Shown: positions 1 to 50,166, counted from the stretch's first letter. The stretch is DNA of 50,166 nt from Octopus bimaculoides (GCF_001194135.2 NC_068981.1:182782686-182832851), one strand, 5' to 3'. Notes: generated by a model from the sequence alone, not told the origin. Translations and numbers: made by a program.

Positions 1-214
1 ACTTTAATAATTAGATGTTCGTATGAACAACTGATTTAAAGTGGAAAAATTGTGAGAAAAGTCATTTCTATTCATTTTTTTCAAATATATGATACTGCAC
101 CAAGGACTTTCTATTTTTTATTCGACTATATATATATATATATATATATATACATACACAAACATATGTTTGTGTGTGTATGTTGTGTGTGTGTGTATGT
201 GTATGTGTGTCGTG

Positions 215-425
215 TGTATTTGCGTTTGTCCTTCCCCACTGCTTGACAACCGGTATTTGTTTGCGTCCCTATAATTTAGCGATTCGACAAAACAGTATGC
301 AATAAATACCAGCCTTAAAAAAGTATTAGGATTGATTTGTTCATCTAAAACTCTTCAACGCAGTGCCCCAGCGTGGCCGCAATCCAGTGAGCGAAAGAAA
401 TGAAAGAAGTAAAAGATAAAAGATC
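215..425 (+). mobile_element. SINE family A, 3' half only
   Basis: Diverged match to the tail of the full copy at 788-1308 (cttgacaaccgg...ttagcgattcgacaaaa...gtgccccagcgtggccgca...agtaaaagataaaagat), preceded by TA/TG repeats. Confidence 0.75.
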
Positions 426-574
426 ACTTCTTTTCCTTCTTTTATTTAAACTTCGGATATAAGATGTCGGCAGAAAGGAAAAGTGTGGGAATCCTAAAGA
501 AATTGCGGTAAAACAAAATGGAATGTCGAGGTAGTGTGGAACGGTTGCTATCCCTCTTTTCTCTTCTATTATTT

Positions 575-650
575 TTTTCTGGTTTCAGTCATTTAACTGC
601 GGCCATGATGGGGTACTGTTTGCGAAGGTTTTAGTCGATCATACTTATTT
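575..650 (-). mobile_element. SINE family A 3' tail fragment
   Basis: ggtttcagtcatttaactgcggccatgatggggtac is the reverse complement of the family A terminal motif. Confidence 0.7.
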
Positions 651-661
651 CATTGTTCTAG

Positions 662-750
662 TCCAGTCCTGGACAAATTGCGGCCCACGGGACTTTCTGC
701 AGCGCATGCCAAACGAAAAGTTACCTTCAATATTTTCAGATGATGAGCCA
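662..750. mobile_element. Possible hAT/Charlie-like terminal remnant
   Basis: ccagtcctggacaaattgcggcccacggg resembles Charlie-type ends (CAG...GGCAAA..ACGGCCCGCGGG); no clear partner TIR. Confidence 0.3.
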
Positions 751-787
751 TGTCTTGTGGGCTCTACTTCTTAAAAAAGATTGCTCA

Positions 788-1308
788 GGCGTAGGAGTGG
801 CTGTGTGGTAAGTAGCTTGCTTACGGACCACATGGTTCCGGGTTCAGTCCCACTACGTGGAACCTTGGGTAAGTGTCTTCTACTATAGCCTCGGGCCGAC
901 CAAAGCCTTGTGAGTGGATTTGGTAGATGGAAACTAAAAAAAGCCCGTCGTATAAATATATACATATANNNNNNNNNNNNNNNNNNNNNNNNNNNNNNNN
1001 NNNNNNNNNNNNNNNNNNNNNNNNNNNNNNNNNNNNNNNNNNNNNNNNNNNNNNNNNNNNNNATATATATATATAAATATATATGTACGTGTGTGTATAT
1101 GTGTTTGTGTGTCTGTGTTTGTCCCCCCCCCAACATCGTTTGACAACCTATACTGGTGTATTTACGTCCCCGTAACTTAGCGGTTCAGCAAAAGATCGAT
1201 AGAATAAGTACTAGGCTTACAAAGAATAAGTCATGAGGTCTATTTGTTCGACTAAAGGCGGTGCTCCAGCATGGCCACAGTCAAAATGACTGAAACAAGT
1301 AAAAGAGT
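788..1308 (+). mobile_element. Full-length tRNA-headed CORE-type SINE (family A) with internal TA/TG microsatellite
   Basis: A box-like gtggctgtgtggtaag, B box-like ggttcagtccc, CORE-like accttgggtaagtgtcttctac, internal (TA)n with gap, tail ending gactgaaacaagtaaaagag; close match to 46365-46897. Confidence 0.9.
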
Positions 1309-1479
1309 ATACCTGCTCAATTCAGATATAAAATACAGAGGACATTGACGTGAGGGGAGATAATTCCGTGGGACATGAATATAACAGAGCATTCCTGTTC
1401 GAATGTATAAATTCACACACAAACACACAGTTCACGCGAACTAATTTCCATTCACAAGGAATTGAGTTATCCAAAGCTG

Positions 1480-1556
1480 TGGCATGAAATTGACGTGGGT
1501 CCGAACCCAGAACCATGTGGTTGCAAAGCGAACCTTCTAACCACACAGCCATGCTT
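1480..1556 (-). mobile_element. SINE family A head fragment
   Basis: aaccatgtggttgcaaagcgaaccttctaaccacacagccatgc is the reverse complement of the family A head. Confidence 0.7.
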
Positions 1557-1761
1557 GCCGTTTACTTCAGAAGAATAACTTGTAACATAAACATCGTGTT
1601 TAGCTTGAAGTGTAAGGTGAACATGGATTATTGTAAAGTAATTAAATTCTAATGGTTATATTCCATGATTTGTATTCATCGAAGAGATGAAGAGTGTCCA
1701 AGTTGGACAAATTCGGCGACATTGTGCACATTATTCATCGAAATTTGACAAAAGATGTTCC

Positions 1762-1838
1762 AGAGAGAGAGAGGTGGGGAGGGGGAGAGAGAGAGAGGGA
1801 GAGAGAGAGAGAGGAGGAGAGAGAGGGAGAGAGAGAGG
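1762..1838. repeat. (GA)n-rich microsatellite
   Basis: Directly visible GA/GAGG run. Confidence 0.9.
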
Positions 1839-1896
1839 CGCGAATCTGCACTAGTACTCAGCTAGCACTGTATAATATATTAAGCACTCAGAAATT

Positions 1897-1927
<31 letters not shown>

Positions 1928-2109
1928 ATCAATCAAACAAAGCAGGAGAGTTTGTTTGTAAAATCTTTATTTACATCATCTTACGGACATTTCATTAATA
2001 TAAAATATTTTTCAGTTATATAATATAAATTATATATATGCCAAAAGTTATGCGGCACATGGTACGAGACCTCTTCACGGGAATGTTCGTGTAGTTCTGT
2101 ATACTGTTA

Positions 2110-2165
2110 TATATATATATATGTGTGTGTGTGTGTGCATTGCGTGTTACAAGCTATATGTTGTA

Positions 2166-2208
<43 letters not shown>

Positions 2209-2280
2209 GTGTATGTGTATGTATACACACACATACACACACACACACATACACACACACATATACATACACACACACAC
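2110..2280. repeat. Compound TA/TG/(CTAT)n/(CA)n microsatellite
   Basis: (CTAT)n at about 2166-2207 flanked by TG and CA runs. Confidence 0.9.
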
Positions 2281-2344
2281 ATTGAAAATAAAAAGCAAAG
2301 CAAAAAAGTGAGAGTGAAATAAGAGCAAGCGAGACAACCTTATG

Positions 2345-2455
2345 TAAACGTTCAACCTGCTGGAAATAGCAGTCGAGTTCCTCACAAATCCCACCTACGC
2401 GTACTCTGGTTGAAATTGGAAGGAGACATTAGACAATAAGACGGGATGGTAACTT
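2345..2455 (+). mobile_element. Family D interspersed repeat fragment (unclassified SINE-like)
   Basis: ctgctggaaatagcag...ggagacattagacaataagacgggatggt shares motifs with 9385-9620, 19650-19850, 20105-20195 and 37172-37520. Confidence 0.55.
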
Positions 2456-2614
2456 ATGTAGCTCGTAGCCGACACTCGTAAGCAAGTATGACTTGGTAGC
2501 ACGTCCCTTGCTCTTGCTAATGTTTCAGGTGCCTGTGTAATCGCGAACAGACAGAAACATCCTCTTGGTCTTCCCACTTCTTGACCCACGATGTGAAAGC
2601 CAGAGGAAGAGAGA

Positions 2615-2755
2615 TGTCTGTATCAGTAAGGTAGACTGGTATTTTCAGCTGAGTTGACAAGAACACGTGAAGTGATGCTCCTTGCTCAAAGATACAATGT
2701 GCCACCCGGTCCACGAATCGAACCCACGACCTTACATTTGTGAGTCCAACTGCCT
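2615..2755 (-). mobile_element. tRNA-headed CORE-like SINE, second type
   Basis: Reverse strand reads ggactcacaaatgtaaggtcgtgggttcgattcgtggaccgggtggcacattgtatctttgagcaagg (B box plus CORE-like); related to 16915-17055. Confidence 0.7.
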
Positions 2756-3104
2756 TTTAGGCAGTTGTATTATTGTGTTCTTGTATCCCCTAAAGCAGTG
2801 ACTGTCAAACTGACGACTACTAGGCTTCCCCCGAATATATGAGGACAATGTTTCGCCTACCCTTCTTTATTAATGAGAAAGCAGAATTGTATTTGCATCT
2901 TTATACTTTCTTTCCTCGTCATAGTGTCTGGAGAAGTAAAAATAAGTCTTAAAACCTGTCATAATTTTATTAAATATCGTATTGTCTCCCCTTTCATCCA
3001 CTTATTCCTCATAAGAAACTCTTCATTAAGGCAATGTCTCTGAAACAAGGCAATTGGAAATTTATACAAAATGAATTATCCACTCATTGTAATTTGTTTC
3101 TGTT

Positions 3105-3500
3105 TCTTTTACATGCTTCTGTCATTTAACTGTGGCCATGCTGGGGCACCTTCATGAAGAGTTTAGTCGAACAAATCGACACCATTACTTAGATCTTTAC
3201 AAATCTGGTCGTTATTGTATCGGTCCTTTACTGAACCGCTAAATTATGAGGATGAAATTACCTATATTAAATTTTACAAGCCTCCTTGTCATTGCATCGG
3301 TCTCTTTTGCCGAACCGCTAATGTTATGGGGACGAAATTACCTATGTAAATTTTTACAAGCCTCCTTGTCATTGCATCAGTCTCTTTTGCCGAACCGCTA
3401 AGTTATGGGGACGAAAGTATCTATATTAATTTTTACAAGCCTCCTTGTTATTGCATCGTTCTCTTTTGCCGAACCGCTAAGTTATGGGGACGTAACCATC
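3105..3500 (-). mobile_element. SINE family A 3' half containing a tandem amplification
   Basis: gtcatttaactgtggccatgctggggcacc terminus at about 3121; repeated tcttttgccgaaccgctaagttatggggacg. Confidence 0.8.
3219..3495. repeat. ~79-bp minisatellite, 3.5 units, SINE-derived
   Basis: Units start at 3219, 3296, 3376 and 3455 (atcggtctcttttgccgaaccgctaagttatggggacgaaattacctat...tacaagcctccttgtcattgc). Confidence 0.9.
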
Positions 3501-3519
3501 TATATGTTAATTAAATAAG

Positions 3520-3660
3520 GTGACACAGCTCAGTATCATCTGAACGATGATTCACATGATCAGAGGTGCTCCAGCCCTGAACATCCCGTCTTTTTAAAGA
3601 TATATAGCTCTGCATTATCTAATAATACGTTCCAAGAGAAGGAAGTACGAGATCAGTCAG
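3520..3660 (-). mobile_element. Family D fragment
   Basis: catcccgtctttttaaag and gatcagaggtgctccagcc are the reverse complement of the family D aagacgggatg...ctggaatgcctttgatc region. Confidence 0.45.
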
Positions 3661-3980
3661 TTGTGAGGAACATAGGCCATTATAATAGTGTTAATGACAT
3701 ATTCTAGTCAAAATATGGAATTACTAATAAAACTATCTTCCCTCCCGAATTGTTATTTTCTGGAGACACGTTTTGTGTTAATTTGAATGAGTGTCATGTC
3801 TGATCGAATTCATAAGGAGTCGAAGGCCCAGTTCTTCATACTCTGTTATTAGTGTTGATGTCGTGGCGTCGTAGTAATAACCATTTTCCATACCAGGCAA
3901 AGAAATTATATTTCCATCTGGTTTTGTTTTTAAATTGCTGATGCTATGTTTCGATTGCATCCCTTAACAGAAATGTTACC

Positions 3981-4146
3981 GTTCAAATTCCGCCGAGGTC
4001 GACTTTGCCTTTCATCTTTTCGGTGTCGATAAATTAAGTACCAGTAACGCACTGGGGTCGATGTAATCGACTTAATCCGTTTGTCTGTCCTTGTTGGCCT
4101 CCTCTACTCTATGTTTAGCCCCTTGTGGGCAATAAAGAAATAAGAA
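3981..4146 (+). mobile_element. SINE family B, 5'-truncated, tail type 1
   Basis: gttcaaattccgccgaggtcgactttgcctttcatc...gtaccag...ttagccccttgtgggcaataaagaaataagaaa. Confidence 0.85.
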
Positions 4147-4174
4147 ATGCTACCGTTTTATGCTGACAGATTAG

Positions 4175-4668
4175 GATTCGAACTCAGAATGCAGAGAACC
4201 GAGACAAACACTGCAAGATATTCTGTCCAGCTCTTTAACAATCCCGCCAATCTACAGCCCTGGTCTTGTTTCTTTTGTATCGATCTCGAAAGGATGACAG
4301 GCAAAGCTGGCTTCGGTAGGATTTGAACTCAGAGCGCAGGAAGTTGAAATAAATGGCGCGAGATATTCTGTCCAAGATTATGACAGATTCTGCCAGTTCG
4401 CCGCCTATAGTGTTGTCATCCCGTAATAAGTAAATAGTTGTCACATGTGACAATTCTTTCTACTATAGGTAAAAAGCCTGAAATTTGTGGCTAGGAGGCC
4501 AGTCGATTATATCGACCCGAGTACTCGACTGGTACTTATTTTATCGACCCCGAAAGGATGAAAGGCAAAGTCAACCCTCGGCGGAACTTGAACTCAGAAC
4601 GTTAAGGCAGACGAAATGCTGCTAAGCATTTTGCCCAGAGTGCTAATGATTCTGCCTTCTCGCCACCT
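4175..4668 (-). mobile_element. Stack of three family B SINE copies or fragments (4175-4260, 4265-4407, 4452-4668)
   Basis: Repeated gaactcagaa(c/t)g and gaaaggatgaaaggcaaagtc motifs; the last copy carries tail type 2 (tttctactatagg...aagcctgaaattt). Confidence 0.8.
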
Positions 4669-5304
4669 TTTTTACGTGTAATAATCAAGTGATTTTCCCA
4701 TATCTAATAATGGAGTGATTGCTAATTTTTAGAGCTCATAATTTTCTTTATAATAGACTGATTTTATGGTTTAATCAGAGGTGGATGAGCAACCCCTACG
4801 AAACTGGGTGGAGGGAAGAAGGAATGAGGAAGATAGCCTCAAACCAGAGACCTGATCGAATATTTGTAACAGATTGGACTCCACCGATGATACCCACGGG
4901 AAACATTATGATTACACCTCCACTCCCAAATAGAAACTCTCAATTAGGTTTACATATAGTTTCTGCTGATGAAATTCTACTTACAAAGCTTTGATCGACT
5001 CGAAGCTTTGTTAGAACACTTGTCTCCGATACCAAACAATGGAATTGAATTCGAAAGCATGCTGTTGTTGAGTAAACTTAACAACGCACCCCTCTTCAAG
5101 AGGCTAAGGTGTCTGACAAAGCGCATATCATGAAAACTAAGATAACTCCTACGTTTTGTTAATAGCGACAGATAAAGAGGAAGTAATTAAAAACATGATA
5201 ATTAGATTTTCTAAACAATATCCTTTATGAGTAATGTTTGTAAAATTAAAGAAATACTAAAGCAGAAAGTATGTTACACATTGTTTTCTAAAGGAGTGTA
5301 AGTA

Positions 5305-5835
5305 TAGGCACAGGAGGGGCAGTAAGAAGCAAATGGTTTCGGGTTCAGTCCCACTGCGTGGCACCTTGGGCAAGTCACTTCTACTATAGCCTCGGGCCAA
5401 CCAATGCCTTCTGAGTGAATTTGGTAGACAAAAACAGTGTGGAGTTTATTGTATAGGCGCAGGAGTGACTGTGTGGTAAGAAGCTTGCTACCCAACCACA
5501 TGGTTTCGAGGTCAGGCCCACTGCGTGGCACCTTGGGCAAATGTTTTCTACTATAGCCTCGAGCTGACCAAAGTCTTGTGAGTGGATTTGGTAGATGGAA
5601 ACTGAAAGANNNNNNNNNNATGTATTTATGTGTCTGTGTTTGTCACGCCCCACCATCGCTTTGCAACAGATGTTGGTGTGTTTACGTCCCCGTAACTTAG
5701 CGGTTCTGCAAAAGAGACCGATAGAATAAGTACTAAGCTTACAAAGAATAAGTCCTGTGGTCGATTTGTTCGACTAAAAGCAGTGCTCCAGCATGGCCGC
5801 AGTCAAATGACTGAAACAAGTAAAAGATTAAAAGA
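5305..5835 (+). mobile_element. SINE family A: partial head copy (5305-5435) followed by full copy (5456-5835)
   Basis: Two consecutive ccactgcgtggcaccttgggcaa...ctactatagcctc cores; the second continues through the microsatellite slot (10-N gap) to the tail. Confidence 0.85.
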
Positions 5836-6351
5836 ATATGTTAACAAAAGGCTTGCAATTCCCGTATATGAAGATAAAAATGTGGTTTTTACTTTTGTCG
5901 TTATTCGCGACCTCTTCAATGACATGCACTCTCTCTTCAAGGTCTACCCTGAGTCTTATGTCTGTGTATATGCATGTCTTTATGTGTGTATGGAGATATT
6001 TGTTTGCTTAAAGAGAAAAGCCGTGACAATTAGCCACGAAATAATTAATTCAGTTTTTTTTTTAAGTACGCTCTCAATTGCAAGGGTGTTTAATTGTACA
6101 TAATTGTGTACGTTATCGTCTGTATATGTTTAGTATCCATTTATTATTTTTGTTTTAAAGTTTCATTGTAATTAGAAGTACTTAACTTTCAGATGACAAA
6201 CTGACACAGTCATATATCAAGGACCATTTCACGCTAGCCGACAACACAGGGTTGTGTACACATCTGTAACCTCTATGTGTTTCTGTATTTATGTACATAT
6301 GCAGATACTCACGCACATTAATGCCGATATGTTCTACACACACACACGCAC

Positions 6352-6395
<44 letters not shown>

Positions 6396-6409
6396 TCACA
6401 TATCTTTTT

Positions 6410-6640
6410 GGCGGCGAGCTGGCAGAAACGTTAGCACGCCGGGCGAAATGCTTAGCGGTATTTCGTCTGCCGCTACGTTCCGAGTTCAAATTCCGCCGAG
6501 GTCCACTTTGCCTTTCATCCTTTCGGGGTCGATTAAATAAGTACCAGTTACGCACTGAGGTCGATATAATCGACTTAATCCGTTTGTCTGTCCTTGTTGG
6601 TCCCCTCCGTGTGTAGCCCCTTGTGGGTAGTAAAGATATA
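6410..6640 (+). mobile_element. Full-length SINE family B, tail type 1
   Basis: Head ggcggcgagctggcagaaacgttagcacgcc, B box gagttcaaattcc, central ctttgcctttcatcctttcggggtcgat...aagtaccag (resembles the MetaSINE domain as I recall it), tail gtagccccttgtgggtagtaaag. Confidence 0.9.
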
Positions 6641-6654
6641 AAATACATATCTTT

Positions 6655-6895
6655 ATGTCTATCTTTCTATCTATCTATCTATTTACCTCTCTCTTCCTTC
6701 TTCTCTCTCTTTGTACATATACATACATATATATACATATACATGTAGATACATATACATATATATACGTTCATAAATACATAAACATACACATATACAT
6801 ACACTCACATACATATACATGCAAACATATACATACATACATACATACACACATATATATATACATACATACATACACGCATACACACACACACG

Positions 6896-6940
<45 letters not shown>
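6655..6940. repeat. Compound CTAT/CATA/CA/TG microsatellite tract
   Basis: Directly visible. Confidence 0.85.
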
Positions 6941-6941
<1 letters not shown>

Positions 6942-7439
6942 TGTAAAGAAAGACGGGGTTACAAGGCAAGTGAAGTCTGCAGTTGCCACTTAAGTGTCCA
7001 ACATAACGTAAGCCCTATTAATGTAATGGCTTGAAAAATGTTTTAATTACATCACTTATACAGTAATTATTCTCTAAATTTCAATATTAACTCAGTAACA
7101 ACCTCAATAATATCTGAAGACTTCTATCATTGTTTTATTCTATCAAACTAGTGTTCCAGTTAAAACACACCGCTAGATATTTCCTCTATGACTAAATATT
7201 GGACAATTTCACTAAAGCTAGTGAATGTAGCCGACATAACAGCGTGTGAAACCCAATGCTTCTCTTCAGCAATTACAACCTTTAATCATGGCAAACCATT
7301 TTGGAAATCAATACTCCTTTATGTTTCCTCACTCCTACATATTTTTGTAAATATTTAGTTAAAAGAAAATTTTCCAAAAATTTAATATATTAACTCTTGA
7401 TAGCTTAAATGTGGAAATAGCCATCGTTTTTATTCGCAG

Positions 7440-8130
7440 TAAACGTTGTGTTGTCGCCCTGGTGTCTATAGTTTATTGTTTAATATAATTATGAAAGTGT
7501 TGTGTTGTAGATGTGATGCTTATAGCTTATTGTCTAACATTTATGTAAATGTGTTTTAATGTGGTGCCTATAGCTTATGCATGCATTCCAACCACACGGT
7601 TCCGGGTTCAGTCCCTCTGCGTGGAACGTTGGGTATGTGTCTTCTAATATAACCTCAAGTTGACTAAAGTGGATTTGGCAGATTGAAACCAAAAGAGGCC
7701 TGTCGTATATATATATATATATATATATATGCGTGTGTGGGGGTTTGCATTTGTCCCCACCACCACTTGCCAACTGGTGTTTGTGTGTTTACGTCTCCGT
7801 AACTTAGCAGTTTAGCAAAATGAACCTATAAAATAAAAACCAATCTTAAAAGAAAATGTAAGCACAGAAGTCGATTAATCCTACTAAAAACGCATTTTGG
7901 GGGCCTGGTGCCTACTGCTTATTGCCTAACATTTATATAAACGTTCTGTTGTTGCCCTGGTCCATATGGCTTTGTGTCTAGCACATTTATGTAACGGTTG
8001 TGGCGTAGCAACTATGCCTTGACTTGTACTATAACATTTGACATATGTCTGTGGATTATTGTGTAACATATTTTATGAATGCTGTGTTGTGACCCTTATG
8101 CCTATGGTCTATTGTATAACATGTCCATGA
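7440..8130. repeat. Old degenerate ~55-bp tandem repeat interrupted by a family A SINE
   Basis: Recurring tgtgttgt..cctggtgcctatagcttattgtctaacatttatgtaa on both sides of 7575-7895. Confidence 0.65.
7575..7895 (+). mobile_element. SINE family A with internal (TA)n
   Basis: aaccacacggttccgggttcagtccc...gtgtcttcta...cctgtcg(TA)n...tttgtccccacc...gtaacttagcag. Confidence 0.8.
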
Positions 8131-8729
8131 ACATTTTATAATTTATCAAATATTTAAAAAGTAAATGATTTTGTTTTGTAATTTTTTTTTATGACTATCG
8201 GGCACCCAATCAAATTGAGTTTCAACCGCTGTCCTGCATTGTTTTTTCTTTTTGTTCCCTAAATTTTTCTTTGTTCTATACCGCTTCTCTCTAGGGGCCT
8301 ACCAAAATATATATTTTACCGTTAGTTTTCATTCTCATACATGTTTTATATGTATAAGATTGAAAACTAACAGTAAACACGACAAGATCTAAATCTTGAA
8401 AGGTAAAGCACTAGACTGGATGATGCAAAACATCTAATTTTATGCGTAAACATGTATGTATGTATGTTGCATTAGGTCACTGTTAGTGCTATTGGTATCA
8501 TGTACTCCAGTACAACCTGTCGCATGGTTAGGCCATCGGCGACTAAACGGGCGACCCCCTAATAAGCCTGCTTGATAAGGAGACTGGTTTTTGTTGGACA
8601 CCCTGCAAGATGAAAACAAGACTTGACGAAGGGGAAATGGATTTAGTAGAGTCAACAGCCACCCAACAGCAGGAAGTGAGAGACCCTCTAGTCTTTTTCT
8701 TGATATGTCTCTAGAAGGAAATATCGAAA

Positions 8730-9008
8730 TAACAACCGTCTCATTGCTAAATGAGATCTCGCTATGATTTTCTGTAGTGATTAGCAGCAGCCCAAAAATG
8801 TTATCAAGGTACTATCTCCCGCTATCCGCTATTCAATGCTATCTGGAAAAAAGACTGTCCTGGAATAGATATAGGGAACCCCCGCCCACCTGTTATTGAA
8901 TACGTATACAAACACCAGCACAGAGAATACTGGTGGAACATTCTCATCAAAGCATCTGTTTAAAGTAAGCGTAACGGACTGGATATCGTTGTGAGGGACA
9001 GACAAAGG
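8730..9008 (+). pseudogene. Degenerate C-terminus of an RLE-type (R4/Dong-like) non-LTR retrotransposon ORF
   Basis: Hand translation: VISSSPKMLSRYYLPL / FNAIWKKDCP / EYWWNILIKASV*SKRNGLDIVVRDR, matching the decayed CCHC region and the W(D/N)...NRPDI restriction-like endonuclease motif. Confidence 0.7.
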
Positions 9009-9009
9009 C

Positions 9010-9180
9010 CAGCAATTTTGCTGGGTGTGGGGGAGTAGATAAGTCGATTACATCGATCACAGTACTCAGTTGGTGCTTATTTTATCGCCTCGGCAGCATT
9101 TGAACTCAGAACGTAAAGTCAGAAGAAATATCGCTAAATATTGTGTCCGGCGTGCTAACGATTCTGCCTGCTCGCCGCCT
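9010..9180 (-). mobile_element. SINE family B with internal deletion
   Basis: gtcgattacatcgat...tttgaactcagaacg...gctcgccgcct. Confidence 0.8.
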
Positions 9181-9384
9181 TTAATTGACTAATACCAACA
9201 GAAGTGAAATGGAGCGAGTGCGTGTGTTTATTGTTGGCGTAATGACCCTCCGGAGATACAACAAAACTTTGTAATTCTCCTTGTATTAAAAATGTTTACA
9301 GTGTTAACTTAAGACAAAAATATATTATTCTAATGTCTACTGAAGAAACGATTCATCCTTTGTATCAGAAGAGTACTTGCACTC

Positions 9385-9620
9385 TGGAATTGCTAGAAAT
9401 AACAGACAAATCTCCCTCAAACCGTCTTAAAAAGAGAAGACATTGGACAACGTAGTCTTCGATGTACAAATACATAACAGACACAGAAATAACGGACAAA
9501 TCTGCCCCACACCATCTTAAAAAGAGAAAACATTGGACAACGTAGTCTTGGGTGTACAAATAAACTAAATGGTCAAATCTGGAATGCCTTTCACCACATG
9601 TTTACCCAATCAATCTTGGC
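9385..9620 (+). mobile_element. Family D repeat with 90-bp internal tandem duplication
   Basis: agaaataac(a/g)gacaaatct...tcttaaaaagagaa(g/a)acattggacaacgtagtctt..gtacaaata starts at 9395 and at 9485. Confidence 0.75.
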
Positions 9621-9664
9621 TTGAACTACCCTGCTACTACAATATATATATGTATATATAAACA

Positions 9665-9845
9665 CCATTCAATTTTTTTTCTCCGTGTTTTTCTCCTTGT
9701 TTTCTCCGTATTCTTTCTGTTGAAGAGCGTAGCTCGAAACGTTAAAGACTTTCTGTATTCCCGAACGTCAAACTAATACATCCTTTTGTTGTTTACACCA
9801 CCTGTCCTCGTCTGTTGTTGTTTTTTTTTCGTACATTCTCCCATA
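9665..9845 (+). mobile_element. Penelope-like element terminal-repeat remnant between TA tracts
   Basis: gaagagcgtagctcgaaacgttaaagac has the typical PLE ...GA-stem-CGAAACG form; flanked by (TA)n. Confidence 0.65.
9712..9748 (+). ncRNA. Minimal type I hammerhead-like motif (core variant CUGUUGA)
   Basis: tcttt-CTGTTGA-A-GAGC-gta-GCTC-GAAA-C-GTT-aaaga: stem I tcttt/aaaga, stem II GAGC/GCTC, palindromic AACGTT stem III. Confidence 0.55.
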
Positions 9846-10199
9846 TATATATATATACATATATAATAATGTGACAAATTAATTTATAGATGATTCGTTA
9901 GTTTTTTTCCCTTTTTTGCAATTAACTTTGACAGATGTCCTTCTTAATAGGTGACTGTTCTCCAGAAACACAACAAGCACTCATACATATATACATACAT
10001 ACATGTCTGAATGTGTGTGTATGTGAATGTGTGTCCCTGCATTTGTGCATGTGTGTATATATGAGTGTGCGCGCATGCGTGTAATATTTTTGGATAAGAA
10101 ATATTCTATAGGCTTCAGTTATTAAGAATGGTCAGCAGGACATCTGTCAAAATTAACTGCAGAAGAAACAAAGTCGGTTCCACCACCACTCACAAAATT

Positions 10200-10254
10200 C
10201 TCTCTTTCTGTCTCTGTCTCTGTCTGTGTCTGTCTGTCTGTGTCTGTGTCTGAG

Positions 10255-10321
<67 letters not shown>

Positions 10322-10360
10322 CGAATGTTATATATATACGAATGTTATATATATAACATT
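10200..10360. repeat. Compound TC/TCTG/(CT)n/(TA)n microsatellite
   Basis: Directly visible. Confidence 0.9.
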
Positions 10361-11461
10361 CGTAAATATGCGTACATACACGCATTATAATAGAATACGA
10401 TTGGTTTCTCGAACAAGTAGAGCGTACGCATGCACCGTATATCTATTAATGAATAATAGTTAAAGGTTCCTACTGGCCCACAACTTTTCATTACACACAC
10501 ACACAAACACACACACGTACATATTTTATGCACACATTTATATGAATACACACGCACACACATATAACACACACACTGGCGCATATATATATGTACATGC
10601 GTTAATGTAGTCATATTAAGATGTATTTATGTATGTATGTATGTATGTATGTATGTATATATGTAGAGATTATACGCATACATAAGTACAGATATACAAA
10701 TACGCGATATCAGAGTAAAACAGTTATGTGTAAAGAGCTATTGTCTAAGAAAAGAAACACAACAGAGAAAAAGAGTGGAAAAAAAGGAAAGACAGAAAAA
10801 AGCAAGGGAGAGAGGGGGAAGAAAAAGAGAAAGAGAAAGGGATAGACAGAGAGCGAGAGAGCGAGAGAGGAGAGAGAAAGAAAGAGAGAGCGGGAGAAAA
10901 CTGACAGAAAATGAAACGAAGCGAGTGAAAGGAAGAGATTTATTGCAAAATTTCTGACAAACTATTTTACGGTTTAATTTGTAAACCTATTCGTCGGAAA
11001 GAATAAACTAAATAGTATAAATTCAAGTCAGAAAATGTTTGTCATGAGTTATTGCAAACAGCTGTTGGCTGTTAATAGTTACTTCTATAATGTCTAAAGG
11101 CTAAACAATTTCGAAACGTCACAGATAATTTCAATGTCGGCAGAAATGCTGGCAGACGACTGGTAGTAATTGTGTCTTATCGTCATTTCATTAAAGTGAA
11201 ATTCATGATTGATGCTCGTTGATTTGGCTGATGTGGCGTGGATAATGAATATATACATATCTCTAGAAATTTCACAAATAATTATGATGTAAGTACGCTT
11301 GCTAAGTTAATCTCCATTTCTCATATCATACGCACAAACGTCACTAACAGCAGCAGTAACAGACTAGCGACGATGGTGCCTTTAAGTGGTCATTAGGCAA
11401 AGTAAAACTGAAAATGAAATCTCCCTCAAATCCCACCCTAATACAAAATATTAAACCAAGA

Positions 11462-12080
11462 GGCGCAGGCGTAAGTGTATGATTAAGAAGCTTATTTCCC
11501 AACCTTGTGGATTTGGATTCAGTTCCACTGCGCAGCACCTTGGATAAGTGTCTTCTCCTGTAGTCCCGAACCGACCAAATCCTTGTGAGTGGATTTCGTA
11601 GACAGAAACTGTGTGTATTTCCATCATAGGCAGGGCCAACAAAACAAAATACTCCATTCAGTGAGTGATAAAAATCATCTAATATGCACAATTACGAAAG
11701 AGCTACTAACTGCTTCATGTTTTAAGATACATTAAACATGTCATATATCTCAAAAGCAATCTTTCAGGCTCAGTTTGTAACGTTAAATGTATTGAAAACC
11801 AGGACGCTGGCTTATGAGAAAACATGAGAAAAAAAAAATGTGAAGAAGAAATGCGCGCGTGTGTGCGCGCACGTGCGTGTCTGAGTTTGCGTTTGTTTCA
11901 CGCCACTCCTTGACAGCCATTGTTGGTTTGTTCGTATCCTCGTAACTTAGCGGTTTGGTAAAATAGACTGACAGAATATGTACCAAGGTTAATAAAATAA
12001 AACTGGGATGGTTTTGTTTGACTAAACTCTTCAAGGCAGAATACGAAAATGGCTGCAGTCCAATGAATGAAACAAGTAAC
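11462..12080 (+). mobile_element. SINE family A split by ~270 bp at its internal slot (head 11462-11612, tail 11885-12080)
   Basis: Head/CORE gcagcaccttggataagtgtcttctc...gtggatttcgtagacagaaact; tail cgtaacttagcggtttgg...ggctgcagtccaatgaatgaaacaag. Confidence 0.65.
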
Positions 12081-12134
12081 TGTTAAAAGACGAAGCGACC
12101 CTAATTATGTTAATCATATCTTTTATATCTTTAA

Positions 12135-12310
12135 TTTGTTTCTGTCATTAGACTGCGACCATGCTGGGGCACCACTTTGAAGAATTTTAGACGAACGAAT
12201 CGATCCCAGTACATTTCTTAAAACCTAATACTTATTCTATCGGTCTCTTTCTCTGAATCGCTAAGTTACGGGACATAAATACACCAAACGATGGGCAAAC
12301 ACAGACACAA
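12135..12310 (-). mobile_element. SINE family A 3' half; the matching head is probably at 14250-14330
   Basis: tttctgtcattagactgcgaccatgctgggg...cgctaagttacgggacataaa, followed by the CA/TA slot. Confidence 0.75.
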
Positions 12311-12344
12311 AGACACACACATAGATATACACAATAATATATAT

Positions 12345-12379
<35 letters not shown>

Positions 12380-12930
12380 NNNNNNNNNNNNNNNNNNNNN
12401 NNNNNNNNNNNNNNNNNNNNNNNNNNNNNNNNNNNNNTATATATGTATTAGCAGTAATACCCGTCATTGATCGGGTAATTACTTTTACTGTTTTTCGGGG
12501 GCCACATTCAAAGTATTGTTATATATATAGTTTACACCTCCTGTATGTGTGTATTTTTATAAGAGAGAAATACATAATAATTGAAGTAGAAAGAAGATCA
12601 ATTTCATACATGAACTTCTGTTTGTTTATTATATGACAATAATAGGCGAGTTGCATGTGTTATTTTATTTATCAATACAGTAGTGGCAATTATATAATAT
12701 ATTTATAATAGAAAAAAACATGTAATAATTGAAGTAGAAAAAGAGCATTTTCATTCATGAACTTCTGTTTATTTATTATATTATAGTAATAAATGAATTG
12801 CATGTATTATTTTACTTATCAATACAGCAATGGCAATTATATAATACAGTTCATTTAAATAGGTAATTTACTCAATCTTGAATGTAATGATAGTAATGTT
12901 AAGTTAAGTTATTGAAGTATTCATGTTGCA

Positions 12931-13830
12931 TTAAGAATGAATATTTCTATATAAACAGTGTTTTTTGTTTTATTTCGGTGGGGGGGGGGGCATAAGCAAA
13001 AAGATTTGCTTTTGTTTCCACACATAATGCCCTACATAAAGTTGACCATGTGAAAAGCATGGTTGTTCAAGTTGCAATCCACCAACTTTTAGTGTTTTTC
13101 CCTGACTTTTATTAATGCTCATGACAAAAGAAACCGGATAGGAAACTGTAACCGTTCAAATTGGAATGGGACATTAGGTGGTATAACTGGTATGCGAGGA
13201 ATGAAGACGGTCTCACATTTACCACAACCAGTGAGAATAACTGCCTCAATGCTGCTCCTCAAAAGTTTGTGCACAATTAATCTTGCACCATTGCATAACT
13301 TTGGTTGAGACAAATTACGCAATAGCATAATTGGAGTCCATTTTTTCAGCTGAAGACAATGAAGAGCTGTACCTGATAGTTGTAGTGAGTTAAAAAATTT
13401 GATGGGGTAGTTAACAATATCCTGATCATCAACAACACTATCAATTGATTTATAAGTGAATATTTCTCCCGGACTTTTATTCACTAGGATATTATTAATG
13501 CTATGTACAGAAACAGATTTTGGAGCCAGGATAGCTCGCTCACATATCCAATCTGTAGTGTTGTAATTACGAAGAAGATTAAGGAATACTTCATCCACCA
13601 AATCGTCGACGGAATCAGTTGAACTACATATTGGACTGAGTGTAAGAAACTGTTCTTCATCAATTGGAACTTTCCTTTCACCGAGTTTCAGAGGCTGCTC
13701 TGCAAATAGTTCAGCTGATTGATGTCTTAAAAGTCTCGATCTCATTTTTGTCAAAAGTTGGAGTGTTTTCACATGATGCCATAATACAGAAGACTTTATT
13801 GAAGCATTGAGCTTACCGATAGGGAAATGA
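12931..13830 (-). pseudogene. Helitron RepHel PIF1-family helicase C-terminal half, frameshifted
   Basis: LWHHVKTLQLLTKMR...RAILAP...PIMLLRNLSQPKLCNGARL...FIPRIP...RLQFPIR, then after a frameshift SINKSQGKTL...PCFSHGQLYV and NTVYIEI. Confidence 0.92.
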
Positions 13831-13974
13831 AATTACAAATGCAAATGAAATTACAAATGCTGTGTCCTGTCAGTCAGATTTAGGTTTACTCGTCCTGTAT
13901 GTGTGTTTTATAATATAAGAGAAAAATATGTAATAATTGTGTAGAAAAAAGATGGATTTCATATATGAACTTCT

Positions 13975-14222
13975 GCTTGTTCTTCAAGTTGCAATCCAGT
14001 AACTTTTAGTGTTTGGCCCTGACTTTTAGTAATGCTCATGGCAAAAGAAAGTGGGATAGGAAACTGTAAGGGCTTAAATTTGAATTGGACATTAGATGGT
14101 ATAACTGGTATACGAAGAGCGAAGACTGTGTCACGTTTACCACAACCAGTGAGAATATTTACCTCAATACAGTTCGTCATAAGTTTGTGCAAAATTAATG
14201 TTAGCTCCCTTGAACCATTTAC
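13975..14222 (-). pseudogene. Second, internally deleted copy of the helicase C-terminus
   Basis: NGSRELTL...IEVNILTGCGKRDTVFALRIPVIPSNVQFKFKPLQFPIPLSFAMSITKSQGQTL. Confidence 0.88.
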
Positions 14223-14249
14223 TTTCAGGATATTGTAGAGGATATTGTA

Positions 14250-14330
14250 GAAGCCCAAGGTACCACACAGTTGAATTGAATCCGCAATCCTGTGATTGGG
14301 AAGCAAGCAGTTTATCACACAGCCATATGC
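14250..14330 (-). mobile_element. SINE family A head
   Basis: cccaaggtaccacacagttgaattgaatcc...aagcaagcagtttatcacacagccata. Confidence 0.7.
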
Positions 14331-14504
14331 AATTTAATTTAATTTAGATGACTTTTGAAACTATTATTCAAAGATTACCTCGTTATCATTACGTATTTAA
14401 TTAGGACAGACACAGTATGGTCACAGACCACTGACTGAAACAAGAACAGTTAAAAGACAACATCTGCAGCAAAATAATCCGTTCTACTACAAGCACAAGT
14501 TTCT

Positions 14505-14658
14505 TTTGCCGTACAGTCTCCGTCTATTAAATTCACTCAAAGCGCATTGGTCGGCCCGGGACTATAGTTGAAGACACTTGCTCAAGGTGCCATGCAGTGG
14601 GACTGAACCTGAAATCACGTGGTTGCAAAGTAAGCTTCTTAACCACACAGCCCTGCCG
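14505..14658 (-). mobile_element. SINE family A head plus CORE
   Basis: ggtcggcccgggactatagttgaagacacttgctcaaggtgccatgcagtgggactgaacc...aaccacacagcc. Confidence 0.8.
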
Positions 14659-15585
14659 CACGTTTTGCAGTAAAAGAAAAAGTCGACCTCTGCATAATTT
14701 GAACTCAGAACGTAAAGACGGAAGAGATGCCGCTAAGCATTTTATCCGGTGAGGTAACGATGAATTACAATATCGTTAGAAAGCAGAAAGATAAAGAAGA
14801 AAGAAAGTATGGTAGACGGAAACATGTAATCACAGAGACAATGATTTAACGTGTGTATATTTCGATATTATATTTTATATATTTCCAAATTTTCCAATTT
14901 AGAATTAAAATATTCAGGGAAAGAAAAATCGTCCACCACAAAAGATTAACAACAAAAGCTGTTATAATAGCGACAAAAACAACAAAAAGATAAACAACAG
15001 CCAAATGACAGCTACTAACATACATAAGTTGAAGTTGTAATTTTTCCCCTCGAGCTCTAATCATCTATGCATATCGAACACTGATCATAAAAAAAAAGTA
15101 AGCATCAAATATTAATAGAAACACTGAAGTTGTCATCATCAATCAGTATGACCATCTCAAGATGGCGGAACTCTGACATACAGACGAGAGCTTTTATCTT
15201 CATAGTAATTAGATTCCAACAAAGATAAATGCTTTTGATTCAAATGAGATTAAATTACAGTCTGAGGTAAATTTAATGATTTATAGCTAACCTCCGTCTG
15301 GGTTCATACCGACCATGTTGACGGGATAGATTTATCTGATAAATACACTATAGGTGTGGCATTAGTATCCCATCTAAAGACAAATCTCGGGATTGTTTTG
15401 TGGAGAGTAATCATTAGCAAATCAGTTATTCATTATTATTTAACTCGTAGGTTTGGTGGTAAATGACTGGGAAAGATAAACATCGAGAATATTCTTTCGT
15501 TCGTTTGACTTGTTTCAATAACTATGTAATTATTGAAACGGCGTTTCTATGCAACACAGTATAAGTAGAAACTTTTATTATTGGA

Positions 15586-16142
15586 AAGATGGTGAGCTGG
15601 CGGTATTCCTATCACGCCGGACAAAATGCTTAGCGTCAGTTCATCCGTCTTTACGTTTTGTTTTCAAATGTCGTCGCGGTCGACTTTGCCTTTCATCCTT
15701 TTTGGGGTCGATGAAATATATACCAGCTCAGCACTAGGGTCGATGTAATCGACTTACTCGCACCCCCAAATTTCCATACCTTGTGCCTATTAATAGAAAC
15801 GATTATTATTATTATTGAAAGCGGCGAGCTTGGCAGAATAATTACCTCATCGGACAAAATGCTTAGCGGCATTTCTTCCAACTTTACGTTCTGAGTTCAA
15901 ATTTCGCTGAGGTTGACTTTGCCTTTCATCCTTTCGGGGTCGATAAAATAAGTACCAGTTGAGCACTGGGGCCGATGTCCTGGACCATATCCCAAATTTC
16001 AGGGTTTATGCCTATAAGGGAGAGAATTATTTCCGCCGAGGTTAACCTTGCCTTCCATCATTTGAGCACTGAGGCCGGTGTAGCCGAGTTACCTCCTCCA
16101 CTAAAATTGATGGCCTTATACTAAAATTTGAAACCATTATTA
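15586..16142 (+). mobile_element. Head-to-tail stack of three family B SINEs (15586-15815, 15818-16030, 16030-16142), tail type 2
   Basis: Repeated ctttgcctttcatcctt core; the first tail ends gattattattattatt and the next head follows immediately. Confidence 0.85.
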
Positions 16143-16914
16143 TAAAGTCGTATCTCTTTTAGTTAGAACCAATGATCAGCGAGCAAAATATTTCACGCGT
16201 TGCTGAAGTTAATAATAATTCTGACAGTTGAATTGCTATAGTAACAAATTGAATTATTTTATAACTTATGATAACACAACTGCGTTATATGATTGACCAT
16301 GACAGTAGAGCAGCGAATTAACTTCATTATAGAATATAGCTGAGACTTTCATTAGTTTTAATGAGGTCTGTTTTGCCTTTCATATCCTCGCTATCAACTT
16401 TTGTCTCATTTTATTCATTTTTGATTTGATTTTATTTCAACTTTCCCTTTATCATCTCATTTATTTCTGATATAAAAGGAATGTTCTGGAAGAAAGCTAA
16501 AGCTAAGAACATAATCGTTTTAACTGTTTGACTAACTAAATTCAACACCAAATATTTGCGTTTCAGTTGTTTATCTTTTTCTTTAATTGCATACAATATC
16601 CTTGTGAATCAATAACGATTTATTGTAAACTTTCACTTTCAAATATACTATCATCGACATTAAAATAAAATATTCTTTTTGTTTTTTTTACTATCTACCA
16701 TATAACCTTCATCTCTTTTTTACTCATTATTATTTTGAATTGAAGTATTGCAATTATTAAAACAATGGATAACAGCGCTATAATTTAAATAATAGATTAC
16801 ATTTGATATGTAGAAATTACTCAGAAGACACAAGAGATGAATTAAGAATTATACATACATACATACATGCATACATACACATACCTGTTTGTGTGTGTGT
16901 GTACGTATGTGTTT

Positions 16915-17055
16915 GAAGGTGCGTGGCCTAGTGGTTAGAATGTTACACTCAATAGTAAGATCGCGGTTTCGATTCCCGCAGTTTCGATTCCCGGGGTGGT
17001 GCATTGTGTTCTTGAGCAAAACTCTTCATTTCACGTTGTTCTCTCTACTGAAAAG
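16915..17055 (+). mobile_element. tRNA-headed CORE-like SINE, second type, with duplicated B box
   Basis: gtggcctagtggttag...gtttcgattcccgcagtttcgattcccc...ttgtgttcttgagcaaaactcttcatttcacg. Confidence 0.75.
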
Positions 17056-18169
17056 TAATGTTTATTGTCTCTTCAGCATGGCTGTTTCGTATAATGTTAC
17101 TACTCTTTTATAACCCCAGGAGAACATTTCCTCCAGCTGGTTAACAACACAACCTGTGTCCGATTTACTGTGAGCAGGAGAGCGAACTCCTTTTTGAGAG
17201 GAACAAGAGGCCAGCCTGGTTTCACGGTGTTTTCCCTTCCTCAGTGCTGGTCACCTGTCTGCTAAAGATAGCAGTCGTTCGCCCCAACTCGCTATATATA
17301 GAAAAATAAGCGACATTCAGCCACTGATTTTGCAACTAGCAAAGTTGGTAGTTCTAAAATCATTATAAGATATGTAAGTAGTAACTCTACCGAAAAGAAT
17401 ATAAATATACATACATACATACATACATACATATACACATTCATACATNNNNNNNNNNNNNNNNNNNNNNNNNNNNNNNNNNNNNNNNNNNNNNNNNNNN
17501 NNNNNNNNNNNNNNNNNNNNNNNNNNNNNNNNNNNNNNNNNNNNNNNNNNNNNNNNNNNNNNNNNNNNNNNNNNNNNNNNNNNNNNNNNNNNNNNNNNNN
17601 NNNNNNNNNNNNNNNNNNNNNNNNNNNNNNNNNNNNNNNNNNNNNNNNNNNNNNNNNNNNNNNNNNNNNNNNNNNNNNNNNNNNNNNNNNNNNNNNNNNN
17701 NNNNNNNNNNNNNNNNNNNNNNNNNNNNNNNNNNNNNNNNNNNNNNNNNNNNNNNNNNNNNNNNNNNNNNNNNNNNNNNNNNNNNNNNNNNNNNNNNNNN
17801 NNNNNNNNNNNNNNNNNNNNNNNNNNNNNNNTATATATTTATATTTATATATTTATATATTTGATCCTTTATATTGAACACTCAATATTTCATCTACATT
17901 CAATACTTTCTTTCATGGTGCCATCCATTTTTATTTTATTTTATTTTATATTATATATTGTATATTATATTATATATTGTATATTCCATATTCTATACCC
18001 CACATTGGTTCTGCAGGAATATAAATAAAACATAAAAAACAGACAGTGTTGGAACTCTTTTAAACTAAATTATATATATATATATATATGTATGTGCGTG
18101 TGTATATACATATATTATATGTATTAATATATATATACACCACGTACGCGCTAACACACACATGTTTAT

Positions 18170-18330
18170 AAGAAAAGAGATGACGAAAGAATAAACGATT
18201 ATCTTATGAACTTCGGTAGCTTACAGCTGTTTCCACTATAAGATGCGATGGACTCATTGCTGAGCACCTTACAGCTTCATCAGAGCCATAAATATAACTA
18301 ACACTTCATCTAGAATCAGACATGTATTGA
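18170..18330 (-). mobile_element. Penelope-like remnant
   Basis: agcttacagctgtttc...cttcatcag, flanked by TA tracts; contains the hammerhead motif below. Confidence 0.6.
18217..18288 (-). ncRNA. Type I hammerhead ribozyme-like motif with intact core
   Basis: Minus strand: tggct-CTGATGA-A-gctgtaaggtgc...gcatcttatagt-G-GAAA-C-agct-GTA-agcta; 12-bp stem II with 3 G-U pairs, 5-bp stem I, GUA cleavage triplet. Confidence 0.7.
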
Positions 18331-18366
18331 GTTCTACACTAGGTTATTAGTATCGCTATGCCTAAG

Positions 18367-18414
<48 letters not shown>

Positions 18415-18774
18415 AATGGATGCGTGGCCTTAAATCAAATAATAATATATATAATTTAATAGTATGTTGGAAAACGCGACAGATTTCGGCTAAATAAACG
18501 GTTTCGTACTCTACACCTGTATTGCACACAGTTTAAAAGTAAACCATCATAGCGTGTGGAATTCGAGCCACGTTATATAGTGATATGCTGTTAAAACCAT
18601 GGAAGCTATTCAATTAGTTTGTGTAGCAGTGACAGTCTTACGCAACAACATTCGGCTTAAGGGAAACCTGTGTATGTCACATATATAGCTTAAAATGGAA
18701 ATTACGTTACCTGCATTTATTGCTGTGAAACGTAAGTTGCGATATAAACTTTTAGTTTCAGTTCAATGAAAAAA

Positions 18775-18820
<46 letters not shown>

Positions 18821-19649
18821 TTAATGGCTTAGTCAGAAAAGGTAGGGCAGAGTCCATATTGTTTTTCCTGGCGTCCATGACTGTTTGGAGGACGGGAAGA
18901 AATTATTCACGATACTAGAGACCTGATCCGAAGGACTCGGCTTAAGGGCCAAGGGCCAAGCGCTGGTATTGAACCGGAAGGCGGATTTGAAATAGCATAA
19001 CCCGATCAGAAGTGCGTGTAAAATATTAATTTATAACCATCTCATTTTTGGACAACTAAGTTGTCGATTCCCTTTCATAAAAAATGAAAAACGAAATTAC
19101 AAGCAGTATTTATTCCTTGATTTATATACTGAAAACTACGAACGAACGGCACTTTTTTCTATGTCTACAATATATTTTATGTATTTTTCCTGTTATCTAT
19201 TGAATTGTGTTGTTGCTTTCCTGATTATGGTAACGTGGAATGACGAAAGCAGCAACCAATCTCTACAGAGAAATGCAATTCTATCGCAGGTTTTCATCTG
19301 TCGTTTTTACACGGATACATTTCCAATGACGTTTGTGTGATTTATTACTTCTGTCATGCCCATTGCACAAAAGCAAACTTGTGCAGTATTGTGTTCGTTA
19401 AAGTTCAGTATTGTATGAACGATGATTCAGATGTAATAATACAACGTAATATCAAATATATACCGCAAACACGCAGAGGTTTCAGCTTAGTTTTCTCCGG
19501 AGGAAAAAGAAAAAGAAACAAAGTAAAAAAATCTATTTTGTAAATCTAACGATTCAATAATATATAACTATTATTGGTGATAGTGGCGGATGATATAACA
19601 AAGCGTTATCTAAATACAATGCAGCAGATATACGAACGAATAACGAAGC

Positions 19650-19850
19650 ATCTGGTGGTCACTCGGCTTACTAGAAATAACAGCTGAATCTCACTCACAT
19701 CCTAATATGTCCTATTAGGAAAGAAGACATTAGACAATGTGATTTAGGATACACTATTCCTGAGAAAACAAAAGCAAAAGATGCAGGATTGTCATGGCTT
19801 GAAAGTGTTTAATCAAAATTATAGTTGATTTGGGGTTAAACAACAACATT
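19650..19850 (+). mobile_element. Family D repeat ending in an AAC-type tail
   Basis: actcggcttactagaaataacagc...gaagacattagacaatgtg...gtcatggcttgaaagtg...ggggttaaacaacaac. Confidence 0.65.
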
Positions 19851-19854
19851 ATCA

Positions 19855-20195
19855 TGAGCAGGCGGTGCCCCAGCATGGCCGTAGTCAAACGACTGAAACA
19901 AGTAAATGAAAAAAGATAATAGTAATAACAGCAACAACAGAAGCAGCATTTCGATTAGAACCTCTGCACTTTGACTTCCAAAATATTATCAACTGAAGTT
20001 TGAAGAACTCTTCGTTTTATTTTTTTTCTTTGTTTTTTTTTTCTTCTTGTTTCAATCATTGAACTGTGGCCATGCTGCGGCGCCGCCTTGAAGGGTTTTA
20101 GCTGAACTCGGCTCTCTAGAAATAACAGCCGCTTTTCACTTACGCCCTAACAGGTCCTATTAGAAAAGGAGACATTAAACAATGTGATTCTAGTA
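19855..20195. mobile_element. Family A tail fragments (+ 19855-19915; - 20040-20100) and family D fragment (+ 20105-20195)
   Basis: ggcggtgccccagcatggccgtagtc; tcattgaactgtggccatgctgcggcgccgcc; actcggctctctagaaataacagc. Confidence 0.65.
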
Positions 20196-20197
20196 AG

Positions 20198-20526
20198 CGG
20201 AATTAGAACTCAGAACATAAAGCCGGACGAAATGCCGCTAAGCATTTTTCCCGGCAAGCTAACGATTCTATCAGTTCCCCGCCTTGCAATGCTGGTTTCA
20301 AATTTTGGTACAGGGGTAGCAATTTTGTGGGAGGAGTAAATCGATTAAATCAACCCCAGTACTTAATTGGTATGGTACTTATTTTGTCGACCCCGGAAGG
20401 ATGAAAGGCAAAGTCGACCTCGGCAGTATTTGAACTCAGAAAGTGAATATGGAAGAAATGCCGCTAAGCATTTTGTTCGGCGCGGTAACGATTCTGCCAG
20501 CTTACCACCTTGACTAGATAGTATAT

Positions 20527-20577
<51 letters not shown>

Positions 20578-20790
20578 TTCTACTGAAGACACAAGGTCTG
20601 AAATTTTTTGGGGAAGGGACTAACCGACTACATCGACCCCAGTGGGTAACTGGTACTTACCCCATCGACCTCGAAAGGATGAAAGGCAAAGTCGACCTCG
20701 GCGGAATTTTGAACTCAGAACGTAAAGACGGACGAAGCACCGGTAAGCATTTTGTTCGGCACACTAACGATTCGACCAGCTCACCACCTT
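20198..20790 (-). mobile_element. Stack of three family B SINEs with (TAA)n tracts, tail type 2
   Basis: Copies at about 20198-20285, 20290-20512 and 20577-20790; (TAA)n at 20527-20577 and 20798-20826. Confidence 0.85.
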
Positions 20791-21565
20791 AATATTAGTA
20801 ATAATAATAATAATAATAATAATAATATAAATAAAAATAAAAGGCCTTCTATCGACCAGTGGACAAATTACAGGCTTGACTAATAATATTATCAGCTAAA
20901 TTGCGAAAAGTAATCTATTACGGCCGGTTCTAAAAGCAAAAACAATACTCAATCCATTTTTATTATTCTTAATCGAAATGTTTTCGTTAATGTAAATTAA
21001 ATTAAAGAAGAAGAAAATGAACAAAAACACAGAATGTATAAGTGATGGCAATAGCTCTAACAGCAACAACAACAACAACATTATAAAGAACGTTTCCAAC
21101 ATGGAAATAATCAAAACCGAAGACGATAATAGGAAAAAAGTTAATAAAATAAAAATAAACAAAATACATACACAAAATGGTGAAAAAAAACAATGATTTG
21201 CTGATTAAATTGCAGTTAGAATGATAATACGGTTTCATTGGAAATTAAAACTATTGATCGGGTTCGGTGAAAATATATGGGACACCTGTTACTGAATTCT
21301 GTGATTGAGAACTAAAATAAATATGGCGACTACATGTGTTAATTGTTTTGTTTTGTTTGCTTTTCATTATTTCTAGAGGACGATTCTTACGTGTATATCT
21401 GGAAAATATAATTTTGGAATTCATTGTGGAAACACTGAATCAAGTGTTTGGCTGCAGGCAAAACTGTTTAATTGCAATGTGCGGCAAATGACAGATTTAG
21501 TCCCGGAACACGCAAAAATTAAAGGTTTCATAAAACATTGCTTCGTTATTAATTTAGCTTTTTAA

Positions 21566-21790
21566 GGCGGCGAGGTGGTTGAATCGTTAGCACGCCGGAG
21601 AAAAATGCTTAGCAGTATTTCTTCCTGCTTTATGTTCTGAGTTCAAATCCCGCCGAGGTCGACTTTGCCTTTCATCCTTTCGAGCTCAATGAAATAAGCA
21701 CTAGTTGAACACTGGGGTTGATGTAAACGACTTAAACCCTCTCCCGATATTACTGACCTTGGGCCAAAATTTGAAACGATTAGTATTATT
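21566..21790 (+). mobile_element. Full-length SINE family B, tail type 2
   Basis: ggcggcgaggtggttgaatcgttagcacgcc...gaggtcgactttgcctttcatcc...ccttgggccaaaatttgaaacgatt. Confidence 0.85.
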
Positions 21791-21981
21791 TATATAATAT
21801 ATATTTCATCAGCCAATTTATGTTAACGAACAGTTTCATAACGAAGAATCTTCAATTACAATCATCGGACACGGCTCAATAGAAAAGAATGTGCTGGGCT
21901 CTTTGTTACGGGAGGCCTGAAGCGGCTACATCCGGTTTATAGTTCTCAGGAATATTGCTCCCCATCCCCTAAAAAAAAATG

Positions 21982-22023
<42 letters not shown>

Positions 22024-22061
22024 ACGCACATATATACACACATATATGCACGTATACAATC

Positions 22062-22390
22062 GCAGATGTGGCTATGTGGTAAGAAATTGGCTTTGCAATC
22101 AAGTAGTTCCGGGTTCAATCGCACTATGTCTTCTACTGTAGCACGGAAGTGACCAGATCTTTTTGAGTGGATTTGGCTGGCAGAAAATGAAAGAAGTCTG
22201 TCTTTTGATTGTCTCCCACCTTCGTTGACAACCCATGTTTACGTCCTCGCAGCATAGCAGTTTGGCAAAAAAACTGATATAATAAGTACGAACCTTGAAA
22301 AAAAAGTAGTTATTACTGGGGTCGATTCGTTCGATGAAGAACCTTTTAAGGCGGTGCCCCACCATAGACGCAGCCCAATGACTGAAACTA
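22062..22390 (+). mobile_element. SINE family A lacking the internal microsatellite
   Basis: Head, CORE remnant and tail are contiguous (aaagaagtctgtc joined directly to ttttgattgtctccc). Confidence 0.75.
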
Positions 22391-22858
22391 GTTATATATA
22401 TATTTGAATAAAACAAGTTTTATTTTTTAACGTAGGTGGTAAATATTTTTATTATACATCTATATATTTGAAAATAGAGATACAAAATTTTGTTTTCACA
22501 TAACAAATCTTTTCATATAACAGTTTCACTCTAAAAGTATTAGTGTGTTTTCACAAGATGAGTTTTACATACACAAAAAAAAAAAANNNNNNNNNNAGAA
22601 AAAAAAAAAAAAGAGAGAGAGAATTATATTTGACTGAAAAGTTTTCGTATAAAAAAAATGTTTTTCCTACAGCTTAATGTTAAACTGTTTTCATATAAAC
22701 TTCACATAAAAACTGACATTTATATATTATAACGTAAACATCACATAAACACACACACACATTTATACATATGTTTGTTTTTATGTGAAGTTATATATAA
22801 AAACATTTAAAATTAAACTGAAGGATTACTGAATACTTTTCAGAAGTATATTTATGTA

Positions 22859-24210
22859 TTGGGTTCGCAACTAAGTTACCGCCGTTTTTTAAAATTTAAA
22901 TTTTTTAAAAGGTTTGATAAAAAATAACAACTAATTAATCAATAATGTATTCACCGTTGTTGTTTACGACTTCTTCCCAACGTTCAACAAAATTTTCAAT
23001 ACCTCGTTGGTAGAAATCACCCGATTTCGACTCGAAAGATTGATCCAACCAAGCTCTCAATCCTGCATCAGTATTGAACAAAACTCCGCGCATAGCATTT
23101 GAAAGAGATCGAAAGAGGTGGAAATCCGTTGGTGCCAAATCAGGAGAGTACGGCAGGTGTGGCAGCACTTCTCAGCCATGCGTTTGAATGGCTTCCTTGG
23201 TCATATTGGCGATATGNNNNNNNNNNNNNNNNNNNNNNNNNNNNNNNNNNNNNNNNNNNNNNNNNNNNNNNNNNNNNNNNNNNNNNNNNNNNNNNNNNNN
23301 NNNNNNNNNNNNNNNNNNNNNNNNNNNNNNNNNNNNNNNNNNNNNNNNNNNNNNNNNNNNNNNNNNNNNNNNNNNNNNNNNNNNNNNNNNNNNNNNNNNN
23401 NNNNNNNNNNNNNNNNNNNNNNNNNNNNNNNNNNNNNNNNNNNNNNNNNNNNNNNNNNNNNNNNNNNNNNNNNNNNNNNNNNNNNNNNNNNNNNNNNNNN
23501 NNNNNNNNNNNNNNNNNNNNNNNNNNNNNNNNNNNNNNNNNNNNNNNNNNNNNNNNNNNNNNNNNNNNNNNNNNNNNNNNNNNNNNNNNNNNNNNNNNNN
23601 NNNNNNNNNNNNNNNNNNNNNNNNNNNNNNNNNNNNNNNNNNNNNNNNNNNNNNNNNNNNNNNNNNNNNNNNNNNNNNNNNNNNNNNNNNNNNNNNNNNN
23701 NNNNNNNNNNNNNNNNNNNNNNNNNNNNNNNNNNNNNNNNNNNNNNNNNNNNNNNNNNNTTGTTTGACGAGAATTTTCGTGCAAAAGTTGATTTAATCGC
23801 TCCTCATCGAACTCAACTGGATGGCCAGAACGAGGTGCGTCTTTGAGGTCAAAATTTCCATTTTTGAACTTGGCATACCAACCACGAGCGGTTCTTTCAG
23901 CTATGGCACCCTCTCCATACACAGCACAAATGTCGCGAGCAGCTTTTGCGGCCTTAGAACCTTCATTAAAAGCAAAAGGAAGGAGGTGTCGAAAATGCTC
24001 GTTTTTCTTAACTTGACATTCCATTTTAATGATCTGAAAATAAACAAAAATTAACTAATATTAACTAGAAAAAAAAAGCAAAAAAAAAAACAAAATAGAT
24101 TCCAAAATGATTCAAAAATAGAATTCTCGAAAAAGCTAGATTCCAAAATTTAAAAACGCAATAAATTCCAAAATAAAAAAAAAACCGCGGGAACTTAGTT
24201 ACCAACCCAA
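22859..24210 (-). mobile_element. Mariner transposon, probably mellifera subfamily, inactive
   Basis: TIRs ttgggttcgcaactaagttaccgccgtttt (22859-22888) and 24181-24210 match at 26/30; TA flanks at 22857-58 and 24211-12; transposase ORF inside; centre hidden by a 543-N gap. Confidence 0.95.
22935..24024 (-). pseudogene. Mariner DD34D transposase with premature stop
   Basis: N-term MECQVKKNEHFRHLL...WYAKFKNGNFDLKDAPRSGHP; C-term HIANMTKEAIQTHG*EVLPHLPYSPDLAPTDFHLFRSL...YIID; TGA replaces Trp at 23172-23174. Confidence 0.93.
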
Positions 24211-25299
24211 TACATCAGTCTAAATACGGCAAACAGGCTAAAATTTCGAAGTCACTGTCAAGCATTTCTTTGTGTGTGTGTGTGTGTGTGTGTGTGTTTA
24301 GTAGGCTTGTCATACGACCCTAAAACGCCAGGCTCGTAAATTCTGTTCTAAGTGCTTGACGAGTTAGTTTCGATTGCCAGCCGACAAAACCTTAAGTTGC
24401 ATGGAGCCGAATAAAACTGTTATCAAATAATATAACAGAACTATATGTATTCAGTGCCACTTTCGTTTGCTCACTCGTATATATAAGTTTATATATATAT
24501 ATATATATATGTATGTATCTGTTTCTGTGTGTGTGAGTATGTAGTGTGTGAGTATGTAGCGTGTGCGTGTGCGTCTCGACGCACGCATATATACACACAG
24601 TGTTGAGTGCTTGCATGTAAACGCAACATGTTTAATTTACGAGAAATAATAAAAGAACAGAAATACTATATTATCGGTTAATAACACAATAACAGTAGAT
24701 TAAGGCTGGAAAGTTAAGAGAGATGATAGCAATACTTATAGCCATCAATCTATGTTTACACAGAAGTGTATTTAAAACACACGTGCCTGGAATATATAGT
24801 CCCAGATTAAAATTATTGATTTATCTGCTAGTTTATTAAAGGTAAACGAAGAACTTTTGGGAAGTTTTTAGTTAAATTCTAAGCTGTTAATGTTGTTGTT
24901 TTATAGTTGTTGGTGTTGTTGTTGTTGTTGGGGGTGGTGGTGGCATTGGCGTTGTTTCAGTCGTGACCACCCTGTCTGTTATGGTAGGTTAGTTGTGTAG
25001 CTAGTGCAACATCACTGAACGACTTCTCTTGTTTGAAAGATAGTTGGGTGCATTTTGAGGAAGATTACGTTGTTATTTGTAGCAGCGCAAATGACCACGT
25101 ACAAACCATTTCATTTTATTGATTGCTTTCATTTTCAGTGTCTTATAAAATTTATACTCTTCTTTCATTCCATGAAATCTCACTGGTTTAATATAAACAC
25201 CAGGACTGAGGATAGGAACATACTTAATAAGTAAAATAACACAAATGAAAAGAAAGGAGATATAGGACGGACAGTTGGATAGCGTGAGAAGATACAACA

Positions 25300-25470
25300 A
25301 ACAGACAAAAATTCGAAAAGCGACGGACAAAATGTAAACCCTCAAAAAGAAAATTAACAATAAAAGTTGCACACGGTGAAAAAGAAAAAGGAATAGGAAA
25401 ATAACTGACATTTCGGGTGGACCCTTTATGAAAGTAGAGTAAAAAGCAAAATAAAAGAAAGAAAAGGAAC
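25300..25470 (-). mobile_element. Possible Penelope-like terminal remnant with decayed hammerhead
   Basis: Minus strand ...ataaagggtccacccGAAAtGTCagt: stem II gggt/accc, degenerate core. Confidence 0.4.
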
Positions 25471-26060
25471 GATACCTGCTTAAAGCACCCTTATATCTTT
25501 CGGCTACATGTTGTAGAATGTCATACATCTCACTGCCTAAAAATACATAACAAGCAAATCCAGGGACCCACTTATCGGTTTTACCTAGTCGAAAATAACA
25601 GGGATTTCTTATACAGACACTGAATAGCAAATTCAGTCGACTGAATCGTAAACTCACTAGGAAAATAGTCTTGTTTTGTGTCCTGAGTTCCTGGTGAAAC
25701 TGTAAGAGAACCGTCTTGACATACGGTGTGTTTTGAGCATTAAATATATTTTCGCTAAATATTCCACCACAATTTCTTCGGGGAGAAAGACAAATCTGAA
25801 GAAAGGCAAATGTAATCTTGGCAGGATTTGAATTGAATGTGCACAGAGCCAGAAAGTATACCGCAAAGCATTGTACCCGACACTTTTACAAACTCTACTG
25901 ATTCGCTAACTTTAATAACTAGCAGAAAGACTGTCCTGAGGGCGACCTTTCTACTAGTTGCTTACTGATATTTACACATTTGATTCCGAATTTGTGCAAT
26001 TGTTTTCTGGTATGCTACGTTTAATTTCTCTGTATCCTTTATTCTTCTTAAAGCACTCAC

Positions 26061-26065
<5 letters not shown>

Positions 26066-26095
<30 letters not shown>

Positions 26096-26714
26096 TTAAC
26101 GTCTGTTATCCATGTTGGCATGGGTTGGACGGTTTGACCAGGGCTGGTAAGCTGGAAGGCTGCACCAGACTCCAGTTTGATTTGGCATGGTTTTCTACGG
26201 CTGGATGCCCTTCCTAACGCCAACCACCCTGAGAGTGTAATGGGTGCTTTTACGTGTCACCGGCACGGGTGCCACTTGTGTGACACCAGTATCTGCTATG
26301 ACTGCAATTTTGCTCAGCTTGATTGGTCTTCTTCTCAAGCAGGACATAATGCCAAAGATCTCGGTCATTACCTCTGTGAGGCCCAACACTCGAAAGATGC
26401 TCTTTACGTGCCACCGGCACGGGTGCCAGTTACGTGACACCAGCACGGGTGCCAGTTACGTGAGACCAGCATCAGCCATTACTACGATTTCACTTGGCTT
26501 GACGGGTTTTCTCAAGCACGGCATAATCGCCAAAGGTCTTGGTTACCAGTCATTGCCTCTATGAGGCCCAAAGTGAAGATCATGCTTCACCACTTCGTCC
26601 CGTGTTTCCCCGGGTCTGCCTCTAACACAAATTCCCTCCACAGTTAGAGATCGGCGCTTCTTTACACAGCTGTACTCGCCCATACGTATCATATGACCAT
26701 ATCAGTGCAGTCGT
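26066..26714 (-). mobile_element. RTE-clade LINE 3' end with (GAT)n tail and tandem duplication
   Basis: Minus translation LH*YGHMIRMGEYSCVKKRRSLTVEGICVRGRPGETRDEVVKHDL (RTE WxGHVxRM...GRP..W C-terminus); 3' UTR motif ggctggatgcccttcctaacgccaacc; (CAT)n at about 26066-26095. Confidence 0.88.
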
Positions 26715-26721
26715 CTCTTGG

Positions 26722-26915
26722 AAGAATTTGAACTTAGAACGTAAAGAGCCAGAAGTAATTCTGCTAAGTATTTTGTCTGACGCGCTAATGTTTCTGCTAG
26801 CGTAATAATTATTTCCAGCTAGAGCAGAACGCCTGAAATTTGTGTGAGAAGGGTTAGGCAAATGAATTGATCCTAGGAGTTGATTAGTATTTTATTTTAA
26901 TGATCCCCAAAGATG
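26722..26915 (-). mobile_element. Family B SINE fragments
   Basis: gaatttgaacttagaacgtaaagagcc...gcctgaaatttgtgtgagaagg. Confidence 0.6.
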
Positions 26916-27059
26916 TATAATACTATAGGCTACTGTTGTGAGTTCTCATTTTACGTGATTTGAACACGTTACCTTCGACAGTGAATTCTCTTAAGTGTTG
27001 TACTATTAGGAAAAAAAAAAAGACTCAAAAGGGTTATTGTATTTTACCGGTTACATGAC

Positions 27060-28473
27060 TAAACACAGCTAAACACATTTCGCGCAAATTGCTTTTCGCA
27101 CACGAATACAGAAGGCTGCCTGAAGGTCATCTGGTATGAATACAAATTAGTAACGGTGAATATTCTAAGTAGAGAGGGATACGGTGTCCCCTCCCCAAGA
27201 GATAATAAATAATACAAAAGAAAGAACAATAATCTATAGAACATATTCAACAGAAGCAGGGAAAATATAAATTATGGCAACGACGCAAATTGAAAGAGCA
27301 TTAAGACCAATCTTGCAAAAAATTAAATATCTTGCTAGAGGAACAAAATATGGAACAATAGAAGAGGTTACATTCGGCAACCCCGTTGAAAAATGAAGAA
27401 ATGGTACTTCTACCCACATACCTTGGGAGGCGTGCTTCCAGGGTAAAGGTAGAAGGCATACCACCGGAAATTGATGTGGCCTGGATAGCAGCCACCGTAC
27501 TCGGAAACGAGGAAAAAATAACGGTTCTCCAGATCACAAAAACAGAATACAAAAATTGGAAAGGACACACTCTGAATATGATTATGCAGTGGTCGCCAGA
27601 AAACATTAAAAATTTGACTGAAACTGTCGCGATAGAAAATGTGATAATAAGGGTCAAGGTGGAGGGCAGGACCCTGCGATGTTACAAGTGTGGCCTAAAA
27701 GGCCACATTAGAGCGGACTGCCCTTCGCCGCTCAAAAAGCCCTAGAAAAGACCTCAGGAAGGACCAGTGAGAAAGGAGGAGGTCATGCCACCAGCAACAA
27801 CAGAAGAAAAGGAAGATAAGGAAAAGAACAACGAATGGGAAATGGCTGGGAGAAGGAAAAGAAAAAAGTCATGTCACGTGGGTATAGAACCCCACCCCCA
27901 CCCTCTTTGCCCCATTCTTCCCCTCTAACAGACACCAAACTTCCCCACTCGCCTCCGACACAAAGAAGAGCAAACACACAAAAAAACCCCCAAAATACCC
28001 CCTCCTGCCGAGGAAAAAAGTAATTATGTAGTGATGTATGACAAATCAAATGAGGAACTCGTCGAAGAATTGAACACTTGGGAAGACGTAGTTGCAGTGG
28101 GTTCAAAAGCGTATACCAATGTACAAGGGTGGGATAGAAATTCTTGATGGTGACCCAGGAGCAATTAGAAAAAGTAATGGAATACGATCATGGATATAAG
28201 TACTGGAAAATAAAGATGGACATAAGTCAGCTACCATACTATGTAGACTACATGGACCTTCTAACGGAATACAAAACTGACATTTTATCTGGAACTCAGA
28301 TCAAAGTGAGGTATAAATGAAGCCGCTCGGAGGTAGGGCCGAAAAGCTTCATTACATTTTTCATTTTCCACCTCATTTTGCTGTCATACATTTTTCTTTT
28401 TTTTCTTTGTTGCTTGCCCCACATGTCTTGTATTGTCCCCTCTGTGTGGCCCCTTGTGGGTAATAAAAACCAG
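27060..28473 (+). mobile_element. ORF1-only (gag-like, zinc-knuckle) non-LTR element, copy A
   Basis: Homologous along its length to 28590-30089; decayed ORF with CYKCGLKGHIRADC (27680-27721); pyrimidine-rich 3' UTR ending ccccttgtgggtaataaa; no APE or RT motifs seen. 5' boundary uncertain. Confidence 0.75.
27170..28320 (+). pseudogene. Decayed CCHC zinc-knuckle ORF1/gag-like protein (copy A)
   Basis: PQEIINNTKERTIIYRTYSTE...MATTQIERALRP...VKVEGIPPEIDVAW...RVKVEGRTLRCYKCGLKGHIRADCP, then a Lys/Pro-rich region and a C-terminal domain; several frameshifts and stops. Confidence 0.8.
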
Positions 28474-28589
28474 AGTTTGTTTCGAGTCCATCGTTATAGG
28501 ATTCGTTTACTTATGCACAGCATTGACGTACGTGAGTGTTATCGTTTATTGTTAAAATATTTTATTGTTAAAATTGTTACGGCAGTATG

Positions 28590-30089
28590 TTGACGCTTTT
28601 CTCCTTCGAAGAAGGGGGTTAGCCCAAGTATTAATGATGGAATACGAAAACCTCACCTTCTCGGAGCTAACGTCTTCTGAAGAGGAGCAGTTCAAGTCTG
28701 TCGAAATAATGGACGAGCAGTTGAAGAAAAGGAATTTTGCAGCTGTCGTCAAGAGCCACAACAGTGAGTCGAACTGGCGGAGCTGAGTAAATATAAAAAC
28801 ATGCTGTGTAGGGAGGGGTGCGAAGTAAAGGTGTTCCTTCCCCAAGAAATTATGAAAGATACCAACGAGAATATATAGAACATACTCCACGGAAACAAAG
28901 AAAATTGAAATAATGCCAACCACACAAGTAGAAGAAGCCTTGAAACCAATCTGGCAAGGAATTTCGTACCTTGCCAGAGGAAAGAAGTACGGAACAGTGG
29001 AGGTGCGTTTCCGAGAGAAAGCTACTGCCAGGCTACACTCGGCAACCCCTTTAAAAACAGAAGTGGTACTTCTACCCATATACCCTGGGAGACATGCTTC
29101 CATAGATTGACGTAGCCTGGCTAGTAGCTGCCATACTGCTAGGAAATGAAGATAAGATAGTGATCCTCCAGGCCACAAGAAGAGCTCATAAGAATTGGCA
29201 AGAACAGTCCCTGGATATGATTATCCAAGTGTCCCCGGAATACAACGAAACTATCGCTATAGTAGACTTGATAATTAGGGTTAGGGTGGAGGGCAGGACC
29301 CGGGTTGCTACAAGTGTGGCCCAAAAGGCCACATTAGAGCGGACTGTCCTCCGTCGCCCCAAAAGCCCCAAGAAAAACTCGTGAGCAGGGAGGAAGTCGC
29401 ACCACCAGCACCAACAAAAGGAAACTCAAGTACTTTGGAAGAAGCAAACAAAGAAGGGATTGAGTGGGAAACGGTCGGAAAAAGAAAAAGGAGGAAAAAT
29501 GTACATCCTGTGAATGTAAACCCCCCATCAACACCCACTTTGCTCCATCCTCCCCCTACAGACGCCAAACCTCCCCACTCCACTCCGACACAAAGAAAAA
29601 CGCAAACACACAGGAGCCCCAAAACTTCCCCTCCCCCGGCCTGTGATAAAAGAAAATAGTAGTAATATATGACGATTCCAAAGTAGAACTCTGCAAAGAG
29701 ATAGATACTTGGGAAGACCTAATAACAGTGAATACGGCAACTTATACTGGGATACCATGGCGCTATAATTGTGTGTTGGCAACCCAGGATCAAATGTGTA
29801 AAATAGCCAATTACAATGAAGACTTTGAATATTGGGAGAAAACAATTGACACCAACTATCTTGATCTCCGAGAGAATTACAAAATTGACATTCTACAGCC
29901 AAACAGTGCTGGATCGAATTAAGGTCGTGTAAACAAAATAAATGAAGTCGCTCGGAGGTGGGGCCGAAAAGCTTCATTACATCTTTTCATTTTCAATTTC
30001 ATCTCATTTTTCTTTCATTCGTTTTTTGTCCCCACATGTTTTGTGTTGTCTCCTCTATATTTACCCCGTGTGGGAATAAAGAATTAGAG
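28590..30089 (+). mobile_element. ORF1-only (gag-like, zinc-knuckle) non-LTR element, copy B
   Basis: Same architecture as copy A; 3' end ttaccccgtgtgggaataaagaa. Confidence 0.75.
28634..29922 (+). pseudogene. Decayed CCHC zinc-knuckle ORF1/gag-like protein (copy B)
   Basis: MMEYENLTFSE...KKRNFAAVVK...MPTTQVEEALKP...GTVEVRFREKATARLHSATPL...CYKCGPKGHIRADC (29306-29347)...WETVGKRKRRK; frameshifted. Confidence 0.8.
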
Positions 30090-31312
30090 TATTTTTCGAG
30101 TCAGCTTATACCTTTACTCTTTCTCAAGCACACCTTAGATTCTAATATCTTACATACTCTCATTGTCGTTATGAACTATACAAGTAGAGCATTTGTAGTG
30201 TATTTTCTTGTTCAAAAATTCTGTCATGTTCTAAATAACAAAGATGAACTGTTCAAGCATTGTTTTGAACTATTAATACCTTCTACATCTATTGAACTTC
30301 GAATGCTATTTTAAATACTTGTTATCGCTTGTTGAAAATGTATGTACAAAACGAAATTTCGTAATAAAAAAAAATGGAACTTCAATCCCCTACATCACCT
30401 AATACAGTGACCTGGCTGTTGTTTCTAGCACCGAGTTTTCTCTCTAATCTTCATAAAAGAATAACCTCACAGTTTCACTAAAGTTGATGACTCCCTATTT
30501 TAAGAACACGATACACTTTTTGAGACAACTCAATGGAGGGGATATAGCGTTGTAATATACTCTTATCCTATATGTCAAATAAACGCCCAGAAGAATTTTT
30601 GAGACATCAAGAACAATATCGTTAAATTGACCGTCCATTCATTGTGAAAGAAACCATTTTCTCAGCATGTCACAATTGAAGATGCGTTTGCTTTCTGGAT
30701 TCAAGAAGCGCAAGATTTATAGATTTCTCTTTCTATAAAACCCATAGATCTTTCATATTATCCCTGTGTTGTAGGACGAAGTTCTCAAAGGCATTTAGTC
30801 TCCATATTGCCTTCACTTCCTCAAAGAAAGAAGATACCGAATGCTTCACGTCGAAAAATGCCTAATTTATCCCATAGCCGAAAAATTGCTTGGGTCAATA
30901 AATTACCAACAAGAACATGTCTGCTTCTCTCTTTAAATTTGATCGGAAAAAAGCACATGTCAGCCTCTCACCGAGAGAACAAATTTTCTGATTGAGCTTT
31001 ACCGTGTTTTCCCGATCATTGCCGCTTCGCAAGCAACCATAGCAGATTGCAGAACAGTCTGAGTCAATTACAACCAAGTACGTATCTGCCTTAACTTTGT
31101 TTGATGATGGGACCATGAAAAGTTTAGAATTTTCTTCATTTCGACTCTTAAACGGGCCGAAAAAAGGTAAACAACAAATTTTACCCACCTCATCTAATGC
31201 CAACGCGAGTTTCCGGGTTTGTCAACTGACAGCTTCCATTCAGTACTGAATAACTCTTAACTTCAACTCACTCAATTCTCTATCTCTTAGAGCACAATTT
31301 ATCATCAATACA

Positions 31313-31665
31313 AGCGCAAGTGTGGCAGTGTGGTAAAAAGCATGCTTCCCAACTACATGGATCCAGGTTCAGTCCCACCGCATGGCATTTGGACAAGTGT
31401 CTTCTACTATAGTCTTGGACCAACCAAAGCCTTAAGTGGATTTGGCAAGCAGAAACTGAAAGAAGCTTGTTCTGTGTGTGTGTTCTTGTCCCCCACCCCA
31501 ACACTGCTTGACAACTGGTACTAGTTTGTTTACGTCATAACTTAGCAGTTCGGCAAAAAGACCGATAGAATAAGTACCAGGTTTTAAAAGTAGTGGGGTC
31601 GATTTGTTCGACTAACCTCTTGAAGGCGGTGCCCCATCAGCGGTGACTAATACAAGCAATAAAAA
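31313..31665 (+). mobile_element. SINE family A with very short internal TG run
   Basis: gtggcagtgtggtaaaaagc...ggttcagtccc...agtgtcttctactatag...cttagcagttcggcaaaa...gaaggcggtgcccca. Confidence 0.85.
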
Positions 31666-31989
31666 AGAATGTAAATATAACAAGAGCAACAGCCAAAACG
31701 ACCAGCTTCCATCCGTTACCAATCGTGAATCATTTGAGAAACTGACTTGGCACCCTTTAAACACCAGACCGTTCTGTGGGCCATAGTTCAGCATTTGGAA
31801 AGATCGACCACACTCACAATGAATATTTCGACAACTGACATGCGAACCTTATTAAATTTTTTCTCATCTTATCTGTTTTCATTCAAATAAGGTTTGGTAT
31901 TTCATCATTTCTGAAAGACTTTGCACATATATTTTATTTTCTCAATCGTAAATTTTATTGTTTCACACAATAAAAATAAAAGCTGTTTG

Positions 31990-32212
31990 AAGGTGACAAA
32001 CGAGCGGAATCGCTCGATCATCGGACGAATAGCATAGCGTATTTATTCTGGCTCTCTACGTTCTGAGTTCAAATTCCTCCAGAGACATTTTGCCTTTTAT
32101 CCCTTTGTGGTCAACGAAATAGTTACCGTCAAGTGCCAGGATCGATGTAATCGAACAATCCCTTGCCCTCAAAATTACAGGCCTAGTGCCTAAATTAGAA
32201 ACCACCATTAAA
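31990..32212 (+). mobile_element. Diverged SINE family B, tail type 2
   Basis: ctctacgttctgagttcaaattcc...tttgccttttatccc...caggcctagtgcctaaattagaaacc. Confidence 0.75.
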
Positions 32213-32424
32213 TTGTTCGAAAAGATTGGATAGAGACTATCATGAGGAAAGTTTGAATACGAGTATCATGGATGATATTCGGAAACTCTCAGGAGAGCGA
32301 TAAACTAGAAAGACAGCCTTTCGAAATGAAAACCAGTAGTACGAAGCACATTAACATATGTACATACTTTATGATTTCGCTTAGATTTAGCGATACTAAT
32401 AACTAGTTATTAGAACACAATATA

Positions 32425-32590
32425 CATATTCACCTTCATTAGCTTACAGTTGTTTGTACTATGAAAAGCAGAGAACTTATAGGTGAGTGTTTAACATCCT
32501 ATAACTTCCCCGGAGCCATTAAAAGGAAACATTCGGTTCTCAGTGCACTGATTTTTTAACAGCAGAAACAGCTGTGAGCTAGTGGTGATC
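32425..32590. mobile_element. Penelope-like remnant with two inverted decayed hammerhead ends
   Basis: tagcttacagttgtttg (32440-32456) is inverted relative to gaaacagctgtgagcta (32565-32581); both are related to 18217-18288. Confidence 0.5.
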
Positions 32591-33011
32591 ACGTAGCTCC
32601 TGCTTATTTTTTGTTTTTGTTTTATATATCTCCACCACCAACCATTCAGTTTACACACCCCAACGAAAGAGCTTTAACATTCGCAAACATTAGAAGAGAT
32701 TTCAAATTATTTTCAGACTACAGATAAGTAATACCACAGCTAAATTCCTTTTAATATTCAAACTTCCCTACCATATTCGTCATGAAGTCAGCTAGAACTA
32801 TTCACCGCCTTCGACAGTAACTTTCCCAACACTTAACTACAACATCCACTTGATAGACAATTCTTCAGATTTCCTCTGATTGACTACTAATTAATATCGC
32901 AAAACTCGCACGTCATCGAAAAAAAAAGAAGCAAATACACTTTTACAATCTTAAAATAAAAAAATAAATAGCTTCGAGAACAACTTTCAAGAATTTTCTG
33001 AACTCAGCAAC

Positions 33012-33560
33012 ACCGGGCAGTGTAGTAAGAAGTTTGCATTTGAGCCACATGGTGCTGCGTTTAATCCCATTGAACACCGTTATGGACCTTGGGCAAGTGT
33101 CTTCTATAGTCTCGAGCCTACCAAACCCTTTTAGTGGATTTAGGTGACGGAAACTGAATGACGCCCATCGTATATATGCAAAAGTAGGTATACAACTGCT
33201 TAATCGGAGTGGAAACTTTTTTTCATTTTTCTCTTATTGAGAGGTAAAAGAATTCCACTCCTGTTAAGCAACTATGTACCTAATTTTGCCAACGCTTCTG
33301 TGTGTGTGTCTATACACACGTATGTATGTACATCTATCTATCTTTCCATCTTTTTTCATTTATTTGTTTCAATCATTAGACTACGGCCAAGATGGGGTAC
33401 CGCCATGAGGAATTTTAGTCGAACAAATCGATCCCGGTATTTATTTTCTTAAGCCTGGTACTTATTTTATCGGTCTCCTTTTACCGAAGCGTTAGGTTGG
33501 TTATGGGGACGTAAAAACACACACGCACGCGCTGGTTGTCAAGCAGTGGTGGGACACACG

Positions 33561-33639
<79 letters not shown>

Positions 33640-33975
33640 GTTGACGGGCTAGTCCCCCACTGATTCACTCAGAAGGCTTTGGTCGGCCTGAGGCTATAGT
33701 AGTAGGAACTCGCCCAAGGTGCTACGTAGTGGGACTCGGAACCATGTGATTGGAGAGTAAACTTCTAACCACACAGCCACTCTTGATTATATATATAGTG
33801 TGTGTTTGCTCCCATCCCTGCTTGGCAACCAGTGTTAGTGTGTTTACGACTCCGGAACTTAGCGGCTCGGCAAAAGAGGCCATTAGAATATGTACCAGGC
33901 TTAAATTGGACTAAAATTCTTCACGGCGGTGCTCCAGCATGGCTGCAGTCAAATGACTGAAGCAAGTAAAAGAAG
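33012..33975 (+). mobile_element. SINE family A (+) split into head 33012-33178 and tail 33800-33975
   Basis: Head ends cccatcgtatatatgc; tail begins gtgtgtttgctccccatccctgcttggcaacc. Confidence 0.65.
33355..33785 (-). mobile_element. Full-length SINE family A (-) with internal (CT)n(TA)n, lying inside the previous copy
   Basis: Tail tttgtttcaatcattagactacggcc; head gaaccatgtgattggagagtaaacttctaaccacacagccac. Confidence 0.8.
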
Positions 33976-34094
33976 CTTCTGAGACATCTCACAAAAGCAA
34001 CATAGAAATGTAACCCCTATTATACATTAGACCCTTAAAAACATTTAAGACGATGTAAGACAATGCATCACTACACAAAAATATGCACAGCATC

Positions 34095-34479
34095 GTTGTT
34101 GTTGGCACCCCGTCGCTTACGACGTCGAGGGTTCCAGTTGATTCGATCAACGGAACAGCCTGCTCGTGAAATTAACGTGCGAGTGGCTGAGCACACCACA
34201 GACACGTGTACCCTTAACGTAGTACTCGGGGATATTCAGCGTGACACAGTGTGACAAGGCTGACCCTTTGAAATACAGGCACAACAGAAACAGGAAGTAA
34301 GAGTGAGAGAAAGTTGTGGAAGAGTACAGCAGGGTTCGCCACCATCCCCTGCCGGAGCCTCGTGGAGCTTTAAGGTGTTTTCGCTCAATAAACACTCACA
34401 ATGCCCGGTCTGGGAATCGAAACCGCGATCCTATGACCGCGAGTCCGCTGCCCTAACCACTGGGCCATTGCGTCTCCAC
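34095..34479 (-). mobile_element. Long tRNA-headed SINE family C, young copy
   Basis: Reverse complement of 38367-38754 with about 20 differences by hand alignment. Confidence 0.9.
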
Positions 34480-34829
34480 ATGCTCAGCATCAAACAAGAA
34501 AATACTAAATATTCAGTTGCTTTTAATACTTTTCTTAAATATCGACTCCATTTTGTAAAATTCACAAATGTAAAATTTGGCCAGCACTAAAATTAATAAA
34601 GGTGGAAAATTTGTATAAAACATGGATATTAACCAGGGCTGCCTTCGCTTTGGGAGAAAATGGTTAGAGCGTTTTCAAAGCTATTATCTTAATCTAGAAA
34701 TAAATTTAGAATTCCGAAGTTGAAAATATAATCGAAGTGAACGAACGTTCTATAGGACCACCACTCTCTTATGAACATTCTACAAAATTCTAGAGGAGTA
34801 AATTCTTGACATCACTTATCTGCACCGCT

Positions 34830-34990
34830 TTTCTCCAAATCAAAACCCGGACTAAGACCATAACACTCAACTATTACACTTCTCACAAACCTAGCATAGA
34901 ACTATATGGTGGATTAAAAACAAAAAAGAAACCCATAGGACTTGCGCCATCGATATGAAGGCTTTCGGTTGATTCCATGTTCCTTTATAC
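34830..34990 (+). pseudogene. Possible highly decayed LINE reverse-transcriptase fragment
   Basis: TQLLHF...KKETHRTCAIDMKAF resembles the ST..QL...hhDhxKAFD region; short and broken. Confidence 0.3.
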
Positions 34991-36417
34991 AGCGGAAAAA
35001 AAATGTTGAATACCCCCACCAACCTAAGAATGAATATAACAGTGCTAGTTTTCCACCCAATTAAACCAGTAATGCTTTGAGGAAAAAAAAAATGAGCGTC
35101 ACAAAATTAGTCTCATTAGTATATAGGACATTGTGTGATTAACCAGAAGTAAACAACTCGATACATGTAGGTTGTCTGTGTGGAAAATCGCAGAATAGAA
35201 ATTAACTTCCGTCGATTCTTGTCTGCAACTTCAATTTATTCCCGGTTAAAAGAAATTCACTTTGTTTCGTGAATTGAAAGACAAAAGTTGTCCTTGTTAA
35301 AGGTATGAACGTCATGACCTCACATATTTTCTAATTTAAAAAATTTCTGGCATCGTTCCTGTTGCGTGATCAATAGCTCGGAGATGGATGGGTTCCAGCA
35401 AGTTGAGATATATTTACACGAAGACGAAGCTTTCAATGTTGACTGGAGAATGCAATGCTGTTAGAAGACAGTACTTAAATACTGTCAGCAAGTTCTAGAA
35501 GAGTTCAATAAGATCAATTGCCGTGAGGTGTGAAGCATTTAATGTCTCTGGCCTTTGTACTAAGTCTAAGAGAGAAAGTGCTTTGTCGCTTTGACTGAAC
35601 AAGCGAAGGACCTATATTTTAATGGAACGAGAATGTGATTTTGTGACAGTCTACTTAAATATCGTAGGCTGTCTGCGTTAATGTAAGTACTAAGATGAAA
35701 TGTTACTGAATTATTAGAACGTGTGCGTATGTGTGTAAATTTGTATACATTTATGTAGGAATGAATTATTCATCAATTCATCTTGCTATAGTTTGATGCA
35801 TTATTTAATATATCCTGTTTTGTATAGATAGCCAGCGAATATACGGACATGTTGAATCAATACATTTGTTGATGGAATTATAATAAACACACACAAACAC
35901 TCGCATCTGAAACATACTTCGCCCATATATCATTAGCCGAATACAAAACAGCTTGCTTAGATTTTTGTTAGTTAACCCCGATCAGCACCGATGCAGAAAA
36001 TATGATAAAAGATGTTAGTCGTGACTGTTTTTATTCTCTCAGGAGTAATACATTGTTGGTAGTTAATAGTAGTGGAATTGGTGGAAGTAATAGTTTGAGG
36101 AGGAAGGGGTAAAAGGTGCATTTTTAATGGCGTAGTCTGCTGGGGAAAGCATTACCTATGACGTTTTGGATAAGGTGTGTGTGTGAATAAACTTCGATTT
36201 ATCTTCAAACTGGAGACCTGATCCAAACGTTTCTAACAATGGACTCGGTTGAAGGTAACTAAGTCTATGGTGGTTTTAAACTAAGGGACAGATTCTTTTG
36301 TACAGTTTAATGTCGGGCTTCATCAAGCTGAACTATGGCACATAGCTAGTTCCCCTTGACTCGGAATACGCACACGCATCCATCTGGTTGAAGACCATAA
36401 TATGCAGTAATTAATTA

Positions 36418-36637
36418 AGACGATGAGCTAGCAGAGTCATTAAAACGCTGGGAGAAATGTTTAGCAGCATTTCGTCCGTTTTTACGTTCTAAGTCCATAT
36501 TCCGCCGAGGTCGATTCCGCCTTTCATCCTTTCGGGGTCGACAAAATAAGTACCAGTGTTCACACTGAGTAGATATAATCGACTTACTCTGCTCTCACGA
36601 AATTGCTGGCTTTGTGCCAAAATTTGAAACAGATAAT
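36418..36637 (+). mobile_element. SINE family B, tail type 2
   Basis: gatgagctagcagagtc...tccgccgaggtcgattccgcctttcatcctttcggggtcg...tgtgccaaaatttgaaac. Confidence 0.85.
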
Positions 36638-36829
36638 CGGTAGTTAATTGTTTGCGGTGCAGTTTTGCAGTCTGGGTTATATCGACTCTCCATTGTCCAG
36701 TATGTTTCTATAAGACGTTGGTTTTGACTTGTATTGCTGGTGTAGCCATTGGCAGCTTACAATGGTAGTTGTGATGGTTATCGTTTTGATGTGAATACCT
36801 TTTGGCTTTATGATAATTATAGCAATAAA

Positions 36830-36975
36830 ATGTACTTCTTGGCCTAACTGCTGCTTTATTTTATCGACCTTGGAAAATGAAAGGCAAAGTTGGCCCGGAA
36901 CAGGATTTGAATCTAGAACGCAATGGGTCATGTCTAAACATTGTAAGCATTTTGTCCGACGCTCTAACAATTCTG
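36830..36975 (-). mobile_element. SINE family B fragment
   Basis: ttatcgaccttggaaaatgaaaggcaaagttggcccgg...aagcattttgtccgacgctct. Confidence 0.7.
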
Positions 36976-37171
36976 GACGATTCTTTATGTTAGCTTTCTC
37001 TGCTAGAAATAATAGCCAAATATTTACTTTATACTGTTATCCTGAAAATGGACGAATGTATTGGGTATTAAAACTCTGGTTATGTCAGAAGACGGAATCG
37101 TCACGGCTAGAACGTCAAGTGAACGATGGAAATAAGAAATAATAACTTTAGAAAATTTAACATAATTACTC

Positions 37172-37520
37172 CATCTACTAGAAATAGCAGCTGAATTAAC
37201 TTCAAATAACTGACATTTTAAAAAAAAACGTAGGATCATCTTTGCTACTCTAGGCACAAGGCCCCAAATTTTTGGGGAGGGAGCCAGTCGATTAGATCGA
37301 CCCTAATACGCAACTGGTACTTAATCGACCCCGAAAAGATGAAAGGCAAAGTAGACCTCGGCGGAATTTGAACTCAGAACGTAAAGACCCGAAATACCGC
37401 TAAGCAACATGTTGGATAATGTAGTAATAAATACACTGTCTGAAGAAAGAGGCGATGGCCATGACTGGAATGTCTTTTATCCCGGTCTACTTTGTTCGAT
37501 GAGTGCTAGACTGGTACAAA
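37172..37520 (+). mobile_element. Family D repeat interrupted by a family B SINE (- strand, 37240-37405)
   Basis: ctactagaaatagcagc on the left and catgttggataatgtagt...ggcgatggccatgactggaatg on the right of the B copy. Confidence 0.65.
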
Positions 37521-37650
37521 TAACAAAAAACAATCTCAGTATTCCAAATACGTAAATAATTTCTATAAATCTCTTCACAATAACAACATAAACATCATCA
37601 GTAGTAAGAGTAAAGTGTTTTATAGACAACAACAACAACGGCAGTAAACA

Positions 37651-37895
37651 CAGGGTGTTCAAAACGGCTCTCCGCAGTGAATTTTTTTTCCATCCAAGCA
37701 AGATGTATTTCAAAACATGTGTAGAAGACTCAACTTATGTATTGTAAATGAAGAACGACACTTTCAATACCTCTTATAAAGTTTTTTTAAAGTCTTGCAA
37801 AGTCTAATATATTTTCTTTTGTAGTCTTATACCGTCTTATAAATATTTATTTCGCAATAAAATACTTACTGCGGAGAGACTTTTTGAACACCATG
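37651..37895. mobile_element. 245-bp Tc1/mariner-type MITE
   Basis: 28-bp TIRs cagggtgttcaaaacggctctccgcagt and actgcggagagactttttgaacaccatg match at 25/28; right flank TA, left flank CA. Confidence 0.85.
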
Positions 37896-38060
37896 TATAT
37901 ATTTAGAACAACAAACAAAGCCAGAACAGTAGTTGAAGTAATACGCAGCAGTGGAATTCATACGTAAATTAATTTGTAAATAACCAGAAACATGTGTCGA
38001 AATTTCCTCTCCGGTATCTATGAAAACGAGTAAGATAGTAATTTATTTTACTGGTTTCAA

Positions 38061-38290
38061 GGGCAGTGAGCTGGCAGAATGCCGCGGTCGACTTTGCCTC
38101 TCGCTCTTTCGAATGCAATGAAATTAGTATCAGTTGATCACTAGGAATCGATGTAATCGACGTACTCCTCCCCAGACATGGCTGGCCTTGTGTCTAGTAG
38201 TAGAAAGGATTTTATTGGTCTCATCCATTTGACTGCGACCACGCTGGGGCACTGCTTTGGAAGGATTTAATTAATTATATTGCCCTCAGT
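38061..38290. mobile_element. Family B copy with deletion (+ 38061-38214) and family A tail (- 38215-38290)
   Basis: gtgagctggcagaatgccgcggtcgactttgcc; catttgactgcgaccacgctggggcactg. Confidence 0.65.
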
Positions 38291-38366
38291 ACATATTCTG
38301 TACTGCTTGTCAATATTGGTATTGGTCTTTTTTTTTCTTTTTTATCAGTTTCTAATTATCGCATTA

Positions 38367-38754
38367 GTGGAGGCGCAATGGCCCAGTGGTTAGGGCAGCG
38401 GACTCGCGGTCATAAGATCGCGGTTTCGATTCCCAGACCGGGCGTTGTAAGTGTTTATTGAGCGAAAACACCTAAAGCTCCACGAGGCTCCAGCAGGGGA
38501 TGGTGGCGAACCCTGCTGAACTCTTTCACCACATCTTTCTCTCACTCTTACTTCCTGTTTCTGTTGTGCCTGTAATTCAAAGGGCCAGCCTTGTCACACT
38601 GTGTCACGCTGAATATCCCCGAGAACTACGTTAAGGGTGCACGTGTCTGTGGAGTGCTCAGCCACTTGCACGTTAATTTCTCGAGCAGGCTGTTCCGTTG
38701 ATCTGATCAACCGGAACCCTCGTCGTCGTAAGCGACGGAGTGCCAACAACAAAC
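38367..38754 (+). mobile_element. Long tRNA-headed SINE family C, young copy
   Basis: A box tggcccagtggttag, B box ggtttcgattccc, 3' end cgtaagcgacggagtgccaacaacaaac. Confidence 0.9.
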
Positions 38755-39469
38755 AATTATCGTATTGCTGAATATATTTTGAGTTACGCCCCTTCCATCG
38801 TAATTGATATTTCAACCTACATGGCAAGGAAACTTGCATGTGGATGTTTTTCATTCCTTCTCTAACAAAGGCTTTGTTCATTCTTGCGAAATTAACCTTC
38901 GGGCGCCAAGATCGCTTTACAGAACTGAAGCTGATTAAATCTAGATTTAGTTTAAACGATCGCCCTGTTGCATTAATAGACATTCATAGTCGAACGCCTA
39001 TCTGGTAATAACTGTAATTTTCTCCAAGTAAAATCATAATATATTCTGAGGTAGCAGCAGAAATATTTAGACCAGGCATGTCTATAATTATCAAAGAAAA
39101 ATTACATTAATTTGGCGGAAAGCAAACAGTTTGCATGGTAACATAAGAAAAACGTATAACATTCATACCGGATTTATGTAAATTATGTAGCTGAACTGTG
39201 CTTTGTCATTCATTGTGGCACCGTTGCTCCTAACTAATAGAATAACACATTAACGTTGAACGATATGTAACTGTATCATGAATTATAGCCAACACCGAGT
39301 GTATATACACATGCATACAACAGGCTTCTGTGTAGGGTCTGTTTACAAAATTTTCCACAAAAAGTACAGTTCACCCAAGGGTTGGTAGAGGATGTTGGAA
39401 GCTAACTCGGACCTTTGTGATCATGAAACTTAGTTCTTCGCCAAATGAAAACTACTATTACTAATATTT

Positions 39470-39913
39470 TTTTTTCTGTTATAGGCAAAAGGCCTGAAAT
39501 TATGGGGTGGAGCGGTGCAAGTTCAGGGAGGGGGCATATTCTTGTACTTATTTCAACCAATCTGAAATGATAAAAGGCAAAGTCGACCTCGGCGGAATTT
39601 GAACTCAGAACGTAATGGCGGACGAAATGCCGCTAAGCATTTGTCCGGTGTGCTAACGATTCTGCCAGTTCACCACCTAAACGACAACAACAACAACAAC
39701 AATAATAATCCCTTCTACTTTAGACACAAGGCCTGAAATTTGGGTGGACCGGGTAAGTCGATTACATCAACCGCCAACTGGAACTTAATTTATCGATCCC
39801 GAACATTGAAAGAAAGTTGACCTCGGCGGAATTTGAACTCAGAACCTGGCGGCAGACGAAATACCGCTAAGCATTTCGCCCGAAGTGCTAACGTTTCTGC
39901 CAGCTCGCCGCCT
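39470..39913 (-). mobile_element. Two stacked family B SINEs (39470-39678, 39708-39913), tail type 2
   Basis: Both contain cctcggcggaatttgaactcagaac; separated by (CAA)n(TAA)n; (CTAT)n follows at about 39916-39956. Confidence 0.88.
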
Positions 39914-39956
<43 letters not shown>

Positions 39957-40914
39957 AATGATGTGTGCGCGTACGTCTGACAACCAGTTTTGGTTTGCTT
40001 AAATCCTTTGACCTGGCAGTTCGACAAAAGAGTCCCATAGAATAATTTACTCACTTTCTTTCATTAAGCTCTTCAATGTGGTGCTCCNNNNNNNNNNNNN
40101 NNNNNNNNNNNNNNNNNNNNNNNNNNNNNNNNNNNNNNNNNNNNNNNNNNNNNNNNNNNNNNNNNNNNNNNNNNNNNNNNNNNNNNNNNNNNNNNNNNNN
40201 NNNNNNNNNNNNNNNNNNNNNNNNNNNNNNNNNNNNNNNNNNNNNNNNNNNNNNNNNNNNNNNNNNNNNNNNNNNNNNNNNNNNNNNNNNNNNNNNNNNN
40301 NNNNNNNNNNNNNNNNNNNNNNNNNNNNNNNNNNNNNNNNNNNNNNNNNNNNNNNNNNNNNNNNNNNNNNNNNNNNNNNNNNNNNNNNNNNNNNNNNNNN
40401 NNNNNNNNNNNNNNNNNNNNNNNNNNNNNNNNNNNNNNNNNNNNNNNNNNNNNNNNNNNNNNNNNNNNNNNNNNNNNNNNNNNNNATAGGATGTATTGAA
40501 AAGATGGTGGTGAATCATTCGGCTTATATGTGTCATGTTGTTTTCTTCCCCCTTTTTTTTCTTCATCGACAGTGTACAACGATAATTCTCTGATGGGAAC
40601 TCGTAAATATACAGGAATTGTGATCTTCAGGGGCCTTATATACAGTATGTTTATGACTTCCTTATTTCTGTTTGAAATAGGATGCTGTTCATTGAAGTGA
40701 TTCTCTGCAACGTACGAAGTCCCATGGATACGGGAGCAATCATTTACGTAATTGGTATTTCTGTGTGTATAGCGGTATGGCAGTGGCGGTGGTTTAGCAG
40801 GAGGAGTAGTAATAGTAGTGACAATGAACGTGGTAATATTTATAGGAAAAGTCATGTGGTTCCGACTGTGTGATTTTGATGGTGGTACATTAGTGGACTT
40901 GCTGATGATGACAG

Positions 40915-41124
40915 TTTTAGTGGTTAGCACGTCGGATAAAATGCTTAGCGGCATTTCTTCCGGCTTTAAGGTAATTGTTCAAGTGCCACCGAAGTCGACT
41001 TTGCCTTTCATCCTTTCGAGGTCGATAAATTAAGTACCAGTGAAACACTGGGGTCGATGTAATCGACCAGTCCCCTTCCCCAAAATTTCAGGCCTTGTGC
41101 CTATAGTAGAAAGGATTATTATTT
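40915..41124 (+). mobile_element. SINE family B, tail type 2
   Basis: gttagcacgtcggataaaatgcttagcgg...agtccccttccccaaaatttcaggccttgtgcctatagtagaaaggattattattt. Confidence 0.88.
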
Positions 41125-41139
41125 ACGTTGTTTTTGCTT

Positions 41140-41200
41140 TGTTTTGTACGAGCTGTTTCGAGTCTCACTCAGAGACCACCAGACATAAGAAGTTGGACGC
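41140..41200 (-). mobile_element. Possible Penelope-like remnant with decayed hammerhead
   Basis: Minus strand ctggtg-gtctc-tgagt-gagac-tc-GAAACAGCT-cgta. Confidence 0.35.
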
Positions 41201-41329
41201 TTTACTATGGGTGTTATTTATGAATAATAACGATATATTGTGCAAGGGAAGGAGATCAGAATCTGGGAACTAAGATTGTTAAATTTGTAAAATTTCAGTT
41301 TTAATTTTAAGAGAATCGGGTATTTTCAA

Positions 41330-41690
41330 GTTGACAATATTTTCTTCGGACCTCAGCAGTACCCATGGAACAGCGTTTTGTAGTCCTTATACTTTTGGAT
41401 TTCCTGGCATTTGGTCACAGTGTTTAGGGTACAGGTGTTGCTCTTAGATGTCACATTTTTGAGACCTCTATTTCAAGATCCTTGTATTTACTTAACTTTT
41501 AAAATGTTTTTCAAAAATGCTGCAATGTGTTGGGAATGAAAATCTGTGGATAGGAATGTTTTGTCAACATGATTTTTTTACCACAATATCTGATCTATTG
41601 GTCTCAATAACATGGTCAGCTTGAATACTTAGTTCCCAAAGAGCAGTGATATCTTTATTTTCTACCACTTTGGTAGGCTTATGTTCTCAC
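41330..41690 (-). pseudogene. Degenerate restriction-like endonuclease domain of an R4/Dong-like non-LTR element
   Basis: EHKPTKVVENKDITALWELSIQADHVIETNRSDIVV...KLSKYKDLEIEVSKM*...LQNAV.MGTA. Confidence 0.85.
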
Positions 41691-41714
41691 TATTTCTAAT
41701 ATTATTAGGGTGGC

Positions 41715-42125
41715 ATGCAGGCAGAATGCTTGGCATTTCATTTGTTTTTACGTTCTGAGTTCAAATTCCACCAAGGTTAACTTTGCCTTTCGTCTTTCGT
41801 CTTTCGGGGTCAATAAAATGAGTGTCAGTCGAGCACTGGGGTCGATATAATCGATTAGTCTCCTTTCTTCAAAATCAGGCCTTCTGCCTGTAGGAGAAAG
41901 ATTTGTTATTATATGGGCGGCGAGTTGGTGGACTCACTGGCACGTCGGACAAAATGCTAACTAGCATCTCGTTCGTCCTCACGTTTTGAGTTCAAATTCC
42001 GCCGAGGTCGACCTTGCCTTTCACCCTTTCGAAATCGATAAAATAAGTGCCAGTTGAGCAGTGGGATCAAGGTAATCGACTATCCCACTAAAATTTTAGG
42101 CCTTGTCCCCGTAATAGAAAGGATT
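41715..42125 (+). mobile_element. Two stacked family B SINEs (41715-41912, 41915-42125)
   Basis: gttctgagttcaaattccacc and gagttcaaattccgccgaggtcgacc; type 2 tails ending agaaa(g)gatt. Confidence 0.85.
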
Positions 42126-42999
42126 AAAGGCGTTTCAGACACGACCATCCCGTCGCTTTTCCATATTTCGGATCACATTAACCAGTACGATTTTTCCCCT
42201 TTGAAGACAAACACTATAGGGTGTAGTTTTTGCTTGAATTGGTTACTATTTTTAGCAGTTTGGTCGATCACCAACGGCCTTTCTCATTGCTTCAGAATAC
42301 TTATCGTATTTCAACAAGATACTTCATTCATTAACATGAACTTTATCAATTTGATTACTTTTTATTTATTAATTGAACTTTTTCGAATTACTCCATCAAA
42401 AATAAATTCATCACTTTATAATCCCCCAAACAAATTATTTATTGATGTACAAATTATCGGCAGAAATTTCTTTAATTACTTCATTAGTCTTGTTAATTAA
42501 TTATTTTCAATCTTATAGGATTAATTCCTTATCTATTTAGGACTATTAGTCATTTAGTCATACCATTCTTATTATTTCTCTTCTCCACCATTAATTTACT
42601 CTGGTGCTCAATCACTTTTATCAAATCCCTCCCCTCCACCATCATGGTTCACTGTGGTTTGTCCCTTTCGTCGGAGTCTAGTCCTTCCTTCTGGCACATC
42701 TTGGATACTGAAACACAGCCGGATTATTGTAAGTGTTTTGTATGGTTGACAAAGACAGTGGCGAGAGCTGATAAGAAAGTAGCTTTGTGCAATAATAAAT
42801 CAACATTTACGTTTATATCAGTGAGGATGGCAAGGCGGACCGTGGGGAGAAGTTAGCATCCGCCATCCACCTCGTTTTTAATCATCCCATGCAAAAACAG
42901 TATCGTTCTTCTGAAACATATTGTCTCTGTCTTGCATTCTGGACAAGATAGAAACGAAAGCTGGCAGCCGACCAATTTCTGTATTGGTTGAGTTTTGTG

Positions 43000-43128
43000 T
43001 ATTTACGTGTCTGTGGACTGCAGGGTGTATGTATGTATGGATGTGTTTATGTATGAATGCTTATGTGTTTGCGTATTGTAATGTGTATGCATGTGTCTGT
43101 ATTGGGATCTGTGTATGTCTGAATTGTG

Positions 43129-43164
<36 letters not shown>

Positions 43165-43720
43165 TTGGAAATAGTGACGTGTGTATGCATGGGTCTGTAC
43201 ATTGTAATATATTTGCACGTGTTTGTGAATGGTGACTTGTGTATATGATGTGTGTATGCATGTGTCAACGTACTGTAATGTGTGTGTCTGAGTACTGTGA
43301 TTTCTATGTCTGAATTGTGTATGTATGTATGAATGTATGTATATATGTATTATGACGTGCACGTGCATATGTACTTTTGTCATGTGTGTGTGTATATATA
43401 TGCACGGTGTGTCGATGTGTGTGTGAATGTATTATTAAGGTGTGCTAGTCAGTGTTGTGATGTATGAGTGTGTACATTGCTTGTTTGTATGCATATATTT
43501 GTATAGTGATGTGTATGTGTATATTGTGATTTGTATGTGTGAGTGTGTGAGTGTGTGTGTGTGTGTATTGAGGTGTGAGCATGAAGGTATTGTGGTGTGT
43601 GTGTGTGTGTGTGTACTGTGATGTGTATGTATTGTGATGTTTCTGTGATTTTGCAATGTGTAGGTATATGTGTTAGTATTTTGTGATATGTTTGTGTTCG
43701 TGTATGTGTGTGAGTGTTGG
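43000..43720. repeat. Long degenerate TG/TATG-rich low-complexity tract
   Basis: Directly visible. Confidence 0.85.
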
Positions 43721-43829
43721 AATTGGTGGTGGAAGGAGATACCAGGCGAGAATAAATGAAAACGCAAACAAGGGAGAAATCATAAAACGGTAACAGCATG
43801 GCTCGAGAGGATGTAAGAATGAGAGATAG

Positions 43830-43842
43830 AAAGAAAGAAAAG

Positions 43843-43873
<31 letters not shown>

Positions 43874-44076
43874 AAAGAGAGAATGATAGGGAGAAAGAAA
43901 GACCCAGACATAAAGATAGAGAAATAGAAAAAAGTTGAAGATACGTAGAGAGTGTCTGAGACGGAGATTTGTGTGTGCGCATGTGTTATTGAAGATAGAA
44001 AGTGAACGAGAACTTGGGAAAGAGACCGTATGAGGGAATAACATAGAGATAGAGAGGAGGTGTGTGTGTGTGTGTA

Positions 44077-44123
<47 letters not shown>

Positions 44124-44320
44124 TAGAGAGAGAGCAAATGATAAACTAGAGTTTGTGGGAGAATAAGAAAGTAAGCTTAAGATAGCAACAGATAGTTTTA
44201 AAAAGAAAAGTGAGAGAACAGCAATTTATACAAGTAAACAGTGGTGGTGGTAGTGGTGGTAGTGGTGGTAGTGGTGGTGGTGGTAGTGGTTGTGGTGGTG
44301 GTGGTGGTGGTGGTGATAAA
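43830..44320. repeat. (GA)n, (TG)n and (GGT)n/(GGTAGT)n microsatellites
   Basis: GA at about 43840-43870, TG at about 44060-44110, GGT at about 44241-44315. Confidence 0.9.
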
Positions 44321-44504
44321 AGATGATGGCGATGATTACGACGATGAAGCCAACGACACAAAAGATGGAGATATTGAAGATGATGATGGAGGATCAAGGA
44401 AATGATGAAAAGGAAGAAAAGGAAGAAAAGATGTAGAAATGAAATGAACAGGTGTACAAGCTGTATATATATATACATGTATGTGCACGCATGTATGAAT
44501 AAAT

Positions 44505-44539
<35 letters not shown>

Positions 44540-44689
44540 NNNNNNNNNNNNNNNNNNNNNNNNNNNNNNNNNNNNNNNNNNNNNNNNNNNNNNNNNNNNN
44601 NNNNNNNNNNNNNNNNNNNNNNNNNNNNNNNNNNNNNNNNNNNNNNNNNNNNNNNNNNNNNNNNNNNNNNNNNNNNNNNNNNNNNNNNN

Positions 44690-44729
<40 letters not shown>

Positions 44730-45024
44730 GTTTATCTGTCTATCTATCTAAACACACATGCGCGTGCGCACACACGTAAATATTTCTTACATATATAGTA
44801 TATGGTGTGTATCACATTTAAGAATAGCTATTCGCCATGAAGAGTGACTTACACTTGCAACTATATTGGCCTTAAGCTGGATTCTGATAATCTTATTTCA
44901 ATGTTATCTATCGCCATACAACTAAATCATAATTGTGTGTCGCAGAGACATCTGCCACCAGTAGAATAGAAGAATAGAAAACAGAACAATGTACTCCTTC
45001 CTTCCCTTCCTCCTCTCCTTCAAA

Positions 45025-45027
<3 letters not shown>

Positions 45028-45114
<87 letters not shown>

Positions 45115-45132
45115 TGTATGTATGTATGTATA
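45028..45132. repeat. (TA)n(TATG)n microsatellite
   Basis: Directly visible. Confidence 0.95.
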
Positions 45133-45670
45133 CACGCGCTCATAAATACCGGTGTATCGATCGTTCGCCCTCTTGTTGCTCATATATATAAAATACGCAC
45201 ATTCACTCACACACATACATACAATGGTTACGAAGATGCTGACGCAGGAATAGTCACCGTGGTTAGTGCTCACTCAGTTAAACTTTTAAAATCCAACTTC
45301 TTCGCATTTAGCCACCACTTCTCACCATGTTATTATAGTGTCTGATGCATGAAGGCACTTACGTAGTGTCTTGGGTTCATGTATTTTGTTATTATGTTTG
45401 ATTATGTGCCTTGAGTAATATAGTCTTGCAATGTTTACGGCTGATTGCATATTATGCATGATAATATTCAGAATTCATAAGAATCGTCGAAACAGCTGTA
45501 AAGATATAATTATATCACGCAAAATTATGTAACAACTTATAGAGATATATTCCATACACACACAGGCATATGTATCCATACATACACAGGCATAAAGCTA
45601 TACTCACACACATATATACTTATATATGCAAGCATACACACACATACACAGTTTATACATGAATACAAAC

Positions 45671-45732
<62 letters not shown>

Positions 45733-45774
45733 GATCTAGTAAATAGTGGAAGATAAGAGATAATTGTGTGGAGA

Positions 45775-46528
45775 TAGCCTAAGCCCAGTTAGCTCTGAGA
45801 ATCAGAGACTATTATAGTGTCCGTAGCGAAGGCAGAGAGAGGTGACAGTGCACCTACAGGCCAGAGACTGAGGCGTGTCCGTGAGAGACTTTATTTCAAT
45901 CAGTTAGGTGGCTTTTTTTATTTTTTAGAATCCCTGTGCATGGATCAGCAACACCGTCCTAAATGTGAGAGCAATAGTCCGTTGTTGGCCACACCTAAGC
46001 TCTGCAGAGTTTTAATAATTGTTGGGGGATGAAATATCTTTTGACGCTAAAGAGAAGGATCAGTACTTAGCGATATGGTCCTGATTATTTAAGAATGTAC
46101 AATTGCCAGGAGGAGAATCTCGTTGATACTGAAACCCAAAATTTGCAGCGATTATGATAATTCTGGTTTAGTACAGACCATGATAGTGGAGGCTCTGATG
46201 CAATGATGTTCTTTTTTTGTTTTGATATGAGAACTTGTGTTTTCTTGTTGAAAGAGATAAGATTATCATATTCCTATTGGAGCACACTTTCAACGTCTCT
46301 GTCCATAGTCAGTTTGGGTTTGGTGTGTGACGTCTTGGTTGCAAATGAGTGATGCATATAAACAGGTACAGAAGTGGCTGTGTGGTAAGTAGCTTGCTTA
46401 CCAACCACATGGTTCCGGGTTCAGTCCCACTGCGTAGCACCTTGGGCAAGTGTCTTCTACTATAGCCTCGGGCCGACCAAAGCCTTGTGAGTGGATTTGG
46501 TAGACGGAAACTGAAAGAAACCCGTCGT

Positions 46529-46560
<32 letters not shown>

Positions 46561-47270
46561 NNNNNNNNNNNNNNNNNNNNNNNNNNNNNNNNNNNNNNNN
46601 NNNNNNNNNNNNNNNNNNNNNNNNNNNNNNNNNNNNNNNNNNNNNNNNNNNNNNNNNNNNNNNNNNNNNNNNNNNTATATATATGTGTGTGTGTGTGTGT
46701 TTGTCTCCCCAACATCGCTTGACAACCGATGCTGGTGTGTTTACGTCTCCGTAACTTAGCGGTTCGGTAAAAGAAACCGATAGAATAAGTACTAGGCTTA
46801 CAAAGAATAAGTCCTGGGGTCGATTTGCTCGACTAACGGCGGTGCCCCAGCATGGCCGCAGTCAAATGACAGAAACAAGTAAAAGAGTAAAAGAGAGTAT
46901 ACATCATCTGTTGGTAATGTTAGGGCGTAATGAAGTATAGTATCGTATAGAAGGAAGAGAGATAGAGTTAAATCCCGAAGACATCTCGGAGTAGGTCAAA
47001 GCTGACAAAATGAAGAACAGAGAGATGATTATCGACAGGCGCGAGATTTAGTGCGATTGAGAATAATATTTATCTAAGAAATGAGAGACATGTGGAACTC
47101 GAAAGCGGGCAGTTTTGTCAGGAGATTCGTATGTCAGACACAAGTGACAACATTAACTGATGAGTGATAGAGGAGCGTAGGTCACCAGAGGATATGGCTT
47201 TATGGAAACTACACTGGTGAGTCGTTAAAAAGGGAGAGCAAGTCAAGGTGCTAGAGGACGTCGTTGTAAA
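45775..47270 (-). pseudogene. Decayed CR1/Jockey-group LINE RT and C-terminal region, split by a family A SINE
   Basis: Minus translation: LLTTHQCSFHKAISSGDL (HQxGFR..ST.DL), TKLPAFEFH, NLISFN..KTQ, LQILGFSINEILSW, YCSHI*DG (about 45954-45976), QSLACRCTVTSLCLRYGHYN. Confidence 0.75.
46365..46897 (+). mobile_element. Full-length young SINE family A with internal microsatellite and gap
   Basis: Close match to 788-1308; tail ends agtaaaagagtaaaagag. Confidence 0.92.
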
Positions 47271-47766
47271 TGAGTACGATCAGGTGGTAGCTAAAGGATC
47301 ACAGAGGTTGCACAATGTAAGGGTAAACGTTTGATTCAAGTTTGATGATGTGCTACTCTCACATCTAAAACCGCAAAACATTAGGGTTAGGGTTTTCACT
47401 TCGATTTTCACTTCAAACTTTTGCTGCAAGCAGAATTGGTACAGAAACAATTGTAACAAATAAAGATGTGTTAAGGGATTTCTTGGTCTTATTGTTTGGA
47501 TATTATATATATATATATATATATATATAATTATGTGTATTTCTTCTATCTTAATGAATAAAAATTCTTCTGATAGAATAAATGGGTTAATAGAAACCAA
47601 TGTAGCAAAGAACACAAAATAACTGTGATTTAGTTCCTGTTTTTAAGGCAGGAACTCCTTGAAATTTTGGGTATTTGAGTATATTTAAGAATTTAAGGAA
47701 TGGAGAAAACGCATGTTATAATTCCATAATTGCATGCGTTTTCTCCATTCCTTCAANNNNNNNNNN

Positions 47767-47972
47767 CTTGTATTATTACACCACATGCCGAAACAAGGAA
47801 AGCAAGCTAACAGAAATTCATAAAAATATAGTTATCCCCGAATCGGTTCCGATTTCTGGATTAATCCCCAAAAGATTCTTCTTTCATCAGCGAGGAACAC
47901 AAAATAACTATATTTTTATGAATTTCTGTTAGCTTGCTTTCCTCGTTTCGGCACGTTGTGTAATAATACAAG
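47767..47972. repeat. 69-bp inverted repeat (66/69) with 68-bp spacer
   Basis: Arms at 47767-47835 and 47904-47972. Confidence 0.95.
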
Positions 47973-48255
47973 TGAAAATATTTTATGTGGTTAGACGATT
48001 TAGCGTCTATTTTTCAGCATAGTGGCAAAGAAAAAAAAATTCTTTTTCCTTTTGCCCTTATTTATAATTGTATAATTTTCACCTTACAAAGTATTTTTCA
48101 TATACTGTCCACTGATAAAATATTTTAATAAAATTTTATCCTTATATCAGAAGTGTATATATATATGTGTGTTTGTGTAGTTGAAAAGGAGTTAAGAATC
48201 CATGAAAATCAAAGGCGATAGTTAAAAAAGTAAAGGTGGAAAGTATGTTTAAAAA

Positions 48256-48309
48256 TATGTCCATCTTATCAAATATTACAAATTTGTAGAATTTGATAAG
48301 ATGGACATA
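48256..48309. repeat. 54-bp near-perfect palindrome
   Basis: tatgtccatcttatcaaat-at-tacaaatttgta-ga-atttgataagatggacata. Confidence 0.95.
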
Positions 48310-48407
48310 CACATCGAAACCGGTAATAGTTTATAACAGTCATTTAATTTAACAAATATAAAATAATCTCTCAACATACGTGCTATTTCTACCTTTACTT
48401 TTTAACA

Positions 48408-48450
48408 CACACACACACACTCTCTCTTTCTCTCTCTCTCTCTCCCTCTC

Positions 48451-48485
<35 letters not shown>

Positions 48486-48557
48486 NNNNNNNNNNNNNNN
48501 NNNNNNNNNNNNNNNNNNNNNNNNNNNNNNNNNNNNNNNNNNNNNNNNNNNNNNNNN

Positions 48558-48619
<62 letters not shown>

Positions 48620-48645
48620 CTCTCCCCCCCTCTCTCTCTCCATAT
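48408..48645. repeat. (CA)n(CT)n microsatellite with gap
   Basis: Directly visible. Confidence 0.9.
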
Positions 48646-48699
48646 ATATATAAAAATTATATATATATAATTTATTCTTTTATTATATATTATATAATT

Positions 48700-49012
48700 T
48701 ATTCTTTTACTTGTTTCAGTCATTTAACTGCAGCCATGCTGGAGCACCTTGAAGAATTTTAGTCGAACAAATCGACCTCAGGACTTATTTTTAAAGCCTA
48801 GTATTTATTCTGTCGGAAGCTTTTGCCGAACTGCTAAGTTATGGGGACATAAACACACCAACACCGGTTGCCAAGTGGTGGTGGAGGACAAGAGAGTGAC
48901 AAATATGATAAGTACCAGGTTTAAAAATAAATACTGAGGTCATTTCATTCGACTAAAATTTTTCAAGGCGGTACCCCAGCATGACCGCAGTCTATTGATT
49001 GAAACAAGTAAA
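48700..49012. mobile_element. Two family A tails in opposite orientation (- 48700-48885; + 48900-49012)
   Basis: cttgtttcagtcatttaactgcagccatgctggagcacc and aggcggtaccccagcatgaccgcagtc. Confidence 0.75.
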
Positions 49013-49173
49013 ATATATATGTGCGTGTATGTGCTGTGCGTGTTTGTGAGTACGTATGCTTATATTAAAGAAAGAGTGAGTAGGATAGACAGATATATGA
49101 GACAATTTGATTCTTTTTTTATGAACAACCGTTTCCTTTCGTGCCAAAGTCCCCCAAATATAAAAAAAGTATA

Positions 49174-49514
49174 CAGAGATCCCTCGCCATATCGCGGTTC
49201 ACCTATCACGCACTCAGTACATCGCGGTTCACCTATCGCGGTTCACCTATCGCGCACTCGGTACATCGCGGTTCACCTATCGCGCATTCAGTACATCGTG
49301 GTTCACCTATCACGCACTCAGTACATCGCGGTTCACCTATCACGCACTCAGTACATCGCGGATTTTTCTGGCTAATATATATATAAATTTATATCATGGA
49401 CTCCTCAGTATATCGCGGGTTCTGTGGCCGTTAGGTATTTATATTGCTTTAAATTTCAATTATTTCTGTGGGAGGTTTTGAAATGTAACACCTGCGATAG
49501 TCGAGCGATTTCTG
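49174..49514. mobile_element. 341-bp pogo/Tigger-like MITE with subterminal 30-bp tandem array
   Basis: TA-CAGAGATCCCTCGCCATATCGCGG left end; degenerate right end cctgcgatagtcgagcgatttctg-TA. Confidence 0.75.
49191..49367. repeat. 30-bp minisatellite, 5 full units plus partials
   Basis: atcgcggttcacctatc(a/g)cgcactcagtac at 49191, 49235, 49265, 49295 and 49325; 14-bp partial at 49221. Confidence 0.95.
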
Positions 49515-50049
49515 TATATCAATGCAATTTTTATCTGTACAAATGTGTACATGTACCCCCACCACACGTATTTATGTATGAATATATACATCAGCGCACA
49601 TGTTTATGTATGTGTGAGTATGAGTGTCCTTGGCGTATGCATCTGTACGTATGCTTGCGTGTTTATGCGTACAATCTCTACAACTTTCATGAATAAATAT
49701 GACATAGCTCTAAATTTGCACAAATTTCCATAATATATTATCCTGATCCGCTCGCAATTTTACAAATAACACACTGTAACACTACTATACGAATGAAGCC
49801 AACGGATAATCATGTAAACGTACATCTACATACACTTGGTGTGTACATAATTGCATATATGGCACCAAGGATAAATATTTGGTTACATGTACACACACAT
49901 ATATTCGCTCTGCCTAATTTTCTCATTAGTTTCTCAATTTGTTTTTGTTCTTTAAATTCTATCTGTAGATTGCATTTTTTTACCCGATAACTGATAACCC
50001 AACAATATTTTATATATAATTATACTTCACATGTCACTTATAAATCACA

Positions 50050-50098
50050 CACATATGTGTGTGTATATATATATATCTATATATTTATATCTATCTAT

Positions 50099-50166
<68 letters not shown>
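50050..50166. repeat. Compound TA/CTAT/(CT)n/(TA)n microsatellite at window end
   Basis: Directly visible. Confidence 0.9.

What the first reader, a model, noticed from the sequence alone, without database searches (positions are those of the whole stretch)
27060..30089. Tandem pair of ORF1-only zinc-knuckle elements (HAL1-like non-autonomous family) from two lineages
Seen: two head-to-tail ~1.4-1.5 kb units about 115 bp apart. Each has an FAxV/I-type N-terminal motif, an aligned central region, one CX2CX4HX4C knuckle and a K/P-rich stretch, but no endonuclease or RT. Their deletions are complementary (A lacks VRFREKATA, B lacks RVKVEGIPPE), so an ancestor can be rebuilt. A/B differences look biased to synonymous or conservative changes (GGA AAC GAG GAA AAA ATA vs GGA AAT GAA GAT AAG ATA). 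Known: L1/Tx1-clade ORF1 proteins can carry such a knuckle, and ORF1-only derivatives of L1 (HAL1) exist in other animals. Inference: these are two subfamilies of a protein-coding non-autonomous retroelement that diverged under selection and later came to lie side by side, rather than a neutral local duplication.
Basis: partly seen in the sequence, partly recalled or inferred. Interest (0 to 1): 0.85.

Follow-up and report, generated by a model that had tools for sequence, protein, structure and literature searches.

The report
Dead ORF1-only LINE copies in tandem
Two decayed, head-to-tail copies of an octopus jumping gene that kept only its RNA-binding "ORF1" protein and lost its reverse transcriptase, so it must have borrowed the copying machinery of a related full-length LINE; an uncommon but already known life-style (like mammalian HAL1), here found in a cephalopod.

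Summary
The two units are real: A is about 27022-28471 and B about 28472-30085, on the + strand. Both are pseudogenes of one ~430-aa ORF with an N-terminal xFAxVV motif (kept only in B), tandem RRM-like domains, one CCHC knuckle, a K/P-rich linker and a C-terminal domain. A ~165-nt 3'UTR follows. The window has no endonuclease or RT.

Homologues occur only in Octopoda (522 HMMER hits). In O. sinensis, O. vulgaris and Argonauta hians, distant homologues (30-46% aa) are ORF1 of full LINEs. Their ORF2 has APE, RT and zf-RVT domains and is closest to human L1 ORF2p. A and B share the last ~70 nt with such a LINE (95% over 40 nt).

An O. sinensis relative with the same ORF1-to-3'UTR junction is a solitary 1599-bp insertion with an 18-bp target-site duplication. 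The ORF2-less unit therefore retrotransposes as such, which is a HAL1-like life-style.

A/B dN/dS is 0.37, against 0.8-1.0 in shifted-frame controls, so this was not neutral divergence in place. The "115-bp spacer" is B's 5'UTR: the units abut, and a ~50-nt start of a third unit follows B. Head-to-tail joining recurs in the relatives. "Two lineages" is plausible but unresolved. Moderate interest: a new member of a known kind.

The parts
27011..27021 (+). A11 run directly upstream of unit A's 5' end; meaning unknown
   Evidence: Sequence. Similar A-runs precede the 5' ends of L007 (A8) and L001 (A7). No TSD was found for the array.
27022..28471 (+). Unit A: decayed ORF1-only LINE derivative (~1450 bp; internal deletions in the 5'UTR and N-terminus)
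   Evidence: Alignment with B; HMM hits E = 9e-55, 1.5e-11 and 1.1e-8; boundaries inferred from L007, L010 and L006 termini.
27022..27168 (+). Unit A 5'UTR remnant. It includes the 'HFAQIAF' reading at 27076-27096, which is not the family motif. The region homologous to B 28634-28800 is deleted.
27169..28320 (+). Unit A ORF1 pseudogene in five frame segments: 27169-27363, 27365-27925, 27928-28020, 28019-28144, 28144-28317. In-frame stops lie near 27265 and at 27743-27745 and 28142-28144. It lacks the VRFREKATA strand of the first RRM-like domain.
27680..27721 (+). Unit A CCHC zinc knuckle (CYKCGLKGHIRADC)
   Evidence: Pfam PF00098, E = 1.9e-5; coordinates.
28019..28317 (+). Unit A C-terminal domain of ORF1 (VVMYDKSNEEL...), also present in relatives
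28317..28352 (+). Unit A 3'UTR hairpin ATGAAGCC...GCTTCAT, which begins right at the ORF1 stop
   Evidence: Fold -12.2 kcal/mol, z = -1.7. Conserved in B and L003 with one compensatory pair; broken in L002. Weak evidence.
28417..28471 (+). Unit A conserved 3'-terminal block (CCCCACATG..TTGTATTGTCCCCTCT..CCCCTTGTGGGTAATAAAAACC) shared with the autonomous LINE
   Evidence: 95% identity over 40 nt to the 3' end of the O. vulgaris full-length LINE (L005); alignments.
28472..30085 (+). Unit B: full-length (1614 bp) but decayed ORF1-only LINE derivative
   Evidence: Same length class as the TSD-flanked 1599-bp L010 element; HMM hits E = 5e-38, 7e-20 and 5e-9.
28472..28633 (+). It starts AGAGTTTGTTTCGAGTCC and contains a TTATTGTT-repeat region.
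   Evidence: Homologous to the 5'UTRs of L002-next, L003-next, L005 and L007. The 5' start motif matches the TSD-defined L006 start TTTTTTTCGAGAC.
28634..29922 (+). Unit B ORF1 pseudogene in six frame segments: 28634-28783, 28780-28875, 28871-29101, 29106-29303, 29306-29656, 29656-29919. It lacks the RVKVEGIPPE strand (beta1 of the second RRM-like domain).
28733..28756 (+). Unit B N-terminal family motif NFAAVVKS
   Evidence: The same motif occurs in P0005 (KKFAEVV), P0006 (NDFASAA), P0108 (KSFAAVA) and L001 (KTFAEAT).
29306..29347 (+). Unit B CCHC zinc knuckle (CYKCGPKGHIRADC), cut off from the upstream frame by a 1-nt deletion
   Evidence: Pfam PF00098, E = 3.2e-4.
29656..29919 (+). Unit B C-terminal domain of ORF1
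   Evidence: In P0004 (O. bimaculoides) the K/P-rich region runs in frame into this domain.
29942..29977 (+). Unit B 3'UTR hairpin
   Evidence: Fold -13.0 kcal/mol, z = -2.45.
30030..30085 (+). Unit B conserved 3'-terminal block ending AATAAAGAATT
30086..30134 (+). C': start of a third unit (AGAGTATTTTTCGAGTC...GCACACC), 5'-terminal ~50 nt only. Homology fades after that.
   Evidence: Aligns with the first ~50 nt of B's 5'UTR. There is no further similarity downstream.

Best explanation
27022-30134 is a decayed head-to-tail array. It holds unit A, unit B and the first ~50 nt of a third unit.

What the units are. They are ORF2-less ('ORF1-only') derivatives of an octopod LINE of the L1/Tx1 group. 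Each unit once had a ~160-nt 5'UTR and a ~430-aa ORF1. The ORF1 comprised an N-terminal xFAxVV motif, tandem RRM-like RNA-binding domains, one CCHC knuckle, a K/P-rich linker and a C-terminal domain. A ~165-nt 3'UTR followed, whose last ~70 nt match those of the autonomous LINE. There is no poly(A) tail; the unit ends a few nt after AATAAA.

How they worked (inferred). The element RNA was translated into ORF1p, which coated its own RNA. The endonuclease/RT (ORF2p) of a co-resident full-length LINE recognised the shared 3' end and copied the RNA into the genome by target-primed reverse transcription. This is the same strategy as mammalian HAL1.

History (inferred). Only copies that still made ORF1p left descendants, so the lineage kept ORF1 under purifying selection after losing ORF2. 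A and B descend from diverged members of that lineage and were joined 3'-end to 5'-end, as is usual in this LINE group. The mechanism of joining is not shown; the candidates are RT template jumping and insertion at the end of a resident copy. Both then decayed neutrally, by roughly 9% per copy, and each lost a different core beta-strand.
For: Shown.
- Family and architecture. The HMMER profile gives 522 hits, and all named ones are from Octopoda. Intact relatives of 340-620 aa have the same domain order.
- Fold. An AF2 model of relative P0005 has pLDDT >90 over residues 70-290. The top Foldseek PDB hits all contain tandem RRMs (SFPQ/NONO, IMP3 RRM12, Prp24; prob 1.0).
- Autonomous relatives. 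L004: ORF1, then 42 nt, then ORF2 starting 'MANLRIGCLNVRGL'. L005: intact ORF1 of 503 aa and ORF2 of 1132 aa. L006: ORF1 of 527 aa, ORF2 in 812 + 291 aa pieces, and a 16-bp TSD.
- ORF2 identity. Pfam finds Exo_endo_phos, RVT_1 and zf-RVT. The best PDB match is human L1 ORF2p, E = 2e-71 over EN+RT, against 1e-24 for R2. L1-Tx1 is the only L1-type LINE superfamily listed for O. vulgaris (PMC13282606).
- ORF2-less relatives. A, B, L002, L003 and L010 share one ORF1-stop/hairpin/T-rich/terminal-block 3'UTR. No ORF2 lies within 10 kb of L010, nor anywhere in the window.
- Retroposition of the unit. L010 is 1599 bp with an 18-bp TSD (17/18). Its rebuilt empty site is a continuous SINE.
- Shared 3' end with the LINE: 95% over 40 nt (alignments).
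- Selection. A-B dN/dS is 0.37 (bootstrap 0.27-0.52), against 0.79 and 1.02 in shifted frames. By region it is 0.21-0.28 for the N-terminus, RRM domains and CCHC, ~1.0 for the K/P linker and 0.52 for the C-terminal domain. Other ORF1-only pairs give 0.18-0.45. Against L010, pN/pS is ~0.5 with saturated pS. The 3'UTR is more conserved than the ORF (82.7% versus 71.6%).
- Head-to-tail joining elsewhere. It is seen at L002->next, L003->next, L001->next and in three 99%-identical full LINE units in L005. Solitary L007 starts exactly where the 'spacer' starts in arrays.
Against: - No TSD or other insertion hallmark was found for the window array itself.
- The third unit is only a 5' fragment, which target-primed reverse transcription alone does not produce.
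- A and B are each other's nearest known relatives (68% aa; lowest pS, 0.51). A local origin therefore cannot be excluded by phylogeny. It is excluded only by the selection argument, which assumes that copies are not under host-level selection in place.
- Trans-mobilisation by the LINE's ORF2p is inferred, not shown.
- The autonomous LINEs found have ORF1s only 30-46% identical to A and B. The actual partner has not been identified.
- L1 versus Tx1 placement rests on domain content and the best PDB hit, not on an RT tree.
- The species of the window is unknown.
Confidence: 0.85

Rival explanations
1. One ORF1-only copy inserted here and was then duplicated in place (unequal crossing-over or replication slippage). 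A and B diverged at this locus.
For: A and B are each other's closest known relatives: 68% aa in the core and the lowest synonymous distance of all pairs. Near-identical tandem units in L005 show that local amplification or homogenisation does occur in this LINE group. The array ends in a partial unit.
Against: Divergence in place would be neutral. Instead dN/dS is 0.37 overall and 0.21-0.28 in the structured domains, with shifted-frame controls near 1. The 3'UTR is more conserved than the ORF. A duplication of a solitary insertion cannot create a direct 3'-end/5'-end junction without flanking DNA. The protein library was clustered at 50% identity, so closer relatives of A or B may simply be hidden.
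Confidence: 0.07
2. A and B are ordinary full-length LINE insertions that each lost ORF2 by deletion after insertion. On this reading they are not members of an ORF1-only family.
For: Homologous ORF1s are found in full ORF1+ORF2 LINEs. Both units carry many other deletions.
Against: The same ORF1-stop-to-hairpin junction and ~165-nt 3'UTR occur in A, B, L002, L003 and L010, which are only 43-68% identical in protein. Independent deletions would not share end points. L010 is flanked by a TSD at 1599 bp, so it inserted already without ORF2.
Confidence: 0.03
3. The units are a tandem cluster of host genes (domesticated gag/ORF1-like ZCCHC proteins, in the manner of ZCCHC3 or L1TD1) that later became pseudogenes.
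For: Purifying selection acted on an intronless ORF with its own AATAAA signal. Tandem arrangement is typical of gene families. Some relatives are annotated as genes (LOC106871568, LOC118765946).
Against: There are hundreds of diverged, mostly fragmentary copies restricted to octopods. Relatives are linked to APE-RT. L010 is a TSD-flanked insertion inside a SINE. The 3' end is shared with a LINE. Pfam RBD_ZCCHC3 domains are not matched, and hhalign aligns only the knuckle. The annotated 'genes' are chimeric or truncated models.
Confidence: 0.03
4. The units are gag remnants of an LTR retrotransposon or endogenous retrovirus.
For: A CX2CX4HX4C knuckle is typical of nucleocapsid. The profile's PDB sequence hits are retroviral NC knuckles.
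Against: There are no LTRs and no PR/RT/IN. The direct repeats are the units themselves. Homologues sit upstream of APE-type endonuclease plus L1-like RT. The fold upstream of the knuckle is tandem RRM, not capsid.
Confidence: 0.01

Closest known systems
HAL1 ('half-L1') of mammals: non-autonomous L1 derivatives that encode only ORF1p (Smit 1999; Bao & Jurka 2010, as cited in PMC5753468)
   Same: It keeps ORF1 and lacks ORF2. It keeps the 3' end of the autonomous LINE. It inserts as a unit with a TSD (L010). ORF1 stayed under purifying selection after ORF2 was lost. The parent is an L1-group LINE.
   Different: The host is a cephalopod. ORF1p is the RRM + CCHC 'type I' kind rather than the coiled-coil/RRM/CTD kind of mammalian L1. 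There is no poly(A) tail; instead there is a conserved ~70-nt 3' block ending just after AATAAA. Copies are often joined head to tail. It has no sequence relationship to mammalian HAL1, so this is an analogue and not a member.
L1-Tx1 LINEs of octopus (13 recently active families listed for O. vulgaris in PMC13282606); the full-length elements found here in L004, L005 and L006
   Same: Homologous ORF1 (30-46% aa) with the same domain order. Homologous 5'UTR motifs. A near-identical 3'-terminal block. The same habit of direct head-to-tail arrays (L005).
   Different: A and B lack the 3.4-kb APE-RT-zf-RVT ORF2 entirely. Their unit is 1.6 kb instead of 5.3 kb.
HeT-A of Drosophila telomeres (gag-only non-LTR element that depends on the RT of TART/TAHRE and lies in head-to-tail arrays)
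   Same: A gag/ORF1-only, CCHC-bearing non-LTR element found in head-to-tail arrays alongside RT-encoding relatives.
   Different: HeT-A belongs to the Jockey clade and is telomere-specific with a host function. Here the parent is L1-like. The loci seen are chromosome-internal (for example 31.9 Mb of 40.2 Mb in L005). Solitary TSD-flanked insertions exist. No telomeric role is indicated.
Type I LINE ORF1 proteins (RRM plus CCHC knuckle; Khazina & Weichenrieder classification, recalled from memory) and vertebrate ZCCHC3-type ORF1/RBD proteins
   Same: Tandem RRM-like domains followed by a CCHC knuckle. The nearest vertebrate ORF2 relatives (fish, 29% identity) carry RBD_ZCCHC3_1st/2nd plus CCHC in their ORF1 part.
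   Different: The octopus ORF1 does not match the Pfam RBD_ZCCHC3 models, and hhalign aligns only the knuckle. It has one knuckle rather than three, and an extra C-terminal domain.

Membership tests
LINE (non-LTR retrotransposon) of the L1 group (L1/Tx1): ORF1 component | ORF1 is homologous to the first ORF of elements whose second ORF encodes APE endonuclease plus RT | tested here: met
   L004, L005 and L006 have a homologous ORF1 followed by ORF2 with Exo_endo_phos and RVT_1.
LINE (non-LTR retrotransposon) of the L1 group (L1/Tx1): ORF1 component | The ORF2 of the autonomous relatives is L1-like (C-terminal Cys-His motif; closest to L1 ORF2p) | tested here: met
   Pfam zf-RVT, 37 bits against a cut-off of 27.5. 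Human L1 ORF2p E = 2e-71 over EN+RT, against 1e-24 for R2.
LINE (non-LTR retrotransposon) of the L1 group (L1/Tx1): ORF1 component | RT phylogeny places the element inside the L1 or the Tx1 clade | not tested
   No reference RT set (Repbase/RTclass1) was available. The only support is that the literature lists 'L1-Tx1' as the L1-type superfamily of O. vulgaris (PMC13282606).
LINE (non-LTR retrotransposon) of the L1 group (L1/Tx1): ORF1 component | RRM-type RNA-binding fold plus CCHC knuckle in ORF1p | tested here: met
   AF2 model of relative P0005 (core pLDDT >90) matches tandem-RRM proteins in the PDB. Pfam zf-CCHC matches in A and B. The fold was tested on a relative, not on the broken window copies.
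HAL1-like (ORF1-only, non-autonomous LINE derivative) | ORF1 present; endonuclease and RT absent from the unit | tested here: met
   There is no ORF2 similarity in the window (best E 3.1). The units are 1.45 and 1.61 kb, against 5.28 kb for the full LINE.
HAL1-like (ORF1-only, non-autonomous LINE derivative) | 3' terminus shared with an autonomous LINE of the same genome group | tested here: met
   95% over 40 nt, and a conserved ~70-nt block, with the L005 LINE 3' end. The partner was found in O. vulgaris; the species of the window is unknown.
HAL1-like (ORF1-only, non-autonomous LINE derivative) | The ORF2-less unit itself retrotransposes (dispersed copies, same junction, TSDs) | tested here: met
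   L010 is 1599 bp with an 18-bp TSD inside a SINE. The same junction is seen in A, B, L002, L003 and L010. For the window array itself no TSD was found.
HAL1-like (ORF1-only, non-autonomous LINE derivative) | ORF1 kept under purifying selection after loss of ORF2 | tested here: met
   dN/dS is 0.18-0.45 among ORF1-only copies, with shifted-frame controls near 1.
HAL1-like (ORF1-only, non-autonomous LINE derivative) | Mobilised in trans by the partner's ORF2p | not testable with these tools
   This needs a retrotransposition assay.
Mammalian HAL1 family proper | Sequence descent from mammalian L1 ORF1 (Transposase_22 / coiled-coil-RRM-CTD) | tested here: not met
   No Pfam L1 ORF1 domains were matched. 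No PDB L1 ORF1p sequence hit was found. The family is restricted to octopods. It is an analogue only.
HeT-A-like telomeric gag-only elements | Jockey-clade origin and telomere-specific head-to-tail arrays | tested here: not met
   The parent ORF2 is L1-like. The loci are chromosome-internal, and solitary TSD-flanked insertions exist. Head-to-tail arrays themselves are present.
LTR retrotransposon / retroviral gag | Flanking LTRs and a pol (PR-RT-IN) partner | tested here: not met
   There are no LTRs. The relatives carry APE-RT, not pol.
ZCCHC3-type RNA-binding proteins | Match to RBD_ZCCHC3_1st/2nd domains | tested here: not met
   The Pfam scan of the octopus ORF1 gives no such hit even at E <= 5. 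The profile-profile comparison aligns 17 knuckle residues only.

The most novel reading that the evidence does not exclude
The head-to-tail joining may be a built-in property of this octopod L1/Tx1 lineage rather than an accident. New copies would be added directly onto the ends of resident copies. This could happen by end-to-end template jumping of the RT between co-packaged RNAs of different subfamilies, or by targeting of the element's own terminus. Gag-only and RT-bearing elements would then build mixed arrays, a HeT-A/TART-like partnership at non-telomeric sites in a mollusc. On this reading the A|B junction, which joins two units that diverged under selection, would be the scar of a single two-template insertion event.
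Probability: 0.2. Interest if true: 0.6.

Novelty: new member of a known kind. Interest (0 to 1): 0.38.

Why it matters
ORF1-only LINE derivatives are well documented mainly in mammals (HAL1) and, in a special telomeric form, in Drosophila (HeT-A).

A cephalopod example has a different ORF1 type (RRM + CCHC), a sequence-specific 3' end and long-term purifying selection on ORF1. This suggests that needing one's own ORF1p while borrowing ORF2p is a general, repeatedly evolved niche for LINE parasites.

It also gives octopus repeat annotators a concrete family. Gene predictors currently mis-call its members as 'uncharacterized' or 'CCHC-type domain-containing' genes, or fuse them to host exons. 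The family also shows a reproducible 3'-to-5' joining that could be used to study how LINE arrays form. The two copies in this window are themselves dead and have no evident function.

Tried and rejected
- Rfam (E <= 5) on 26500-30600. I was looking for a hammerhead or other ribozyme, as in Penelope-like or retrozyme tandem elements. Only chance-level hits appeared, so the idea was dropped.
- The 3'UTR hairpin as a structured RT-recognition element. It has only modest stability (z -1.7 to -2.6), one compensatory pair, and is broken in L002. I kept it as a minor feature.
- The word-indexed protein search found only 3-4 homologues, both with the single sequence and with a 5-sequence profile. The family looked tiny until the exhaustive HMMER search.
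I rebuilt it from window sequences plus returned proteins.
- P0004 was not on record for a contig look-up.
- ZCCHC3-type homology of the RNA-binding part is not detectable by Pfam or hhalign.
- Names of ORF2 homologues did not resolve L1 versus Tx1. The ZCCHC3 paper gave no evolutionary lead.
- A TSD search around the window array found only an A9 run shared between the flanks.
- A search for more of a third unit downstream of B, or of a unit upstream of A, gave local alignment scores no better than shuffles.
- The NJ tree with bootstrap could not say whether A and B are sisters (25% of replicates) or belong to different sub-clades. The first attempt timed out.
- The weak tblastn hit at 8587-8766 (-) was not supported by the family HMM.


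Full report
**1. What is in the window**

Positions 27022-30134 (+ strand) hold two homologous units. MAFFT aligns them at 78% mean column identity. BLASTN gives 66% over 1381 nt, and nothing else in the 50-kb window resembles them.

Three-frame translation shows that almost the whole of each unit was once one ORF. In order, it comprised:
- an acidic N-terminus (..SELTSSEEE..) and an NFAAVVKS motif;
- a 'TIIYRTYS' segment;
- two RRM-like modules;
- one CX2CX4HX4C knuckle (Pfam zf-CCHC, the only Pfam hit);
- a K/P-rich linker;

A ~165-nt 3'UTR follows. It begins with a small hairpin (ATGAAGYCGCTCGGAGG..GCTTCAT) and ends a few nt after AATAAA.

Both units are pseudogenes.
- A needs five frame segments, has three in-frame stops, and has lost the first ~85 codons and the VRFREKATA segment.
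- B needs six frame segments and has lost RVKVEGIPPE.

With 30+ homologues as outgroups, the two deletions are indeed private and complementary. On an AlphaFold model of an intact relative, each removes a core beta-strand.

**2. Corrections to the observation**

The xFAxVV motif exists only in B (28733-28756). The 'FAQIAF' read in A (27076-27096) aligns with B's 5'UTR.

The '115-bp spacer' is B's 5'UTR. It is homologous to the 5'UTRs of relatives. A solitary relative (L007) starts exactly at the homologous point. TSD-defined elements end just after AATAAA (L006, L010).

So A (about 27022-28471) abuts B (28472-30085, 1614 bp). The ~50 nt after B (30086-30134) repeat the first ~50 nt of a unit and then lose similarity.

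**3. Relatives**

The word-indexed protein search found only four octopus proteins. The exhaustive HMMER search found 522 proteins at E <= 1e-3 and 196 at E <= 1e-10. All hits that carry a source name are from O. bimaculoides, O. vulgaris, O. sinensis or Argonauta hians. Several are chimeric gene models that fuse the ORF to host exons.

Intact relatives of 340-620 aa have the same domain order. An AF2 model of one of them (P0005; core pLDDT >90) matches tandem-RRM proteins in the PDB, such as SFPQ/NONO, IMP3 RRM12 and Prp24. By sequence, only the knuckle matches anything solved.

**4. The ORF is a LINE ORF1**

| Locus | Species | Structure |
|---|---|---|
| L004 | O. sinensis | 615-aa homologue, then 42 nt, then 'MANLRIGCLNVRGL..': an APE endonuclease, RT and C-terminal zinc motif (frameshifted) |
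| L005 | O. vulgaris | Three head-to-tail units of 5277 bp, 99.1-99.6% identical. The first has an intact 503-aa ORF1 and an intact 1132-aa ORF2 |
| L006 | Argonauta hians | Solitary element with a 16-bp TSD, an intact 527-aa ORF1 and ORF2 in two pieces |

ORF2 carries Exo_endo_phos, RVT_1 and zf-RVT. Its best solved relative is human L1 ORF2p, at E = 2e-71 over EN+RT, against 1e-24 for R2. A 2026 repeat annotation of O. vulgaris lists L1-Tx1 as the L1-type LINE superfamily there, with 13 recently active families (PMC13282606). I could not run an RT phylogeny, so L1 versus Tx1 stays open.

**5. A and B belong to an ORF2-less lineage**

The window has no ORF2 similarity at all (best E 3.1).

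A, B and the relatives L002, L003 and L010 share one 3' organisation: ORF1 stop, hairpin, T-rich stretch, conserved terminal block. L001 is a further internally deleted copy. These copies are only 43-68% identical in protein. The loss of ORF2 is therefore old and shared, not private.

The last ~70 nt are shared with the autonomous LINE: A 28428-28466 is 95% identical over 40 nt to the 3' end of the L005 LINE.

The decisive locus is L010 (O. sinensis CM016880.1). It holds a 1599-bp element with a 384-codon open ORF1 and no ORF2 within 10 kb. It is flanked by an 18-bp TSD (17/18) inside a SINE. Joining the flanks restores a continuous SINE, 87% identical to SINE copies in our window. The ORF2-less unit therefore inserts as such.

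**6. Selection**

| Comparison | dN/dS | Note |
|---|---|---|
| A-B overall (Nei-Gojobori) | 0.37 | bootstrap 0.27-0.52; pS 0.51, pN 0.26 |
| Same nucleotides, two shifted frames | 0.79 and 1.02 | control |
| N-terminus/RRM-like domains/CCHC | 0.21-0.28 | |
| K/P-rich linker | 1.0 | |
| C-terminal domain | 0.52 | |
| Other ORF1-only pairs (B-L002, A-L002, B-L007, A-L007, L002-L007, B-L003, L002-L003) | 0.18-0.45 | |
| Pairs against L010 | pN/pS ~0.5 | synonymous sites saturated |

The 3'UTR is better conserved between A and B than the ORF is (82.7% versus 71.6%).

Individual insertions are not expected to be under selection in place, so most of the A-B divergence must have accrued along replicating lineages.

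As a rough inference, assume omega of about 0.2 while the lineages were active. About 0.19 substitutions per site of the A-B distance is then neutral decay, or roughly 9% per copy. On the octopus calibration quoted in PMC13282606, that is of the order of 25 My.

**7. Head-to-tail joining**

Direct 3'-end/5'-end junctions occur in the window (A|B and B|C'). They also occur after L002, after L003 and after the L001 element, and between the L005 LINE units. Solitary copies exist too (L006, L007, L010).

The mechanism is not shown. Candidates are RT template jumping between RNAs, insertion at the end of a resident copy, and local amplification. Local amplification fits the 99%-identical L005 units but not the selected divergence of A and B.

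A 5'-only third unit, and the absence of a TSD for the window array, remain unexplained. Later deletion is the simplest account.

**8. Lineages**

A and B are each other's nearest known relatives. The NJ tree puts B with L002/L003/P0007/P0013 (56% bootstrap) and A with L001/P0015/P0008 (30%). A and B are sisters in 25% of replicates. The library is clustered at 50% identity, so nearer relatives may be hidden. 'Two lineages' is plausible from the selection argument but not demonstrated by phylogeny.

**9. Rejected alternatives**

- Penelope-like or retrozyme tandem elements: no ribozyme was found.
- LTR or retroviral gag: there are no LTRs or pol, and the relatives carry APE-RT.
- Host ZCCHC gene cluster: the family has hundreds of decayed copies, TSD insertions and linkage to a LINE; Pfam RBD_ZCCHC3 is not matched, and hhalign aligns only the knuckle.
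- Private post-insertion loss of ORF2: the junction is shared, and L010 has a TSD.

**10. Verdict**

The interpretation as a HAL1-like ORF1-only derivative of an L1/Tx1-type LINE, diverged under selection, is supported.

It is a new member of a known kind, in an under-annotated animal group. The recurrent head-to-tail joining is the one feature that deserves follow-up. The copies in this window are dead.

Noticed in passing
window 34096-34319 and 38529-38752: Inverted repeat arms of 224 nt, 94% complementary and 4.2 kb apart. A chimeric octopus gene model (P0011) matches both arms at protein level (up to 90% over 39 aa). This is probably another repeat family or a TIR-bounded element.
   Followed up: no
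window, e.g. 6410-6540, 15826-15951, 21566-21697, 36421-36549, 39564-39912: Many copies of the octopus tRNA-like SINE lie in both orientations. They served as the 'empty site' reference for the L010 insertion.
   Followed up: partly
L005 (O. vulgaris OX597840.1) 4445-19184: Array of three head-to-tail full-length LINE units, period 5277 bp, 99.1-99.6% identical. Unit 1 has intact ORF1 (503 aa) and ORF2 (1132 aa), so it may be active. The last unit is cut at unit position 4190. A 30-47-nt poly(A) run sits inside each 5'UTR (for example 15222-15256).
   Followed up: partly
L004 (O. sinensis CM016872.1) 9722-9780 and 15351-15380: The full-length LINE is flanked on both sides by (ATT)n. This suggests insertion into, or generation of, an ATT microsatellite in that subfamily. 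The window units do not show this.
   Followed up: no
window 27011-27021; L007 1071-1078; L001 ~9744-9750: A-runs (A11, A8, A7) lie directly upstream of the 5' ends of three copies of the ORF1-only clade. They could be a remnant of the extreme 3' end of a further unit, non-templated addition at the 5' junction, or target preference.
   Followed up: no
L001 (O. bimaculoides CM046605.1) 9534-9600, minus strand: An isolated ~70-nt 3'-terminal fragment of the family lies in inverted orientation just upstream of the L001 element. It looks like a severely 5'-truncated insertion, as LINE-type retroposition produces.
   Followed up: partly
window A 28317-28330 / B 29942-29955 versus L005 6060-6110 and L004 11854-11900: The 3'UTR of the ORF1-only units starts 'ATGAAG.C.CTCGGAGG', which loosely resembles the ORF2 start region of the LINEs (ATG..., ...GGCCTCGGG for 'RGLG'). 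In addition, 'ATAAATG' recurs at the L005 ORF2 stop. This may mark the end points of the ancestral ORF2 deletion. It is a suggestion only.
   Followed up: no
window 28552-29178, minus strand: A 208-aa antisense ORF overlaps B's N-terminal half. It is not conserved in A, and the shifted-frame controls show that selection acts on the + strand frame, so it is probably spurious.
   Followed up: partly
window ~17450, ~12380, ~44540-44690: Runs of N (assembly gaps) next to microsatellites show that the window comes from a gapped scaffold assembly. The species could not be identified; no protein in the libraries is more than 72% identical to A or B.
   Followed up: no
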